Sequence record: ON287370.1
DNA: 64,000 nucleotides
Reading direction: 5' to 3' (one strand)
Every line of letters starts with the position of its first letter. Position 1 is the stretch's first letter. Positions 1-64,000 of this stretch are shown here, in pieces. Made by a program: the position numbers and the translations under genes. A model generated the notes under the pieces. That model did no database searches, was not told the DNA's origin, and worked only from the letters and a program-made list of their open reading frames with translations.

Positions 1-423
1 AGTGGCCAGCTCAACATTGCGATCGCGGAAGGAGGAATACCAATCAACCATTTCCTGAGAATGTGGATGATCGATGAAGGTCTGGGTTGTACCATACAGA
101 GTTTCTTCACCAACTACTTCACGCAGTCGAACATCAGAGTTGAAGGTCAAGCCTTCGAACATTTCCAGACGACCATCCCAAGCTTCTTGCTTGGTTTCTG
201 GGAATTGATCTTGAGCGATCTGGAAAGTCGCCGCTTCAACAGCCAGACCAGTTTGGTTGATGAAATCAACGTGAGTCTTCAGACTCTCATTAGTTACGCC
301 TTCTGGCATCGCTGGAGCACCGAACTTGATATGGTGAGTTTCTTTATGAATCTCTGCACCTTTTACCAGTTCTGCTACCTGAGCGTCAATTACTTTACCG
401 AAAGGTTTGTTAGTCTTAGCCAT
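1..423 (-). CDS. hypothetical protein, truncated by the window edge (MAKTNKPFGKVIDAQVAELVKG...)
   Basis: My translation: ATG at 423 with GGAAA upstream, open for 141 codons to position 1. Not in the ORF track; the + strand 61..546 ORF is its shadow. Confidence 0.75.
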   Translation of the reverse strand, partial: MAKTNKPFGKVIDAQVAELVKGAEIHKETHHIKFGAPAMPEGVTNESLKTHVDFINQTGLAVEAATFQIAQDQFPETKQEAWDGRLEMFEGLTFNSDVRLREVVGEETLYGTTQTFIDHPHSQEMVDWYSSFRDRNVELAT

Positions 424-460
424 GATACTTATTTCCTATTTACTTTGGTGAGTGGTTTGT

Positions 461-919
461 TTATTCAGTTACTAACAGAGTGGAGCCTTCAGTTCCAGGC
501 AAGCCACGAGTTTTATCAATGTTCACGTTTCCAGGAAATACAGTGAACACTAAAGAGTGAGTCAAATGGTCGGCCATATTCCCGTTACCATTGGCATCAA
601 ACTTAACGATAGAAATATCTGATCCAGGAGAAAGTTTGAAGATCTGTTTAACTAAGTGAAGTGTGCGTTCAGAAATCTCTTCCTTAAACTTTGGACCTTG
701 GGAAACCTGGATTAGGATTGTCTTGCAATCAGCCAGCTCAATGATCTTAGAGAACTTGGTAGTCTTCAAGCTAGTCGGTGTTGTTTTTGGTTGGATGTTA
801 CGAATGCTCTCGATAAATGCCAACTGTTCTTCTTCACTGACTGTCATACCAGTTTCTGGATCAACGAGTAAGAAACCAAAACGTTTAAGAGAACGTTCAC
901 TCAGTTCAACTTGATTCAT
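461..919 (-). CDS. hypothetical protein (putative early gene)
   Basis: 152-aa ORF with AGGAG upstream and a promoter-motif copy at 986-1003. Confidence 0.75.
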   Translation of the reverse strand: MNQVELSERSLKRFGFLLVDPETGMTVSEEEQLAFIESIRNIQPKTTPTSLKTTKFSKIIELADCKTILIQVSQGPKFKEEISERTLHLVKQIFKLSPGSDISIVKFDANGNGNMADHLTHSLVFTVFPGNVNIDKTRGLPGTEGSTLLVTE

Positions 920-985
920 TCTAAACTCCTAAAAAGTATAAGAGAGAAGTACGTGTTCGTCTTCCCAGCATTTCTGCTTCACGGT

Positions 986-1003
986 AATAATATATACCTG
1001 AAG
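986..1003 (-). promoter_or_regulatory. putative phage early promoter, copy A (CTTCAGGT-ATATATTATT)
   Basis: Matches the TTTCARAY-ADATATTAT consensus seen 9 times upstream of minus-strand genes. Confidence 0.55.
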
Positions 1004-1024
1004 CATTTTGGCTTCACTAAAATT

Positions 1025-1273
1025 TTATTTCTTTTTAGTGTCCTTTTTATATTCATCAAAACAACCCAACAGTTGTGCTGTTCTCAGATTGATTTCCAAA
1101 TACTGACAACCGGTCTTAGTGTCAGTGATGATGGAATCCATACGACCAGTCATGACGCTAACGACAAAGCGATCTGGATCAACATACTCAGAATTACTTT
1201 TAGCACGTTCAGTAGTTGCCGCACCTACACCAAAGCTAACAACAGCCAATAAAGCAATCAGTACCTTTTTCAT
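1025..1273 (-). CDS. small secreted protein (signal peptide, D-x-x-TGCQYL motif)
   Basis: MKKVLIALLAVVSFGVGA is signal-peptide-like. IITDTKTGCQYL resembles a motif common in small phage proteins. Confidence 0.7.
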   Translation of the reverse strand: MKKVLIALLAVVSFGVGAATTERAKSNSEYVDPDRFVVSVMTGRMDSIITDTKTGCQYLEINLRTAQLLGCFDEYKKDTKKK

Positions 1274-1824
1274 TTCTCTTCCTTGGTTTCAGAAGGTTTG
1301 AATTCCATTTGGTCTTTCAACTGAGATTCAGTCAGACCATGATGCCACTGTGCACGATATCCGGTAGGGAGATCACGACTACGAGCCAGGACGATAGATT
1401 CATCCAGATAGATAATCAGCGCCAGATCAGATAAGAATGACAAACGAGAGATCGCTTGTTTATCTTGACCTTCGCGAGGAACGATCTTTAAATTACTTTC
1501 AAAGATCTTACTCGGATCCTTTTCTTCACGAATGGCATGACTATAATCAAACACCGCTTCACTATCAACGGTTTCATGATAATGCTTGATGAACTTTTCA
1601 GCACGAAGGCGCGCAGCGGCCTTAGCTTCATCAGTCAGTACCGAATGGTTATAGTTAGCCATCATGATGAAGATAGTCTTAGGTTTAGCGATCTTACACA
1701 GATCTTCGATATAGACGACCTTTTCAGATTCTAACAATTCTTTCATCTTGAGTTTATCCTCTTTACTTAACCCATGATTAGTCTTAGCAATGTTCTTAAC
1801 GAGATTCGTAAGTGCTACTGACAT
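1270..1824 (-). CDS. hypothetical protein, paralog of 2127..2513
   Basis: Start moved to the ATG at 1824 (AGGA 7 nt upstream). Shares PKTIFI / KIVPREG / SDLALIIYLD with the 128-aa neighbour. Confidence 0.75.
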   Translation of the reverse strand: MSVALTNLVKNIAKTNHGLSKEDKLKMKELLESEKVVYIEDLCKIAKPKTIFIMMANYNHSVLTDEAKAAARLRAEKFIKHYHETVDSEAVFDYSHAIREEKDPSKIFESNLKIVPREGQDKQAISRLSFLSDLALIIYLDESIVLARSRDLPTGYRAQWHHGLTESQLKDQMEFKPSETKEEK

Positions 1825-2125
1825 TAAAGTTCCTAAAAGAGCTTTCACTCTCAGTTGAAGTTTTGGACGGTGGTTGTTGATTTAACCATTGCTTTCTAAC
1901 ATTAAACCGATGAAGTTTAGCAGCTTTCTTCTTTGCTTCGTCTTCTTTGGTTTGCTGTGCAATAACGGCAGCACGTGAAGCGTTACTAGCAGCTATAGCT
2001 GCATTACTAGCAGCAATGGCGGCCGTTGTAGCAGCAGTGTTCACAACGATCACAACGGCCTTTACAGGGGCGACCATTGCCATGGCGATAGCCACAGCAA
2101 TGATAGTTCTTTTGATATCGACCAT
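1796..2125 (-). CDS. Ala-rich exported or membrane protein
   Basis: N-terminal hydrophobic signal-like segment and a tandem AAIAASN-AAIAASN repeat. Confidence 0.6.
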   Translation of the reverse strand: MVDIKRTIIAVAIAMAMVAPVKAVVIVVNTAATTAAIAASNAAIAASNASRAAVIAQQTKEDEAKKKAAKLHRFNVRKQWLNQQPPSKTSTESESSFRNFNVSSTYESR

Positions 2126-2126
2126 C

Positions 2127-2513
2127 TTAATCTAACAGCGTATATGGCTTAACATCACCACCACGGATAATCTCAATTTTACCATCCAGGCGATATACGA
2201 AAGCAATATCGGAAGTCAGTGCTTTGGTCCAGTTTTGTTTAACATCAACAAATGCATACTGGTTGGTAACAACAGCGTCACCTTCTTTAGGTGTCACTTT
2301 AATTACAGCCCTGTTGATAACTTCGCATTTATCCAGCTGAGCAAGAACACGCTCAGTAATGCTAACTGCACGAACAGCGTGATCAGCTTTACCTTCAGCA
2401 TCTTCTTCATCACCGATAGGGTGATCTTCTTTCTCAACTGCGATGAAGACAGTTTTAGGAGAAGTAACTTCGATCAGTTCTTCCAGGGTTTTGATTTCAG
2501 TAATTTCAGACAT
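2127..2513 (-). CDS. hypothetical protein, paralog of 1270..1824
   Basis: GGAG RBS and a promoter-motif copy upstream. Motifs PKTVFI / KVTPKEG / SDIAFVYRLD. Confidence 0.8.
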   Translation of the reverse strand: MSEITEIKTLEELIEVTSPKTVFIAVEKEDHPIGDEEDAEGKADHAVRAVSITERVLAQLDKCEVINRAVIKVTPKEGDAVVTNQYAFVDVKQNWTKALTSDIAFVYRLDGKIEIIRGGDVKPYTLLD

Positions 2514-2565
2514 TATTAATACTCCAGATAAGGTTTAAGATAAATTATGTTTACTTCAACACGTT

Positions 2566-2583
2566 AATAATATCTGCTTCAAA
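2566..2583 (-). promoter_or_regulatory. putative phage early promoter, copy B (TTTGAAGC-AGATATTATT)
   Basis: Consensus match 53 nt upstream of the ATG at 2513. Confidence 0.6.
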
Positions 2584-2590
2584 TTAAATA

Positions 2591-2616
2591 GCTGAGAAGG
2601 TTTTACCCTCCTCAGC
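2591..2616 (-). terminator. hairpin terminator after 2624..3223
   Basis: gctgag...ctcagc stem, T-rich downstream on the minus strand. Confidence 0.45.
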
Positions 2617-2623
2617 ATATCAA

Positions 2624-3223
2624 TTAGTAAGCTTTGTAACCTTGTTCTGGATTACTCAGATAGTTATACAGAGCACCTTCTACCAGTTCCAGCTCTGGAA
2701 TACCTGCTGCACCTTCGACATCACCCAGATCAAAGTCGTAGGTTTTGATAATGATGTCACGCAGATCGGTCCAAGTAGGGTTCAGGGAGAAAGTAACAAT
2801 TTGTTCAGAAACACCAAACAGGTTGATCATCAGCAGTTTGAACAGATGTTCATGATCATCAATTTTGTTAGAGCAGATGTTCAGCAGTACACTATCCATC
2901 TTCCAGGAGAAAGTAGCCGGATCAGTATTCTGCATATCGGCAGATGCTGGATTAACTTGTTGCGCCAATGGAACCAAATCCAGACCAACAATACTGTTGA
3001 CATATTTGATCAGTTTGATTGCATACAGGTTAATTAGCTGAGCACGAACTTTAGTTGCCTGCATCTCTACAATAAGACACTTCTTATCTTCACTGTACAA
3101 AGACATCCAAACTTCATGCATATCTTTCAAAGTGTTCTTCAGGGTAACGCCCTGGAGGACCAGTTCACGAACCTGAGTAGCAACGCGAAGAGTGTTCAGG
3201 TTAATTGGTTTAACTTCGGACAT
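2624..3223 (-). CDS. hypothetical protein
   Basis: 199-aa ORF with a GGAAA RBS and phage-like codon use. Confidence 0.8.
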   Translation of the reverse strand: MSEVKPINLNTLRVATQVRELVLQGVTLKNTLKDMHEVWMSLYSEDKKCLIVEMQATKVRAQLINLYAIKLIKYVNSIVGLDLVPLAQQVNPASADMQNTDPATFSWKMDSVLLNICSNKIDDHEHLFKLLMINLFGVSEQIVTFSLNPTWTDLRDIIIKTYDFDLGDVEGAAGIPELELVEGALYNYLSNPEQGYKAY

Positions 3224-3292
3224 TTCTTATTTCCTTTTTGTATTAAATGGTTTTCTGTTCTTAACGTATAATAGATACACGCATAACAAAAT

Positions 3293-3320
3293 AAGTAGAG
3301 ATCCCGAAGGACCCCTACTT
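3293..3320 (-). terminator. intrinsic terminator after the prohead protease gene
   Basis: aagtag..tcc-cgaa-gga..ctactt stem with a UUCG loop on the minus strand, followed by a T tract. Confidence 0.55.
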
Positions 3321-3326
3321 ATCTAA

Positions 3327-4175
3327 TTAGAAGATATCGGTAAAGCTAACACCCATAGTGGTGGTTTCACCAGTACGGTAGTTCTTCTTGATGGCAGACA
3401 GCATGTCGCGATACTGACCCAATGCTTCCATGCCACCAACACGATCCAGTTCTTCACCAGAAGCTGCAGTAGCAAGAGCATGATCCAGTTTTTCGATAAC
3501 ATCGGCAACTTTGAATTTCTTCATGTTGTCAACCATACCGAAATCATTCAAGAAGGATTCACAGCCAGCACTCATATGCTTGTTAGCGTGAACCATACCT
3601 GGTTCAGAAACCCAATCGTAACCAGTCCAGTATTCAACATTCTTCTGGAGTTCACCAGGACGGAATGGAGAGATCTGAGTACGGATACTTACAGCGGTAT
3701 TGTGCTGTGGAGTTTCCAGAGACTCTTGGAACTCAGGACCACGAGGACCAAATGGTTTACACTTGATCAGGTTCCAAATAGGCTTGGATAAGTTATTGTT
3801 GTCTTCAGGACGCCAAATAACTTTACTAATCAAACCACAGATACGATCCGGATCAAAGGAACGCAGACGGTTGATCCACTGAATAACGTCAGTCATAGGA
3901 GCACGGTATTTAACACCATTCTCAATGACGTAAACGAAAGGTTCTGGGTGTTCAACTTCCATTTTGCAGTAACCCATTTTAACACGACGGTTAAGGTCAC
4001 TGTTCTCTTCGATCTGAGAGATGATGTAATCGTTGGCCGGATAAACGATACCAGCATGGTTGGGGATATTAAAACCCCCAGCATTCAATTCATACAACCC
4101 ATCTTCATCAGGACGAAGAATACCTTTCTTACCTGAATGAGCAAGAACGATATTACCTAAGCTAATTTCATCCAT
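3327..4175 (-). CDS. prohead (head maturation) protease, phiKZ gp175-like / T4 gp21 family
   Basis: GGFNIPNHAGIVYP, MEVEHP (catalytic His, cf. T4 gp21 GELNHP), DRICG and SIRT motifs. Syntenic with the gp176-gp182 block. The start at 4175 abuts the upstream stop. Confidence 0.8.
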   Translation of the reverse strand: MDEISLGNIVLAHSGKKGILRPDEDGLYELNAGGFNIPNHAGIVYPANDYIISQIEENSDLNRRVKMGYCKMEVEHPEPFVYVIENGVKYRAPMTDVIQWINRLRSFDPDRICGLISKVIWRPEDNNNLSKPIWNLIKCKPFGPRGPEFQESLETPQHNTAVSIRTQISPFRPGELQKNVEYWTGYDWVSEPGMVHANKHMSAGCESFLNDFGMVDNMKKFKVADVIEKLDHALATAASGEELDRVGGMEALGQYRDMLSAIKKNYRTGETTTMGVSFTDIF

Positions 4176-4176
4176 C

Positions 4177-4914
4177 TTAATTTCCACCTGCAGCCGGAAG
4201 GCCACGAATAACTTCTTCCAGGTGAGTAACCTTAGTATCCGGATTCAGAATACCAGAGATAATGTTGTCAGTCATATAACCAGAAGCCAGACGGCTAAAG
4301 GTAGAGTTGAGCAACTGCCCTGGGTTGTTGATGCCGATAATACGAGGTTTCACTGCTGGGTCTTTGAGACTTGACGAGTAACGGAACGGAATACCTAAGT
4401 CTTTAGGATCACGTTGAGTCAAAGCGTAGAATACACGAATGGCTTGGTTACTTGTCCCCATTGACTTACCAGTGTAGAATTTAGCTTCGTCATAAACGCT
4501 CAGCAAATCAGCTGCGTCAAAGTACCATGGGATACGAGCATACTTGGTAAACTCCAAGTAATAGTAATAACCGATGTTGGAGTCCATAGGAACTGTCAAC
4601 GACTCGATCACTACATCACCTGGTTCAAACTCAAGCATGAAATAACGATCATTACCAATCGTCTCTTCATAGATATCTCCTGGGTGGAGATTAACCTTAA
4701 CCATACCACCCAGGAAACCATATGAATCTCCAACGATAACACCTAACATAAGGATAGATGTAACAACGTCAGAGATTTCCGCTAAGTTACTTTGTTCAAA
4801 ACGTTTAGGGAAACAAACTGTCAGTTTCTTTAAAGCTACAACACTACCATCTGGTAAGACTTTAAGGGCGGCATCAATCCGCCCTCGGTCTTTCTTCAGC
4901 TTTTCTATTTCCAT
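4177..4914 (-). CDS. conserved virion protein, phiKZ gp176-like (proposed accessory subunit of the virion RNAP)
   Basis: 245 aa, in the expected position between the protease and gp177-like genes. Assignment from recalled synteny. Confidence 0.55.
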   Translation of the reverse strand: MEIEKLKKDRGRIDAALKVLPDGSVVALKKLTVCFPKRFEQSNLAEISDVVTSILMLGVIVGDSYGFLGGMVKVNLHPGDIYEETIGNDRYFMLEFEPGDVVIESLTVPMDSNIGYYYYLEFTKYARIPWYFDAADLLSVYDEAKFYTGKSMGTSNQAIRVFYALTQRDPKDLGIPFRYSSSLKDPAVKPRIIGINNPGQLLNSTFSRLASGYMTDNIISGILNPDTKVTHLEEVIRGLPAAGGN

Positions 4915-6431
4915 TACAGTTTGATCAGTCTGTTAAGGATAACCAGGTCAATGGAACGAGACAGGTGTTTACGCTGTTGTACCAGAGAGTGAGCTGGCAT
5001 AGATGCGTTGATGGTCAGGATCTCTTCTGCGATAGGAGAGTCGAAAGCACCAGCCATAATAGCACCCAGTACGGTGTTCATCAGAGAGTTCTCTTCACGA
5101 ACAATTGCATCCAGCATTGGGGTATTAGCGAAGAATGCATCCAGATCGATACGCTGTTGGATACGAGACAGAATACGCTGAGTAGGGTGAATATGTTCAT
5201 CGATAATATCGATGAAAGGTTTGTATTCTTCTTTAGCATACAGACCTTCTAGAACTTGGCAGAAAATGCGTTTTGCAACATTACCTTTACCAAGTACCAG
5301 AGCGGTATTAACGTTACCGCAATATTCACGCCATGCATCAGTCACGGTTTCTTTATCAGTGATGATATCTTTAACAGCATAGTCACGGATCTTAGCGTAA
5401 GCATAACCGGCAGCAAATTCAGACAGAGACATCTCTTCTTTATCTGCAAACATTTCCAGTACGGCATTGTTATAACCAACCAACAGTTTACCAGTCAGAA
5501 CAGGAGTTCCTACCAGATTACCCCAATCGGCATTTTCAAGACGTACATTGTCATTGATAATAACAACACCGGCAGCCGCACGAGTTTCCCAGATTTGTTT
5601 GAACTTGAACAGCATTGCGTTAAACAGATCGCGAGTTACACGCAGTGAAGTACGATAGTCATCCAGACTAACACCAGTCACACCATCCAGCGGTTCATCC
5701 ATAGCAACCAAACGGTTCAGAAGCAGACTACCGATAACCAGAGGACGGAATGCTTTAAATGCATAGTTCTCATAGTTACCCAGGTCAGCAGAACCATTGG
5801 AGATAGCAGAACCATTAAACAGTTCGTACCAGTTCTTCTCAACGAAGAAGGTTTCGTAAATACGTTTAACTTCTTCAGGGTTGGACCAGAAACCAGTCAG
5901 GTCGTCAACATTAACAGCGATCAGTTCAACCAGATCTTCAGCCGACATTGAAGGGTAAGTCCCCTGCAGCAGTTGGTTCAGACGAATGGTCGGGATATCG
6001 ATGAAGTTCTGAGGAATAGCATTTGGGTAATACGGGCTATTCAGGAAGCTTGGTTCAACGTTAACCATCTCAACGTCCAGATAACTGAAGATAGTATCTG
6101 CAACGTTACCTGGATCGATTTCAGAACGCAGTTTCTGTTCTACATCTTTCAGGATAGGTTTAACGGTTTTAGAGATCAGGTTCAGAGCAGAACGAATACG
6201 CTCTGCAATGATATCCGTGGCTTCTTCCAGCACCAGGGTATGTTCACCAACAGTCGCAGTAAAGTCAGGAAGATCTACAGCAATGTTTTCTTCAGTGAAA
6301 CCACGAATGCTAGCGGTACATTCATTAAGACCTTTAATAACGTCGCTGACATTATCATGAAGGTCGATGCCTTTCTCAGTTGCAAGCAGTGCAATTGGGG
6401 TAGCCATCAGGACGGTTTGTTGAGTAATCAT
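4914..6431 (-). CDS. conserved virion (head) protein, phiKZ gp177-like
   Basis: 505-aa ORF translationally coupled to its neighbours; syntenic position. Confidence 0.55.
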   Translation of the reverse strand: MITQQTVLMATPIALLATEKGIDLHDNVSDVIKGLNECTASIRGFTEENIAVDLPDFTATVGEHTLVLEEATDIIAERIRSALNLISKTVKPILKDVEQKLRSEIDPGNVADTIFSYLDVEMVNVEPSFLNSPYYPNAIPQNFIDIPTIRLNQLLQGTYPSMSAEDLVELIAVNVDDLTGFWSNPEEVKRIYETFFVEKNWYELFNGSAISNGSADLGNYENYAFKAFRPLVIGSLLLNRLVAMDEPLDGVTGVSLDDYRTSLRVTRDLFNAMLFKFKQIWETRAAAGVVIINDNVRLENADWGNLVGTPVLTGKLLVGYNNAVLEMFADKEEMSLSEFAAGYAYAKIRDYAVKDIITDKETVTDAWREYCGNVNTALVLGKGNVAKRIFCQVLEGLYAKEEYKPFIDIIDEHIHPTQRILSRIQQRIDLDAFFANTPMLDAIVREENSLMNTVLGAIMAGAFDSPIAEEILTINASMPAHSLVQQRKHLSRSIDLVILNRLIKL

Positions 6432-6595
6432 TCTGGGCTATTCTCCAAGATTTTCTGTTTGATGGCACGGGAGGTAACTTCGTTCTGCTCATCAGCTTCC
6501 AGAGGAGCTTGGAACTCATAACCAACCTTTTCTTTAACCTTACTAACAACTTCAAACAAGTTGCTAACGGTAATGATATTGTCTACAGCAGACAT
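6428..6595 (-). CDS. small protein, 55 aa (MSAVDNIITVSNLFEVVSKVKEK...)
   Basis: My translation: AAGGA RBS, and its TGA overlaps the ATG at 6431 (ATGA coupling). It fills the gap after the endolysin. Confidence 0.65.
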   Translation of the reverse strand: MSAVDNIITVSNLFEVVSKVKEKVGYEFQAPLEADEQNEVTSRAIKQKILENSPE

Positions 6596-6626
6596 GTAAT
6601 TTTCCTTATACTCTTGAGACGGCTAA

Positions 6627-7490
6627 TTAAATAACTTTACGGTTCTTAGGATCCATACCGTCCCAATAGAACTGGTTAATAGCGGAGGCAATATCACCAA
6701 CGGTGTAATAGCCTTTGTTACCGATATCAAACCCTACGTTCTGGGAGTAAGTTAATGAACCACGGGAAGCAACAACTTCATCTGGGCTCTTACCAACTAG
6801 CTTCGGCATGAAGATAGAAAGGTAATAATCTTCCAGAGTTTTGCACTTCTTAATATAACCGTACTTTTCAAAATATTTGAAGACATAATCTTGCTGTTCA
6901 ACAAAAGTCATTTTAGCAAGAGCATCTGCCGTAGTTCCCAGGTCAGGAGCAGTTGTTTTAGGCATGAATTGAATCAGACCAACAGCGCCAGATTTAGGAT
7001 TGCGGGCAGCAGGGTTAAATGTACGACCGGTCTCTAAAGCATTACAGCTTAAGATATAAGAAACGTTATCAGCAGGTTTACCCCAATGCGCTAACCATGC
7101 TTGGTATTTCTCAACACCTGCCGCTGGGACATTTGGATTGCCAGACCACGCAAACCAGTACGATGGGAGACCCTTGGCTTTGCGATAGAATTCCACAAGC
7201 TCATTAAAGCCATCCAGAGTACCTTGACCCCACAGACCATCAATACGCTTGGTATAAAGACCAACAGCAGCCAAACCAGTTTGAACCAAAGTAAACACTT
7301 GACTTGCATCATAGCTACCTTGATATAAAGTTTTGTCGAAGCTCGGTGTATGAGTTTTCAACATCAGAATAAAAGCGTCACGACAGCCTTGCCCAAAAAG
7401 GCCGTCAATGCGGCCTTTGTAGAGGGAAAGCTCACGTAACAATGATTGCAATGTTTTAATTGCGAATACATTAGTGTTACTGTTTGCCAT
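6627..7490 (-). CDS. modular endolysin: two N-terminal PG-binding motifs plus a lytic transglycosylase domain (EL188/KZ144-like)
   Basis: IDGLFGQGC and IDGLWGQGT PG-binding motifs. ALETGRTFNPAARNPKSGAVGLIQFMP carries the catalytic Glu and the GLxQ motif. Confidence 0.85.
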   Translation of the reverse strand: MANSNTNVFAIKTLQSLLRELSLYKGRIDGLFGQGCRDAFILMLKTHTPSFDKTLYQGSYDASQVFTLVQTGLAAVGLYTKRIDGLWGQGTLDGFNELVEFYRKAKGLPSYWFAWSGNPNVPAAGVEKYQAWLAHWGKPADNVSYILSCNALETGRTFNPAARNPKSGAVGLIQFMPKTTAPDLGTTADALAKMTFVEQQDYVFKYFEKYGYIKKCKTLEDYYLSIFMPKLVGKSPDEVVASRGSLTYSQNVGFDIGNKGYYTVGDIASAINQFYWDGMDPKNRKVI

Positions 7491-7492
7491 CT

Positions 7493-10400
7493 TTAATATT
7501 TTCCGTATTTCGAAACCATGCGTTCTGTATAAACGTTGTTCACTTCATTAGCCACTAACTTATCACGAAGGCTCAATACCATTCGGTTCAGCAGTGACTT
7601 AAGAGAGAACGTGATATCTACAGGACGACCGTCGGTAGTGTAGATTGGGTGTTCATAGATAAACCCAACAGTCCCCTTCATCTGGTTACCTACAACAAAC
7701 TTATCCGCTGTAGTCGTTTTGATCTTGTTGTCAATATAAATATAGACAACGGCAGTGTCAGGATAAACCTTAGACTTACCGACCGAGGTGTTACCACCCA
7801 CGTTACCAGTTGTAGCGGTGTTCGCTTTATAGGCAGCTACTTTAGAACGGATTCCGTTTTGCTTGTTAATAAAGGAACGAAGAGATTCACTCCAACCATC
7901 GATGTCGCCGTTATAAACAACTTCAATTTTAGAGATCACCCCAGACTGCTTAGCTTTAATCTGTTTGATACCCGCACGATCAAGACCATCGAAATCTCCA
8001 TTGTCGTCAGCTTCAAATACAGCCGAGACTGGGTTCTCGATGTCACATAGGATCTGATCATACTCAACAGTATCACCAACCTTCACATGCATCTTGATAG
8101 ATTGAACAGCATCAACCTTGAAGTCATTCGGTTTCAGGAATGGAGAAGTAGATGCTTCTGCAAACCCTTTAACGATACCGATGGAGTCTTCAAAGGTAAA
8201 CTGGTCTTCAATCAAAGCAATACGAGCAAGTGCACCCGCCTTCCAGACAACACGAGTTGGATCTACGTTGTCACGAGCAAAGAACATTTCATCCCACGCT
8301 AAGATAGTTCCTTTGTCAAACTTATCCCCAACATTAAAGTCAGTGATCTTCATGTGCTTGTGATATTCACCCGCACCTTTACCAATCTCATAACCTAATG
8401 GGAACTTGTCTTCAGAACCATCTTCATAACGAACCTTCATACCGTACTGAGTTACTTCAGTAACTTCACCTTCTTGTTTTGCAACAGAGGAATAAAGTTC
8501 AGAAGTACGATAAGCAAGAACAGTGTCGTAAGAAGTACGCAGTGGGTTCATCACGTAGTTGTCAGCAGCCATTACCTGAGATTGCTGAACGCCAGAGAAC
8601 AGAGTACGTTTGGTATCGTCTTTCGTTGTACCGTACAGTAGGTTCATGACAACAGAGCCACGACCAGCATTAGTGGTCTTCTCTTTGACGTCAATGTTAC
8701 CATAAAGGTCAACGATCTTAGCATCAGAAGTCAGATAACTAATGAAGCCAACTTTACCGGAGTCTTTACCTGCTTCAGAGATGATCCCTTCATAGTTAGG
8801 TAACTGACCACGAGTACGACGAACCATTGCACGATCACTACGACCCAGAGTACCGCCAAAGGTAACTTCTTCTTGTTGCTTAACTTGGTGAACAGGGTTA
8901 ACTTCTTCACAAGCTTGAGCAGAAGAGTCAGTGATGATATTCATCATTACCGCTTCAGGGTTAAGGTCGAAAGTAACTTTACCGTTATTTGGTTTGTTAC
9001 GTGCTTGACGAGTTGCTTTAACCATCTCACGATAAACGTGACCAGCGAAACGTTCATAACCAACAAAACGTTGTTCGGTGATTTCGATCTCGTGTTTAGA
9101 TTCATTAGAGAGCATCAATTTAACAGCTTCAATAATCAGCTTATCCATAACGACTGGATATTTGAATTTCTCTAACAGACGCATTGTGATTGGATCGATG
9201 AACATGTCATACAGCATAGTCATTTCTTTGAAGTGACTTGGCTTAACACGTTGATCACCTACCAGACCAAACCAGATATTCGGATCGTCTAAGTTGGAAC
9301 GAGAGAAGTTACTCAGGTTGTTCAACTTACGAAGACCGGACATTACCAGAGTCGTCAGTTCATCACGGCGGTTGAAGATTAAACGTTCATCAGCCAATTG
9401 GATCATATATTCATCAGCACCCAAGTTAGGGCGTTGATCTGGATCAACAGTTCTGTACTGAGCTTTCAAAGCTTTCAGGACGTTACTGAAACCAATCCAG
9501 TAAGAGAGAACAACAATCGCTGGGAAATGATAACCATTGATATTAACAGTAGCAGTAGGGATCGGAGCCTTAGAAATGTTCAACCCTAAGATCTCTTCAA
9601 TGTAACCTTGCTCTGCACCATCTACAGTGATCAAACCGCTGCTATCGATTAAGATAGGATGTTCACCTTTGAAACCAATCAGCCAGCTATTAGCATTACA
9701 CAGTTTAGCCAGTTCACGTTTACCATCTACCAGAGTAACAGTATCGAAATCGAAATTGTAATCAGGCGTTATGATGGATTTAAAACGAGAAGCCAATACG
9801 GAGTAGTAATAGCAAACTTCGTCTTTAGGTGGTTTGAACCCACCGAGACTTACTTGGAGAGTTTTGTCGACATAAGAACGTTCGATAATACTTGCCTTTA
9901 ACCAACGAGCATAATCATCGACTTTCTTAGTAGAGCGTTCAACCATAACTTTCTTATCGTAATAAGAAGTCAGGGCTACCTTAGTTGGAGAGATTTTACG
10001 GATTGGTAATTCCATACGCATCAACTGCATATAAGACTTAACACCGTTAATGGTAAAGGTACCATCTTCCTCAACAACAGGTAAACGCATACGACGGGTA
10101 GATTGACCACCTTTAACGCGCTGGAACTTCATGGTATAAACATCATACTTAGAGTCAGCGGTAATGGTCCTTTCTACTTCTAAATCAGTTAGAGCAGTTC
10201 CGCCATTTTGAACATGGAGAATCATTTCCAGGATGTTGCGCTGGTGAATGTTCTTGATGTACTCATCTGAAAGTAATTCAGTACGAGATTTCAAAGTGGA
10301 CTTGTCAGTAATGACGAGTGAGTCAGGAGCGATTGGAGTATCTTTGAGAACCATGTCCTCAGGTTTGATATTCACAATCTCCGCTAGGGTGTGACCACCA

Positions 10401-11833
10401 AACTCGATATCGTGATAACTGTTGGCAGCTCTTTCATAGAAGTCTTTCTCTTTAGAGGTCAGTTGACCACTGCGAGAGAGTTCGTTCAGTTGACGGTTAA
10501 TAGTGGAAGTTGGGCTTGCCGCTTGAGCAACAGTCAGACTAACGTTCTCAATGGTAGCTCTTTCAAACAGTTCATCAGGAACATCTTGCCCCCAACTATC
10601 TGTTTCTACGTCGTCTTCGTTATCTGACTCAACGGACCCTGTGTCATGTGTTTCAGGATCAGTTTGCGTTCCCTCACTTCGTAAGGTGTCGTTTTGTACA
10701 GGATCAACTCTCGGAGTGCTGGCGTAAAGATCAGCCAAAGAACTACTCCCAGGATTATCACCCACAGCGGCACCCTTCCCAGGAACCCCTTCTTCGGACG
10801 ATTTGTCATCAGCAGTTTCTCTTCTTGTTCCCTGCTCGTCTTGGTCATCGTCGTTGCTATCTTCTTCTTCATCCTTAACTTTCCCAACACTTTCTGAGAT
10901 TGGTGTGACCAAATTAATTAAAGATAAATAAAAGCGTTTGAAGTAGTTGATCTTCAGAGAGCTTGCGGATTCATCTTTAGGTTTATCTGAATAACTCAAA
11001 ACGTTAATCAGATTTTGTAAGTTAACGATCCAGCACTTACCGTTATAAGTAAAGATGATTTCAAGCTGTTGACGAGCCTGATCACTTAAACGGTTAAACT
11101 GACTGTACTTGGCATCGTTGAATCCCATCAAGATACCAAACAGATCTAACAGCCAGAATGACTGTTCAGCTTGGAAAGGTTGAAGTGGAATCTTATCATA
11201 CCGGACAATTTCATAATCTTCATTAAAGAACTTCTTATATTTCTCAAAGTTCAACTGAAGACTCTTGAAGGTCGGGAATACACGAGGAAGTTCAATTTGA
11301 ATAAACTGATGACGACCAAACTTAGCGAATTCATTAACGGAATCAAACAACGTGTACATTTCGTTGTAAGACTTTTGGAATGGTGTAAAGACAGTCCTGC
11401 GTTTATATACAACAGGTATCTGACCCACAGCCAAGTCATTCACTAACAGCTCACCTTCTTTACCAATCGCAGTCTGATACTGACGTACACGGCTATAGAT
11501 AAAGTGTGAACCTTCATAACCTTTGATAACTTTACTTAACTGGATATTTTCGATCTTAGTCGTACCCAATACAGTTTCATAATTAACATTAAAGTAAATG
11601 TTAATCCGTTTATCAAAGTTACTAATAAAAGGTGCGGTGTTACTCGGACCTATTTCACCAGGATGTTGCTGTTGATAGTGAATGAGTGAGTTACGTGGAA
11701 GCATGATATCCCCGACAGGTGTATAGCGGGGATTGGTGACATCATTTACTTTCTCACGAGTACCATACAGTTTAACGAACATGTTATACTGCATGGCCTC
11801 ATTCCCATCAATCATGATAGGTTCTTTGAACAT
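7493..11833 (-). CDS. virion RNA polymerase beta subunit, large part (phiKZ gp178-like)
   Basis: 1446 aa with RpoB-like motifs in the C-terminal half (QQEEVTFGG, DDTKR..FSGVQQSQ, TFEDS, DKFVVGNQMKG) and an acidic low-complexity linker near aa 320-410. Confidence 0.9.
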   Translation of the reverse strand: MFKEPIMIDGNEAMQYNMFVKLYGTREKVNDVTNPRYTPVGDIMLPRNSLIHYQQQHPGEIGPSNTAPFISNFDKRINIYFNVNYETVLGTTKIENIQLSKVIKGYEGSHFIYSRVRQYQTAIGKEGELLVNDLAVGQIPVVYKRRTVFTPFQKSYNEMYTLFDSVNEFAKFGRHQFIQIELPRVFPTFKSLQLNFEKYKKFFNEDYEIVRYDKIPLQPFQAEQSFWLLDLFGILMGFNDAKYSQFNRLSDQARQQLEIIFTYNGKCWIVNLQNLINVLSYSDKPKDESASSLKINYFKRFYLSLINLVTPISESVGKVKDEEEDSNDDDQDEQGTRRETADDKSSEEGVPGKGAAVGDNPGSSSLADLYASTPRVDPVQNDTLRSEGTQTDPETHDTGSVESDNEDDVETDSWGQDVPDELFERATIENVSLTVAQAASPTSTINRQLNELSRSGQLTSKEKDFYERAANSYHDIEFGGHTLAEIVNIKPEDMVLKDTPIAPDSLVITDKSTLKSRTELLSDEYIKNIHQRNILEMILHVQNGGTALTDLEVERTITADSKYDVYTMKFQRVKGGQSTRRMRLPVVEEDGTFTINGVKSYMQLMRMELPIRKISPTKVALTSYYDKKVMVERSTKKVDDYARWLKASIIERSYVDKTLQVSLGGFKPPKDEVCYYYSVLASRFKSIITPDYNFDFDTVTLVDGKRELAKLCNANSWLIGFKGEHPILIDSSGLITVDGAEQGYIEEILGLNISKAPIPTATVNINGYHFPAIVVLSYWIGFSNVLKALKAQYRTVDPDQRPNLGADEYMIQLADERLIFNRRDELTTLVMSGLRKLNNLSNFSRSNLDDPNIWFGLVGDQRVKPSHFKEMTMLYDMFIDPITMRLLEKFKYPVVMDKLIIEAVKLMLSNESKHEIEITEQRFVGYERFAGHVYREMVKATRQARNKPNNGKVTFDLNPEAVMMNIITDSSAQACEEVNPVHQVKQQEEVTFGGTLGRSDRAMVRRTRGQLPNYEGIISEAGKDSGKVGFISYLTSDAKIVDLYGNIDVKEKTTNAGRGSVVMNLLYGTTKDDTKRTLFSGVQQSQVMAADNYVMNPLRTSYDTVLAYRTSELYSSVAKQEGEVTEVTQYGMKVRYEDGSEDKFPLGYEIGKGAGEYHKHMKITDFNVGDKFDKGTILAWDEMFFARDNVDPTRVVWKAGALARIALIEDQFTFEDSIGIVKGFAEASTSPFLKPNDFKVDAVQSIKMHVKVGDTVEYDQILCDIENPVSAVFEADDNGDFDGLDRAGIKQIKAKQSGVISKIEVVYNGDIDGWSESLRSFINKQNGIRSKVAAYKANTATTGNVGGNTSVGKSKVYPDTAVVYIYIDNKIKTTTADKFVVGNQMKGTVGFIYEHPIYTTDGRPVDITFSLKSLLNRMVLSLRDKLVANEVNNVYTERMVSKYGKY

Positions 11834-13449
11834 TATGCTAATCCATTTGTTAATGAGCGTAAAAGGAATTCATGCGGCTCTTGTACTGGGTCATATAAGA
11901 AGTCACCAGAACCTGAGATATAGAAATCACGTTTACCAAACAAACTTTCAATTTCAGCAATGGAGTCTTCAGCCATAATGGAGTTAGCAGACAAGGCGTC
12001 ACCATCGAAGTCACCACCGGCCAAACCTAAGCGAATGTTCGCAATAGACATGCCGTCGAAGTAACTTGGATTCTTAGTCCATTCTGGGAAGTAATTATAA
12101 GTATCAAGCGGAGAACCGTCAATATCTAATAAAGTACGTTTGCTGGAAGTGGAGTTAGTAGGCATTACAAATACACGGCTTGGGTAAATAGAACCGATAC
12201 CTGTAATTGGATAACGTGTAACCTGCAACATCTTCTTCTCAATTGCTTTCACACATTGCATGTAGAAGAACTGAGTATAAGTTACCGGTCTTACTTTCTT
12301 TTTATCGAACGATTCAGGAAGGTCGTCGATGTCATGAAGAAGCATGACATTCTTACCGTCGTCATAAACCAATCCAAGATAATGACCAGCTACCCGAATA
12401 TCGCGGTTTCTCAGGTTAGGAGAACCATAACCATTAAACAGAGAAGTCAAACCATCAGAAGAAGTGAACTTGTCAACAATGACAGGACTCACATCAACAT
12501 AAGTACCTTTTAAGGTTTTAGGATCGACTAAACGTGCAACACCCATACCAGAAGTGAAGACTTCACTCAGGAACCCGTTTGAGAGTTCGTGGATGGCCAC
12601 CAGGTTGAATCCAAGCAATGCCTGATACAAACCGATGATCGTTGAGTTAGGATCCCCTGTGACGTTCTCATCGCAGTTCTCAACGGAGACTTTACGAGAA
12701 GTAATAACGTTACGAGTTGCACCAAAGATACTACGACGTGACATACGACGTTGCATGAAGCCACGTTTACCTTCTTGCATCTTAAATAAGAAGTCTGCAA
12801 TGTTGTTGAAGGATTCTTGTAAGCCCCAGCGAATGTTATCGTAAACCGGATCTTCAATATCAACGTTTCTGACGTTAAGTGATTTAGAACGGAAAATCAG
12901 TTTACGATAAAGGTCGTTGATTTCATTTTCAGATACAACACCATTATTCATTTCGATATCACGGATACCGGCAGGAATAACAATGACTTTATTAGAAAGT
13001 GCTTTGTCTCTGAATTCTTCTATCAAGTCGATCTTCTGTTTACGTTTGAAAGATTCATTCTGAGCTGGATCGAGTTCATGGAAATGAGAGATAAAGAATG
13101 CATATCCAGTATCACCTTCCAGAATGTTGGATTTTATGAAATCCTTATCCGCAGCATCCCAAACTGCATATGCTCTACCCCGGATGATTTCACCGTACAA
13201 AGCTTTCAATTGGATTAGAGCTTTAAAATACGTGGGGTTGAATATTGGGAGAGTAACATCTATATATGAGGTAGTCTTATCACGTTCATCTGTACCTACA
13301 CGGCCAAAGATGGAAGTTGAATAAAGACCATCATCATTCAAGTTACTAGTTTGCCCTTCGAATGAGTCTGCCACCGTAACAGGTGTCATCATTCCCCAGG
13401 GCACCTTGTTTGTATCAAGCAAGGTAAAGTTAGTAGGTTTTCTGCTCAT
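11833..13449 (-). CDS. virion RNA polymerase beta' subunit part carrying the catalytic motif (phiKZ gp180-like)
   Basis: GGDFDGD metal-binding motif, plus LYSTSIFG, PIFNP and RYP motifs typical of RpoC. Confidence 0.92.
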   Translation of the reverse strand: MSRKPTNFTLLDTNKVPWGMMTPVTVADSFEGQTSNLNDDGLYSTSIFGRVGTDERDKTTSYIDVTLPIFNPTYFKALIQLKALYGEIIRGRAYAVWDAADKDFIKSNILEGDTGYAFFISHFHELDPAQNESFKRKQKIDLIEEFRDKALSNKVIVIPAGIRDIEMNNGVVSENEINDLYRKLIFRSKSLNVRNVDIEDPVYDNIRWGLQESFNNIADFLFKMQEGKRGFMQRRMSRRSIFGATRNVITSRKVSVENCDENVTGDPNSTIIGLYQALLGFNLVAIHELSNGFLSEVFTSGMGVARLVDPKTLKGTYVDVSPVIVDKFTSSDGLTSLFNGYGSPNLRNRDIRVAGHYLGLVYDDGKNVMLLHDIDDLPESFDKKKVRPVTYTQFFYMQCVKAIEKKMLQVTRYPITGIGSIYPSRVFVMPTNSTSSKRTLLDIDGSPLDTYNYFPEWTKNPSYFDGMSIANIRLGLAGGDFDGDALSANSIMAEDSIAEIESLFGKRDFYISGSGDFLYDPVQEPHEFLLRSLTNGLA

Positions 13450-13479
13450 TACTGAGATATCCTAAACGAGGGTAAATTA

Positions 13480-16400
13480 ATGGCAAGCGATAATTTCGAT
13501 ATGGATTGGGGAGATGATCCATTTGCCGGGGATATAGATTTCGATATGGACTTCGATATGGATCCCTTTAAAGGTAAGGGTTTCGTCCGCAGCCTCACCA
13601 CAGGTTTCCTGCAAGGTGCTGTAGATGAGACTTTAGGTTCCGGTGCTGCTCGTATGAGAACACTGAGAACTATCTTACCAAGTTCTTACAGCAATGCCCT
13701 CGATAAACTTTCATTTGTCAGTAGTCGTGTTGACGACTTAGTCAGAGAGTTTAAAGAGGAAAATGCTGAATCCGCCAAATCCTTACAAAGCATTGCTTCC
13801 CACCTCAATCAGAGAATGGGTTCAAAGCTTCCGGGTTTCGCTCAAAATGCATTAGGTAATTTCAGCGATAAAGACTTCTCCATGTGGGAACGTTTAGATC
13901 CTGAAAATCCAAACTTCAAAACCAGAATTGATGGTGTTAATGAAGACGATGTCGACCAAGCTATTGATGCTTCAGTTATGGCTCAGTCTTCGATGTTCGC
14001 CTCTTTGGGTGAATCAATTAACAGCATGGCTGCCACTGTTGGTGGTCAACTATCAGCTACTATTGGTGCTGGTAACCGTCAACTGGTAAATATAGAAGGT
14101 GGTATTAGAGACCTTCTGAGTTATCAAAGAAACGTCCAGGCTAAGTTAGATCAAGCCAAGTTAAACTTGATGGCTCGCTCATATGTACAAGACGCTAAGT
14201 TCTACAAGTTTATGGAAGCAGGTGTTCATGCTGAAGTGGCAGAACTGAAACGCATTGTTCAATATAGTAAACTTTCAGACTTCGAGAAAACTAGTAACCT
14301 CACCGCATCTAAAGCGTACATGCGCAACAGTGTCTTCAATGCTGTTGGTAAACGTGTCGGTGGTGTCACTGGGATGCTCCGTGATCGTTTCAATGCCGAT
14401 TCTCGTAAAGAGAGTTATGGTGTTGTCGGGGACCTCTTAGGGAACCTTGCAGACGGTTTGGAGATGGGTAGTGATGTTGGGTTTAGTCGTGGGTTACTCG
14501 GTAACATCATCGGTAAGATGGTTGCTGGTGTAGCTGTTGATCAACTTCCCTACTTCTTTACTCGTGGTCCAGGTAAACGAGCAGTTGATTCACTGATTAG
14601 AAAGTATCCTGAACAAGGTGCCTTCATCAAAGATCAAATTGCTAAAGTTACCGATATGGGTAATACCGTTTCCCATATTGCAATGTCTGGTGCTGGTATC
14701 GCCAACTACATGGCAGATAACTGGCAGCCTTTAGATGAAATGCGTTTCTACGATTATGAGGAGTATGTTGATTCATTACCTCCTGGTCGTAAGCCACTTC
14801 CTAAAGCTGTATGGGCTACTAAGAACGCTGCAGAGAACAAAGCTAAACAATCTCTTAACCGACTGATGAGTGAGACTACACGTTCACGTGGGACTCAATA
14901 CACCATCAATCGGCGTAATCCTAAAGACTTGGATAAGCCAGGTATTTGGAAAGAGATGAACAACATCACGTTGAATGAAGTCCTTCCAGGATTGATTTCT
15001 CAAACCAACCTTATCTTGGAAAAGATGAGAACTGGTCGAGATGATGTTGAGTCAGTTGGGTATAACTACACTCGTGGTCAATTCCAGAAAGACTCCGATC
15101 GTAGAATCTCTGTTGCATCTGACCTGATGCCTCATTCAGAGTTCCGCAGCTTCACATCTGCTGCTTTGAATATGGTTGACTCTTTAGACCCTGATAAAAT
15201 GTTGTCACCAGGTGCTCGTAAAGCTCTGGCAAAACAGATCGTTGTCGATGTGGATAAAGAGTATGGATTCCAACCACTTTATTACTTAGGTGACATTCCA
15301 GGTGTTTCTCCAGAAAACCTGAAAGAGATCCATGCAGTAATGAAGCGTCACTTTGGAATCACTGATTCTGAAGTTCAACAGTTCCAGTCTGGCGATGGAA
15401 TGACCAGAACCAAGATGCTTGGTCGTTTAGGGACTGCTGAAGGTCGTGAACGTTTAAATGCTGCAAGTTCCCAAGCCCAGGACTTGAAAGCTAACATTCC
15501 TAATATCGCTGAACGTATTAATCTGTTACGTGCTACTGGTAACGAACAGATGCTCCGTGACTTAGGAGTTATCTATACCGATAATGGTATCGATCGAATT
15601 AATATCCAGGCTTTCCATGATCGCATTGGTCAGTACATGGATAACCCAGATAACCCTGTACTGAAAGGCGCGACTCCTAGCGGCAATGGCCCTACTCCAA
15701 CACTGGGTGGGTTGAGAGCTGGTGCAGGTCCGACTGTTAATCCTTACGAAGACCTGAACAATACCTTAGGAACGTTGAATGAAAGACTAAGTAATCTTGA
15801 CCAGCTTAGATCTTCTACAACTGTTAATTGGGACTCTCAGTCTGGTGTCTTTAGTGATATCAAAACAAGTAACCAGGGTATCCTTGATAAGACGACAGAA
15901 ATGTCTATGCTTCTCACTACCTTACTTGATCTAGCTAAAGCAGGCAAACTGTTCTCAGGTGCTCCTGGTCCTCGTGAAGAGAGACAAGAAGAAACTGCTA
16001 AACGTTCTGTTCTAGATAAAGTCAAGAAACTGGTTCCAGAAAACATCCTGGGTAGATCTGCCGAATTCCTCATGAAGAATAACCCACTTATTCTGGGTGG
16101 CTTATTAGGTGGTGTTGCATCATCATTCATGCAGAACCCAATCATGGCTGCTTCTGTAGCTGGATTAGGTTTACTGGGCGGTGCTTATTTACAACACCGT
16201 CAGAAGTCCGGTGCTGCTCCTGATGGAGACATGCCAAGTGATGATGAAGATATCATTGACGAGTCTGGCGAACCTATTCTGAAAGCTTCTAAGCTGAGAA
16301 TGGGCGACTACATGGATATGGCTACCAAGAAGATCATTAAAACTTGGGAAGATATTCGTGGTCCAATTATGGATGTTACAACTAAGACTGTAATTGGGGC

Positions 16401-19400
16401 TAGAGAGCTTGCTGGTAAGATCTTTGGACCAGATGGTAGAGCAGTGGCACTTAAGGGTCTTCGTGCTGTTAGAGACGCTGCTGTGGGTGCATACAACCTC
16501 ATTAATCCGATGGATCGTATTAGATCAACTATCCAACTGGGTAAAGAGTTCATGTACCAACAGGATGTTTATCTCAAATCGGATTTAAAGAATCCTGTTC
16601 TGAGAGCATCTAAGTTTAAAGCCGGTGATTATTTCGTTCGCGATGCCAATGGTAGTTTCAAACCAATCTCTGGCTGGAATGAGATTGATGGAGCTGTTTA
16701 TGATAACCAAGGTAATCAACTGGTTAGTGAAGAGGAATATCAGTCCGGTCTGGTCACTGCCTCAGGTGCTGCTGTACGTAATGTGGGCGGCATGGCTGCT
16801 AATATGGTTGGCAGTGCAGCGGGGTTGGTTAAGTCTGGAATCAATAACCTCCTCGGAAGGTTTGGATATACTCAAGGGCCTAATGCAGGTCCTGGCGCAA
16901 ATGGTCCAAACAAAACTGGTCCAAATGGGGTGGAACGTCGTCTAGACAAAATCTATCGCCTATTGTGTAAGCAGTTTGATATTCCAGGTGAAGTAGATCC
17001 AGATGAACCGTTAGGTGTAACTGGTGAGCCTTCTACAGGTGGAATGCGTTTGAACTCCTTGGCTTGGAAAGAAAAAGAAGCTGAGAAGAAAGAGAAACAT
17101 CGTGTAAATGAAGCCATCATCAATATCTCTGAAACCCTTGGTGGAAGTAAAGATGAAAAAGGACCTAAGAAAGAAGGCAACGGTTTATTTGATAAACTGA
17201 AAGGCTTGATCATGGGTGCTGGCGGCTTCGCTGTCAAACTGTTTAAGAATCCTCTTGGTGCCATTGGGGATGTACTTGGTGGTCTTGGTAAATTTGCAAT
17301 CGGGACTACTGCGGCTTCTATTAAGCGTCTAGGTAAAATCGGCACTGCATTGTTCTCAGGTGTTCTCGGTTTAGCTTCACCTATTTATAAACTTCTGAAG
17401 ACTGGCTTTGTTAAACTTGCTCAAGCATTCATGATGGGCAAAGCAGCAGGTGGTGGTCTGAAAGGTTTACTGGGTAGAGGTTCTCCTGTAGATGATCTTG
17501 ATGTGGAACAACGTGGTCAAGCCGGTAAACGTAAGAAAGGTAAAGCCGGGAAGGCTGGCAAGGTTGCCCGTGGTGGCCGTTTAGCTAGAATGGGAAGAAT
17601 GGCCTTTGGATCTCCTACCGCAGCGGTTGGCAGTTATCTACTTGCTGATATGTTTGGTGATGATACTCAGGATGCTACCCCAACTTCTGGTGCCGATATC
17701 AGTGTCGGTGAACGTGACCCAGTAACCGGCCATTATCGTACAGGTGGGGATGCTATTGTTGATACATTAACTTCTTGGCTTCCTTCTGGTATGTTGGCAA
17801 AAGCTGCTGCTGATTCCCTTCCTATGGATAAAGAAACCAGAGAGAGTGCTAACAACTACGGGATTTTCTGGTCTAGCGATAAGAAGTTCTTCTTTAAACG
17901 TGACGAGATGGAAGCTTGGGAAGATAAGATCAATGGGATTTCTAAAACAGCTGATGGTTACGGTGAACTGAAACCTCAGTATGCTACTCAACCTCGCGCC
18001 GTTCGTTTTGCCATGTATGGTTGTTCTGATCAGCAGTCTTCCTTTGGTAGACGTATTGGTTGGTTGGAACAGGTACTTTATCCTTACGTAACCATTCGTG
18101 ATAATAGGGCTTCATTGAAGAATGATACCCCGGTTGAAAAGATCCTAACTGATTTCTTGAATTCAGATACAGGTTCTAATCGCGATGCAGGTGCAGTACA
18201 AACTTGGTTTATCGCTCGTTTCAAACCAGTCTTCCTTGTTTCTAATGCGGCAGTCTCTGTTGCTAAAATGGGAGACCTGGAGTCGTTTGATAATGCCAAA
18301 GGCTATGAAGTTGTACAGGTACTGGAGCGAGTCCAACAGACTCTAAATACATTCTCCCCTAATCCATTCACTATTGATGTTCGTGTGGATTCGAAGTACG
18401 GGACAATGGGTCCAGAATCTACGAGACACAAAATCGATGCAGTTCTCAAGGATATGGAGAAAACTTATCCTAAGCCACCAATGGCTGTTGAGAAGATTGC
18501 ACCGACTGTTGAAGCACAAGCTAAAGCACAGGCTTCTGGTACACCTAAAGAAACAGGTCCAAGTGCAGATATCACGGCTCAGGATGCGATGTCTAAAATA
18601 GCGGCTAAAGCTTCTATGGATGATATTGCTAAACGCTTTAGTCAACCTGAACAGGTTAAGACTATTGATATTTCTGACTTGATGCCTGGTGGTGATCAAG
18701 AGATGGATCCATTTGTAATGACCCGTCTTGCAGTTTATGGTAACATTGATAACATGCCTTGGCGTGTAGAAGCCGTATTACGTTTAGAACGTTACGTCGA
18801 ATCTTACATCATGGTCATTGGGGATCAAGCCAGATTCACCGGCAAATCTTCCCAACTGTTAGAATTGTTCAAACCTGCATTCCGGATCTCTAACCAGATT
18901 TCAGAAATGAACTGGATGACTTGGTTCCGTGATCGCTTCTTACCTACCTTGATGACTTATACTGTTGAAGTTAAGAAATTAACAGGTGTGGTGCCTTCCC
19001 GTGGTTGGAAGCAACTATCTGCAACTAACCGTGCTAAGATTGCTAGAAAGCTTACTGAACAAATGGTGACAGTTGATCAACAACTTAAAACTGTTTGGGA
19101 AGTTGCTGCTTCTCCATTCCCTAATTCTACTTCTGGTAAATGGTCTGACCGTGCTGACAAGTATCTGAAGATCTTGGATGTTAAAGCGCAGGAAGCAAGA
19201 CTCAAAGATCCAGAGTTGGAAGAAGAGAAATCTCGTGGTACTTCTGGTGATGATCCAGTACAATTGGCTCAAGCAGCAAGGAACAAGCATGTAGCCCAAT
19301 CCGCTATCCAAGAAGTCTTTGGTAGTAGTAAAGGAATTGGGGGATCTTCATTCACTCCATCTATGAGTGGCGTAAGAACCGGTGGACCTACAAGTGTCTA

Positions 19401-20676
19401 CCCTAACCCTACCATGAGTATCGAAGGTGGTGGTGCTGGTTCTGCTGGTCAATTCATGGGTAAACCTGATGCTAACTTTAATCCAGAGTTCTTGAAGAAA
19501 GCAGGTGAAGATAAAGGGATCAAGATGTCTCCTGAACAAGGTGAGAAGCTCATGCTTAATCATCTTCTCAAGGCAGGTATCGCTGATGTCAAAACTATTG
19601 CGCTTGCACTAGCGATGGTTAAGAAAGAAACAGGTAACTACCAGAACACAGTGGAGAACACTAACTGGTCGGCACCTACCCTGTTGAAATACTTCAAGAA
19701 TATACCTGACGCAGCTACAGCTCAGAAGGTCGCAGCAATGTCTCCTCCTGAACGTGCTATGTGGGTTTATGGTCGTGCACCGAAAGGTCCACAGTTAGGT
19801 AATCAGAGTCCTGAAGACGGTTGGAAATATCGTGGTCGTGGTTTCTTCCAATTAACTGGTAAAGCAAACTACGAAAGGTTCAAGAAAGAAACGGGTATTG
19901 ATGTTGTCAATAATCCACAATTGGTTTCTGAGGATCCAAATGTAATGGCTGAATCAGCCGTTAGATTCCTTAAGAACAACAAAGCAATGCTTTCTATTGC
20001 TAAGACTGGAGACTTTGACACAGCGGTTCGTGGAATCAATGGTGGGAACTCAGTCCCTGCCACAGATGAACGTCGTCAATATTACCAGGAATACTTGAAC
20101 AAACTACGTAATGGTGATTTGGCTCTGGATGGTGCCGAAGCAGAACAAGCTGCTAGTACTCCTCCTGCTCCAACTGATCAACCTCCAGCTGCTGCTGATA
20201 AAGGTGCGCCTGCTGGCTCTCCAGCTATCGACACACCAATTGCAACTCCTGTTGGACAGAATACTGTTCCTGACTTATTAAAAGCGGACGCTCAGAAATC
20301 TGCACCATCTAATGCAGGCACTCCACCTCCAATGCAAACAGCATCAACGTTTGATAGTGGTGTGGTTGCAGGTGACGATAATGATGGTCCGGTTAATACA
20401 GTTAACTCCAGTGCTCCATCCAAAGGTCAGCCTTCTGCTCCTACTTCATCTTCTGGTCCTACAGCTCCTAAACCAGCTTCTGTCAAAGAAGCAGCTAAAC
20501 CAGTTGATAAGCAAGCAGAAGTTAAAGCTACACCAGCTCCTGCAATGCCTGATCATATCAATACCACTGATGCTACTGCGGCTAGTCAACTTGCTATTGC
20601 GAACCAAACGCTTAACAAGATTGCTCAGCTGTTGGAAAGAAGTCAGAGTAATCAACCAACGGTAAGAATGAATTAA
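13480..20676 (+). CDS. large tail-associated protein with a C-terminal GH19 (chitinase/lysozyme-like) domain, phiKZ gp181-like
   Basis: 2398 aa. KKETGN...EN and GWKYRGRGFFQLTGKANY are GH19 motifs. It also has Gly/Ala hydrophobic segments, internal repeats and a Pro/Ala-rich C-terminal linker, and is divergent from the beta' gene as in phiKZ. Confidence 0.85.
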   Translation: MASDNFDMDWGDDPFAGDIDFDMDFDMDPFKGKGFVRSLTTGFLQGAVDETLGSGAARMRTLRTILPSSYSNALDKLSFVSSRVDDLVREFKEENAESAKSLQSIASHLNQRMGSKLPGFAQNALGNFSDKDFSMWERLDPENPNFKTRIDGVNEDDVDQAIDASVMAQSSMFASLGESINSMAATVGGQLSATIGAGNRQLVNIEGGIRDLLSYQRNVQAKLDQAKLNLMARSYVQDAKFYKFMEAGVHAEVAELKRIVQYSKLSDFEKTSNLTASKAYMRNSVFNAVGKRVGGVTGMLRDRFNADSRKESYGVVGDLLGNLADGLEMGSDVGFSRGLLGNIIGKMVAGVAVDQLPYFFTRGPGKRAVDSLIRKYPEQGAFIKDQIAKVTDMGNTVSHIAMSGAGIANYMADNWQPLDEMRFYDYEEYVDSLPPGRKPLPKAVWATKNAAENKAKQSLNRLMSETTRSRGTQYTINRRNPKDLDKPGIWKEMNNITLNEVLPGLISQTNLILEKMRTGRDDVESVGYNYTRGQFQKDSDRRISVASDLMPHSEFRSFTSAALNMVDSLDPDKMLSPGARKALAKQIVVDVDKEYGFQPLYYLGDIPGVSPENLKEIHAVMKRHFGITDSEVQQFQSGDGMTRTKMLGRLGTAEGRERLNAASSQAQDLKANIPNIAERINLLRATGNEQMLRDLGVIYTDNGIDRINIQAFHDRIGQYMDNPDNPVLKGATPSGNGPTPTLGGLRAGAGPTVNPYEDLNNTLGTLNERLSNLDQLRSSTTVNWDSQSGVFSDIKTSNQGILDKTTEMSMLLTTLLDLAKAGKLFSGAPGPREERQEETAKRSVLDKVKKLVPENILGRSAEFLMKNNPLILGGLLGGVASSFMQNPIMAASVAGLGLLGGAYLQHRQKSGAAPDGDMPSDDEDIIDESGEPILKASKLRMGDYMDMATKKIIKTWEDIRGPIMDVTTKTVIGARELAGKIFGPDGRAVALKGLRAVRDAAVGAYNLINPMDRIRSTIQLGKEFMYQQDVYLKSDLKNPVLRASKFKAGDYFVRDANGSFKPISGWNEIDGAVYDNQGNQLVSEEEYQSGLVTASGAAVRNVGGMAANMVGSAAGLVKSGINNLLGRFGYTQGPNAGPGANGPNKTGPNGVERRLDKIYRLLCKQFDIPGEVDPDEPLGVTGEPSTGGMRLNSLAWKEKEAEKKEKHRVNEAIINISETLGGSKDEKGPKKEGNGLFDKLKGLIMGAGGFAVKLFKNPLGAIGDVLGGLGKFAIGTTAASIKRLGKIGTALFSGVLGLASPIYKLLKTGFVKLAQAFMMGKAAGGGLKGLLGRGSPVDDLDVEQRGQAGKRKKGKAGKAGKVARGGRLARMGRMAFGSPTAAVGSYLLADMFGDDTQDATPTSGADISVGERDPVTGHYRTGGDAIVDTLTSWLPSGMLAKAAADSLPMDKETRESANNYGIFWSSDKKFFFKRDEMEAWEDKINGISKTADGYGELKPQYATQPRAVRFAMYGCSDQQSSFGRRIGWLEQVLYPYVTIRDNRASLKNDTPVEKILTDFLNSDTGSNRDAGAVQTWFIARFKPVFLVSNAAVSVAKMGDLESFDNAKGYEVVQVLERVQQTLNTFSPNPFTIDVRVDSKYGTMGPESTRHKIDAVLKDMEKTYPKPPMAVEKIAPTVEAQAKAQASGTPKETGPSADITAQDAMSKIAAKASMDDIAKRFSQPEQVKTIDISDLMPGGDQEMDPFVMTRLAVYGNIDNMPWRVEAVLRLERYVESYIMVIGDQARFTGKSSQLLELFKPAFRISNQISEMNWMTWFRDRFLPTLMTYTVEVKKLTGVVPSRGWKQLSATNRAKIARKLTEQMVTVDQQLKTVWEVAASPFPNSTSGKWSDRADKYLKILDVKAQEARLKDPELEEEKSRGTSGDDPVQLAQAARNKHVAQSAIQEVFGSSKGIGGSSFTPSMSGVRTGGPTSVYPNPTMSIEGGGAGSAGQFMGKPDANFNPEFLKKAGEDKGIKMSPEQGEKLMLNHLLKAGIADVKTIALALAMVKKETGNYQNTVENTNWSAPTLLKYFKNIPDAATAQKVAAMSPPERAMWVYGRAPKGPQLGNQSPEDGWKYRGRGFFQLTGKANYERFKKETGIDVVNNPQLVSEDPNVMAESAVRFLKNNKAMLSIAKTGDFDTAVRGINGGNSVPATDERRQYYQEYLNKLRNGDLALDGAEAEQAASTPPAPTDQPPAAADKGAPAGSPAIDTPIATPVGQNTVPDLLKADAQKSAPSNAGTPPPMQTASTFDSGVVAGDDNDGPVNTVNSSAPSKGQPSAPTSSSGPTAPKPASVKEAAKPVDKQAEVKATPAPAMPDHINTTDATAASQLAIANQTLNKIAQLLERSQSNQPTVRMN

Positions 20677-20680
20677 GATG

Positions 20681-20698
20681 AGGGGACTTCGGTCCCCT
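20681..20698 (+). terminator. UUCG hairpin between the gp181-like and gp182-like genes
   Basis: aggggac-ttcg-gtcccct with a weak U tract; could be a terminator or a processing/stability hairpin. Confidence 0.45.
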
Positions 20699-20714
20699 TA
20701 CTTTAGAGGTAAAC

Positions 20715-22919
20715 ATGAGCGTATCAGTTCCTTATAAGGATGCAAATATAGTCAGTCGTTCATTTAGAATTATGAGTGATGGACTTAAAGATCCCGAAAA
20801 GGTCTTAATCAGATCAGACTACGATCTTTACACGAGCTTCTTTTCCACCGCCACTGGTGATAACAAGTTCATTAACCCTTTACCTGGGTTTGGTTTAAAT
20901 ACCGATCCCCATCCTAAACCTTTAATGGAAAACCGTTTAGGTAACCAAGGACGTTATTACAAACGTATTCATAATGATAATGCCCTTTCAGTTACACTTA
21001 CTGCAGGTGTAGCTGAGTTCACAGGGATGATTACTTTCATTCTGAACATGTTTGATTATTCAGCAGCAATCATGGCTAACAAAGGTCGTGCTCCAACTTG
21101 GGCTTTCTATATCGGACAAGCTGCAGGCGCCATTGCTTTCTGGCCAGCACAGATCGTAGCGACATCATTTAACTTCTTTGAATATCTTTCCAATACCCCG
21201 AAGAACAAATGGTATTACTGTAAGCCTGCGATGGGGATGTACTTCACTGCAGCTCAGGGTATCTTTAATGACCTGATGATTGCAGCAGGTTATGCGCTCA
21301 CTGTTCTTCCTAATGACCGTCAAGATCAGGGTAACACTAAGAAAGGTGACCGTGACTTTAATGGTGGTGGTGAAAAAGGTTATATCAAAGATTCTCAAGC
21401 TGCTCGCAACAATGCCTCTTATTTGAACAGTCTGTTCCCAGACGCAATCAATAAAGATGGCACCATCGATATCATGAAAGTTTCTACTCGTGGGGTTCGT
21501 AAGTTCCGTTACTTCATGAAGAAAGTTAAAGATCTCGATAACAATATTAGTATCCGTAGTGTTGAACAAAAAGACACCGCAATTGAAAACATTCTTGATG
21601 ACCTGATCAGAGACTCGTCATTTGTTAATGCTAATGGTGGTTTCACTTCTGGAATGTCTACCAGTCAATATCTGATGGAAGAACTCAAGACTGTTGCCAA
21701 AGACCGTGGTACTGATGAGATCTCGTATCCTGAAGTAGCGTCTGCATACACCAGTGTACAAGCTGGCGTTAACATCAAACCTTCTGACTCACAAGCAACT
21801 GCAGCAGCAGGTGTTGGTACTGAAGGTTCTTATATCGATAAGTTAAGAGCACAAGTTCAAACTGAAGGTATGAGTTCATTTGGCGTGACTAATGGAGAGA
21901 GTGGAACCACTGGACCTGATATGCAAGGAACAGTCCCACGAGGCGCTACAGACGCTCCTGACTTGGATGAGTCTAGTTGGTTCGGTCAGATCGGTCAGTT
22001 GCTTATGGATGGGTTCTACGGTGGTATGGATGGTGTTACATTCCGTACTGAAGGAATCGGAACGGTTAGCGATACCTTTAGTAACCAAACCACTCAATCT
22101 GCAATTGCCTCTACCTTTAATAACACAGTACAGGCTGTTCAAGATTTTAAATTCAATATCGCAGGCGGTAATACCGGTATCGATATTATTGATAGCTTTG
22201 TTGGTGGGATCAAAGATGCGGCAGCAGGTTTAGCAGCGGGTTCTGTTATCGGTAACGTTCCATTGGCTTTACTGGGTAACGCTAAAGTAGATATTCCTGA
22301 ACACTGGTCGGACTCAGATACGAGTTTACATAGTGAACAATTCAGTTTCTACTTTGAAGCCCCATATGCACACCCATACTCCATTGCCACTAACGTGTTC
22401 TTACCATTATCATTGATCATGCCATTCGTAGTACCATTCTCCACAGGTGGGTCTACTTACACTTCCCCATTCTTGGTTAAGTGTTTTAGTCGCGGTAGAT
22501 CGATAATCCGTACAGGTATTGTGCAGAATGCATCATTCACATTTGGTAATGGTCCATTAGGTTGGACTACCGACATGAAACCTCGAAATGTTCGTGTAGA
22601 TTTAACAGTAGCTGACTTGGATAAAGTTATGAGCGTTCCAATTGCTCGTGTAACTAACCCTCTGGCTCTGTTGAACGTTGCTGGTGTATCTGCTCGCTAC
22701 TTGGGAGATATTGGTAAATACAATGACTGGGTGAACCGTGTGGCAGGTGTTGATTACCTGGATACAGTTCTGCGTTATAACGATTTGAACCGTCGCATGA
22801 CTCGTCTAACTACAGACGTCCAGAACATGTTTAAACCGGCTACTATTGCAGGTGTCGTTAACGATAGCATCGTTGGTGATATCGCACGTATCTTTACTGG
22901 TCGGCCATTGAACAGATAA
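20715..22919 (+). CDS. virion (tail/baseplate) protein, phiKZ gp182-like
   Basis: 734-aa ORF directly after the gp181-like gene, with a GAGG RBS. Confidence 0.65.
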   Translation: MSVSVPYKDANIVSRSFRIMSDGLKDPEKVLIRSDYDLYTSFFSTATGDNKFINPLPGFGLNTDPHPKPLMENRLGNQGRYYKRIHNDNALSVTLTAGVAEFTGMITFILNMFDYSAAIMANKGRAPTWAFYIGQAAGAIAFWPAQIVATSFNFFEYLSNTPKNKWYYCKPAMGMYFTAAQGIFNDLMIAAGYALTVLPNDRQDQGNTKKGDRDFNGGGEKGYIKDSQAARNNASYLNSLFPDAINKDGTIDIMKVSTRGVRKFRYFMKKVKDLDNNISIRSVEQKDTAIENILDDLIRDSSFVNANGGFTSGMSTSQYLMEELKTVAKDRGTDEISYPEVASAYTSVQAGVNIKPSDSQATAAAGVGTEGSYIDKLRAQVQTEGMSSFGVTNGESGTTGPDMQGTVPRGATDAPDLDESSWFGQIGQLLMDGFYGGMDGVTFRTEGIGTVSDTFSNQTTQSAIASTFNNTVQAVQDFKFNIAGGNTGIDIIDSFVGGIKDAAAGLAAGSVIGNVPLALLGNAKVDIPEHWSDSDTSLHSEQFSFYFEAPYAHPYSIATNVFLPLSLIMPFVVPFSTGGSTYTSPFLVKCFSRGRSIIRTGIVQNASFTFGNGPLGWTTDMKPRNVRVDLTVADLDKVMSVPIARVTNPLALLNVAGVSARYLGDIGKYNDWVNRVAGVDYLDTVLRYNDLNRRMTRLTTDVQNMFKPATIAGVVNDSIVGDIARIFTGRPLNR

Positions 22920-22930
22920 AAAAAATAAGA

Positions 22931-22972
22931 CATATTCCCTTACCCACTCCGTGAGGAGGGGTAAGGGTTATG
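22931..22972. terminator. bidirectional terminator, CCCTTACCC hairpin family
   Basis: catattcccttaccc-actcc-gtga-ggag-gggtaagggttatg at a convergent gene junction. Confidence 0.7.
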
Positions 22973-22977
22973 CTTGT

Positions 22978-24093
22978 TTAGAACTCTACAGCTTTAGGGA
23001 AATCTTGCATGAATACATCTGGAGCAGCTTGATCGATAAAGATCCCGGAACTACAAAGTAAGGGGATTAGGTTATTTTCTTCTGATAGTAATAGCTTAGC
23101 ATCATCAGAAATAAAGTTAACCATTCCTAAGTTAGTAGCTGGTCCAAATGAAGTAGGATACTGATACCAGTTTTTACCACCTACTGTTTCAATAACTTCC
23201 AGTAGAAGTTTCTTGATTGGTTCATAATCGGCAGCATCTTCATCAGAACTAAAAGTAAAGTTAGAAAGCATCTGCTCGATAAGGTCAGGATATTTCGCCT
23301 TAACTTTATTAATCCCTTCTTGCTTGATGATATCAAAGATAGCTTGAATAGATTTACAATCACCACGACCTATAGCTAAGCCAAGAGAATCGATTAGCTG
23401 ATCATGGTAATCCGATTGGAACAAATACATGTTACCATAATTGCCATAACCTTGCCACATACCGTAACCAACAGTTTGGTCGAGCATGGTGTTAAGGATA
23501 GAGTTCATCGCAGCAACGTTGACAATTGTGCCAAAGCCATCTGGATCATCTTTACCGAGGAAGTCAATGAGTGACATCCCCATATTCATTTTCCAACCAT
23601 CAGCTATATGAAGTTTGGTTCCATCAGCAAAAAACAAACCAGAGGCTAAACCACCTGTCATCTTATCGAGTTCATTAATGAACCCATCGCCGATTTGTTG
23701 TTTTAGGTCACGCATTGAGTTAACGTTGAAACCTAACCCTTTACTACCCAACCGTAATAGCTCATCAGTGTTTACTTTGAAACCATCTTGATAGGTTACG
23801 ATACTACCAATATCACCGATATTTAACAGACCACCGGTTAAACCTTTTATCGCATTATTGATACCGGTCAATGCTTGAGATTTATACGCACTGATATTAG
23901 AAGCAATCTGTGATTGTTTTTCACTAATTAATGCAACGCCAGACTCTGTAGCTTCTGTTACTGATTTAAATGGATTGATTAACTGTGTGGTTAAACCTGA
24001 TACCGTTTCAGACATTGAACGGCTAGCTTCTTGTAGTTTGTTTCCTAAATCAACACCTTCAAACAAACTTGCTTTCTGGACTAAAGTTGCCAT
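22978..24093 (-). CDS. hypothetical, probably virion-associated protein
   Basis: 371-aa ORF with an AGGA RBS. Confidence 0.75.
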   Translation of the reverse strand: MATLVQKASLFEGVDLGNKLQEASRSMSETVSGLTTQLINPFKSVTEATESGVALISEKQSQIASNISAYKSQALTGINNAIKGLTGGLLNIGDIGSIVTYQDGFKVNTDELLRLGSKGLGFNVNSMRDLKQQIGDGFINELDKMTGGLASGLFFADGTKLHIADGWKMNMGMSLIDFLGKDDPDGFGTIVNVAAMNSILNTMLDQTVGYGMWQGYGNYGNMYLFQSDYHDQLIDSLGLAIGRGDCKSIQAIFDIIKQEGINKVKAKYPDLIEQMLSNFTFSSDEDAADYEPIKKLLLEVIETVGGKNWYQYPTSFGPATNLGMVNFISDDAKLLLSEENNLIPLLCSSGIFIDQAAPDVFMQDFPKAVEF

Positions 24094-24128
24094 AAATAAA
24101 TCCTAAAAAAAATAAGTTATATAAAGAG

Positions 24129-24154
24129 GTTACCTTACCCGAAGGTAAGGTAAC
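24129..24154 (-). terminator. intrinsic terminator, CCTTACC hairpin family
   Basis: gttaccttacc-cgaa-ggtaaggtaac, with a UUCG loop and T tract on the minus strand. Confidence 0.7.
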
Positions 24155-24162
24155 ACATCCAG

Positions 24163-24573
24163 TTATTCGTCTACAGTGCCCTTTGGTGATTTGCGTAGAA
24201 CTGTAGTTTCGGTAATGGTGTGTTGCTCACCAGATTCTGTCTCTATTTCAAAGATCACACGTATCTTTGTTACACGACAGATCTTTAAAGCCACCAACAG
24301 TTTGTTCCAAGTCAAGTTCTTGGAGTAAAACAAGGTGCTCTGCAAATTTCCTAATGCAGTCGAACGCTGACGTTTAACCTCAGCTGCTGGACCAGAATCA
24401 TCAGGATGCTGCCAACGTAGATAGTCATCTAAATACGTCTTCCACTTTGCATTGTTAATCTTCAGTACGTCAATGATCTTTCTGAAAAGACGGCTTGGTA
24501 CGTCAGTTAACTGTTCAGCAGGAACAAAGTTCTTATTCTTGCTAAACGACAGGCCCTTATTCTTCTCAATCAT
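24163..24573 (-). CDS. hypothetical protein
   Basis: 136-aa ORF coupled to 24566..25117. Confidence 0.75.
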   Translation of the reverse strand: MIEKNKGLSFSKNKNFVPAEQLTDVPSRLFRKIIDVLKINNAKWKTYLDDYLRWQHPDDSGPAAEVKRQRSTALGNLQSTLFYSKNLTWNKLLVALKICRVTKIRVIFEIETESGEQHTITETTVLRKSPKGTVDE

Positions 24574-25117
24574 ATTTGCTCTCTACGTAGAATGTTATTA
24601 TACTGACCAGATCTTCTAATAATAGTCTATATAATAGTGAGTCCAAAAACTCAGGATTCATGCTATTAATGAGTTCAGAAACCTTCTCCTGATTCTGGTA
24701 ATCAGGGCTTGCTATCTGCCAGGCATGGGCTTGCAAGTACAGTTTCATCACGTTTATAAATTCTAATAAGGAGTCCTCATTAGAATACCATTCTGAGAAA
24801 TACCCAGTTGATCTGTTAAGAGATAACAGCGGGGAAAGACCCAGAGTTGCTTTCGAAATAATCGGCTTTTCTGCGAGCTTGGAAGCTCCCATAGAGGACT
24901 TTGTATACGTCGTAATGTCATTGAGTGACGACGATACTAAATCGTCTGAGAAGTCGATTAGCGGACTATTTAGGATATTGTGAAGACCACTGATGTATTG
25001 CTCATTAAAGTGACCCTCAGTGAAGTCATGTTTAATCTCAACGAGATCCTCCTTAATCTTCTTAATACGACGATTACGGAAGAAAGGAATCTTGTTTAAT
25101 AGCTTATCAAAGAACAT
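24566..25117 (-). CDS. hypothetical protein
   Basis: 183-aa ORF with a GAGG RBS and promoter motif upstream. Confidence 0.75.
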   Translation of the reverse strand: MFFDKLLNKIPFFRNRRIKKIKEDLVEIKHDFTEGHFNEQYISGLHNILNSPLIDFSDDLVSSSLNDITTYTKSSMGASKLAEKPIISKATLGLSPLLSLNRSTGYFSEWYSNEDSLLEFINVMKLYLQAHAWQIASPDYQNQEKVSELINSMNPEFLDSLLYRLLLEDLVSIITFYVESKYD

Positions 25118-25177
25118 CTTATTTACCTCAAGACTATAACGTATATTATTAAATTAGATTTCCACCGTATCTACTTT

Positions 25178-25195
25178 GATAATATTTGTTTGAAA
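25178..25195 (-). promoter_or_regulatory. putative phage early promoter, copy C (TTTCAAAC-AAATATTATC)
   Basis: Consensus match in a divergent intergenic region. Confidence 0.55.
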
Positions 25196-25226
25196 TATAA
25201 TAGTCGCTAAAGAATATGGAGTAGTT

Positions 25227-25829
25227 ATGTTTGACCATGATGATGAAATTCATCCGGCCCCGCCGTCTGATGACAAATTAAAAACTGTAACCGATAAGGA
25301 CGCTCTGATTGCAGAGATCAATAAAGTTCTTAAAGGTCCACAAAGTAAAGAAGCTGAGAATGAATTAGTCGGCATCATCCAGAAACAACGTACGCTGTTG
25401 TTGGACATCGCTACTCAGACTTTTATTAATAAACCTAATAACCCTAAACTATTAGATTCTATTAATACCATTCTTGCTCAACTTGAAAAGACTGTTCGTG
25501 ACGATCGTAAAGAGAGACTTAAGGACAGAGAATTGGAAGACAACCGAGCTAACTTTGCAACCTTCGTAAATGCTCTTAATGAAGTAGCTGCAGGTAAACT
25601 GGTTATTCCTACCTATGGTAATCAAGCCTTTGTACTTGATCCACTGGCACCGATCATTCGTATCGAAGATCCAGATGATGAGATCAAAGATGACGAATTG
25701 TATCAAGGTCGTCAGATCGTCGATTCTAAAGAAATTGAGAAAACTTTCGATGAAGATGATTTAGAAGTAGAGGTGAATACCACCGATGCTCCTGAAGATG
25801 ACGATGAAGAATTTGATCCAGAATCCTAA
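25227..25829 (+). CDS. hypothetical protein with an acidic C-terminus
   Basis: 200-aa ORF with a GGAG RBS; helical N-half and D/E-rich tail. Confidence 0.8.
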   Translation: MFDHDDEIHPAPPSDDKLKTVTDKDALIAEINKVLKGPQSKEAENELVGIIQKQRTLLLDIATQTFINKPNNPKLLDSINTILAQLEKTVRDDRKERLKDRELEDNRANFATFVNALNEVAAGKLVIPTYGNQAFVLDPLAPIIRIEDPDDEIKDDELYQGRQIVDSKEIEKTFDEDDLEVEVNTTDAPEDDDEEFDPES

Positions 25830-25844
25830 TAGACAACAAACACT

Positions 25845-25871
25845 CCTAGGAGCCCTTGCGGGGCTCCTAGG
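25845..25871. terminator. bidirectional terminator
   Basis: cctaggagccc-ttgc-g-gggctcctagg between convergent genes. Confidence 0.65.
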
Positions 25872-25877
25872 GTGACC

Positions 25878-26606
25878 TTATTCTTTATAATCGAATATGG
25901 TTTTTGAGTATGGGACCCAGGTTATTTTACCACCTTGAGTAGCATTCATCTTTCCAATTAAATTGATCGGCTTTTCGCTTCTCATTTCTTCTGGAAGTTC
26001 CTTATTCAGCAGAACATCTGGAACTATGAACTTGGTGTTCGTATTACTCGCCGGAATATAATTTTCCCAGTAAGCTTTACGATGTTCACCAGTCAGGAAG
26101 TCATAGATGAAACAATACTGATAAGAATGTAAAACCGCAGGAGTTAAATTTTCATACGGTATATTTACAAAGGATAGTCCGATGTTAAATGGAACCGCTC
26201 CACGGATTACAGAAGCAAGTTCATCGGCTAGGTTTTGATCCAAAACATAAGGGTACAAGTTAACAGTTAAATTGAACTTGGACACCGAGATGATCTGACC
26301 TACCCCGAACTCAATCTCACGTACTATCTTGAAGATATTGTAAATGAGATTACTTGGAATAATGTATGCTTGCGTTTCATCAGCAAAATCGGCCATAGAC
26401 CGCTGAGCATACCGAGCTTTGAAACCTTCATCAGTAATACCTAGCTCAGGTTGATGAAAGTAATCGAAACGACGACGGGCATAGATCTCTTTAAAGTTCC
26501 TGTCCCAATCAAAACGTTTGTTGCCCGATTCCAAAGCGCACTTAATAATGATGCCACGCCGAGCGTCAAACAACGAGTCCATTTCAGTATAGACTTCAAT
26601 GTTCAT
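25878..26606 (-). CDS. conserved phiKZ-like hypothetical protein
   Basis: 242-aa ORF overlapping its upstream neighbour by 4 nt. Confidence 0.75.
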   Translation of the reverse strand: MNIEVYTEMDSLFDARRGIIIKCALESGNKRFDWDRNFKEIYARRRFDYFHQPELGITDEGFKARYAQRSMADFADETQAYIIPSNLIYNIFKIVREIEFGVGQIISVSKFNLTVNLYPYVLDQNLADELASVIRGAVPFNIGLSFVNIPYENLTPAVLHSYQYCFIYDFLTGEHRKAYWENYIPASNTNTKFIVPDVLLNKELPEEMRSEKPINLIGKMNATQGGKITWVPYSKTIFDYKE

Positions 26607-27088
26607 TGTTGATTACGACCTCTTCTTAAACGAGCTGCTGCTTCCTGCCTTTCCCTTTCAGCCGCTTCTTCTGCTTGAAGGAAAGCAATCTGGATTTGAT
26701 TGCGATGGACAGTGATGAACAAAAGTAGTTGTTGTACTTTAGTCATCTCACCCGCTTTAAAGTTAAACCCGTCACGGAAGAATACATCGCCCGCTACCAT
26801 ATCAAAACCTTTAGAGAAATTATCCAAAGCAGAGATGGTGTATGGTTGAGAGAAGACCCTGAATACAAAGACGCTTAGGTAGTTATACAAATCAGGAGAT
26901 TCCCCGATCCCTTCCGATAAGGTATCAATCCCTTCACGAACAGAAGCGACGCTGTTATCGAAAATATAATCCTGAGCCTTTTTCCAGAATCCAGTACTAT
27001 CTTCATTAAGAAGGATTTCCTGTTGTAACTCTTCAGCAACATAATTGATCAACTGGAGAATAGGATCGTTACTAATCTGCTGTTCCAT
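26603..27088 (-). CDS. hypothetical protein
   Basis: 161-aa coupled ORF. Confidence 0.75.
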   Translation of the reverse strand: MEQQISNDPILQLINYVAEELQQEILLNEDSTGFWKKAQDYIFDNSVASVREGIDTLSEGIGESPDLYNYLSVFVFRVFSQPYTISALDNFSKGFDMVAGDVFFRDGFNFKAGEMTKVQQLLLFITVHRNQIQIAFLQAEEAAERERQEAAARLRRGRNQQ

Positions 27089-27765
27089 TAGTCTCTCGAA
27101 TTCAGGTTGTTATCGATATGCTGACCCAACAGTAAGTAGTGTGCCGTTTGAAGTGACTTAACCCCAGTACCGCGAGTTAACGCAGATTCGGTTGTAGCTT
27201 GACCAGAAGTCAAGATGTCATTCTTATAAGCACGATATGCTCCAGCATCGCCACCACGAACGTCGGCCAACTCTTTTGCCAGAGTAGGAAGACCAAGCGA
27301 CAGGAGAACCTGAATCTCTGGGTTAGAGATACCACCGGCTTTGGAATCACCAGTAGGCTGACCAGTTAAGTCTTCAGTCTCATAGTCATGTTTGGATGCA
27401 CCAAACTTCTTGGCTTGAAGCTGACGTTGTTTACGAGCTTCTGCATAACCAACTAACGCAGTTTCTGGTGTTGTGAATTTCAGACCAGTATCTGGGTCAG
27501 TTAAAACGAGCTGTTGTTCCAGCGGGATGTCATACTCAGCTGCGACTTTAACCATGTGATCATAGTTGATCCCTTCTTTGATATTGAAGTTATCAACAAA
27601 CATAGGAATAAACTTGTTGTCGCAAATACTATTCCAGAACTTAGCAAACTGGGCGTCATCAAGACGCCCGAACAGTTCGGAATAGAGTTTGTGGTTTCCA
27701 CCACCGAGAGTAAACTTCTTAGCTAATGCAAGAATATCACTCTCTATCTCTTTCCGGTTTTTCAT
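27088..27765 (-). CDS. virion RNA polymerase beta subunit, C-terminal part (phiKZ gp149-like)
   Basis: RKQRQL...DLTGQPTGDSKAGGISNPE...LAKELADVRGGD aligns by eye with the RpoB C-terminus ([20 protein letters not shown]...LQEMLTVKSDD). Confidence 0.8.
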   Translation of the reverse strand: MKNRKEIESDILALAKKFTLGGGNHKLYSELFGRLDDAQFAKFWNSICDNKFIPMFVDNFNIKEGINYDHMVKVAAEYDIPLEQQLVLTDPDTGLKFTTPETALVGYAEARKQRQLQAKKFGASKHDYETEDLTGQPTGDSKAGGISNPEIQVLLSLGLPTLAKELADVRGGDAGAYRAYKNDILTSGQATTESALTRGTGVKSLQTAHYLLLGQHIDNNLNSRD

Positions 27766-28127
27766 CAGTTAGTCTCGTAACCATAAATCGTTAAGGTTTT
27801 TGAGAGTTCAGCTGCACGAATACTCAATGCATCAATGAAGCTATCATTCTCAAAGTTCGTGATTATCACGATCTCATTAAATTGAAGCAGTTGATCATCA
27901 AGTGATTTAACAAAGGAAGTCTTATTGCGATCATCAACCGCAATCTGAGTTTCCATAGGGAGACCGTAGCTACCAGTGATACTGATTGCACGCAGCGTAC
28001 TCTCCCCAGCACGTTTCTCCAAGAAGTTCATCAACTTCTCCCTGTACGCTTCGCAATCCTTGCCTTTGTTGAGGAAGTCGGGTTCTGCGATAACGAGTAC
28101 CGAATAATCGTAGCTAAAGTCTGTCAT
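27765..28127 (-). CDS. hypothetical protein
   Basis: Start moved to the ATG at 28127, immediately after the UvsX-like stop. Confidence 0.7.
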   Translation of the reverse strand: MTDFSYDYSVLVIAEPDFLNKGKDCEAYREKLMNFLEKRAGESTLRAISITGSYGLPMETQIAVDDRNKTSFVKSLDDQLLQFNEIVIITNFENDSFIDALSIRAAELSKTLTIYGYETN

Positions 28128-28128
28128 T

Positions 28129-29598
28129 TTATTTCTTATCCTTCCAATATGGTTTCTTACCATTTACGATGATTTCCATCAATTCGTAAACAGTCAATGT
28201 ATGTTTCTTGATCTCTGGGTTGTCATGCCAGTAGTAGATGGTGTTTTCGAGAATGTCATCCCAATCCAAACCTTGCTCTTTACCTTTAGCATAGATCTCA
28301 GATGGAGTCAGACGCCATTCTTCAGGGAAGTTATCCCAGAATGTTTGCATGTGCCAAATGTGATAACACAGTTCAATTGCACGTTGCAGCTTATGATTAG
28401 CTTCAGGACCTTCAAGCAGTTCACGAACGGTAGTACGCATGATACTAACATCTGGCATCAGAGCGCAGCTATGACGAATAGCTGAACCTTCCAAACCAAA
28501 GTATTTGTTATCTTTCAATGCGTCATACATGGACAGGTATTCAAGGATACCTTCTGCCTGACCCGCTACGAAACTAATGTCACCACCGGAGCTACCAGAT
28601 TTGTTACGGAAGACCGTGGTGTAATACTGAACCAGTTCTGGGTTAGACTTAGCGTTAGAAGAGATCGTTGAGTCTTTACCACGAGGATAGGTAACAGAGT
28701 GGTCTGGTTGTTTCAACACCTGACCTTTGATGATCTCAATACCGATGTGCGGTAACTTAAGCATTGCTTTAGGAGCAGCCAGCTTTTTGTTATGACGCAG
28801 GAAGGTAGAGTCTTTCTCTTTTGGTTTACCATCCATGTTGATAACATCAGCAGATTGAGCAATCCAATAAGAACGCAGACCAACACGTGGACCGAGGATA
28901 CAGGTATCAGTCATCAAAATACGACGAAGGTTACCGATCTCCATATCACGAGTACGTTTCTTACCGCCTTCATCCATTTCACCTTCATCGAACTGTTTGA
29001 ACATCAAGTTATCAAACAGAACTTCAGAGATCGAGTCACAGATGAACAGGATGGGTTGCATAACCTGAACATACTTGTTAGCTTTCTGAGACCAGAATGG
29101 AGTATCGAGGAACAGAGACTTATAGGCAGCTTGTTCTTCTTTGTCTTTTGATTCAGACAGTGCGGTAATCGTTTTGTAAATCTCGATTACTTTATTGTGG
29201 AGTTCAGTACCGTCGATGCCAGCAGAGTTAGGCATATAGTGGAACCGCACATCCTGAATATGTTCTTCGAAGTAACCGTCGATACCGAACAGACGATCCA
29301 CTTCTTCTGCCAGACGAGATACGTCCAGAGTTGATTCAGTATCACCATACAGAATGATAGAGTGCTGGAAACGGTGCAGAAGCTTAGCAACATCTTTTAC
29401 GGTCTTACCAGTCTTCTGGGTGTTGTTACCACCTGCAAGACCATTAATAGGCATCAGCCCACCATTCATATACCAAACACCGTCTTTACCTTTGATCATG
29501 GTCGTTGTTAACAGGTCAAAGATAGGAGATACGTTTAAGCCGATCTGGAGGTTAGATTCAGCGCCGTAGTCCTTCAGAAAGTTTAATGCTGTCAGCAT
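28129..29598 (-). CDS. uvsX: UvsX/RecA-like recombinase (phiKZ gp152-like)
   Basis: Variant Walker A (GLAGGNNTQKT), DTESTL and ICDSISE motifs. Syntenic with the gp149/gp153-like genes. Confidence 0.7.
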   Translation of the reverse strand: MLTALNFLKDYGAESNLQIGLNVSPIFDLLTTTMIKGKDGVWYMNGGLMPINGLAGGNNTQKTGKTVKDVAKLLHRFQHSIILYGDTESTLDVSRLAEEVDRLFGIDGYFEEHIQDVRFHYMPNSAGIDGTELHNKVIEIYKTITALSESKDKEEQAAYKSLFLDTPFWSQKANKYVQVMQPILFICDSISEVLFDNLMFKQFDEGEMDEGGKKRTRDMEIGNLRRILMTDTCILGPRVGLRSYWIAQSADVINMDGKPKEKDSTFLRHNKKLAAPKAMLKLPHIGIEIIKGQVLKQPDHSVTYPRGKDSTISSNAKSNPELVQYYTTVFRNKSGSSGGDISFVAGQAEGILEYLSMYDALKDNKYFGLEGSAIRHSCALMPDVSIMRTTVRELLEGPEANHKLQRAIELCYHIWHMQTFWDNFPEEWRLTPSEIYAKGKEQGLDWDDILENTIYYWHDNPEIKKHTLTVYELMEIIVNGKKPYWKDKK

Positions 29599-29663
29599 TG
29601 TAATACCTTTTATTTAAATGTTATGAAACGTTTCAATAACACACTAGTGGAGTTTGCCATAGC

Positions 29664-30443
29664 ATGTCTACCGAATTATTAAATACCGAAGTAAGTGGCA
29701 ACGAAGCCCTCTCTGTCGGTGAACGCTTTACTTCTTTCTTTAAAGAGCTAAGTGTTAACTTTGATGCTTTTAATGCTAAGAATTTTAACAAGTCAATTCA
29801 TACTGTTAAAGGTGGTGAAGTGTGGAAAGATTTAGCGAGTCAGAATGTGTACTTTTCTGCTGCTATCAAACATATCCCATCTCCAGTATTCTTTAACCCA
29901 ACAGTTTGGTCTTTCAAAGACTTCGTTGACTTTGTTCTTCAAGCGGTTCCTATTATCAAGATGGTCGATTCCCAAGCTGATAATGTTTATCGCGGTATTA
30001 AAAAAGCGGCAGCTACTGGACAAGTTCCTTTCAGCATCCGCAATGTAAATGATCTGGTACTGATCTCTAAAGCTCGCGAGACTTTCCAGAACTCAATGAA
30101 AGATACTGGTGCATACACTCGTGGTCTAAATGAACTGTATCCTAACTTTAATGCTGCTTCAGAAGTAGTGAATGATTTTAACCGTATCGTACAGACTCTA
30201 AGCTCACGCGATGTTGAAGTGGTCTCTAAGCGTATGGATAATGTTGTTTATGTAACTAACCTGTTGAAAGCTAAAGTTGCTGAATCAGAAGTTATCCTGA
30301 ATGCCAAAGAAGCTGAATCCCTTAATATGGCGATTGGTGAACTGGTAGACAATGCTAACTTTGCAGGTCTGATGTTGGCTCAATTGAGTGAACTGACTCG
30401 TGTACTGCAATTGCAGATTGATGAAGCTAAAAAATTAGCATAA
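29664..30443 (+). CDS. head-associated protein (phiKZ gp153-like) with a putative N-terminal propeptide
   Basis: 259 aa. The N-terminus contains SGNE/ALS, resembling the S/A/G-X-E cleavage sites of phiKZ-like head proteins. Confidence 0.55.
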   Translation: MSTELLNTEVSGNEALSVGERFTSFFKELSVNFDAFNAKNFNKSIHTVKGGEVWKDLASQNVYFSAAIKHIPSPVFFNPTVWSFKDFVDFVLQAVPIIKMVDSQADNVYRGIKKAAATGQVPFSIRNVNDLVLISKARETFQNSMKDTGAYTRGLNELYPNFNAASEVVNDFNRIVQTLSSRDVEVVSKRMDNVVYVTNLLKAKVAESEVILNAKEAESLNMAIGELVDNANFAGLMLAQLSELTRVLQLQIDEAKKLA

Positions 30444-30445
30444 AT

Positions 30446-30488
30446 CATATAACCCTTACCCTTCCTTGCGGAGGGGTAAGGGAGTATG
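30446..30488. terminator. bidirectional terminator, CCCTTACCC hairpin family
   Basis: catataacccttacccttcc-ttgc-ggaggggtaagggagtatg; near-identical to 34810-34852. Confidence 0.7.
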
Positions 30489-30492
30489 TTTG

Positions 30493-31602
30493 TTATGCCT
30501 TAAAGAAGTGTTGGTTATCGATCATCGCCATACGAGTCGCAAGCGTTTGTTCGAAGCCCTTAGAGTATTTATCCAACAGAGGCTGGACATAACCTTGCAG
30601 AGCAGGAGTAACAACTTTGTTATCGAAGTTACGACCGAATACTGCAAATGTATCAATATCCATGGAGTAGATATCAACACCTTCGGTTTTCTCAATACCA
30701 TCCAGCATCTTAATGATGGATTCAATTTCCTGATCCAGGTATTTGAAGCATTCCAGGTTGTTCTTGGTTTCTTTACCCAAGACACTCCAGTTATCTTTAC
30801 CGCCGAAGCTGATATAGGTCACGTTCTGGTTAAGGTAAGCATTCACCAGTGTGCCGGTAACCAACCAACCAGCGTATTCAACTAGTTCTGGATTACGGGC
30901 TACAGCCTTAGCTTCAAACATGGCTTTAACCATGCCATTCACATGAGCAAGTTTACTCATGATCTTTTCACCCACATTAGGGAAATAGGTTGCCAGGTCT
31001 TCTTTAGTGATTGGAGTGCGTTCAATCCAAGCTGATGCATTGTCTTCAGCAATTGGCTTGATCTTGTCAAAGCACAACTTAACTTCGAACTCTGTACCCA
31101 GTTTGGTATCAAAGGTCATATAACCGTCGAAGTCTTTAACGATATCGCCGTCTTTAGCTACGACTTCCATCTCTTCATTGACGATCGTGGCTACTTCACG
31201 AATGCTCTGTGCTACGGCTTTAACCAAACCACTTAAACGGTTTTCTACATTGATGAAATCTTCACCGACGAGTTCGTAGAAAGGACCAGTCATATCTGGT
31301 TCACCGGTAATTTTATCGTAAGGAATATAAACACCTTCCTTAACTTCTTTACCCTGCTCAATTACTGAGTTCAGTTCTGCATATTCAGCTTTCTCAAGCA
31401 TAAGCCAGAACTTACCGATAAACTTGGCAGCAACATACCAAACATACCCACCCAAGGATACTTTGTAACGATCGTGGTAATCCTGAGTTTCAACAATGAA
31501 AGCTGAGTCATGAAAGACTTTCTTTTGAGACAGCTCAGCGAAAGAGTACAGGTTATAGTGGTTATCACTTTCGAATTCAAATTCTTTTTCGTTCATTTTC
31601 AA
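30493..31602 (-). CDS. hypothetical protein
   Basis: 369-aa ORF; no motif recognised. Confidence 0.75.
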   Translation of the reverse strand: MKMNEKEFEFESDNHYNLYSFAELSQKKVFHDSAFIVETQDYHDRYKVSLGGYVWYVAAKFIGKFWLMLEKAEYAELNSVIEQGKEVKEGVYIPYDKITGEPDMTGPFYELVGEDFINVENRLSGLVKAVAQSIREVATIVNEEMEVVAKDGDIVKDFDGYMTFDTKLGTEFEVKLCFDKIKPIAEDNASAWIERTPITKEDLATYFPNVGEKIMSKLAHVNGMVKAMFEAKAVARNPELVEYAGWLVTGTLVNAYLNQNVTYISFGGKDNWSVLGKETKNNLECFKYLDQEIESIIKMLDGIEKTEGVDIYSMDIDTFAVFGRNFDNKVVTPALQGYVQPLLDKYSKGFEQTLATRMAMIDNQHFFKA

Positions 31603-31614
31603 TAGGTCCTTACT

Positions 31615-33714
31615 ATGGAATTCTTTAACTTTTCGCCATCTGTGGAAAAGGTCGGTTCCTACTATGTTATCAACGGTATAAATATAAATGCATTTGAGCT
31701 AGACCTTAAGTCTAACTTCGGTACATCCGTTATTGCTAGCCGAATGATTACTAAGTTGAATAACCGCCGTTTCAAAATTCACCAATTCTTCATGGTGGAG
31801 CTGGCATGGATTCTTGACCACTTTACAACTAACCGTAATAAACGACAGGTGGACCGCTATCGTGTTGGGATGTATAAGTACAACCAACTCTATAACGAGA
31901 TTAAAGCTAAGACTTGGATCGAAACTACATTCCAAGATTATCCACCTTATGATGTTGATAAAGCACTCAAAAGTTTTAAACTTAGACCGTTCCCGGATCA
32001 ACGCGAGTTTCTCGAAGGATACTCCCGTATAAAATACGGTTACCAGTTAAGGGGTTGTTTACTTGACGCTGAACCAGGTAGTGGTAAAACTTATACCAGC
32101 CTAGTTTGGTCCAGAATGATCTCTCCCTATAAGACTATCATTATAGTTCCTAAACACTTGGTCCAAACACCTTGGGTTAGTGAGATGACCACTAAGTACT
32201 TTAAGGAAGCTCCTAAGATTTGGACTTCTCTTGATGGTACTGATCCACTTAATCATGCAGATGCAGAGTACTTTATTATCTATAAAGAAAATCTCCGTAG
32301 TCGTGAGTTTGATGGGTTGATCAATGTTATCTCCAAACAGGGTAAAGAACCGATTAAAGTTATCGTTGACGAATCACATAACTATAATGAACACAAGTCA
32401 CAACAAACACAAGGTCTGATTGACCTGTGCTCTAATATGTTTGTTTCTGATGTACTGTTCATGTCGGGTACTCCTATCAAAGCTCAAGGTCGTGAAACGT
32501 TTGCTTTGTTCACTGTCATTGATAAGTTCTTTGATAAAGACGTCCAGACAGATTTCCTCAAAATGTATGGCCGGGATAATGACTTCCTTAGTCAGATGCT
32601 TGCTCACCGTTTGGGTCGTATTAAGTTTACGATTACCAAAGTTGAAGGCATGGGTGAAGCTCCTGAACCTGTAGTAGTCCCAGTTAAGTTCCCAGGTGCT
32701 GAGAAGTATACCCTAAATAACATTCGTGCTTTGATGCTGGACTTCATCGAAGATCGAGTTAAGTTCTATAACGAACATATGCCTAAGTATGTATCCGATT
32801 GGGAAAAGTATGTTGATCAATACCGTTCCTGGATTGAAGGTGACTCGAAGGAAGAAGCTCGGCTGGATAAATATATCGAGATCGTTAACTACTTCCAGAA
32901 GCATGGATATAACAACTTTACTGATTCTGATAAGTCTAAGTTTGCTCACTCTGTTGAAAAGGACATTGAGAATGAACTGAAGGGTGATGACCTTAAATAC
33001 TTCCGTCATATTAAGTCTGCAGTCAAGTATGTGGGACTTAAGATCAGAGGTGAAGCATTAGGTCGGGTTCTGTCTCGTGCTCGCATGGAGGCTGTCAGAG
33101 ACATTATCAAGCATGCCGATCTTCCTAAGTTTATTCGGTCAGTTCAGAAAAAGACTGCTATCTATACTTCTTATATCGAAGTCATCAAAGAACTTGAGAA
33201 TTATTTTGAAGGTGAAGGGATAGACTCCATTTCTGTTCACGGTGAAAACTCAGGTGACATTGATAAAGTTATTAAGACGGTAGAAAATGATCCAAATGTT
33301 AACCCATTGATCACTACCTTTAATACTCTTCGTGAAGGTTACCCTTTGCTGATGTGTAACCAGTTGATCATGATGAATGCTCCTTTCCGTTCTTTTGAAA
33401 TGAAACAGACCATTGCACGTATTTATCGTAAAGGTCAAGATGCGGAATGCTTCGTCTGGCTCATCGATCTGGATACTGGTTCAGAAGAGAATATCACTTC
33501 TCGTTCTATTGACATCATGGAATGGTCTAAAGAACAAGTTGAGATCCTTCTGGGTGGTGGTAAGCTGACAATGGCAGGTGGTGCTAACACCAAAGCTGTT
33601 GCTGGTAAAATGAACCTAATGAATATGGTTGGTATGGAAGGTTATGCCTTAGATACCCAACACTTCGATCATCGTGTTTCATTCAAGAATTATTCTCTGG
33701 GTGATCTCTTTTAA
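31615..33714 (+). CDS. superfamily 2 (SNF2/DEAD-like) helicase
   Basis: Walker A AEPGSGKT, motif II VDESH, motif III SGTP, LREGYPL and QTIARIYRKGQ. Confidence 0.85.
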   Translation: MEFFNFSPSVEKVGSYYVINGININAFELDLKSNFGTSVIASRMITKLNNRRFKIHQFFMVELAWILDHFTTNRNKRQVDRYRVGMYKYNQLYNEIKAKTWIETTFQDYPPYDVDKALKSFKLRPFPDQREFLEGYSRIKYGYQLRGCLLDAEPGSGKTYTSLVWSRMISPYKTIIIVPKHLVQTPWVSEMTTKYFKEAPKIWTSLDGTDPLNHADAEYFIIYKENLRSREFDGLINVISKQGKEPIKVIVDESHNYNEHKSQQTQGLIDLCSNMFVSDVLFMSGTPIKAQGRETFALFTVIDKFFDKDVQTDFLKMYGRDNDFLSQMLAHRLGRIKFTITKVEGMGEAPEPVVVPVKFPGAEKYTLNNIRALMLDFIEDRVKFYNEHMPKYVSDWEKYVDQYRSWIEGDSKEEARLDKYIEIVNYFQKHGYNNFTDSDKSKFAHSVEKDIENELKGDDLKYFRHIKSAVKYVGLKIRGEALGRVLSRARMEAVRDIIKHADLPKFIRSVQKKTAIYTSYIEVIKELENYFEGEGIDSISVHGENSGDIDKVIKTVENDPNVNPLITTFNTLREGYPLLMCNQLIMMNAPFRSFEMKQTIARIYRKGQDAECFVWLIDLDTGSEENITSRSIDIMEWSKEQVEILLGGGKLTMAGGANTKAVAGKMNLMNMVGMEGYALDTQHFDHRVSFKNYSLGDLF

Positions 33715-33719
33715 TTAAT

Positions 33720-33733
33720 GGGGCTTCGGCCCC
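33720..33733 (+). terminator. UUCG hairpin after the helicase gene
   Basis: ggggc-ttcg-gcccc. Confidence 0.45.
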
Positions 33734-33739
33734 TTACTA

Positions 33740-34804
33740 ATGGTAAACGAAATGGAACTGAAAGACATTACAGGTTTTGAGTCTCTTAACTCAGAATTTG
33801 AACATACTTGTGCAATCACTAATGGTCTGGCTGAATTAGCTAAAGAACAAGTTGGTGATAACGAACTAAGCGGCGATGCTGTATATGCAGACACTGTTCT
33901 TAAACTTCACGATATCGATCTGATTGAAGTTGAAGGTCAGGAAGGTTTCCTTGACAGTGTAAAGAAAGGTAGTCAGAAAGTTTATGAATGGATCAAGAAC
34001 TTACTGCGTGCTATTAAAGACTGGATCAACGGCGCAACGGCTAGAGAGTTCACTAAGGCTAAGAAATCTTTAGAAGGTGACGTTGTTAATAGACAAGTTA
34101 AGAAACTTGCCACTAAGGGTATTGATGGTTTAGCCACCGATGGTTCTAACCATGAAGTAATTCGGATCATTAGACGGTTATCTAGTGCCGATAAAGTCAT
34201 CATTAACCAGAAGATCAAGGAAGTAGCCCTTAGTGATGAAGCAGAGGCTCGCCATGAAGAAATTCAGAGTGAGACTATGGAACGTATTGCCGGGACTGTT
34301 AAACGTCAATTAGCTGGTATTGATGGTCATATTAAAGAGATCAAACGTATTGATCCAAATGGTGAAACATTAAAGGCTCTGAATACGTCCACTGAGGCTC
34401 TTGAGAAAGCTGCTAAACTGACCAGACTGGATGCTGGGTTTACTGGAACTAAAATTAGTCAGCTTACTATAGTGACTCGTGATCTAATCGATGCAGCCGG
34501 TGATGTTCAATCCGTTCTGGCTTCTGCAACAGTAGCTCTGGATAAAATGAATGAAGCTGATAAAGACACTACCGATGAAGGTAAACGTCGTAGCTTATCC
34601 CGTGCTGTTTCTGTAGTGAAAGAATTGAGTTCTATTGCTGCTCGTTATCGTGATGCTGTCATCACTTTGGATTCTCAACTCCAGATTGGTGAAAAGAAAA
34701 CCAGTAAGGCGATTGTTAAAGAAGCAATCAAACTGGCTAAAGAAGAAGTATCTGAAGATGCTGCTACTTACCTTCGTCAGTTAAATGACACCTTCATGGA
34801 CTAA
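33740..34804 (+). CDS. internal head protein (phiKZ gp93/gp162/gp163-like paralog family)
   Basis: Acidic N-terminal propeptide with TGFE/S and EGQE/GFLDSVKKG...WIKNLLRAIKDW, the pattern of processed inner-head proteins; helical body. Confidence 0.65.
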   Translation: MVNEMELKDITGFESLNSEFEHTCAITNGLAELAKEQVGDNELSGDAVYADTVLKLHDIDLIEVEGQEGFLDSVKKGSQKVYEWIKNLLRAIKDWINGATAREFTKAKKSLEGDVVNRQVKKLATKGIDGLATDGSNHEVIRIIRRLSSADKVIINQKIKEVALSDEAEARHEEIQSETMERIAGTVKRQLAGIDGHIKEIKRIDPNGETLKALNTSTEALEKAAKLTRLDAGFTGTKISQLTIVTRDLIDAAGDVQSVLASATVALDKMNEADKDTTDEGKRRSLSRAVSVVKELSSIAARYRDAVITLDSQLQIGEKKTSKAIVKEAIKLAKEEVSEDAATYLRQLNDTFMD

Positions 34805-34809
34805 AGAAG

Positions 34810-34852
34810 CATATAACCCTTACCCTTCCGCAAGGAAGGGTAAGGGAGTATG
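34810..34852. terminator. bidirectional terminator, CCCTTACCC hairpin family
   Basis: catataacccttacccttcc-gcaa-ggaagggtaagggagtatg at a convergent junction. Confidence 0.7.
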
Positions 34853-34856
34853 CTTT

Positions 34857-36278
34857 TTATTTGCCCAGTTCTTTCAAACTGTAAACCCGTAGGTTAGCGA
34901 TGCTATTAGAATGAATGTAATCAAACTCAGGGGTATTAACAATGGTGCAATAACTCACACCAGAGTCATCTGAGAAATCCAAAGCCAGGAAGACTTTAAT
35001 ATCTTCTACTTTATTTACAATCAAACTGTTTAAAGCATTACGTTCAGGAGTATCAAACTTCATACTCAGATTGATCGTAACTGGTTTAACGCAACCAGGT
35101 GCTTCAATAGTCACCGGCATTTTCAAAGTGTTGTTAGTAAAGTCCGGATGGATTTTCCATTTACCTTTCGGATCTTTAACAAAGAACAGTTCCGTGATAT
35201 CAACAAACTTATGTTTCTGATAACATCCATTAGCATCACGCTTTCTCCAAAAACGGAAGATGGCAGCAAGCTTAGCATGGAAGTCACGGATACGATAGGA
35301 CAGACCAGGTGGATCAATAAACTCTACCAGATTTGCACCTTCGTTATTACCTAACGTCATTGGAGCAACCAATTCCTTCTTACCAAACGTCCCAGGGATC
35401 GTATCGATAACACGAGCGATTTCCTTAGACTTGATATGGTTCAGGTTGCCCGCCGCCATGATGTTATATGGGTTAGGTCTGTTCTTTTGACAGAACGAGA
35501 ATAACTTATCCAAAACCTTAATTGGTGTTTTCGTGTACAAGGCAGAATAGAACACATCCGGCGTAGCCTTACCGTAATAGTTTTTATCTGGGTCGACACG
35601 ACCAAAGGTATAGTGGCGATAACCTTCTTCATCAAGATCATAGAAAGTTGATTTATCACCGGTGTTAAAATACCAGCGTGTTGCTGTAACCAGTTTATTA
35701 AAATCAATCTCTGGATTCTTATACTCTTTAACATCCATCTTGTCAAGAGCAATAAGATCTGGATTAGGAAGATCGCTCAGTGCTTCAGCTAACTCAAGTT
35801 GTTTATGAGCTGTCTTAGGACCTTCACCACCTTTAGCATAATACTCAATATCGTGAATGATATCTTTCTTATGTTCTTGCATCAAAGCGTAAACACGATT
35901 AAATAGCTCAGCATTGTAAGCTTCGGGACACTTGTTTTTCTCAAGCATCTTGTGCGCTTTGACACAGTTACCAATCACAAGGAGTTTATTACCTTCCTTC
36001 TTATCTTCTAACCATTTATTAATGATCAGTTCAAGATGGGTCAGGTAGGCATCTACTTCATTTGGTTGCTTCAGGATACGACCGTTATAAATATCGATCT
36101 GATCCACTGCGATATTTTGATAGTTACCATTAACGTAGTATCCATAAACTGATGGTACGTCTTTCTGTAACTTACGTTTACTCTCGTTACCGGGATCGTA
36201 AGAATAGCCATGACCGCCAGATAGTCCGACATTTTTATCTTTGATAAAAGAACTTACGATATAGTAGACAATGTTCAT
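34857..36278 (-). CDS. RNase H-like protein (phiKZ gp155-like), catalytic residues apparently degenerate
   Basis: GxHGYxY N-terminal strand pattern and syntenic position. The expected TDG, NNxAE, DS and GNExAD motifs read VSS, PNEVD, GN and GPKTAH. Confidence 0.55.
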   Translation of the reverse strand: MNIVYYIVSSFIKDKNVGLSGGHGYSYDPGNESKRKLQKDVPSVYGYYVNGNYQNIAVDQIDIYNGRILKQPNEVDAYLTHLELIINKWLEDKKEGNKLLVIGNCVKAHKMLEKNKCPEAYNAELFNRVYALMQEHKKDIIHDIEYYAKGGEGPKTAHKQLELAEALSDLPNPDLIALDKMDVKEYKNPEIDFNKLVTATRWYFNTGDKSTFYDLDEEGYRHYTFGRVDPDKNYYGKATPDVFYSALYTKTPIKVLDKLFSFCQKNRPNPYNIMAAGNLNHIKSKEIARVIDTIPGTFGKKELVAPMTLGNNEGANLVEFIDPPGLSYRIRDFHAKLAAIFRFWRKRDANGCYQKHKFVDITELFFVKDPKGKWKIHPDFTNNTLKMPVTIEAPGCVKPVTINLSMKFDTPERNALNSLIVNKVEDIKVFLALDFSDDSGVSYCTIVNTPEFDYIHSNSIANLRVYSLKELGK

Positions 36279-36338
36279 TGTTAGTTATACCTGCCAATTT
36301 GTGATGTAACAACTAATGGACATCCTTGTCTTAAATTA

Positions 36339-36743
36339 CTATTTCTTACCATTCCTTTTCTGCAACTCCTTGTTCTGCTTTTCCAGTACAGCTTGGTTAT
36401 GCAGTAACGTGCGGATATCAGATCTTAGATCATCGTTCTCATGATTGAGGTCGTCGATTTGTTTTAACTGATCACCGTTTATGCGGAAAAGGTTGTTCAT
36501 GTTGTTTTGCTGCTCTACCATGAAGGTATCAACTTTGTTGAGACTCTTCTCCAAATCTTCTAGGTACCAGTTGGCAACCAGATATTTGGAAGTCATAGTG
36601 AGTGCAAATATCAAAGCCATAAATGTAAATAACAGTGACTTACGTAACAAGTGTTCTATCTTGTCTTCATATGAGTCACCTTTGGATACACGGATAAAGT
36701 AACTAATTATCCTATTGATTAGTTCCCTCAGAAAGAAGTTCAT
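36339..36743 (-). CDS. single-pass membrane protein with a C-terminal coiled coil
   Basis: TM segment LLFTFMALIFALTM followed by heptad-like polar sequence; GGTGG RBS. Confidence 0.65.
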   Translation of the reverse strand: MNFFLRELINRIISYFIRVSKGDSYEDKIEHLLRKSLLFTFMALIFALTMTSKYLVANWYLEDLEKSLNKVDTFMVEQQNNMNNLFRINGDQLKQIDDLNHENDDLRSDIRTLLHNQAVLEKQNKELQKRNGKK

Positions 36744-36797
36744 GCTGTGTCCACCACTTTTCAAAAATATGTTTCATTATAGCTAAAAGGTTGCAAT

Positions 36798-38129
36798 ATG
36801 TCAACAACTCTGTATAGTTGCTTTGCTGTAATTCACGACTTGGTAATCAATGGTTCCACCTCTCCCATTGGTGAACTAACCAACAGTACGATGACTTACT
36901 CCAAAGAACCTGATATTTATTTCGGTCCTGATAACCCGGTCGATCTCCATGTGTTTCGTGGTGTATCTGATACTTCCATGTTCGAGAAAGTTCCTCAGGA
37001 TTTTGTTACACCAGTTATCAACATGTGTAAGTGGTTGTATGACCAAGCCACTCAAAACAAAACAACTGACTCTTCTCAGGGTTGTCTCCAATTACTCAAA
37101 GCAACCTACACTAAAGGGTGGGAATGGAAAGATGTTAGCGTGATGGTCACCAATAACGCAATTTGGTTGCCGTCTAGTATTTCCTTCGCTCTAACTGTAG
37201 GTAAAGTAACTTGCGAATTCAAGATCTGGTTTGCGAACGAATATTTCCGCGTTGAATTCCCATATCGTGAAATCTACGTTATTCACCCAATTCCGATCGA
37301 CGATATCGATTTCCTTGCTGATAAAAACTATAAGCAAGTTGGTCAACGCCTGGCCGATGAAACAACGGCCATGATCGAAGAACGTGTACAGAAACTGGTT
37401 GGTGATAATACCAATCCGTATACTGCACGTATTGTAATGTCTTTCGATATTTATGATTTAATCAACGTCCCTCATTATAACCGTGGCGATTGGACTATCA
37501 TTTATTATGGTAACCCTAATGACGCGGAAGAAGAAACGTATGAGAAAATCAAGGAATGCATTCTCACGCACTCCAAGCATACCGAAGAGGAATGGGCTGA
37601 CATTATCCCAGATCTGTTCAACCCACTGGAATTTGCCATCGTTCCTTATTGGAATGAAATTGGTCTTGAGAACGAAACTATCGCTGGTTCGACTTACACC
37701 CCGATCTATACTGTTAAGGATGGTTTAACTCTTCCTAAGAAGTATGCAAGCCTCTGGGGCGAGAACAGCGTCATAGAATCGACGCAGATTGTACCACACC
37801 TGTATAAGTCAGCTCATATGGCATTTGTAGGTAAACCTAAGAACTATGCAGGTCGTGATAAGATCCGCGATATCTTCCCTGACTATCAGTTGATTCCTTC
37901 TACTGATTCTCAAGCTGGGATGATGTCCAAAGACACTGTTAAGTTTATCTTCGATCTAGAAGAGATGCTTGCAGCCGGTGAAATTGTTACTCCAGATGGC
38001 ATGCCACCAAAAGGTATTCAGCGTGTTATCAAGGACGGCAAACTGTATATTACGAGACGTTCATCTAAAGTTAAACTGACGATGATCTCCCGTTATCAAT
38101 TTGTCAAAGATAAGGTAATCCCTGAATGA
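36798..38129 (+). CDS. conserved virion structural protein (phiKZ gp157-like)
   Basis: 443-aa ORF; assignment from recalled synteny after the RNase H-like gene. Confidence 0.55.
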   Translation: MSTTLYSCFAVIHDLVINGSTSPIGELTNSTMTYSKEPDIYFGPDNPVDLHVFRGVSDTSMFEKVPQDFVTPVINMCKWLYDQATQNKTTDSSQGCLQLLKATYTKGWEWKDVSVMVTNNAIWLPSSISFALTVGKVTCEFKIWFANEYFRVEFPYREIYVIHPIPIDDIDFLADKNYKQVGQRLADETTAMIEERVQKLVGDNTNPYTARIVMSFDIYDLINVPHYNRGDWTIIYYGNPNDAEEETYEKIKECILTHSKHTEEEWADIIPDLFNPLEFAIVPYWNEIGLENETIAGSTYTPIYTVKDGLTLPKKYASLWGENSVIESTQIVPHLYKSAHMAFVGKPKNYAGRDKIRDIFPDYQLIPSTDSQAGMMSKDTVKFIFDLEEMLAAGEIVTPDGMPPKGIQRVIKDGKLYITRRSSKVKLTMISRYQFVKDKVIPE

Positions 38130-38764
38130 GTCAGAACTTAATTCCAGCGGTATGGGCTAAAGGTTCCTTTGAGGCTGAAAATCCTTTTAGTAATGTAGTT
38201 GACCCAAAAGTCTTCTACACCGTCGAAGCGGTCCGCACCATCCCTGAGATGCAAGCTGAAAAGGAAGATTTATACAAACTGATATTTGAGCCTGTTGGTA
38301 TTACCCAGGACCAATATCAAAGCTACGTCGATCAGGCTATTGCCAATAATGCTGTAGTTATTGTTCTTACTAGCCGTGGAAGACCTGATACGTATTTGTT
38401 ATCAACGTATCTGAAATCCTTCCCTCTGGTGGATGGAGTTATCTATGAAAGAGTTTGTATTATCTCTGACTTAGGAGCTTGCCCTCCGGCATTCAAAGAT
38501 CGGATCAACTCTGTTATTGCACACTTTAATGAATACATTAAAAATGCAGTGGGTATTCAAGATCCAAGAACTGTGATTGGAACCATTCCAACTCGTGGTT
38601 ATGTTTCTAAAGAACAAGCTGATGCTTGGGAGAATACTCGTCAACAGACGATCACCCGTAACCCATCTGATGTGGTTCGTATTGAAGAACTGACAACTGA
38701 GAACCAACAACTGTATACTTACATCAATCAGTTAGAAGCTCAGTTGAAAGCTAAGAACCCATAA
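38126..38764 (+). CDS. conserved hypothetical, probably virion protein with a C-terminal coiled coil
   Basis: 212 aa, ATGA-coupled to the upstream gene. Confidence 0.7.
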   Translation: MSQNLIPAVWAKGSFEAENPFSNVVDPKVFYTVEAVRTIPEMQAEKEDLYKLIFEPVGITQDQYQSYVDQAIANNAVVIVLTSRGRPDTYLLSTYLKSFPLVDGVIYERVCIISDLGACPPAFKDRINSVIAHFNEYIKNAVGIQDPRTVIGTIPTRGYVSKEQADAWENTRQQTITRNPSDVVRIEELTTENQQLYTYINQLEAQLKAKNP

Positions 38765-38774
38765 AAAATTTATT

Positions 38775-38819
38775 CATATACTCCCTACCCCTCCAATTAA
38801 GGAGTGGGTAGGGGTTATG
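38775..38819. terminator. bidirectional terminator, CCCT(T)ACCC hairpin family
   Basis: catatactccctacccctcc-aattaa-ggagtgggtaggggttatg at a convergent junction. Confidence 0.65.
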
Positions 38820-38823
38820 TTTG

Positions 38824-39399
38824 TTATGTTAAAAGATTACGTGTAATAGCTTCGAGAGGAAGGTATCCACGACGTAAAGTACGACCACGATATAAGTGAT
38901 ACAAATTACCTTCTTGAATGATAGAAAACTCATTATTGATATGCCACATACGTTCTTCTGTCTCAATAGATCGTAAGGCTTCAATAATAGCTCGCCGACA
39001 TTTACTTCCACGAGTAATCATAAACTCGAAGTAAGTCGTCATCATTTTGTTCTTGATCATTGGAAGATAGTTCTTCACAATGCTTTCTGGGATATGAGCA
39101 GTACGAATACCAAACTCTTTCCACTGAATATGAAGTGTGAAATCAGAACCACCAATCGGAGACCAGTATTCCAAATACGCACCACGTTTATCGGCATAGA
39201 ACCAAACTACCGAAAGGTTTCTAACAAATAGATGTATTCCCCACTTATCCGTGGCTTCAACACCGAGATACCTATCATGGTCATCCAAATGCAATTCAAA
39301 GGTTGCATTGATTTCTGAACTAGGTAAGAGATTATAAAAGCCCTGTGTAGAATCTAACTTTATCAACTCTCTTTTATTGACACGTTTAATGATTTCCAT
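38824..39399 (-). CDS. hypothetical protein
   Basis: 191-aa ORF with an RBS. Confidence 0.7.
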   Translation of the reverse strand: MEIIKRVNKRELIKLDSTQGFYNLLPSSEINATFELHLDDHDRYLGVEATDKWGIHLFVRNLSVVWFYADKRGAYLEYWSPIGGSDFTLHIQWKEFGIRTAHIPESIVKNYLPMIKNKMMTTYFEFMITRGSKCRRAIIEALRSIETEERMWHINNEFSIIQEGNLYHLYRGRTLRRGYLPLEAITRNLLT

Positions 39400-39426
39400 C
39401 TTTATTCCTATCAGCTATGCCGAAAG

Positions 39427-40146
39427 TTACCGACGCATCTGTGCTGCGCTCAGTATTGGTTTTGTTACACTTACACGCTTACCAAAGATATTAATGTTAT
39501 CACCATAACCCATTTCACGCTCTTTCTGTTCTGCACGTTTACGCAGAATCTCATTAGAGAGTTTAGGATCACTAGCCATACGAGCTGCAGTTTTACGCTC
39601 ATATTCAACCACGACACTATGGTAGACATGCGCACTAAGTTGAAGTGTAATGTCGATTACTTCGGTAGCTTGTCGGTCACCGAACATATACAGACCGGGC
39701 ATGTCAACAGCTGATTCAACTTCCGCTTCTTCATCATCGATCACTGCACCTTGGTACCAATCAGTTTTGATACCATTAAGTTTATTGACATCGATGATAT
39801 CAGAAATATCAATGCCCAGGGAATAAGAAGATTCACGATTCTTACGTTCCCCGATGTTTGGAACGACGCCATTGATATGAAGGATAAATGGTGAGCTTTC
39901 TACCAACATGGCTTGACGAGACATACTTGGGCGTACACGCCATGATCCACAGATACGAATCTGTACAAGCTCTTTAGGATCATAAACAAGGTCGTCATTA
40001 GTTGCCAACAATTTAAACATGTTGGTTTTATAACGGTTGATGGTCTCCAGAATAGCGAGGGTATACTGGTTGGGGTCTTCGAATTTATCACATTCTTTCA
40101 GAGACAGTTTTAAAGCGTTACCGAGAATATTGATATTGTCAAGCAT
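39427..40146 (-). CDS. hypothetical protein
   Basis: 239-aa coupled ORF. Confidence 0.75.
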   Translation of the reverse strand: MLDNINILGNALKLSLKECDKFEDPNQYTLAILETINRYKTNMFKLLATNDDLVYDPKELVQIRICGSWRVRPSMSRQAMLVESSPFILHINGVVPNIGERKNRESSYSLGIDISDIIDVNKLNGIKTDWYQGAVIDDEEAEVESAVDMPGLYMFGDRQATEVIDITLQLSAHVYHSVVVEYERKTAARMASDPKLSNEILRKRAEQKEREMGYGDNINIFGKRVSVTKPILSAAQMRR

Positions 40147-40643
40147 TACAAGTTATCCTTAATAGAACGAGAGAGTTTTACATAGCTAACACGGAGTAGT
40201 CCTTCACCATTTTCAGCGAATAAGGTTAGCATGGTTTTGTATGCCGAATAACTCAACACACGAGTTGGAGTTTGAATATGACCACGGAAGAATTCACCAC
40301 ATAGTGGCCTGATAATAGGTAGCGCGATATTGCGATCACGGTTACCTAAACGGTTGTTATCGAAGGACAGTAACTTACTGAAAATAATCTCAGCGAGTTT
40401 CTGTGGTTCATCACGCTGCTGAACACCATGAAGTTTAAGCAGCCTTGGAACCAGACTGATGTCTTTGCGGAAGATAGCAAGATAGGCATCGGTCTCTTCA
40501 TCGAAACGAAGCACGTAAACCAAGTTACCTAGTTTAGTGATATTGACCGGATCTTGCAGTTTCTCTTTTGGGATAGGGATCCCCGCTACTGTCGGTTTTG
40601 ATACGAGTTTGCCATCTCGGTTTAACCAGATTTGCATTAGCAC
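40146..40643 (-). CDS. hypothetical protein
   Basis: 165-aa coupled ORF. Confidence 0.7.
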   Translation of the reverse strand: MLMQIWLNRDGKLVSKPTVAGIPIPKEKLQDPVNITKLGNLVYVLRFDEETDAYLAIFRKDISLVPRLLKLHGVQQRDEPQKLAEIIFSKLLSFDNNRLGNRDRNIALPIIRPLCGEFFRGHIQTPTRVLSYSAYKTMLTLFAENGEGLLRVSYVKLSRSIKDNL

Positions 40644-41128
40644 ACCGTTACAATGATTTCAGATGGTTGGTTGGCAACAACCACAGTGGAGACGGTTACG
40701 CCATCAAAGATATAAACTTGTTCCAGGAACTGGGTAAGATAACGCTGAACATTATCAGAGATATCCTCAGCTTCCAGAATAGTACCACACATAGCAGCCA
40801 TATCGATATCGTTATTGACTGCACTTAAGATCCCTTCAATCAAATTGTTGATAGGATCCATACTGTACGTTTCACCTTCTTCCAGTTTGACCAGATAAGA
40901 GTCACAGGTAACTTTACCGTTATTCAAACGTTCTTCGGTATTGTAACGAATATTGGCAACACTACGTGGTTTCTTATTTACCTGATATTCGTGCACCAAA
41001 CGAACGCTGACGGTTTTGTCGTCAAAGGGAATAGCAGATTGTGCTTCTTTCTGTTCAGCCCGTACAGCTTGAATCAGGGACTCGATGTACTCCACATCAG
41101 AACCAGTTGCATTGATTAATGAGAACAT
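40637..41128 (-). CDS. hypothetical protein
   Basis: 163-aa ORF with an AGGA RBS, downstream of promoter motif D. Confidence 0.75.
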   Translation of the reverse strand: MFSLINATGSDVEYIESLIQAVRAEQKEAQSAIPFDDKTVSVRLVHEYQVNKKPRSVANIRYNTEERLNNGKVTCDSYLVKLEEGETYSMDPINNLIEGILSAVNNDIDMAAMCGTILEAEDISDNVQRYLTQFLEQVYIFDGVTVSTVVVANQPSEIIVTVC

Positions 41129-41181
41129 AGTGTTTTCCTTCTACAAGTTAAATGAAAAATATGTTTGTACCTTAGCACATA

Positions 41182-41199
41182 GATAATATCTATCTGTTT
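41182..41199 (-). promoter_or_regulatory. putative phage early promoter, copy D (AAACAGAT-AGATATTATC)
   Basis: Consensus match 54 nt upstream of the ATG at 41128. Confidence 0.6.
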
Positions 41200-41257
41200 T
41201 AAAATAGACAACAAATCTAGAGCAGGGTTTCCCCCACTCTAGATAAGTTATTTTAGA

Positions 41258-42037
41258 TTACTTTCTTTTTTGGTTCTGTTGTTGATTTTTGTTCTGCTGG
41301 TTCTGTTGATTCTGAGGCTGTTGTTTTTCTTCAGCCTTTTCTTCTACAGGAGCTTCAGGTTGAGTTTCACCCTCTGGCTCTTTGAACTCATCAACACTAC
41401 CATCCAGTTTAGGTGCTGTACCTTCACCTTCTACTCCAGTTTCCACTGGAGGAATAACTGGATCAGTTACTGGTGGTTTTGGATCTTCTACTTTCTCGGC
41501 CCGCTTCTGCAGATAAGAAACATAGATACGACCGCTAACAACAGTATCTTTAATATCGATGAAACCATCAGCTGCCAGTTCTTCATTGCGGCCTTCGAAC
41601 ATAGTGGTGGTGAATTGACTTGGAGAGAATTCATAACCAGTCATCTTCAGAGCTTCCCACAGGTTAGACTGAGGGTGAACTTGCAGATGCAGATGTTCGT
41701 TAGACATGACATAGTACAGGCCAGTCATGGTGTTCACAGCAACGGAAGAAGGCTCCATTACATAGTTAGCCATTGGCTTAACCATTGGGAACAGAGTACC
41801 AGTTTTGTACGGCAGATCTTGCAGCTGGAAACCACGCCCACGACAGGTAATAGTCACATACCACAGATCACCTTTACGAACAGGTTTAGAGAACACACAT
41901 TCGCTCTCTTTCAGATCGGTGTAGTATTTTTCCTGACGAGCACGGAACGCTGGATCTTTACTTTCAGAAGCAGCCTTCAGTTTGGATTTAGTTACGAGGT
42001 CAAGCAGATACTGCCAGGTAGTAGGAGTCTGTTGCAT
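41258..42037 (-). CDS. hypothetical protein with a Pro/Glu-rich and Gln/Asn-rich C-terminus
   Basis: Start placed at MQQTPTTW (GGAA RBS); low-complexity tail EKQQPQNQQNQQNKNQQQNQKRK. Confidence 0.75.
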   Translation of the reverse strand: MQQTPTTWQYLLDLVTKSKLKAASESKDPAFRARQEKYYTDLKESECVFSKPVRKGDLWYVTITCRGRGFQLQDLPYKTGTLFPMVKPMANYVMEPSSVAVNTMTGLYYVMSNEHLHLQVHPQSNLWEALKMTGYEFSPSQFTTTMFEGRNEELAADGFIDIKDTVVSGRIYVSYLQKRAEKVEDPKPPVTDPVIPPVETGVEGEGTAPKLDGSVDEFKEPEGETQPEAPVEEKAEEKQQPQNQQNQQNKNQQQNQKRK

Positions 42038-42122
42038 TATTAAATTTCCATGTTGATAAAAACGGAACATCTCCCTCAGCTTCATGAGAAGTGAGAGATT
42101 AGTCAATTACTTTCATAGGATA

Positions 42123-42413
42123 TCAAGAATGGTTGACTTCATAATACTGATAAGTCCCATCCCTTTTATATACGATAACGTATGTTTCTATTAATCCTTG
42201 AGCATTAACAAAAGTAAAGACATTATCTACTATCTCCACCGGTCTAGCACAACCCGATGGGTATGGAAGGAAATTCCCTTTATTAATGTTAGTGCAATGG
42301 ATAATTAAATCTTTAGTTGAATAACGTGTTTTGGCATAGCAGGCAACTACTATTGCACAAAAACCCAGAGAAAAGAGAAGCGCTAATATCAGACATTTTC
42401 GACAAGGTATCAT
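42123..42413 (-). CDS. small membrane-anchored protein
   Basis: N-terminal TM (LILALLFSLGFCAIVV) and a Cys-containing soluble part. Confidence 0.55.
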   Translation of the reverse strand: MIPCRKCLILALLFSLGFCAIVVACYAKTRYSTKDLIIHCTNINKGNFLPYPSGCARPVEIVDNVFTFVNAQGLIETYVIVYKRDGTYQYYEVNHS

Positions 42414-42446
42414 ACTCTCACCAAAAAAAATAAAGAAGTAAATAAC

Positions 42447-42466
42447 AGGCTACCCGAAGGTAGCCT
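42447..42466 (-). terminator. intrinsic terminator
   Basis: aggctacc-cgaa-ggtagcct with a UUCG loop and T8 downstream on the minus strand. Confidence 0.7.
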
Positions 42467-42474
42467 TGGTTATC

Positions 42475-42816
42475 TTATTCTTCCAGATTGCCAGGGAAGT
42501 AGCACGCCGCGATACGACCTGCAACCATGCCGGTATAGCAAGTCACGCCACCGATAGCAGCCGCAGTGATGTTAGACTGCGGAGCTGCTTCAGCAATTTT
42601 GCGACCCGCATACAGAGTACCCAAACTAGCTGCTGCTGCAACTGTAGCTGAAACTTTAGAACCAGTTGGACTGATTACTTCCAGCCCAACAGAAACTGCA
42701 GCACCCAGTAAGCCACCCAACATGTTGCGGTTGGTATTCAGGAAGCCTTCTTTTGGCAGCTCTTTAACGTTCAGTTCGTTCAGGCTGTTGATCATTTCTT
42801 GGTTGATAGTAGTCAT
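42475..42816 (-). CDS. Gly/Ala-rich hydrophobic protein in a monocistronic early cassette
   Basis: MLGGLLGAAVSVGL, ATVAAAASLGTLYAG and TAAAIGGVTCYTGMVAG segments; has its own promoter motif and terminator. Confidence 0.75.
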   Translation of the reverse strand: MTTINQEMINSLNELNVKELPKEGFLNTNRNMLGGLLGAAVSVGLEVISPTGSKVSATVAAAASLGTLYAGRKIAEAAPQSNITAAAIGGVTCYTGMVAGRIAACYFPGNLEE

Positions 42817-42873
42817 GATATTTCTCTCTATAGTCAGTTAAGGTTTAAGAACTTTATTGTTCATATTCACTTA

Positions 42874-42891
42874 AATGATATATGTCTGAAA
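42874..42891 (-). promoter_or_regulatory. putative phage early promoter, copy E (TTTCAGAC-ATATATCATT)
   Basis: Consensus match; leader sequence resembles copy G. Confidence 0.6.
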
Positions 42892-42906
42892 TTTCATCCA
42901 ACTAAA

Positions 42907-43491
42907 TTATGAGTGCGTCTGACCGGACATAAAGTGTTTACGGCAAACTGAAATGTATTTATCATTCCCACCCACATCAACCTGATTACCTTCACGAACC
43001 ACCTTCCCTTCAGAGTCTAAACGCAAGACCATATGCGCACTCTTACCACACCAACAAATAGTTTTCACACGTTCAAGTTTATCGGCTAGTGCGAACAGTG
43101 CTTCAGATCCAGGGAATAAATTACCTTGGAAATCAGAACGCAACCCATAACACAGAACAGGTATACCCAACTGGTCCACAACTTCAGACAGTTGGATAAC
43201 TTGATTTCTGGTAAGGAACTGTGCTTCATCAATTAAGATGCAGTGAGGATTAGGTTTCAATCCAATCAAACTTTGAATAACCCAGAATAGGTTTTCATAT
43301 TCACTGAACATTGTACACTCAGCTTCTAAACCAATACGTGAACGAATCACTGGTTTACCTTCACGAGTATCAATAGCAGGTTTGAGAACAAGTGTCTTCA
43401 TACCACGTTCATGATAGTTGTAATTGGCTTGCAGCAATGTCGTGGACTTACCTGCGTTCATTGAGCTGTGATAAAAGTACAAACTGGACAT
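42907..43491 (-). CDS. tdk: thymidine kinase
   Basis: SSMNAGKST P-loop, ILIDEAQF, YGLRSDFQG, and the Zn-binding ICWCG...SVCRKHF. GGAG RBS before MSSLYFY. Confidence 0.95.
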   Translation of the reverse strand: MSSLYFYHSSMNAGKSTTLLQANYNYHERGMKTLVLKPAIDTREGKPVIRSRIGLEAECTMFSEYENLFWVIQSLIGLKPNPHCILIDEAQFLTRNQVIQLSEVVDQLGIPVLCYGLRSDFQGNLFPGSEALFALADKLERVKTICWCGKSAHMVLRLDSEGKVVREGNQVDVGGNDKYISVCRKHFMSGQTHS

Positions 43492-43508
43492 TGTGTTTTT
43501 TAACTCCG

Positions 43509-43790
43509 TTAAGTATGCATAAAGTGATTCCAGACCATTTGAACTGGAATACCTAAAAGCACTAGGCAATGTAGAAAGGGTTTATCAAATAAATTGTGTT
43601 TCACCTCAAAAATTATTTCTCCGATGCGACCCACAATTAAACCCATTGTAAAATAAGCAAAGACATAATAGTCGATGCATAGCGCATAAGTTAAAACAAT
43701 TATCATGAAGACAATTGCAAGTACATTGTCCAGATTAACTAATTGTTTTCTACCTTCGCCCTTTGCAGTGGTAATTCTTTTCAGTATCAT
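43509..43790 (-). CDS. small membrane protein
   Basis: 93 aa with two or three hydrophobic segments. Confidence 0.6.
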   Translation of the reverse strand: MILKRITTAKGEGRKQLVNLDNVLAIVFMIIVLTYALCIDYYVFAYFTMGLIVGRIGEIIFEVKHNLFDKPFLHCLVLLGIPVQMVWNHFMHT

Positions 43791-43840
43791 ATTCCATACT
43801 TCCTGAAAATCAAAGAGCCACTATAGGGGAGATAAATCTC

Positions 43841-44089
43841 CTATTTCTTGTTATCAGCTAGACACTGTTCCTCGATTTGAATACAATGAGTTTCTACTTC
43901 CTCGTAATCTTCGAGGTCAGCACTGATTTCCTTTTCATGACGGGTTAGATGATTCCCTTCTAGCCTATAGATATCTACAGAGTTTGATAAAGGAAAACAT
44001 AGAAAGACGGTATCACCAATATACACGGTTATACAAAAGTCATCTTTTTCTAAATGTTTCTTTAACTCTTCTTCAATTAGTTTACACAT
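43841..44089 (-). CDS. hypothetical protein
   Basis: 82-aa ORF. Confidence 0.55.
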   Translation of the reverse strand: MCKLIEEELKKHLEKDDFCITVYIGDTVFLCFPLSNSVDIYRLEGNHLTRHEKEISADLEDYEEVETHCIQIEEQCLADNKK

Positions 44090-44124
44090 AGAGAATTAAA
44101 AAAAATAAGGAGGATGAGACTAAG

Positions 44125-44150
44125 CGAGCTGAGGTGTTACCCTCAGCTCG
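44125..44150 (-). terminator. terminator after the chaperonin gene
   Basis: cgagctgagg-tgttac-cctcagctcg 10-bp stem with a T tract on the minus strand. Confidence 0.65.
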
Positions 44151-44157
44151 ATCTTAG

Positions 44158-45717
44158 TTATGCATAAGACTTATTAGAACGCCCCATTACATTACTGATC
44201 TTACCTAAAGTCTTAGCAGTTTGCCAAGCACCCTTCAGCGCGATCATAGTAGCGGCAGCATTATCAAATACATTCATTGGCGTGTCAGATTCTTCACCAG
44301 TTACCAGATCAATAAAGGTAGGAGTTCCACCATTATAATCATGGCCAGTAAGGTGTTCATATTGAGCACGCAATACTTGTACCAGATTCTTACGACAGAT
44401 CTCAAGCTCCTCATCAGATTGTTCAGGGAAGCTCTCAACCAGGTTAGAGGCCATCAGATACCCATAACCGATACCAGGTATTACGCCAAACTGCTGACCG
44501 GTCTGTGCGGCTTTCATGGCATCCTCATAACGATAATAACGTTCAGTCGCATCACTTGGAGTTACACCGGTGACTTTGATGATTACGTTATTTGCGCGGA
44601 GGCGACCAATTCGGCGAGCCAGGTTCAGACCTACTGGAGTTTGACGCTGAATGATACTCAGGTTATCCCAGCGAATGTCCAGACCTTCCAGAATCTCATC
44701 AGCTACTTTGGTGATGTGCTCGGATTCTTTCTCCATCAGTAAACCAGTGGCAGTCATGAAGAACATGTCGGTATTGATCTTGGTCATGTCATAATTGAGA
44801 CTACCCAATTCAAAGACAGGTTCAATCCCCAGCAATTTACCCAGGTCGTTCATGGTATCGGTACCCAAAGAACCAGCTGCCTGAACTTTATATGGAATAA
44901 ATTTCATGGTACCCAGTTTCTGATTCTCATTATTGATTTGACCCATTGCTGCAGGTTCAAAGTTTCGAGCGATCAGAATGACAGCCTGTTGGGTTGCTTT
45001 AAATGCCATGCGACTAAAGAACTCGGCAGGGACATTCCGGACACTACCATCAACCACTACTACATAGGCAGCACCTTCTGGAACGGTTGTTACACCAGAA
45101 GCTGGAACATAGTTATTCTGACCGAACTCACCATCGAATTTAATTTCTTTGGTGAATTCGATCTCATCCTTCGGCAGTTCTGGAACGTTCTGCAGAACGA
45201 TGTTTGGATTCTTATGTTCCTTAAAGATCTCCAGGATCTTGTCAACGATTTCACTTTCATAGTTCGATGAAGTCATCAACATGTTGCGGAAGTCTTCAGA
45301 ATGAAGATCACCCGGTTTGATCAGTGTGCCGATATATGCATCGATGTTCCGCATCATCTCATCCAGATAACGGATGTTACGGAAAGTCATGCGTTCGCCA
45401 AATGCTTTATAAAGATGATAGGTCATGAACACAGTAGTAGTTGTGCCATCACCCACTTCTTTATCAGTTTTAATCGATGGTTCCGTGATGATCTTTGCAA
45501 TCAAGTTACGGCGAGCTTCACCGAAGTCCAGCGCCTTCGCCACACTCACGCCATCTTTGGTGACCTTCGGATTATTCAGCTGATTGATTACAACATAGCG
45601 ACCATTCGGACCCATAGTGGAACAAACAGATTCAAATGCATTATTGATTACTTCATCAACGATTGCACGAGTTTCAGTTGCGTTGGTGAAAGTTTGCTCA
45701 GTCAGAACAGAAGACAT
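44158..45717 (-). CDS. groEL: GroEL-like phage chaperonin (EL gp146/OBP gp246 type)
   Basis: STMGPNGR, VTKDGVSVAK, VGDGTTT nucleotide-binding motif, RYEDA (Asp398 equivalent) and VIPGIG. It lacks the GGM tail, and no groES is present in the window. Confidence 0.92.
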   Translation of the reverse strand: MSSVLTEQTFTNATETRAIVDEVINNAFESVCSTMGPNGRYVVINQLNNPKVTKDGVSVAKALDFGEARRNLIAKIITEPSIKTDKEVGDGTTTTVFMTYHLYKAFGERMTFRNIRYLDEMMRNIDAYIGTLIKPGDLHSEDFRNMLMTSSNYESEIVDKILEIFKEHKNPNIVLQNVPELPKDEIEFTKEIKFDGEFGQNNYVPASGVTTVPEGAAYVVVVDGSVRNVPAEFFSRMAFKATQQAVILIARNFEPAAMGQINNENQKLGTMKFIPYKVQAAGSLGTDTMNDLGKLLGIEPVFELGSLNYDMTKINTDMFFMTATGLLMEKESEHITKVADEILEGLDIRWDNLSIIQRQTPVGLNLARRIGRLRANNVIIKVTGVTPSDATERYYRYEDAMKAAQTGQQFGVIPGIGYGYLMASNLVESFPEQSDEELEICRKNLVQVLRAQYEHLTGHDYNGGTPTFIDLVTGEESDTPMNVFDNAAATMIALKGAWQTAKTLGKISNVMGRSNKSYA

Positions 45718-45770
45718 ATTTTTGATTCCTATTTCTAAATTAAGTGAGGTTGGTTTTACTACAGATAACT

Positions 45771-46187
45771 TTACAGCAGCTTCATGCGTTTGTTGAAGTC
45801 ATCTCTGGTACGATGGAATAACTGTTTAGTATCGATATCTTGATAGATAACGACAGACTGACCTCTGGATGTACCGGCTCCAGTGGTTTCTCCATAACAC
45901 TTATAACGACCACCTTTACCAATGCAAGTATAAAGACGAGGTTGTGGTTTCTTCAGTTTACGGTGTTGGTAATATGCACATAGAGACATTACCAATAACC
46001 AAAGATAGAGCAACGGCCAGAATAAGATTAATCCAAAGGTGATCAGTATGTTGACAAACTTAACACTACTGCTTGGATTACTCTGAGAGGTACCGAAACA
46101 CCAGAAGAATTGTCCCAGTGTGTACAGGCCGACGATGATGTATACACCGGCTAATAAACCGATAGCTATCCAATACAATTCTGTCAT
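45771..46187 (-). CDS. membrane protein with a C-terminal DUF1653-like (SH3-like) domain
   Basis: Two TM segments followed by LYTCIGKGGRY...VVIYQD...LFHRTRDDF. Confidence 0.6.
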   Translation of the reverse strand: MTELYWIAIGLLAGVYIIVGLYTLGQFFWCFGTSQSNPSSSVKFVNILITFGLILFWPLLYLWLLVMSLCAYYQHRKLKKPQPRLYTCIGKGGRYKCYGETTGAGTSRGQSVVIYQDIDTKQLFHRTRDDFNKRMKLL

Positions 46188-46837
46188 TCTTTAGTCCACA
46201 CAGGAAGTCCAGCAATGTCTGAACGTTGATGGATATAAGTATCGATCACCTTTAAACCACCGCGAGTATTGCAGAGATATTTGTGATCACCCAATGACGT
46301 TTGGATGATTCCATCCACAGCACCATTTTCCCCTACATTTAATAAATCCTTACCCATGAAGAATTTATCATGAGTAAACAATTTACGTTTAGCTTCTTTG
46401 AATTCCATTCCAACCGCATCGGCAACAATTTGAATGATTTCAGTATCATAAAGCTTGAGGTTCTTATAGAGGTTGTCGATTTCCTCTTCGGATCCTTCTA
46501 ACTTTAGTTTTGAACTGTGGAACATGAATCTGGTATGTGGATAACACAGCCTTAAGAAATCACGATCCTGGATAAAGCACGCATTCATTGACGCGCAGAA
46601 CCCCTGAACGAAATAGACCACATTAACATCCATTGATCCCAGCATATCCATTAATGCAAAACCTGCCGATACATTACCACCAGGTCCAGTAGTATGAATG
46701 TGATATGGTAAACGCTCCGTGTTACCACGAATTTTATTCATGATGGGTGCGTTAGACTGATCAGATATTACCCCAATGATTTCCATTGGATAAACTTCAC
46801 GTTTCATTGGACGCGGAACAGATACTTGTTCTGACAT
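46184..46837 (-). CDS. clpP: ClpP-like serine protease
   Basis: TGPGGNVSAGFALMD, CASM (catalytic Ser), FMFH (His) and HDKFF (Asp). GGAGA RBS before M-M-S. Confidence 0.85.
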   Translation of the reverse strand: MSEQVSVPRPMKREVYPMEIIGVISDQSNAPIMNKIRGNTERLPYHIHTTGPGGNVSAGFALMDMLGSMDVNVVYFVQGFCASMNACFIQDRDFLRLCYPHTRFMFHSSKLKLEGSEEEIDNLYKNLKLYDTEIIQIVADAVGMEFKEAKRKLFTHDKFFMGKDLLNVGENGAVDGIIQTSLGDHKYLCNTRGGLKVIDTYIHQRSDIAGLPVWTKE

Positions 46838-46876
46838 CATTGTCTCCAGATTAAACACTTTTGTTTATACCAAGTA

Positions 46877-46894
46877 GATAATATCTATTTGAAA
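46877..46894 (-). promoter_or_regulatory. putative phage early promoter, copy F (TTTCAAAT-AGATATTATC)
   Basis: Best consensus match; lies directly upstream of the clpP-like gene. Confidence 0.6.
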
Positions 46895-47007
46895 TAATTT
46901 ACCACACGAGTTTTCAAATACTTGAAACTTTCGTTAGCAAGGAATGCAACGAACCCTGTAGCTATGGCTCCTACTAAAAGCAGAAGTAATTCATATAAGA
47001 AGTGCAC
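46885..47007 (-). CDS. 40-aa single-TM microprotein (MHFLYELLLLLVGAIATGFVAFLANESFKYLKTRVVNYFK)
   Basis: My translation: GTG start with AGGAG upstream; fills the intergenic gap. Not in the ORF track. Confidence 0.45.
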   Translation of the reverse strand: MHFLYELLLLLVGAIATGFVAFLANESFKYLKTRVVNYFK

Positions 47008-47052
47008 GACAAAGCTCCTAAAGAGGGACAGTTTCCCATCCCTCTATATTTG

Positions 47053-47307
47053 TTATTGGATTTGTTTACCTTTAAAGACGATGGTAGTTTCTTTACAGGT
47101 AGAGACGCAGTTAGTGAGAGACAAACGTTTAACCAAGTATTTGTCACCGGTTGCAAAGAAACGTTCACCTAAGAAACGACCTTCCGATGGAACCTGGATA
47201 CAAACACGTTCACCACAGATAGAGGCTTTACCATGACCCATAGAAGTAATGACCAGAGTTTCACCAACACGAACTTTGGATACAAACTCAGCTGGAATTT
47301 TGAACAT
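47053..47307 (-). CDS. hypothetical small beta-rich protein
   Basis: 84-aa ORF with a GAGAGA RBS. Confidence 0.6.
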   Translation of the reverse strand: MFKIPAEFVSKVRVGETLVITSMGHGKASICGERVCIQVPSEGRFLGERFFATGDKYLVKRLSLTNCVSTCKETTIVFKGKQIQ

Positions 47308-47333
47308 TTATTTATCTCTCTTATTAAAGATGG

Positions 47334-47957
47334 TTAAGCGAAACGTTTGTTATCTTTACGATTAACGATCAAGCTTGGACGAACATCATAGATCTCAAAC
47401 TTAGGTTGCATGAACCCAGTCGCGTCCATATAGACTTTATCAAAACCTGTGAGATCCATTTCCAATCCAACATCGGTATTGTAGGTATCACCAAAGGTAG
47501 TTAAATACAACCGAGAGATGGAAGGCCAGAATGCTTCATAGATGGTTGCACCACCGATGACCATAACTTCTCCACCTTTATGAAGGGTACCGGCAGTTTG
47601 CTGAATGACTTCTTTAGCTTTATCTGGGGAGTTGACAAACAACAAATACCCAGCATCTTTATTTTCAGCATTAGCAGTATTAATTTCACGAGCCACTGCT
47701 GGATCGAGAGTACGACTAATGACGATATTGATACGACCTGGAAGAGGCTTACCGCCGATCGATTCAAAAGTACTACGACCCATCACGATGATTTTACCCA
47801 GGGTCTGTTTACGGAACCACTGCATGTCTTCCTTACACTTAGGCCAAGGAAGAGTATTGTTAATGCCAATACCACCACTAGCATCTACAGCCACGATCAT
47901 TGCATAAGTAGTGAAGTGAATAAATTCGTTAGTTTTAGCGAAAGTTGTAATGTCCAT
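47334..47957 (-). CDS. folA: dihydrofolate reductase
   Basis: IVAVDASGGIGINNTLPW, EDMQWF, VMGRSTFESIG..PLPGRINIVIS and VIGGATIY. Confidence 0.95.
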   Translation of the reverse strand: MDITTFAKTNEFIHFTTYAMIVAVDASGGIGINNTLPWPKCKEDMQWFRKQTLGKIIVMGRSTFESIGGKPLPGRINIVISRTLDPAVAREINTANAENKDAGYLLFVNSPDKAKEVIQQTAGTLHKGGEVMVIGGATIYEAFWPSISRLYLTTFGDTYNTDVGLEMDLTGFDKVYMDATGFMQPKFEIYDVRPSLIVNRKDNKRFA

Positions 47958-48607
47958 TATTTATCCTTAAGAATTTGATAACACATGTTTAAGAAAGGAA
48001 TGTTCCCGGTCCATTTACGCTGCTTAGAGTAACCAGGTAAAGCAGTGATCTTGTCGTAGATTACCAACTCAGGCATATAAGGGTGAACGGTTTCACCATC
48101 ATGCATTGGGTTATCATCCACTAAACGGATTTCTGAACCAGGGTATTGTTCTTTCAAGAATGCTACTTTATTAGCATGTTCTTTACGATCTAAAGCATGA
48201 ACAGTTTTGAAGATGTGATCAACTTTATTATCTTCTAACCATTCCTCAGTTAAAGGCTTACCGTATTTAGTAAACCCACGGTGAGTACAGATGACAAATT
48301 TGATATCATCCTTGTACTGTTCCATCAGACGTTCACAAAGACTGATGAAGTCACTAGACAACAGCATGGTAGGTTTAGCATCAACCATATAAGTATGCTT
48401 CTTGATGATCTGATAGAATACATCGTCAGATTCATCTTTACGCCAGGACAAACTACTGTGTCCTTTCTTGTGCATTTCCATGATGTAGTTCAATTCAGTT
48501 TCCATGCCACGATCAGTGTAGAACTGTAGCATGAACGCATAGATGAATCCGTATGTATCTACCAACGTATCATCCATATCAAATGCGAGTATAAGTTTGG
48601 GTACCAT
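47957..48607 (-). CDS. HAD-superfamily phosphatase, 5'(3')-deoxyribonucleotidase-like
   Basis: FDMDDTLVD motif I, ICTHRG motif II and LVDDNP motif IV. Confidence 0.75.
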   Translation of the reverse strand: MVPKLILAFDMDDTLVDTYGFIYAFMLQFYTDRGMETELNYIMEMHKKGHSSLSWRKDESDDVFYQIIKKHTYMVDAKPTMLLSSDFISLCERLMEQYKDDIKFVICTHRGFTKYGKPLTEEWLEDNKVDHIFKTVHALDRKEHANKVAFLKEQYPGSEIRLVDDNPMHDGETVHPYMPELVIYDKITALPGYSKQRKWTGNIPFLNMCYQILKDK

Positions 48608-48695
48608 TAGATCTCCGAAACAAAAATAAATAGTTTAACTAAATATAGCATCAACAGTACAAGGATAAATTCCCTGTACTGTCGACGCCAATTCA

Positions 48696-49046
48696 TTATG
48701 CACTGTACTTAGCAACCATCATGTCGAAGGCAGCTTTAGTAGCATCATCCCAAACACCGGTCATGCGCAGACGCTGAGACATGTTGTTGGTTTCAGCGAA
48801 GTCATTGAAGAATGCCTGGAAAGTCATTACGCCATTGTTCTGTGGTTTAGTACGGAACAGTGGGATAGCGCCGAATGCTTTACGACCCAGAGCTTTGATT
48901 GCAGCCATGGAGAAAGAACCGAACTCTTCAGCTTTGTCAGCTTTGGTGTTTGCACCCATAACGTTAGCCAGGGTATCTTTCATGTAAGCCAGACCATCTA
49001 CGTTACGGTCAGCGAAGTGTTCTACGTTTGCGAAGTTGTTAGCCAT
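48696..49046 (-). CDS. small early protein with a C-terminal PG-binding-1-like motif
   Basis: MTFQAFFND...LRMTGVWDDATKAAF fits the Q...L..(D/T)G.WD..T..A pattern; no signal peptide. Confidence 0.7.
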   Translation of the reverse strand: MANNFANVEHFADRNVDGLAYMKDTLANVMGANTKADKAEEFGSFSMAAIKALGRKAFGAIPLFRTKPQNNGVMTFQAFFNDFAETNNMSQRLRMTGVWDDATKAAFDMMVAKYSA

Positions 49047-49111
49047 GATTTATATCTCTCTATAAGTTGATTAAGATTAGTTGTATAAAACTTTATTGTC
49101 TTATACACTTT

Positions 49112-49129
49112 AATTATATATGTCTGAAA
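49112..49129 (-). promoter_or_regulatory. putative phage early promoter, copy G (TTTCAGAC-ATATATAATT)
   Basis: Consensus match; leader sequence shared with copy E. Confidence 0.6.
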
Positions 49130-49150
49130 AAGAATACAAGTGAAACTGAA

Positions 49151-49185
49151 CCCCTCTACTCCCATTAAGGAGTAGAGGGTATATG
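49151..49185 (-). terminator. terminator hairpin related to the CCCT.ACCC family
   Basis: ccctctactcc...ggagtagaggg 11-bp stem. Confidence 0.6.
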
Positions 49186-50079
49186 TTACTCAATAGTTAC
49201 TTTATGGTTAGATAAAAAATGCAGAATATTCGGAGATACTCTTCTTAATGGATTATTGATGAAACTAACTGTTGTCCCGCCGTTATTTGCATAGGTAATA
49301 AGTTTAGTGATCAAATCGGAACCAATATGGTTTCCACGATATTTCTCTAATACATAAATACCGGCAATAGAGAAACTATAGAGTCGAGAACCTCGTTCAG
49401 GTTTACGATATATCAAAACTCCCAACGTTTCTTTAGTCTCGCTATCACGATAGGCTATGGCATCAAAACCACCAACTAATAATTGTGCTGGAGTAATGAC
49501 TGGATTTTGCCAATCCATCGCTTTTGCCAGAATTTCTAAAGTACCTGCATCATTGATGAGGTTTTCAAGATGCACAAGTTCACGGGATGCCGCCTTAATA
49601 ACTTCACGGTCATGAACTTCGTTAGTTTGTTTCCCGCTGATGAAAGGACGACCGGTAGTTGGGCGCCGAGTAAGAGAGTGTTTACCAGAAACCCCAACTT
49701 GTTCATCAATTAATCGGTGACCATAACTATGAAGAAGAGTTTTAAAGGTGTTATAAGTCTCATCACCCCAAACCCCATCACATTCAAGTTGTGGTTGCAA
49801 CATAGCACGACGAGGGACCATGGTGGTACGAACACCTTCATACCACTTCTGAAGTGCCAGGATACCGTCCTCAGGGCGATACATGCCATCTGGAACATAA
49901 GGCTTGGTGCCAAAGATTTCACCAGCAATAAAGTTCAGCGCATTGTAGGTGAACGGTCCAACTAAGCCGTCGATTTTTACATCGCTCAGTTCTTGAATTT
50001 TCTTAATGGTTCCAACACCACGGATCATGGTCTGAATGGAAGCAACACCAGCGATAGCTTTAATTTCATTATGGTTCAT
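49186..50079 (-). CDS. fusion of two PG-binding-1-like motifs and a C-terminal GNAT acetyltransferase domain
   Basis: IKKIQ...IDGLVGPFTYNAL and LALQ...CDGVWGDETYNTF; the GNAT acetyl-CoA motif A reads IYVLEKYRGNHIGSDLI. Confidence 0.7.
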   Translation of the reverse strand: MNHNEIKAIAGVASIQTMIRGVGTIKKIQELSDVKIDGLVGPFTYNALNFIAGEIFGTKPYVPDGMYRPEDGILALQKWYEGVRTTMVPRRAMLQPQLECDGVWGDETYNTFKTLLHSYGHRLIDEQVGVSGKHSLTRRPTTGRPFISGKQTNEVHDREVIKAASRELVHLENLINDAGTLEILAKAMDWQNPVITPAQLLVGGFDAIAYRDSETKETLGVLIYRKPERGSRLYSFSIAGIYVLEKYRGNHIGSDLITKLITYANNGGTTVSFINNPLRRVSPNILHFLSNHKVTIE

Positions 50080-50099
50080 TTCATTTCTCCAGTAAACCA

Positions 50100-50115
50100 G
50101 GGAACCGAAGTTCCC
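50100..50115 (-). terminator. UUCG hairpin after thyA
   Basis: gggaac-cgaa-gttccc. Confidence 0.45.
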
Positions 50116-50127
50116 CAGTTTAGTTAG

Positions 50128-51318
50128 TTAGATTGCGATGGGGAATTTGATACTTGAGAGTGGTTCGTACTTACCGACAACTTTAAAGTCATCGTGATGG
50201 TAACCAAACAACCCTTTAGGTTCAGAGTCCAATATCATTTTGATAGTGGAGTATTTATGCTGACCAGTTGCCCAACGTTCATTCAAAGTTTCAACGCCTT
50301 CCAGATGGTTGCAATAAACATGTGCATCCCAACCGGTATATTTTACAAAGCGCGCTACCATGTTCAGTTCTTTAGCGAACATCATCAGCATAGCTGAATA
50401 CATGTTCATGTTTGCAGGTTGACCCAGAACCCAGTCATTACTACGCATCAGAAACTTCAGATCCAGATAGTATTTAGGAACATTATACTTCTGGATTAAA
50501 CGGTCGATCTTTTCGATAGTCCCACTATTACGATGAACAGGGTATACCGACATCCACTCTTCACGAGAACAAACTTTCTTCAGTTCTTCTACACGTTCAT
50601 GGAAAGGAATCTCCCAAGTGTAGAAACCGAAAGTAAAGTGACATGGGGTCAATGCCATTTTACCACGTGCAGCGTTCTCTGCTGGACTTTTCTTTGGATC
50701 AGGTAGATAGCTTGGGTTCCAGCAATCCACAACGACACGGCGGCTATCAGGATCTTTACGGAGGGTTTCCAACGCATAAGTTAACTGATCGAAGGTAGAA
50801 CCATTTGGGTTCGGCCAGTGACGCCACTGAACACCGTAGACTGGACCCAAGTCACCGTCTTTAGCAACTAAGATATCCTGAGTGTTAGGGATCTGTTGTT
50901 TGTCCAATTCGATATCAATATCTTCAGGACGTTCGGAACCAAAGATCTGGAGAACCTTACCATAAGGAACGCCTTGCTTGATGGCCAGATGTTTCAGACG
51001 CTCCGTACGACTAAGTTCAGTCGGAAGTACTTTATCACCCTGAACTGCAAAGCTATTCCAGAAAGGACAACCATTTTCTTTCAGTTGCTTGATGTTACCT
51101 TCACCGGACATCATCCAGTTGATTTCGATGATAGGGAACTTCAGGTTAAACCAACGAGAGAACAGAACAGGATAAGACTCTCGCAGATCATGACAGTATT
51201 CGAGATCTGGTAATGATAATACACCAGTACCGGTACGGTCACCACGAAGCTGTCCATTACTAACGATGTTGTTCAACTGTTCCATGTACCAAGCTTCGTA
51301 CTTATTCAAAGTCTTCAT
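50128..51318 (-). CDS. thyA: thymidylate synthase (ThyA type) with insertions
   Basis: DRTGTG, DLGPVYGVQWR, MALTPCH (catalytic Cys), RSND..LGQPAN and DAHVYCNH. Confidence 0.95.
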   Translation of the reverse strand: MKTLNKYEAWYMEQLNNIVSNGQLRGDRTGTGVLSLPDLEYCHDLRESYPVLFSRWFNLKFPIIEINWMMSGEGNIKQLKENGCPFWNSFAVQGDKVLPTELSRTERLKHLAIKQGVPYGKVLQIFGSERPEDIDIELDKQQIPNTQDILVAKDGDLGPVYGVQWRHWPNPNGSTFDQLTYALETLRKDPDSRRVVVDCWNPSYLPDPKKSPAENAARGKMALTPCHFTFGFYTWEIPFHERVEELKKVCSREEWMSVYPVHRNSGTIEKIDRLIQKYNVPKYYLDLKFLMRSNDWVLGQPANMNMYSAMLMMFAKELNMVARFVKYTGWDAHVYCNHLEGVETLNERWATGQHKYSTIKMILDSEPKGLFGYHHDDFKVVGKYEPLSSIKFPIAI

Positions 51319-51538
51319 AATCTTCCTCAGTCGGGTATCTGTATTCTACCAGCATGTTAAAGAAGGCGTACACTAAGTACGCCAAGGATAAAGATAAAAT
51401 GAAATTAAACTTCCAAACGAAATTATAAAGATCTCGTTCGAAGCTATCACCATAATAATGTAACGCACATGCATTAAAGATAATGAACGCCACAAGTAAA
51501 ATGATGATGAAGAAAGTTAACTTGATAGTCTTTTCCAT
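51302..51538 (-). CDS. two-TM membrane protein
   Basis: 78 aa with two hydrophobic helices. Confidence 0.65.
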   Translation of the reverse strand: MEKTIKLTFFIIILLVAFIIFNACALHYYGDSFERDLYNFVWKFNFILSLSLAYLVYAFFNMLVEYRYPTEEDYEDFE

Positions 51539-51756
51539 CGCACATTTCTTTTTAATCTACCAACGATAGTGATCACCACTAGATCTAATATCAAAAGTAG
51601 GAAGGTGATTGTTATAAAGTTTACTATTAAAAGATCAACAGTTTCCTTGGGTTGGAAATGATTCCATCCGAGCAGTACTGCCGTTACTGTAAAACCGATA
51701 AAGAACATCACACGAATGATTTTAGAGAGTTTGGATAACACCTTGAGTTTGAACAT
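51517..51756 (-). CDS. two-TM membrane protein
   Basis: Start placed at MFKLKVLSK (AGGAA RBS); two hydrophobic helices and a basic tail. Confidence 0.6.
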   Translation of the reverse strand: MFKLKVLSKLSKIIRVMFFIGFTVTAVLLGWNHFQPKETVDLLIVNFITITFLLLILDLVVITIVGRLKRNVRWKRLSS

Positions 51757-52258
51757 TTTCAGGTTTCCTGTAAGAGCGATATTTACCAGAGACAATGTCT
51801 TCGATAGATACTGGACCATTAGGGAGTAGATCAAAGCAGACGTTGATATAACGTTCATCTGGGATGACCTGTGCGTGAGTATGACCATGAACCATCAAAC
51901 GACCACGAAGCTGCGAAGGATGAGATGGGCAGTGTGCAATATACAATGGAGACTTCTTATGTTTATAGAAACCATCGAAGTCATCAAACACTTCCATCAA
52001 ATCGCGCATATCGTTTTGACGTTCTTTATCATGGTTACCCAGGATAAGATGTTTGTAACCAGGAAGCTTTTTCAAGAATACCAAACCTTGGTGAGTCAAG
52101 GCCATATCACCCACGCAGAAAATCTTAGTGCGTTTAGTAACATGTGTGCACCAGATATCGGCGTAATACTCTTGGAAAGCTTCTACACTTTCAAAGCCAC
52201 GCTGCTTAACGGCAGGTGGGTGGTCAACATGACCATCAGACCAAAACACTGTATTCAT
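51722..52258 (-). CDS. calcineurin-like metallophosphoesterase
   Basis: SDGH, VGD, LGNHD, HCP and HGHTH motifs. Confidence 0.88.
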   Translation of the reverse strand: MNTVFWSDGHVDHPPAVKQRGFESVEAFQEYYADIWCTHVTKRTKIFCVGDMALTHQGLVFLKKLPGYKHLILGNHDKERQNDMRDLMEVFDDFDGFYKHKKSPLYIAHCPSHPSQLRGRLMVHGHTHAQVIPDERYINVCFDLLPNGPVSIEDIVSGKYRSYRKPENVQTQGVIQTL

Positions 52259-52268
52259 TTTATCTCCT

Positions 52269-52667
52269 TTAGTTCAGAATACGGCCGCCACAGCAATAAG
52301 CATTGAAGCGTTCTTCTGAATCCACAGTAGTGTTAATAAATGCCAAGTCATAGAGTTTAACTACATGCTCTTTATACTTAGCAAGAAGTTCGTCATATTC
52401 ACGAACGATTTCTAACAGATCAGAAACATCGGCATACCCAAGCATGGTTTCATGATCTGAGAACAGCTCTTTCATTTCAGCTGCAAACTGAGCACAATGT
52501 GCCATAGTTTTTGCAACCTTTAAACCCCTAAAGGTTAGATACAAACGCCATCCCATTTGTTGACTTACGATGAGTCCTGCATTCTTAACCTGACGATACA
52601 TATCGGTATAAGAATCGTAAGCTGTTTCAAATAGGTATTTCTCCATAGTTACTGTTTGCTTTTCCAT
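52269..52667 (-). CDS. hypothetical protein
   Basis: 132-aa ORF. Confidence 0.7.
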   Translation of the reverse strand: MEKQTVTMEKYLFETAYDSYTDMYRQVKNAGLIVSQQMGWRLYLTFRGLKVAKTMAHCAQFAAEMKELFSDHETMLGYADVSDLLEIVREYDELLAKYKEHVVKLYDLAFINTTVDSEERFNAYCCGGRILN

Positions 52668-53095
52668 ACCTTTGCTTCCTCCAGATACTTGTCGGATTTA
52701 TAATTAAGTTTATGATTACGAATAGAGACCATTTCCCTGATATCGTAAATAAAGTCACACATGTTATCATTAATCGCACCAACTACAAACCCAACAGGTA
52801 AACCCATTTGAGCTTTGTATTTAGCAACCAATGAATCGAGGCGGTTACTCACTACATACTTATAAGAGAACAACCCCAAACGAGAGAAGAGAAACTTAAT
52901 AGGACGATACCAAGGAACCAAACTTTCTTCCTCAGCGATGAGTTTCAAATCGTCATTAAGACTTTCCAAGTAACTGATGCGATCAACGATTTCCTGGAAT
53001 AAAGGAGAGTTAATCATTTTCTCTTTACTACCCCATAAAGCACGAATGCATGTTTCATGATCATCCCTGTTCACTACACCTACTTCGATAGACAT
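52649..53095 (-). CDS. hypothetical protein
   Basis: Start placed at MSIEVG (AAGGA RBS), downstream of promoter motif H. Confidence 0.7.
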   Translation of the reverse strand: MSIEVGVVNRDDHETCIRALWGSKEKMINSPLFQEIVDRISYLESLNDDLKLIAEEESLVPWYRPIKFLFSRLGLFSYKYVVSNRLDSLVAKYKAQMGLPVGFVVGAINDNMCDFIYDIREMVSIRNHKLNYKSDKYLEEAKVWKSKQ

Positions 53096-53135
53096 ATAGA
53101 TTTCCTTATTAACATAACTATGGATTGTACATGAT

Positions 53136-53153
53136 GATAATATCTGTCTATTT
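53136..53153 (-). promoter_or_regulatory. putative phage early promoter, copy H (AAATAGAC-AGATATTATC)
   Basis: Consensus match 41 nt upstream of the ATG at 53095. Confidence 0.55.
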
Positions 53154-53214
53154 TTATTTGAATCTTTTGGAATGAGTAAATACTCTGACACTTTCCCCTT
53201 ACAGGTAGCCAATT

Positions 53215-53820
53215 ATGATCACTGTTTCAGGTATCAATAGTAAAAAGATAAATGACCCCGTGTTCCTGTCTGCCCGAAAGTTTATGGTCGATCGTATCGC
53301 TAAACTAGAGGCAGCAGGGCCTAGTCCAGAACTGGACTTAGCTAAACAACGTTACGATGGATTACGTCATGAAGACGTGATGATCGAACCACCAGTTTCT
53401 TTCAATAGTGGAATTGTCCGCTGTTGCTTCCTGTCACGTAAGACCGGTTTCTTCCGTGCAGATATTGAAGTTGAAAAAGTAACTATCAAACCTATCTTTG
53501 AAGAGTTCTCAGTTACAGTAACTGAATATGCTAAAGTAGATGATTTAATTTTAGCCGTTAAGAATGGAACTCAGAAAGCAGGTGTTGTGTTATTAACAGA
53601 CACTGGTAAGTATGGTATTGTATCTGAAGCCGAGCAAGGTAATCCAGACGGCGCGATGAAGTTGATGGGTAACATCTATTGGGATAAGATTGTTACTAAC
53701 AAACTGGATGCTATGGATCCTACTGGTAAACATTCGGGTACATTCTCAGTTGAAGCAATCAATATTGAACCAACCCAGGGAATGCTTTACTTCATTGAAG
53801 ATTTAAAAGCGATCGTATAA
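53215..53820 (+). CDS. stand-alone paralog of the N-terminal domain of the large 61292.. protein (probable virion protein)
   Basis: INDPVF...KLEAAGPSPELDLAKQRYDGL...RKTGFFRADIEVEK..IFEEFSV versus IKDPVW...DLEANGPADELALAKERYTGL...RKTGFARVDIEIEK..IFETFNV. Confidence 0.8.
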   Translation: MITVSGINSKKINDPVFLSARKFMVDRIAKLEAAGPSPELDLAKQRYDGLRHEDVMIEPPVSFNSGIVRCCFLSRKTGFFRADIEVEKVTIKPIFEEFSVTVTEYAKVDDLILAVKNGTQKAGVVLLTDTGKYGIVSEAEQGNPDGAMKLMGNIYWDKIVTNKLDAMDPTGKHSGTFSVEAINIEPTQGMLYFIEDLKAIV

Positions 53821-53832
53821 AAATAAATAATT

Positions 53833-53874
53833 CATAATGACCTTACCTACCCAAACGGGTAGGTAAGGTTTATG
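53833..53874. terminator. bidirectional terminator, CCTTACC hairpin family
   Basis: cataatgaccttacctaccc-aaac-gggtaggtaaggtttatg at a convergent junction. Confidence 0.7.
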
Positions 53875-53888
53875 TTTACTTATTATTT

Positions 53889-54347
53889 TTACCAGCCGTT
53901 ACAGTCATATTCAGCAGATACAATATCGTAAGCTTCCGCATGTGTGCATGGTTTCCATTCAATACCGGAAATCAGAGAACATGGTTGGAAGCCTTCTGGA
54001 CACACCATAAATACGGCATGCTTCTCATTGTACATTTCGAATTCAAAGTACCAGTAGTTATTTTGCTCAACTAACTTGTGATAAACCTTTTCCATGGATT
54101 CATCAGTACTTACCCGGCAGGAAACAGATTCACCATACCAAATGGTTCCAGAAGGTCGACGGAAACGCTTGATAAACCCACCATTAGTCACAGCCATAAA
54201 GCTTGTGCGATTACTGATATCAGAATGCTGAACAATATCAGTTTTACGTGTAAAGATAATTGCTTCCTTTACAGAAACATTTTCTTTAACATCATCCTTT
54301 CCAATTGGGATGAGGTGGGTTGACCCAAACAGGAATTTAAGTTCCAT
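53889..54347 (-). CDS. hypothetical protein, paralog of 54347..54766
   Basis: LIPIGKDD..KEAIIF, TNG and W.F.F..VFM..W.P motifs shared with its neighbour. Confidence 0.75.
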   Translation of the reverse strand: MELKFLFGSTHLIPIGKDDVKENVSVKEAIIFTRKTDIVQHSDISNRTSFMAVTNGGFIKRFRRPSGTIWYGESVSCRVSTDESMEKVYHKLVEQNNYWYFEFEMYNEKHAVFMVCPEGFQPCSLISGIEWKPCTHAEAYDIVSAEYDCNGW

Positions 54348-54766
54348 TATTCTTCTACCTTAGGTTCAGCAAATTGGTTAATGGTTGCGAGAGCACGTTC
54401 AGTGGGGATTTCTTCCCACTTATTAAGATCAACGTATTTATCATGATTAATAAACATGATAACAGGTTGAGCTTGTTCATGTTCTTTGTTGATGTAAGTA
54501 AACCCAGCCCAGTTCAAATCATCCAGCTGTCTTACAGCGTGCTTTGGATCGAACCGACTAGTACGTTCACGATCCCCAATAATTTCAGAGATCTCCTTAA
54601 CCTGATGAGTTACTTCCATAGGTGGAACACCATTAGTGTTCAGCAAGAACCCAGGTCGAATATCATCAATAGTCAAATTACTATCATGGAAGATAGCTGC
54701 CTGATGAATCTCATGGTCTTCCCCATAAGTGATGAGGATGCCGTGGGACATGAAGTAATGTTTCAT
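54347..54766 (-). CDS. hypothetical protein, paralog of 53889..54347
   Basis: LITYGEDH..HQAAIF, TNG and WAGFTY..VIMF..WEEIP. Confidence 0.75.
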   Translation of the reverse strand: MKHYFMSHGILITYGEDHEIHQAAIFHDSNLTIDDIRPGFLLNTNGVPPMEVTHQVKEISEIIGDRERTSRFDPKHAVRQLDDLNWAGFTYINKEHEQAQPVIMFINHDKYVDLNKWEEIPTERALATINQFAEPKVEE

Positions 54767-54776
54767 TCTAAATTCC

Positions 54777-55550
54777 TTAGCCTTTCTTATAGACTTTCAG
54801 GTTGTTGATAGTTTTGGTTACCATTTGAAGAATCGCATCAAACGTTTCGATATTGACATATGGAGATTTCTGGAAGAACTCAATAAGAGGAATATCCCAG
54901 CTTTTCTCAGTATTACCAATACGACTTGAGAACCGTGTTATGATGCTATAACTTTCACCATCCAGTAATGCTTCAAATTGGATGGTGTTGTTGGTAAGAT
55001 CATGAACCCCGTAACACTGCACGTGACTATCGTTATGCTGATGATAGACGCCGCCTAAGAGGATATGATCCTCAGGAATATCGATGCCATATTCTTTAGC
55101 AAATTGTTCAGCTGTGGGGAATGTTTCACGGTTAGTTCCGTCACCCCAATACAGTTGGTTAAAGAAACCAGTTTGCTTAATGGCACACTTACTGAATGGA
55201 ACATATGAATCGCCTAACCGATCATACTCTTCCCAATCAATCAGTGGAAGAATATCCGAATGGAGAAGGATATCTAACTTATTACGGCTGATATTTCTGA
55301 CCATCTGTTCGTAAACATTTTCAGGGAGAACATGCGTATAATGATTGTCATTTTTAAAAGCAGAGTAACGAACGTCGTGACGGTGGATTTGGATCTTAGC
55401 CAAATCAGACCATTCAGCTGTAGTGCCGTTTAATGGAGTGAGGATGATCTCAATCTCATAATTGAAATCACCGCCGCCTCGGCAAATGACACGAGACCAC
55501 TGGCGCCAATATTTATCGTACTTGAACCAATCTTTGTTTTTACTTTCCAT
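54777..55550 (-). CDS. hypothetical protein
   Basis: 257-aa ORF with a GAGG RBS. Confidence 0.75.
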   Translation of the reverse strand: MESKNKDWFKYDKYWRQWSRVICRGGGDFNYEIEIILTPLNGTTAEWSDLAKIQIHRHDVRYSAFKNDNHYTHVLPENVYEQMVRNISRNKLDILLHSDILPLIDWEEYDRLGDSYVPFSKCAIKQTGFFNQLYWGDGTNRETFPTAEQFAKEYGIDIPEDHILLGGVYHQHNDSHVQCYGVHDLTNNTIQFEALLDGESYSIITRFSSRIGNTEKSWDIPLIEFFQKSPYVNIETFDAILQMVTKTINNLKVYKKG

Positions 55551-55704
55551 TACAGAACCTCTTTCTAAAGTTGATAAGCAAATTCGCTTCTTTACCTAAT
55601 ACTAAATCTAATACTGCATCTTCCACTTTGGCTTTCGGACTAATGGCTGAACCGAAGAAGAATGCAAGTAAATCTCTACGGCTCACGCCTTTAGTCTGTT
55701 TCAT
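55540..55704 (-). CDS. 54-aa microprotein with a twin-arginine-like motif (MKQTKGVSRRDLLAFFFGS...)
   Basis: My translation: AAGG RBS; fills the gap between 55715.. and 54777.. and overlaps the next ATG. Not in the ORF track. Confidence 0.55.
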   Translation of the reverse strand: MKQTKGVSRRDLLAFFFGSAISPKAKVEDAVLDLVLGKEANLLINFRKRFCNGK

Positions 55705-55714
55705 TACTTAACCT

Positions 55715-56131
55715 TTAAAATGGAATTTCAATTGATGTTGCACGTAATTCAATCATGGTTTTGCCAGTAGAGAATTTATCCCCACTTTTAAGAACCAAGG
55801 TTGTTTTACTATTTTGTTCATCGATAGTGATGTATGATACTTCATCTTTGGGAATGTAGTGGACCTGATATCCCAACTTGATCCGGTAACATTGACGATC
55901 ATCAGCTACGCGCAAATCTTCCATCATCTTTCTTACCTGAGAATATTCCTCAGTGACCATGAAGGGCCTATCGACATTGGAGGTACGGATAATCGTTTTA
56001 CCTATGTAATTAGGATCTTGCGCAAATTTAGAATAGCTGATCACGTCTTCAAAGTTAATTGAAACCGGAGTCACCACATCTTTAGAAAGATGGGAATCAA
56101 TTACTTGGTTCAAATGTAATTGCTTTTTCAT
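55715..56131 (-). CDS. protein with two tandem FlbD/LytTR-like small beta domains
   Basis: VSINFEDVISY...KTIIRTSN..FMVTEEYSQV and HYIPKDEVSYI...KTTLVLKSGDKF. Confidence 0.6.
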   Translation of the reverse strand: MKKQLHLNQVIDSHLSKDVVTPVSINFEDVISYSKFAQDPNYIGKTIIRTSNVDRPFMVTEEYSQVRKMMEDLRVADDRQCYRIKLGYQVHYIPKDEVSYITIDEQNSKTTLVLKSGDKFSTGKTMIELRATSIEIPF

Positions 56132-56134
56132 TTC

Positions 56135-56398
56135 TTATCTCCAAAGTGTTCTATCACGACAAACATACAAAGTGCGTTCACGAGTTACCCATTCACCATT
56201 CTCTTTCTTGGAGGAGGTGAGTTTCTCGTTAGTCATCACACAGTCATAAGCGAGAAGTTCAGGGTAACGTTCATGGATCTTATCGGGTTCAGAGAAACTG
56301 ATAGTATAAGTGTCTGGTTTAAAGACACCAACCATTCCAATACTGAATGTTAAAAGTGGGAGGAATGATAATAACAGTATTGCAGGCATGTCTTTCAT
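56135..56398 (-). CDS. small membrane-anchored protein, paralog of 56399..56683
   Basis: N-terminal TM; C-terminal CV.T...LY.C....WR. Confidence 0.7.
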   Translation of the reverse strand: MKDMPAILLLSFLPLLTFSIGMVGVFKPDTYTISFSEPDKIHERYPELLAYDCVMTNEKLTSSKKENGEWVTRERTLYVCRDRTLWR

Positions 56399-56683
56399 TT
56401 AACGCCACCGAGCAAAATCATCACAAGTATAAAGATGTTCAGTTACATGAACAGGGTAAGCGCTGATGATTTGACCTTTATCACCATGTATGTACTGTAT
56501 ATAAGACCGCTCTCTAGTTTGTTCGGTTTTAACACAGTGCTGAGCCGCCATTTCTACGTTATCGAAATAAACGATAAACGGTATGGATAGCAACACTAGA
56601 ATACAAATGGTCATTACAGCAAACATACCTTTGTCATAACCATCGCCTTTTCTAAGATCCCATGCTTCCTTTAAGAATTCCAT
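56399..56683 (-). CDS. small membrane-anchored protein, paralog of 56135..56398
   Basis: TM FAVMTICILVLLSIPFIVYF; CVKT...LYTCDDFARWR. Confidence 0.7.
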   Translation of the reverse strand: MEFLKEAWDLRKGDGYDKGMFAVMTICILVLLSIPFIVYFDNVEMAAQHCVKTEQTRERSYIQYIHGDKGQIISAYPVHVTEHLYTCDDFARWR

Positions 56684-56684
56684 A

Positions 56685-57086
56685 TCAACGTTCTTCCCAG
56701 AACGGAGCCCAGAAATAAGGGCGAGTTAAGATTTCGCCGTTATACCCGACCTGACGAGTAACTGCTTTCAGATCAACAAAAATACTACCGTCTTCTTTAA
56801 CACCCTTGTTATGGACAACACCCATTCGAATCTTGTTCTTGATGATCAAGATCTCAGGTGCAGTATCTGGATAGGTCTCTTGGAACAAATCCAACCAGGC
56901 AATAACATCAGTGCGTTCGCCCCAAATACGAAGGGTGTGTTGGCAGCCGGTGTTAGGACAGCCGGTATAGTTGATTAGTTTACGAAGTTCAGAACCTTCT
57001 TTGAAATACCAGAATGCACGTAATGCTTTTGGCATCAGGGAAGTTGGATGTTGTTCTGGTGCGGACATGTCTACAGTTACTTTCAT
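56685..57086 (-). CDS. hypothetical protein
   Basis: Start placed at MKVTVDM (AAGGGA RBS). Confidence 0.65.
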   Translation of the reverse strand: MKVTVDMSAPEQHPTSLMPKALRAFWYFKEGSELRKLINYTGCPNTGCQHTLRIWGERTDVIAWLDLFQETYPDTAPEILIIKNKIRMGVVHNKGVKEDGSIFVDLKAVTRQVGYNGEILTRPYFWAPFWEER

Positions 57087-57096
57087 TTTTAATCCC

Positions 57097-57552
57097 TTAC
57101 TTAACAAAGTTAGAACGAATGCCATTAACTACGGTATTGGAGTCCAGAAGGAACTCAGTCAACTGACCTTTACCGTAGCGGGAGACTTTCACGTAATCCA
57201 CGGTAGAGTTAATAGTCAGATCGGTAGAAGCACCTACTTCGTAAATGATATCACCATTACGAATGAAGACAACTTCGTTAGAACGATACTCATCGTCCTC
57301 GATCAATTGATCAGCTTTACTGATATCCAGTTTGATATCCAGTTCGGGCTGCTTACCGATTTTACCGAAGGAGTAAAATACATTGGTATCCCACTGACAG
57401 ATCAGCACTTCTTTAGTGTGCTGGAGATTCTGACCGTAATAGATAATATCACCAGGTGCACAACGATCACCTACGATATCGAGCGGATCAGTTCCGGCGA
57501 CAGAAACGAAAGACATAACAGACAGAGTTGCAGCTAAGATTAACTTTTTCAT
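57097..57552 (-). CDS. secreted or periplasmic protein with a signal peptide and two Cys
   Basis: MKKLILAATLSVMSFVSVA signal; GAGG RBS. Confidence 0.75.
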   Translation of the reverse strand: MKKLILAATLSVMSFVSVAGTDPLDIVGDRCAPGDIIYYGQNLQHTKEVLICQWDTNVFYSFGKIGKQPELDIKLDISKADQLIEDDEYRSNEVVFIRNGDIIYEVGASTDLTINSTVDYVKVSRYGKGQLTEFLLDSNTVVNGIRSNFVK

Positions 57553-57609
57553 TTTGTATCCTCTATTAATGATAGAAAGAGAAGCCTCCTTTCGGAAGCC
57601 TCTCTTGAT

Positions 57610-57897
57610 TTAAGCGATGGTTAGTGTGACAGTATAAAGACCTTCACCGATATTATCAGTGTTTACTTTGATCCCATCAATATGCTGTTCTTTTGTAGCA
57701 GCTAAATTGACTTTCAGAGTTTTAGGTTTTTCACCTGTACGGTTACAATGCACAGACGCGCTGTTATTGTTATTTACAGCTACGCATGGAACTTCAACAA
57801 TTTCCCCAACAAAGAAAATTGAACCATGTAGATTAGCGAATGTAGTGTTAGGTAGAATCAATGTTAATGCAAGTGTAAGTGCTCCCAATTGTTTCAT
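57610..57897 (-). CDS. short fimbrial (type 1 pilin)-like secreted protein
   Basis: Signal peptide ending TFA, then GSIFFVGEIVEVPC (cf. the pilin G.I.F.G.I...PC motif) and a second Cys. AGGAG RBS. Confidence 0.6.
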   Translation of the reverse strand: MKQLGALTLALTLILPNTTFANLHGSIFFVGEIVEVPCVAVNNNNSASVHCNRTGEKPKTLKVNLAATKEQHIDGIKVNTDNIGEGLYTVTLTIA

Positions 57898-57935
57898 AAT
57901 AAGACTCCTTTTGTTTGAGGCAAAGGATCGTCTAC

Positions 57936-58199
57936 TTAGAAATAACGAACATTCCAAGAACCAAAGAAGTATCCATTCTTACACATCACGCCATTTACAG
58001 TTTTACCTGCTTGGTTGATAGCGGTGAACTTATACCCGTATTGTTCATCAGGACATCCCCAGAAACTTAACGTGTCGATAACTACACCACTAAGCCCCTG
58101 ATTTTCTAATACACGATTTTCTTCTTCCCCTGGTGTCCAAAGAAATGCCATAACAGCAATAGTAAAAGCAATCATTAAAATGTATGGAATGGATTTCAT
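57936..58199 (-). CDS. small membrane-anchored protein with two Cys
   Basis: N-terminal TM, then GCPDE..Y.FTA...VNGVMC. Confidence 0.7.
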   Translation of the reverse strand: MKSIPYILMIAFTIAVMAFLWTPGEEENRVLENQGLSGVVIDTLSFWGCPDEQYGYKFTAINQAGKTVNGVMCKNGYFFGSWNVRYF

Positions 58200-58789
58200 T
58201 TTGTTTCCTCAATTAGTTTCAAAAGGATTGGAGAGAAGTCAAACACTTGGTTGAGTGTCTGGGATTCATAACAATGATTTTCCATCTTATCCAAGATGGC
58301 TTGGTTCGCTCGTTCCACCGACTGACCTAAAGTTGAAGGAGAAACTTCACGAGCAGTAGGATTTCTAAATAGATACGTATTATATTCGTAAATCAATCCA
58401 CCGACATTATCACGATAGTGATCGCGCTGGGATTTAATAACCGTTTCCTGCTTATATACTGATTCCAACCAAGGCGTCAGCTCAACTTTCAGTTCTTCTC
58501 CATTTAAGAAGAAAGTAACTGATTCATTTTTAAGTTCAGGTAACCCAGGAAACTCTTCACTTAACTGAGTTAAGCATTTGACCATGTGCTGGTTCATTGC
58601 TTCCAGGTATGCATCTACTCGACCATTTAGCCAAATAGGATCACGTTGGGCTTCATGCATTGCACGGATAATACGAGATGCCAACATCTCAGTAAAATTA
58701 ATATCCCATTCCTTTTGGAAGTGGTTATACATCATCTCCCGTTCTACTTGACTCAACGGCTCGTAATAATAACCAATGATGCTTTTCAT
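58196..58789 (-). CDS. hypothetical protein (first gene of an early operon)
   Basis: 197 aa with an AAGGA RBS, downstream of promoter motif I. Confidence 0.75.
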   Translation of the reverse strand: MKSIIGYYYEPLSQVEREMMYNHFQKEWDINFTEMLASRIIRAMHEAQRDPIWLNGRVDAYLEAMNQHMVKCLTQLSEEFPGLPELKNESVTFFLNGEELKVELTPWLESVYKQETVIKSQRDHYRDNVGGLIYEYNTYLFRNPTAREVSPSTLGQSVERANQAILDKMENHCYESQTLNQVFDFSPILLKLIEETK

Positions 58790-58839
58790 AATTGATCCTT
58801 AAAATTTGTTTACGTAATAACTTACAAGCTATACACGTA

Positions 58840-58857
58840 GATAATATCTACCCAAAA
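58840..58857 (-). promoter_or_regulatory. putative phage early promoter, copy I (TTTTGGGT-AGATATTATC)
   Basis: Core consensus match 51 nt upstream of the ATG at 58789. Confidence 0.55.
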
Positions 58858-59087
58858 GAAAATTGAAGTGAAAGTTCAAAAGACTTAAAAGGATGATTAC
58901 TACGTAATCGCTATATAAACAAATCCACCCTTTCCCTCCCACCTTCCGGTGAAAGCATCTTTAAGTTAACGTATAATAGCGTCTTCCATTAAGAATTTAT
59001 TTTAGGTTATCTTTAAGTTTTTATTCCAACACTAATCATTAGCTAACAGCAAATTCCTGTAAACAAAATTATCTATTGGAGAATATC

Positions 59088-59801
59088 ATGTCCGGTTACT
59101 CAACCTTTAACCAAAACAAAAACAACCAACTTCTGGAACACATGTTCCTGGGTCAGAACGTTAACGTTTCTCGTTACGACCAACAGAAGCATGAGATCTT
59201 TGAGAAACTGATCGAGAAACAACTTTCTTTCTTCTGGCGTCCTGAAGAAGTAGACGTTACTCGTGACCGTATTGACTACATGAACCTGCCAGAACATGAA
59301 AAACATATCTTCATCAGTAACCTGAAATATCAGACACTGCTGGACTCTGTACAGGGTCGTGGTCCTAACGTTGCATTCCTGCCGATCATCTCTATTCCTG
59401 AACTGGAAACATGGGCAGAAACCTGGGGCTTCTCAGAAACGATTCACTCTCGTTCTTATACCCACATCATCCGTAACATCGTTAACGACCCATCCATCGT
59501 ATTCGAAGATGTTGTTGATAACGAACACATCACTCGTCGTGCCGGTACCGTATCTAAGTACTATGATGAATTGATCGGTCTGATCAACCAGTATTACTAC
59601 CTGGGTGAAGGTACACACGTCGTGAATGGTAAACGTGTTGTTGTTACCCTGCGTGAAATTAAGAAAGCTTGCTACCTGTGTCTGCAGTCTGTTAACGCAC
59701 TGGAAGCAATTCGTTTCTACGTATCCTTCGCTTGCTCCTTTGCATTCGCAGAACGTAAGCTGATGGAAGGTAACGCTAAGATCATTAAACTCATCGCCCG
59801 T
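59088..59801 (+). CDS. nrdB: ribonucleotide reductase class Ia beta subunit, exon 1
   Basis: GGAG RBS; [24 protein letters not shown] and EAIRFYVSF motifs. Ends at ...KLIAR, immediately before an in-frame TAA. Confidence 0.95.
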
Positions 59802-60762
59802 TAATTCTAGCGGCTTTAGGGAGCGATCCCTATCGAAGAACACTGTTAATTCAGGGGAAGTCTCACTGAGACAATCCTGAGCTATTTAACTTCTACTTCT
59901 CCATGTTATGTATAATACTTTTAACTGGGGATGAAGTGATGCATTATCCTGTATGGATATCTGAGGATTATTTAGTTTACCCTGATGGAAAAGTATGGTC
60001 TGAACTAAACCATAAGTGGCTTAAGTCTGCTTTGAGTAAAGTTTCCGGCTATCTCATCTTTGGAAAGAATGTGACTAAAGTGGTTGGTGGTTCACCTACA
60101 TTACACCGCATACTAGCACATTGCTTCAAGGGTGGTATTCCAGAAGGAATGACTGTGGACCATCTCGATGGGGACAAACTGAATAATGAATTAGACAATC
60201 TCGAAATCGTCACTCATGCTGAGAACACCAAACGTGCTTACGCAGCTGGACTTGCCAAAGGTAAGAAAGGGTCTGCTAACAGTGGTGCTAAACTCACAGA
60301 GGACGATGCCATTAAAGTGTTCCAGTGTTTACAGAAAGGTTGGTCTAACCATGACATAGCCAAGCTAGTAAACCTGCATCCGAATTACATCTCTTTAATG
60401 AGACACGGTAAACGTTGGAAACATCTCTATGATTTCTACGGGCCATTCGGAGAGTCAATTCCATTTGATAAGTTTGGCGAGAAATACGTCATATACTTGA
60501 AGATGAAAGATACACACACAAACAGAGAGATTGCAAAAGCTGCACACGTTGACCCAAGCACAGTTTCACGCTGGCGTTCTGGGCAAACAAGAAGTTAAGT
60601 AGTGCAACGACTATCCCGCAAGGGAGTAGGGTGTAAGCCAATGGCACTCGAAAAGCAGTGGGTCTCAGTAATGAGATCGTGATATAGTCTGTTCTGCATG
60701 GCGACATGCAGCAGTTCATAAGAGAACGGAGTAAACAGTTGCGCGTTTACTCGAACATAAAG
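59802..60762 (+). mobile_element. group I intron (961 nt) in nrdB
   Basis: The 5' exon ends in U and the intron ends in G. P1 is CCGU|UA-auuc-UAGCGG with a U.G pair at the splice site. Q-like AAUCCUGAGC, P7 GACUAU(60609-14)/AUAGUC(60684-89) and P9 UGCAUG-gcga-CAUGCA are present. Removal restores IAR|DEALH. Confidence 0.92.
59939..60598 (+). CDS. intron-encoded HNH homing endonuclease
   Basis: YLVYPDGKVWS N-terminus, LHRILAHCF..TVDHLDGDKLNNELDNLE HNH motif, and two C-terminal HTH-like segments. Lies between the Q and R core elements. Confidence 0.9.
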   Translation: MHYPVWISEDYLVYPDGKVWSELNHKWLKSALSKVSGYLIFGKNVTKVVGGSPTLHRILAHCFKGGIPEGMTVDHLDGDKLNNELDNLEIVTHAENTKRAYAAGLAKGKKGSANSGAKLTEDDAIKVFQCLQKGWSNHDIAKLVNLHPNYISLMRHGKRWKHLYDFYGPFGESIPFDKFGEKYVIYLKMKDTHTNREIAKAAHVDPSTVSRWRSGQTRS

Positions 60763-61182
60763 GATGAGGCTTTGCACCTTACCGGTACCCAGCATATCCT
60801 GAACCTGATACAATATGGTCAAGATGACCCAGAGATGGTGGAGATTGCTGAAGAGTGCAAACAGCAGTCTATCGACATGTTCCTGGAAGTTGTGGAACAA
60901 GAAAAAGAATGGGCAGCTTACCTGTTTAAAGATGGTTCCATGATCGGTCTGTCTGAAGGGATCCTGTGTCAGTATGTTGAATATATCGCAAACATCCGTA
61001 TGAATGCGATTGGTCTGGGTACCCCATTCCTGACTAAGACTAACCCAATTCCATGGATCAACTCCTGGTTGGTATCTGATAACGTTCAGGTAGCTCCGCA
61101 AGAAGCTGAGATCTCGTCCTACCTGGTAGGTCAGATTGACTCTGCTGTTGATGAAGGTGCTTTTGACGACTTCCAACTGTAA
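60763..61182 (+). CDS. nrdB: ribonucleotide reductase class Ia beta subunit, exon 2
   Basis: [11 protein letters not shown]...[19 protein letters not shown]. The spliced product would be 238+139 = 377 aa. Confidence 0.95.
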
Positions 61183-61200
61183 TAAATAAACACATATTAA

Positions 61201-61230
61201 AGAGAGGAGGGCCTTCGGGCTCTCTTCTCT
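61201..61230 (+). terminator. terminator after nrdB
   Basis: agagaggagggcc-ttcg-ggctctcttctct. Confidence 0.65.
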
Positions 61231-61291
61231 ATATGTATGGATCCTATGGTCATACCCTGACTAAATATAACCTTTCCCTCTGGAGGAAGAG

Positions 61292-64000
61292 ATGACTGTA
61301 GTATTAGATGAAAAAGACAAGAACATAAAGGATCCTGTCTGGTTATGTGTTAAGAAAGCCCTTGGTAAACGTTTGGCTGATTTAGAAGCTAATGGTCCAG
61401 CAGATGAGTTGGCGTTAGCTAAAGAACGTTATACTGGTTTAACTTACAAAGATGTATCCATAGAGCCTGCTACTAAAGTTAAGAGTGGTTCTGTTATGGT
61501 CTGCATTGCTGTTCGTAAGACTGGCTTTGCTCGTGTAGACATCGAGATAGAGAAGCAGGATATCTTAGAAATATTTGAAACCTTCAATGTTTCAGTAAAG
61601 AACACTAGCACATTAGAAGAGTTCAAAGCTTTCCTAAATAAAGAAATCCCTGAACCCGGATTCCTGATCAATAGAACAGATACTGAACAACTGGTTATTC
61701 TATTGCCCAATACCGAAAATCTTAAAGCAAATGTTCTTGCATTGTTGGGTAATATCTTCTTCTCTAAAATAACTTGGGATGAGTTCCCTAAGTTAGATGA
61801 AGTTTATAGTGGTAACCTTACTGTTATCGATCCTTCCATTAACGATACAATTATTAAGCTGACTTCACAGAAAGCTTATAATGATGCAGCTAATAAATAC
61901 ACTGTTGATTCTAAAGTGGTTTCGCTAGCTGACGGTAAGATGACTGCGAATATCTACCTGCTGGATAAAGATGGCAATAAAGGAACACCTACTGTTTGGG
62001 TTGTTAATGATCCAACTAAGAGTACCGATCTTCTTAATATCAAGACCACTCAGGAAATCACTGAAAATGGTCAGTGTATGGTAGTGAGCTGGGAATATAA
62101 TACCGATGCTTTAACTGATCGTATTTTTATGGCGCAAGGTATGATGAAGGTTGATGATGAGATCTATTCTTACAATATCAACCATGCGGCACCTAAAGTC
62201 TTGAGACTCTCTGGCGCAGTAAAACAGTTGAGCGAAGATAAAGCTCAAATCACACTTACTTATGAAGACGCAGTAGGAACTCTAGACCTTAATAAAGCTT
62301 ACTTTATTAATGGCGGCGATGAGGAATTGAAAGATGCGGTAGCTACTGACATCACCTCACCCTCTGCTGGCGTTGTTAACTTCACTGGACCTTATGACTA
62401 TAATCCAGAAGCTCCAGCACTTCGCTACTTTACCGGTAATGTGATTCTTAAAGGCGAACTTGATCGTCAAGTTGCATTCAGTACCTTTAATAGCCCAAGC
62501 TGGATTTACAAATTAGTTCCGCCTACTCCTAAAGAAGCTGTGGAATTAAAAGAAGTTAAGAATGTTTTTGATATCGAAAGCAAACTGGTTAACTATGAAG
62601 TTGGGTATAAGTTCCCATCCAACAACAGCGATGTAATTAACCCAACTATCAACATTATAACTAAAGTTGGTGGTGAGGTAGTTGATTACGAGATCGTTAA
62701 CAAAGACCTTAGTCAGAAACAGCTCTTGAAATTCTCAGTTAAGAATGAAGCCCTGGAAACAGGTAATCTATCTTTAGAAACTATAGTAACCTTCTCATTC
62801 CCAGATTACTTGGATGTGGCAGATGCGTCAATCACTATGACGACTGATGTTAAACAACCAGCCATGGAAGTAGAGGTTTCTGATCTTAAGTTAGGTGTCC
62901 TTACTGTAACTGGGAACTACCCTAAAGCTCAAGCTGATAAATGGTCTTATAAAGATATTGCCGGAACTGGGTTTGTACTGGAACCTATCAATGCGACTCC
63001 AGACGGTGAGCACTATACACTGTCATTCCAGTTGAATCCAGATGCACCAACTAAATCTAAGATCTCTGGTGTGTTAGTTAATGGTTCTGATGAGATTGCT
63101 TTCAGTAAAGAAATTGAAAGAAAGAAAATCTTCTTCAATCAGTATAGTGGGTCTAGCACTAGTGCGTCAATGGCTAGTATGGATATAGGTGTATCTGGAG
63201 AGGATACTTCAGCTAAAAACCTTATCTGCGCACCTCACGCTTTGTTGAAATATACTGAGAATGGTGTTAAGAAGACGTTCAATTCAGAAATAAAATCTAC
63301 TAATGCTAGAAATGAGGATATGTATCGCATAACCTTTACGGCACCGCAGTTCTCTGAAGCGGCATTTGTTACCAATAACCTTTGGTTTGATGATAAGAGT
63401 GTTCCTAACTCATCAACCTACATGGATGGGACTTTTGAAGGGTTGATGCCAATGCCAGCAGGCGCTACCGGCATTATTGCAGAACCTGAATCTTTAGATG
63501 CCACAGATGTTAAATTCCAGTTTGATGGTAAGATCAAGTTCTTCTTTAATGACCCTGCTAAAACCCCAGTTACTAAGCCAAGTATTTATGGTGATGTGAA
63601 ACTGAATGGTGTTCCATGGAATAGCGTGAACATAACTGAGGATGATACAGGTTATGGACTTAAGTTCAACCGTTTAGATGAAACTGTTGTTGATACTCTT
63701 CTCATGGAAGGTGTTGGTTCAGCATACGGATATATCGGTTATCCTAAAATCTCCTTTGAACAACGATACGGATATACAGGCGGTAAGCAACTGATCGCTG
63801 AATGGGGGAACATGGTTAAGTATAGTGTTCCTGGAATGTTCAGAGTTATCGATGAGAAAGGAAACACTGTCTATGTCGATAAATGGGAAGTGAAAGGTTT
63901 TGAACCGGGTATCTGGGGTGGGACAGGTCCATTGAAGATCACCAAAGGCGCCCAAGGACTTTATGGTACTGGTAGTCTCGGTATGCATATTAATGGCCTT
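61292..64000 (+). CDS. large beta-strand-rich virion appendage/fibre-like protein, truncated by the window edge (at least 903 aa)
   Basis: My translation: GGAGG RBS, ATG at 61292, no stop through 64000. The N-terminal ~200 aa are homologous to 53215..53820; the rest is T/V/N/D-rich, Ig-like in composition. Absent from the ORF track. Confidence 0.8.
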   Translation, partial: MTVVLDEKDKNIKDPVWLCVKKALGKRLADLEANGPADELALAKERYTGLTYKDVSIEPATKVKSGSVMVCIAVRKTGFARVDIEIEKQDILEIFETFNVSVKNTSTLEEFKAFLNKEIPEPGFLINRTDTEQLVILLPNTENLKANVLALLGNIFFSKITWDEFPKLDEVYSGNLTVIDPSINDTIIKLTSQKAYNDAANKYTVDSKVVSLADGKMTANIYLLDKDGNKGTPTVWVVNDPTKSTDLLNIKTTQEITENGQCMVVSWEYNTDALTDRIFMAQGMMKVDDEIYSYNINHAAPKVLRLSGAVKQLSEDKAQITLTYEDAVGTLDLNKAYFINGGDEELKDAVATDITSPSAGVVNFTGPYDYNPEAPALRYFTGNVILKGELDRQVAFSTFNSPSWIYKLVPPTPKEAVELKEVKNVFDIESKLVNYEVGYKFPSNNSDVINPTINIITKVGGEVVDYEIVNKDLSQKQLLKFSVKNEALETGNLSLETIVTFSFPDYLDVADASITMTTDVKQPAMEVEVSDLKLGVLTVTGNYPKAQADKWSYKDIAGTGFVLEPINATPDGEHYTLSFQLNPDAPTKSKISGVLVNGSDEIAFSKEIERKKIFFNQYSGSSTSASMASMDIGVSGEDTSAKNLICAPHALLKYTENGVKKTFNSEIKSTNARNEDMYRITFTAPQFSEAAFVTNNLWFDDKSVPNSSTYMDGTFEGLMPMPAGATGIIAEPESLDATDVKFQFDGKIKFFFNDPAKTPVTKPSIYGDVKLNGVPWNSVNITEDDTGYGLKFNRLDETVVDTLLMEGVGSAYGYIGYPKISFEQRYGYTGGKQLIAEWGNMVKYSVPGMFRVIDEKGNTVYVDKWEVKGFEPGIWGGTGPLKITKGAQGLYGTGSLGMHINGL

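What the first reader, a model, noticed from the sequence alone, without database searches (positions are those of the whole stretch)
48696..50079. Peptidoglycan-binding-domain/GNAT acetyltransferase fusion next to a catalytically orphan PG-binding-like protein
Seen: the 297-aa protein has two PG-binding-1-like motifs (IQ..DGLVGPFT..AL; LQ..DGVWGDET..F) joined to a GNAT domain (YRGNHIG motif A). The next gene (116 aa) ends in a similar motif (FQ..L..TGVWDDAT.AA). Neither has a signal peptide or a hydrolase domain, and the small one has its own early-promoter motif. Known: in phages this domain normally accompanies a muralytic enzyme, as in the endolysin at 6627. Inference: this could be an undescribed system that acylates peptidoglycan, lipid II or a wall-associated protein (superinfection exclusion, lysis timing), or a PG-binding fold repurposed in the cytoplasm with the small protein as partner or regulator.
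Basis: partly seen in the sequence, partly recalled or inferred. Interest (0 to 1): 0.75.

Follow-up and report, generated by a model that had tools for sequence, protein, structure and literature searches.

The report
Wall-binding-domain/acetyltransferase fusion plus abundant early paralog

Summary
The window is Serratia phage vB_SmaM-Sureiya, an OBP-like relative of phiKZ; OBP is described as chimallin-encoding.

- **Gene A** (49189-50079, minus strand, 297 aa) has two peptidoglycan-binding-domain (PGBD) repeats, a disordered basic linker and a complete but divergent GNAT domain.
- **Its N-module** is homologous to the tandem wall-binding domain of the phage's own endolysin (hhalign 95.5%) and to genuine PG_binding_1 repeats (91.5%).
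- **Gene B** (48699-49046, 116 aa) shares more than a C-terminal motif. Its whole length is a diverged paralog of A's N-module (hhalign 96.5%; Foldseek TM 0.77 for the pEt-SU homolog).
- **B is its own transcription unit.** It sits between two hairpins, behind the OBP/N1M2 predicted-early promoter motif. It has the most extreme optimal-codon bias of 69 ORFs in the window and is top in all 13 related loci.
- **The pair always lies between thyA and HAD/DHFR.** I found it only in OBP-like jumbo phages.
- **The GNAT half is fast-evolving.** It is cassette-swapped between Sureiya and Yubaba, degenerate in OBP, and absent in AH04 and Kc263, which carry a separate GNAT.

Neither protein has a signal peptide, membrane segment or hydrolase domain. 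Peptidoglycan acylation is untested. A cytoplasmic binder or sequestering role with an accessory acyltransferase fits best, at low confidence.

The parts
49189..50079 (-). Gene A (SUREIYA_01320), 297 aa: tandem PGBD module, linker and GNAT
   Evidence: ORF; GenBank annotation; Pfam; AF2 model
49906..50079 (-). A, PGBD-like repeat 1 (aa 1-58), motif D37-G-L-V-G-P-F-T44
   Evidence: Helices 3-26, 29-32 and 42-56. It aligns to PBD1 of the endolysin and to a PG_binding_1 repeat. D37 and G38 are invariant or nearly so.
49696..49884 (-). A, PGBD-like repeat 2 (aa 66-128), motif D101-G-V-W-G-D-E-T108
   Evidence: Helices 69-86, 89-92 and 106-128. hhalign. W104 is invariant and G102 nearly so.
49600..49695 (-). 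A, disordered basic linker (aa 129-160, pI about 10.8)
   Evidence: pLDDT below 50 for aa 130-160; pI; length varies across homologs
49189..49599 (-). A, divergent GNAT domain (aa 161-297)
   Evidence: Acetyltransf_1 at 24.3 bits against a 20.7 cut-off. Family profile against PDB GNATs, E 4.5e-5. Foldseek against the PDB, E 2.9e-5, target-normalised TM 0.6-0.69. Strand and helix order.
49321..49338 (-). GNAT motif A, R248-G-N-H-I-G253 (consensus Q/R-x-x-G-x-G/A, with H in place of the first Gly)
   Evidence: Alignment columns. Relatives have RGKGIG, QGMGIG and RGAGVG. N1M2 has RDASIG. The motif is absent in OBP, L007, L017 and L018.
49200..49720 (-). Segment exchanged between Sureiya and Yubaba (linker plus GNAT), approximate limits
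   Evidence: Nucleotide identity is 41-64% here and 96-100% across the rest of a 3.5-kb comparison. megablast splits the match into two pieces.
49152..49179 (-). Hairpin (12-bp stem) directly after gene A, terminator-like
   Evidence: A stable hairpin in the first 70 nt after A is present in all 14 related loci.
49106..49129 (-). OBP/N1M2-type phage promoter motif (predicted early), 59 nt upstream of B
   Evidence: 1 mismatch to the consensus core; 7 matches in the window against 0 in shuffles. Conserved upstream of B in 13 of 14 evaluable relatives. Consensus and 'early' assignment from PMC7058600.
48699..49046 (-). Gene B (SUREIYA_01310), 116 aa: stand-alone diverged paralog of A's tandem PGBD module; extreme optimal-codon bias
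   Evidence: hhalign 96.5%. A's model matches the BFVD model of the pEt-SU B homolog at TM 0.77. Fraction of optimal codons 0.877, top of 69 ORFs. Top in 13 of 13 related loci. Conservation.
48646..48690 (-). Long hairpin (20-bp stem) after gene B, terminator-like
   Evidence: downstream folding energies in relatives
6627..7490 (-). Endolysin (OBPgp279 type): two PGBD repeats plus a lysozyme-like domain. It is the paralogous source, or sister, of the A/B binding module.
   Evidence: Pfam. hhalign to the A family, 95.5%. The OBPgp279 N-terminal domain is described as its cell wall binding domain in PMC3352856.

Best explanation
Shown:
- The locus is a two-gene module specific to OBP-like jumbo phages, built from the tandem cell-wall-binding domain of the phage endolysin.
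- Gene A joins that tandem PGBD module through a flexible basic linker to a small, divergent GNAT acyltransferase.
- Gene B is the same binding module on its own. It is strongly diverged but under tight constraint.
- B is transcribed from its own phage promoter of the type predicted to be early, between two hairpins. Its codon usage points to very high expression.
- Neither protein has an export signal.

Inferred:
- Both proteins act inside the infected cell early in infection. The conserved function is binding, not catalysis.
- B would act as an abundant stoichiometric binder. It would sequester or mask a ligand that is conserved across gamma-proteobacterial hosts.
- A would use the paralogous module to place an acyl-CoA-dependent transferase next to that ligand, or a related one, and N-acylate a free amine on or near it.
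- The most economical candidate ligand is a cytoplasmic peptidoglycan-type molecule: UDP-MurNAc-peptide, the cytoplasmic face of lipid I/II, or recycled anhydromuropeptides. This is the only ligand class documented for the domain family. The free amine would be that of meso-diaminopimelate.

The identity of the ligand is the weakest step.
For: - Homology of A's N-module to the phage's own endolysin domain and to genuine PG_binding_1 repeats. The D-G-(hydrophobic)2-G-x-x-T motif defined for the binding domains of KZ144, EL188 and OBPgp279 (PMC3352856) occurs twice in A.
- B is a paralog of that module.
- GNAT fold and Pfam membership of A's C-terminal half.
- No membrane or signal segment.
- B has a predicted-early promoter and flanking hairpins, conserved in relatives.
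- B's fraction of optimal codons is 0.877 against a window mean of 0.536 (sd 0.093). It is highest in all 13 related loci.
- B is conserved second only to thyA, while A is the fastest-evolving of five neighbouring genes.
- The binding module persists where the GNAT is degenerate or absent.
- The pair sits in the same position in all 16 related loci examined, from phages of Serratia, Klebsiella, Kosakonia, Erwinia, Pantoea, Edwardsiella, Shewanella and Pseudomonas. B itself was not found in L017, and L016 ends before the position where B would lie.
Against: - No binding or activity data exist.
- A's direct Pfam PGBD score is below threshold. The family profile finds no PGBD chain in the PDB by sequence.
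- The PGBD motifs are degenerate in B (first repeat lost; second T-G-V-W-D-D-A-T). They are also degenerate in A of the SXP01/L008 lineage and of L018. The canonical motif is therefore not strictly required.
- B matches genuine PGBDs only through A; direct hhalign is 16-23%. B's own AF2 model is poor (pLDDT 56) and finds nothing in the PDB.
- Motif A of the GNAT is imperfect in Sureiya (H for the first Gly). The aromatic Tyr of the C-terminal motif seen in the neighbouring stand-alone GNATs is replaced (F-L instead of F-Y).
- Fast evolution and cassette exchange of the GNAT fit a variable target at least as well as an invariant wall precursor.
- The 'early' label on the promoter is a published inference, not a measurement.
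Confidence: 0.35

Rival explanations
1. The fold has been repurposed for protein binding. The tandem three-helix module no longer recognises peptidoglycan and instead binds a conserved host or phage protein. B is an abundant early inhibitor or mask of that protein. A brings a protein lysine or N-terminal acetyltransferase to the same or a related target, in the manner of host-takeover GNATs such as Rac of the phiKMV-like phages.
For: - B has lost one PGBD motif and altered the other, yet it carries many invariant polar residues (N3, N4, E9, H10, R14, N15, K51, R55, R65, N71, E85).
- B's N-terminus has low predicted order, which is typical of interaction surfaces.
- The top GNAT matches include RimI-like and N-alpha-acetyltransferases.
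- Rapid evolution and exchange of the GNAT fits an arms race.
- Jumbo-phage GNATs have been proposed to modify host proteins (PMC7824862).
Against: - No partner has been identified.
- A keeps both canonical motifs in most lineages.
- GNAT matches to aminoglycoside, polyamine and sugar N-acetyltransferases are just as good.
- Apart from the matrix-metalloprotease prodomain (Pfam description, from my own knowledge), the PGBD family has no documented protein-binding members.
Confidence: 0.3
2. Binding only; the GNAT is vestigial. The conserved function rests entirely in the two binding modules, and the C-terminal domain of A is catalytically dead or dispensable in Sureiya, as it evidently is in OBP-type homologs. 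Any acetyl transfer in the module is done by the separate GNAT found in relatives.
For: - Motif A is absent in OBP, L007, L017 and L018. The domain is absent in AH04, Kc263 and L015.
- Sureiya and N1M2 have non-canonical motif A.
- A's Pfam score is only just above the cut-off.
Against: - Every lineage that lacks a stand-alone GNAT, except two short distant contigs, keeps an R/Q-x-x-(G/S/H)-x-G motif in A. That makes 6 such lineages against 2. The trend is not significant (Fisher p = 0.13) and is not corrected for phylogeny.
- The full GNAT core is predicted with pLDDT of about 67-89 across its 10-residue blocks.
- G240, V243 and G253 are invariant or nearly so in the motif-bearing clade.
Confidence: 0.15
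3. The proteins act on the wall at the end of infection. A and/or B reach the sacculus only after the holin opens the membrane. There they would serve as extra wall-binding subunits or modulators of the endolysin, as with the free binding-domain subunits of some Gram-positive phage endolysins.
For: - The module is homologous to the endolysin's binding domain.
- Endolysins also lack signal peptides.
- Free binding-domain subunits are known for some endolysins (from my own knowledge).
Against: - B has the predicted-early promoter and lies in an early/middle nucleotide-metabolism block, about 42 kb from the endolysin.
- A GNAT needs acyl-CoA, which is not available outside the cytoplasm.
- B is only weakly similar to the endolysin domain.
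Confidence: 0.07
4. A is a GNAT toxin and B its antitoxin (TacT/AtaT-like), or the pair is an unrelated chance neighbourhood.
For: A GNAT lies next to a small gene.
Against: - B is a PGBD paralog, not a ribbon-helix-helix DNA binder.
- B lies downstream of A with its own promoter and terminator.
- There are no PADLOC or NCBIfam hits.
- Adjacency holds in 14 of the 15 related loci that cover the position, and the two proteins share a homologous module.
Confidence: 0.03

Closest known systems
N-terminal peptidoglycan-binding domains of modular Gram-negative phage endolysins (OBPgp279, KZ144, EL188; Pfam PG_binding_1 / PG_binding_3)
   Same: Tandem three-helix repeats carrying D-G-(hydrophobic)2-G-x-x-T. 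Profile homology to the copy in the same phage is 95.5%. No signal peptide.
   Different: There is no muralytic domain. The gene lies in an early/middle nucleotide-metabolism block. The module is fused to a GNAT (A) or stands alone (B). B has lost most of the motif.
Stand-alone GNAT of the same gene block in relatives (OBP_240, AH04_225, Kc263 'AAC(3)')
   Same: GNAT fold and the same neighbourhood between HAD and DHFR. It is present in all five loci where A lacks an intact GNAT and a stand-alone copy could be looked for.
   Different: Similarity to A's GNAT is only generic: hhalign 93%, 15% identity. It has canonical motifs A and B and much stronger Pfam scores. Sureiya has no such gene.
Phage host-takeover or anti-defence GNATs (Rac of phiKMV-like phages; AcrVA5, from my own knowledge)
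   Same: Small phage-encoded GNATs thought to act on host or defence proteins; fast-evolving.
   Different: None has a PGBD targeting module or a paralogous binding-only partner. No sequence relationship beyond the superfamily was tested.
Free cell-wall-binding-domain subunits made alongside some Gram-positive phage endolysins (from my own knowledge)
   Same: A binding module is produced separately from the enzyme that carries the same module.
   Different: Those arise from an internal start within the endolysin gene, are identical in sequence to the enzyme's domain, and are late. B is a separate gene with 19% identity to A, predicted to be early, and is not next to the endolysin.
Abundant early phage 'sponge' proteins (Tad1, named; Tad2 and Acb2 from my own knowledge)
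   Same: Small early proteins with no catalytic domain. The working idea for B is the same: stoichiometric sequestration.
   Different: No sequence or fold relationship. B's ligand is unknown. This is an analogy only.

Membership tests
PGBD-like superfamily (Pfam PG_binding_1 PF01471 / PG_binding_3 PF09374) | Score above the Pfam gathering threshold | tested here: not met
   A scores 16.4 bits on PG_binding_3 against a 24.6 cut-off; B has no hit. Of 16 family members, 9 give sub-threshold PG_binding_3 hits and 3 give PG_binding_1 hits at E <= 0.05; of those shown individually, only P0033 (23.3 bits, cut-off 23) exceeds it.
PGBD-like superfamily (Pfam PG_binding_1 PF01471 / PG_binding_3 PF09374) | Significant profile-level homology to genuine members | tested here: met
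   For A: the family profile retrieves proteins that Pfam scores at 40-426 bits as PG_binding_1 or 3. hhalign gives 95.5% to the endolysin domain and 91.5% to a triple PG_binding_1 protein. For B the link runs only through A; direct comparison gives 16-23%.
PGBD-like superfamily (Pfam PG_binding_1 PF01471 / PG_binding_3 PF09374) | Three-helix repeat with the D-G-(hydrophobic)2-G-x-x-T loop | tested here: met
   For A: two repeats with this helix pattern at pLDDT of about 69-92, with DGLVGPFT and DGVWGDET. B is partial: four matching helices in a low-confidence model, with only TGVWDDAT. A structural match of the excised N-module to solved PGBD structures could not be obtained, because GNAT hits filled the Foldseek list.
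PGBD-like superfamily (Pfam PG_binding_1 PF01471 / PG_binding_3 PF09374) | Binds peptidoglycan | not testable with these tools
   Needs a pull-down on sacculi or EGFP-fusion binding, as done for the endolysin domains in PMC3352856.
GNAT acyl-CoA N-acyltransferases (Pfam Acetyltransf_1 PF00583) | Score above the Pfam gathering threshold | tested here: met
   24.3 bits against 20.7. 7 of 12 long-form homologs match, best E 6e-11.
GNAT acyl-CoA N-acyltransferases (Pfam Acetyltransf_1 PF00583) | Core fold b1-a1-a2-b2-b3-b4-a3-b5-a4-b6 | tested here: met
   The DSSP elements run in this order over aa 166-296. Foldseek against the PDB gives E 2.9e-5 and target-normalised TM up to 0.69 against solved GNATs.
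GNAT acyl-CoA N-acyltransferases (Pfam Acetyltransf_1 PF00583) | Pyrophosphate-binding motif A, Q/R-x-x-G-x-G/A | tested here: inconclusive
   Sureiya has R-G-N-H-I-G, with His at the first Gly position, and N1M2 has R-D-A-S-I-G. Yubaba, L009, Survivor, pEt-SU and SXP01 are canonical. The motif is absent in OBP, L007, L017 and L018.
GNAT acyl-CoA N-acyltransferases (Pfam Acetyltransf_1 PF00583) | Acyl-CoA binding and transfer to an amine | not testable with these tools
   Needs a thermal-shift or DTNB assay.
Modular phage endolysin (OBPgp279 type) | Muralytic catalytic domain (lysozyme-like, GH19, SLT or amidase) | tested here: not met
   No such hit for A or B in Pfam, PHROGs or NCBIfam, apart from one 15.5-bit PHROG endolysin hit that covers the PGBD repeat. 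The labels 'lytic transglycolylase' (Survivor) and 'muramidase' (Kc263) on homologs rest on the binding domain alone.
GNAT toxin / RHH antitoxin pairs (TacT, AtaT, KacT) | Small DNA-binding antitoxin co-transcribed with the GNAT toxin | tested here: not met
   B is a PGBD paralog with its own promoter and terminators. PADLOC gives no hit.
Fem-type peptidoglycan-precursor aminoacyl transferases (double GNAT fold) | Two GNAT-like domains; FemAB family signature | tested here: not met
   A has a single 137-aa GNAT and no FemAB hit at E <= 1.

The most novel reading that the evidence does not exclude
B is an abundant early cytoplasmic 'sponge' for peptidoglycan precursors or recycled muropeptides, and A N-acylates the diaminopimelate amine of the same molecules. 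This would be a previously unknown way for a nucleus-forming jumbo phage to shut down host wall synthesis, or to blind muropeptide-based signalling, from inside the cell, using a domain recruited from its own endolysin.
Probability: 0.15. Interest if true: 0.85.

Novelty: new variant of a known kind. Interest (0 to 1): 0.5.

Why it matters
Peptidoglycan-binding domains in phages are known as targeting modules of lytic enzymes that act at the end of infection. Here the same module has been duplicated twice into a block of predicted early or middle genes, with no lytic domain and no export signal.

One copy carries the strongest codon-usage signature of high expression in the region, in every related phage examined. 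That points to an abundant early function in OBP-like chimalliviruses that nobody has described.

- If the ligand is a wall precursor or muropeptide, this would be a new host-takeover or signal-masking mechanism, and a new natural binder for such molecules.
- If the ligand is a protein, it would show an endolysin domain being re-used for a different job.

Either way the pair is small, soluble by prediction, and easy to test. The analysis also corrects misleading database labels ('muramidase', 'lytic transglycolylase') on homologs that lack a catalytic domain.

Tried and rejected
- **Single-sequence PDB search of A.** Only a marginal GNAT hit.
- **Family-profile PDB search of A.** GNATs only, with no PGBD chain. 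The PGBD link therefore rests on the large-library search and on hhalign.
- **Foldseek of the whole A model against the PDB.** The 50 hits shown are all GNATs, so the N-module was never compared with solved PGBD structures.
- **B's own AF2 model.** pLDDT 56, and no PDB match below E = 2.4. It was not used as evidence. Support came instead from A's model matching the BFVD model of the pEt-SU B homolog.
- **B profile against the PDB.** Nothing significant.
- **IMG/VR scan for A.** No relatives. The scan for B found only pEt-SU.
- **Scan of one genome for each of 185,579 bacterial and archaeal species for A.** No relatives. The family therefore looks confined to lytic jumbo phages, within the limits of a pattern-seeded search.
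- **Fusion of the neighbouring stand-alone GNAT as the origin of A's GNAT.** Not supported. The similarity is only generic, 15% identity.
- **Complementarity between an intact GNAT in A and a stand-alone GNAT.** A suggestive trend only: 6/2 against 2/5, Fisher p = 0.13, lineages not independent.
- **Toxin-antitoxin, Fem-type and endolysin readings.** Rejected on the membership tests.
- **PADLOC and NCBIfam.** Nothing.
- **OBP genome and proteome paper, PMC3264338.** Not held, so I could not check whether gp236 or gp237 are virion proteins.
- **Literature searches for a PGBD-GNAT fusion in phages.** No description found.
Full report
**Identity of the window**

The region is 100% identical to Serratia phage vB_SmaM-Sureiya (ON287370.1, 256 kb, genus Petsuvirus). 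Window coordinate equals record coordinate minus 62000. [quoted passage not shown] OBP is listed among chimallin-encoding phiKZ relatives in PMC10299810.

Both genes of the finding lie on the minus strand.
- Gene A is 49189-50079 (297 aa). GenBank calls it 'peptidoglycan binding-like protein'.
- Gene B is 48699-49046 (116 aa), annotated hypothetical.
- Upstream lies thyA (50128-51318). Downstream lie a HAD phosphatase (47957-48607), DHFR (47334-47957), a ClpP-like protease and a 519-aa ORF at the position where relatives carry a GroEL-like chaperonin.

**Checking the observation**

The GNAT assignment is sound.
- Acetyltransf_1 scores 24.3 bits against a 20.7 cut-off.
- The family profile finds solved GNATs at E 4.5e-5 and below.
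- The AF2 model has mean pLDDT 76.5. It places a complete b1-a1-a2-b2-b3-b4-a3-b5-a4-b6 core at aa 166-296.
- Foldseek matches that core to RimI-like, AAC(3)-Ia, SSAT and GNA1 structures at E of about 1e-5 to 1e-4, with target-normalised TM 0.55-0.69.
- No acceptor class can be read from these equally good hits.

The PGBD assignment is weak by Pfam alone: PG_binding_3 scores 16.4 bits, below its cut-off. Three independent lines make it firm.
1. A profile of ten family members was searched against 1.84 billion representative proteins. It retrieved multi-repeat proteins at E 1e-12 to 1e-4, with several hits per protein on profile positions 10-60. Pfam scores these proteins as PG_binding_1 or PG_binding_3 far above threshold.
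2. hhalign of the family against the N-terminus of the phage's own endolysin (6627-7490) gives 95.5%, E 1.4e-8, across both repeats. That endolysin is an OBPgp279-type enzyme with two binding sub-domains.
3. hhalign against a genuine triple PG_binding_1 protein gives 91.5%.

The model shows two helix / short helix / loop / helix repeats. Both loops carry the D-G-(hydrophobic)2-G-x-x-T motif defined for the binding domains of KZ144, EL188 and OBPgp279.

One gap remains. The family profile found no solved PGBD by sequence, and GNAT hits crowded the Foldseek list, so a direct structural match of the N-module to a solved PGBD was not obtained.

**Gene B is more than a motif**

The B family aligns to the A family over its whole length: B 7-116 on A 4-125, 96.5%, E 8.4e-10. 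In BFVD, the predicted structure of the pEt-SU B homolog (108 aa) matches the N-module of my A model at TM 0.77 and rmsd 2.9 Å. B is therefore a stand-alone paralog of the tandem module.

It has diverged substantially.
- The first repeat has lost the D-G..G..T loop.
- The second reads T-G-V-W-D-D-A-T.
- Direct comparison with genuine PGBDs is not significant.

My own B model was poor (pLDDT 56) and matched nothing, so I do not rely on it.

**Expression signals**

- A 12-bp-stem hairpin follows A at 49152-49179.
- The N1M2/OBP promoter consensus published in PMC7058600 matches 49106-49129 with one mismatch, 59 nt before B's ATG. That paper considers the motif phage-specific and early. The window has 7 matches and shuffles have none.
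- A 20-bp-stem hairpin follows B at 48646-48690.
- The layout of hairpin, promoter and B is conserved. The promoter motif is present in 13 of 14 evaluable relatives, and the hairpin after A in all of them.
- B's fraction of enterobacterial optimal codons is 0.877. That is the highest of 69 window ORFs (mean 0.536, sd 0.093). B is also the top gene in all 13 related loci, at 0.69-0.95 against about 0.5 for its neighbours.

I read this as strong translational selection, meaning a very abundant protein. That reading is an inference from codon usage, not a measurement.

**Distribution and evolution**

The family is small.
- Word-seeded search found 6 clusters for A and 7 for B.
- The exhaustive profile search found 12 representative clusters of A at E below 1e-30.
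- tblastn finds B in eight isolated phages: Sureiya, Yubaba, N1M2, SXP01, Kc263, AH04, OBP, Survivor and pEt-SU, counting Sureiya and Yubaba together.
- None of the hits lies in EL or phiKZ. A pattern-seeded scan of 185,579 bacterial and archaeal genomes found no relative.

In all 16 related loci examined, the A family member sits directly after thyA, or one or two small ORFs later. B follows it, then HAD and DHFR. L017 has a non-homologous 177-aa gene where B would be. L016 ends before that position.

Rates of change differ sharply between neighbours. The table gives amino-acid identity to Sureiya.

| Gene | N1M2 | SXP01 | Survivor | OBP |
|---|---|---|---|---|
| thyA | 85 | 75 | 59 | 60 |
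| A | 48 | 26 | 25 | 23 |
| B | 84 | 64 | 44 | 44 |
| HAD | 88 | 44 | 30 | 36 |
| DHFR | 68 | 47 | 35 | 39 |

Across the three more distant phages B is conserved second only to thyA; against N1M2 the HAD gene is slightly more conserved. A is the fastest-evolving of the five genes.

The GNAT half is the unstable part.
- Sureiya and Yubaba are 96-100% identical in DNA over 3.5 kb. The exception is roughly 49200-49720 (aa 125-297 of A), where identity falls to 41-64%.
- That is a clean exchange of linker plus GNAT. The break points sit at the domain boundary and at the stop codon.
- Yubaba's allele reappears joined to a different N-module in a metagenomic homolog, P0005.

Motif A (Q/R-x-x-G-x-G/A) varies by lineage.

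| State of A | Stand-alone GNAT next to DHFR | Lineages |
|---|---|---|
| Motif A canonical | absent | Yubaba, L009, Survivor, pEt-SU |
| Motif A canonical | present | SXP01, L008 |
| Motif A imperfect (R-G-N-H-I-G; R-D-A-S-I-G) | absent | Sureiya, N1M2 |
| Motif A absent | present | OBP, L007 |
| Motif A absent | absent | L017, L018 |
| No C-terminal domain | present | AH04, Kc263, L015 |
| No C-terminal domain | not evaluable (contig ends) | L016 |

Lineages whose A lacks an intact GNAT usually carry a separate 160-177-aa GNAT beside DHFR. The association is only a trend: 6/2 against 2/5, Fisher p = 0.13, and the lineages are not independent. The separate GNAT is no closer to A's GNAT than any other GNAT would be.

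The conserved core of the module is therefore the two binding proteins, and the acyltransferase is accessory.

**Location**

Neither protein has a hydrophobic segment; the maximum 19-residue Kyte-Doolittle mean is below 1.0. Without a signal peptide, and with a predicted-early promoter on B, both should act in the cytoplasm or the phage nucleus. A GNAT also needs acyl-CoA, which is found only inside the cell.

**Mechanism**

What is shown is the anatomy, the homologies, the transcription-unit structure, the codon bias and the evolutionary pattern. What follows is inferred.

The most economical model has three parts.
1. The duplicated endolysin module still recognises a peptidoglycan-type ligand, now in its cytoplasmic forms: UDP-MurNAc-peptides, lipid I/II, or recycled anhydromuropeptides.
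2. B is made early and in excess, and sequesters or masks that ligand.
3. A tethers an N-acyltransferase to it through a flexible basic linker (pI about 10.8). The diaminopimelate amine is the obvious acceptor.

I put this at about 0.35. The main rival, at about 0.30, is that the fold has been re-used for protein binding, with A acting as a targeted protein acetyltransferase. B's lost motifs, its many invariant polar residues and the fast-evolving GNAT all favour that rival. A binding-only reading with a vestigial GNAT gets 0.15, a late role at the wall 0.07, and a toxin-antitoxin reading 0.03.

**Comparison with known systems and novelty**

Each domain belongs to a well-known superfamily, and database annotators had noticed parts of the proteins. 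Four things are not described in the literature I could search:
- the PGBD-GNAT fusion;
- its binding-only paralog;
- the independent, predicted-early and apparently massive expression of that paralog;
- the cassette-like turnover of the GNAT.

The exhaustive profile search found no other protein that combines this module with a GNAT; the two-stretch hits were tandem GNATs. I classify the finding as a new variant of a known kind. It is of moderate interest: a clear and cheap experimental lead, not a demonstrated new mechanism.

Noticed in passing
window 42475-42816 (-), promoter motif at 42868-42891 (-): A second small gene (113 aa, rich in Gly and Ala, hypothetical) carries the same predicted-early promoter motif with 1 mismatch. 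It has the third-highest optimal-codon fraction in the window (0.76). It may be another abundant early protein.
   Followed up: no
window 50128-51318 (-): The thymidylate synthase is 396 aa, and its residues 11-395 align to 263 positions of the 266-position Pfam model. It therefore carries about 120 extra residues as insertions. The length (393-408 aa) is conserved in all relatives.
   Followed up: no
L005 (Shewanella phage SXP01, PV593634.1) 4001-4825 and 6580-7065: The A homolog (274 aa) and a stand-alone GNAT (161 aa) are intact ORFs but are not annotated in the GenBank record.
   Followed up: partly
L004 3983-4972 (Pantoea phage Survivor); L013 2633-3085 (Kosakonia phage Kc263): Homologs of A are annotated 'lytic transglycolylase' and 'muramidase', although they contain only the binding module (with or without a GNAT) and no catalytic lytic domain.
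   Followed up: yes
window 59088-59804 (+): A 238-aa ORF has the second-highest optimal-codon fraction in the window (0.77). Its function was not examined.
   Followed up: no
window 13480-20676 (+): A 2398-aa gene is annotated 'putative peptidoglycan hydrolase'. It gives the window a third protein related to peptidoglycan, besides the endolysin and gene A.
   Followed up: no
window 50100-50115, between thyA and gene A: A short GC-rich hairpin (GGGAAC..GTTCCC) lies in the 48-nt gap, and no phage promoter motif lies before A. A is therefore probably read through from thyA.
   Followed up: no
L006 (Edwardsiella phage pEt-SU) 4682-4954: An extra 90-aa ORF sits between A and B. It is the only evaluable relative in which the promoter motif is not found within 200 nt upstream of B.
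   Followed up: no
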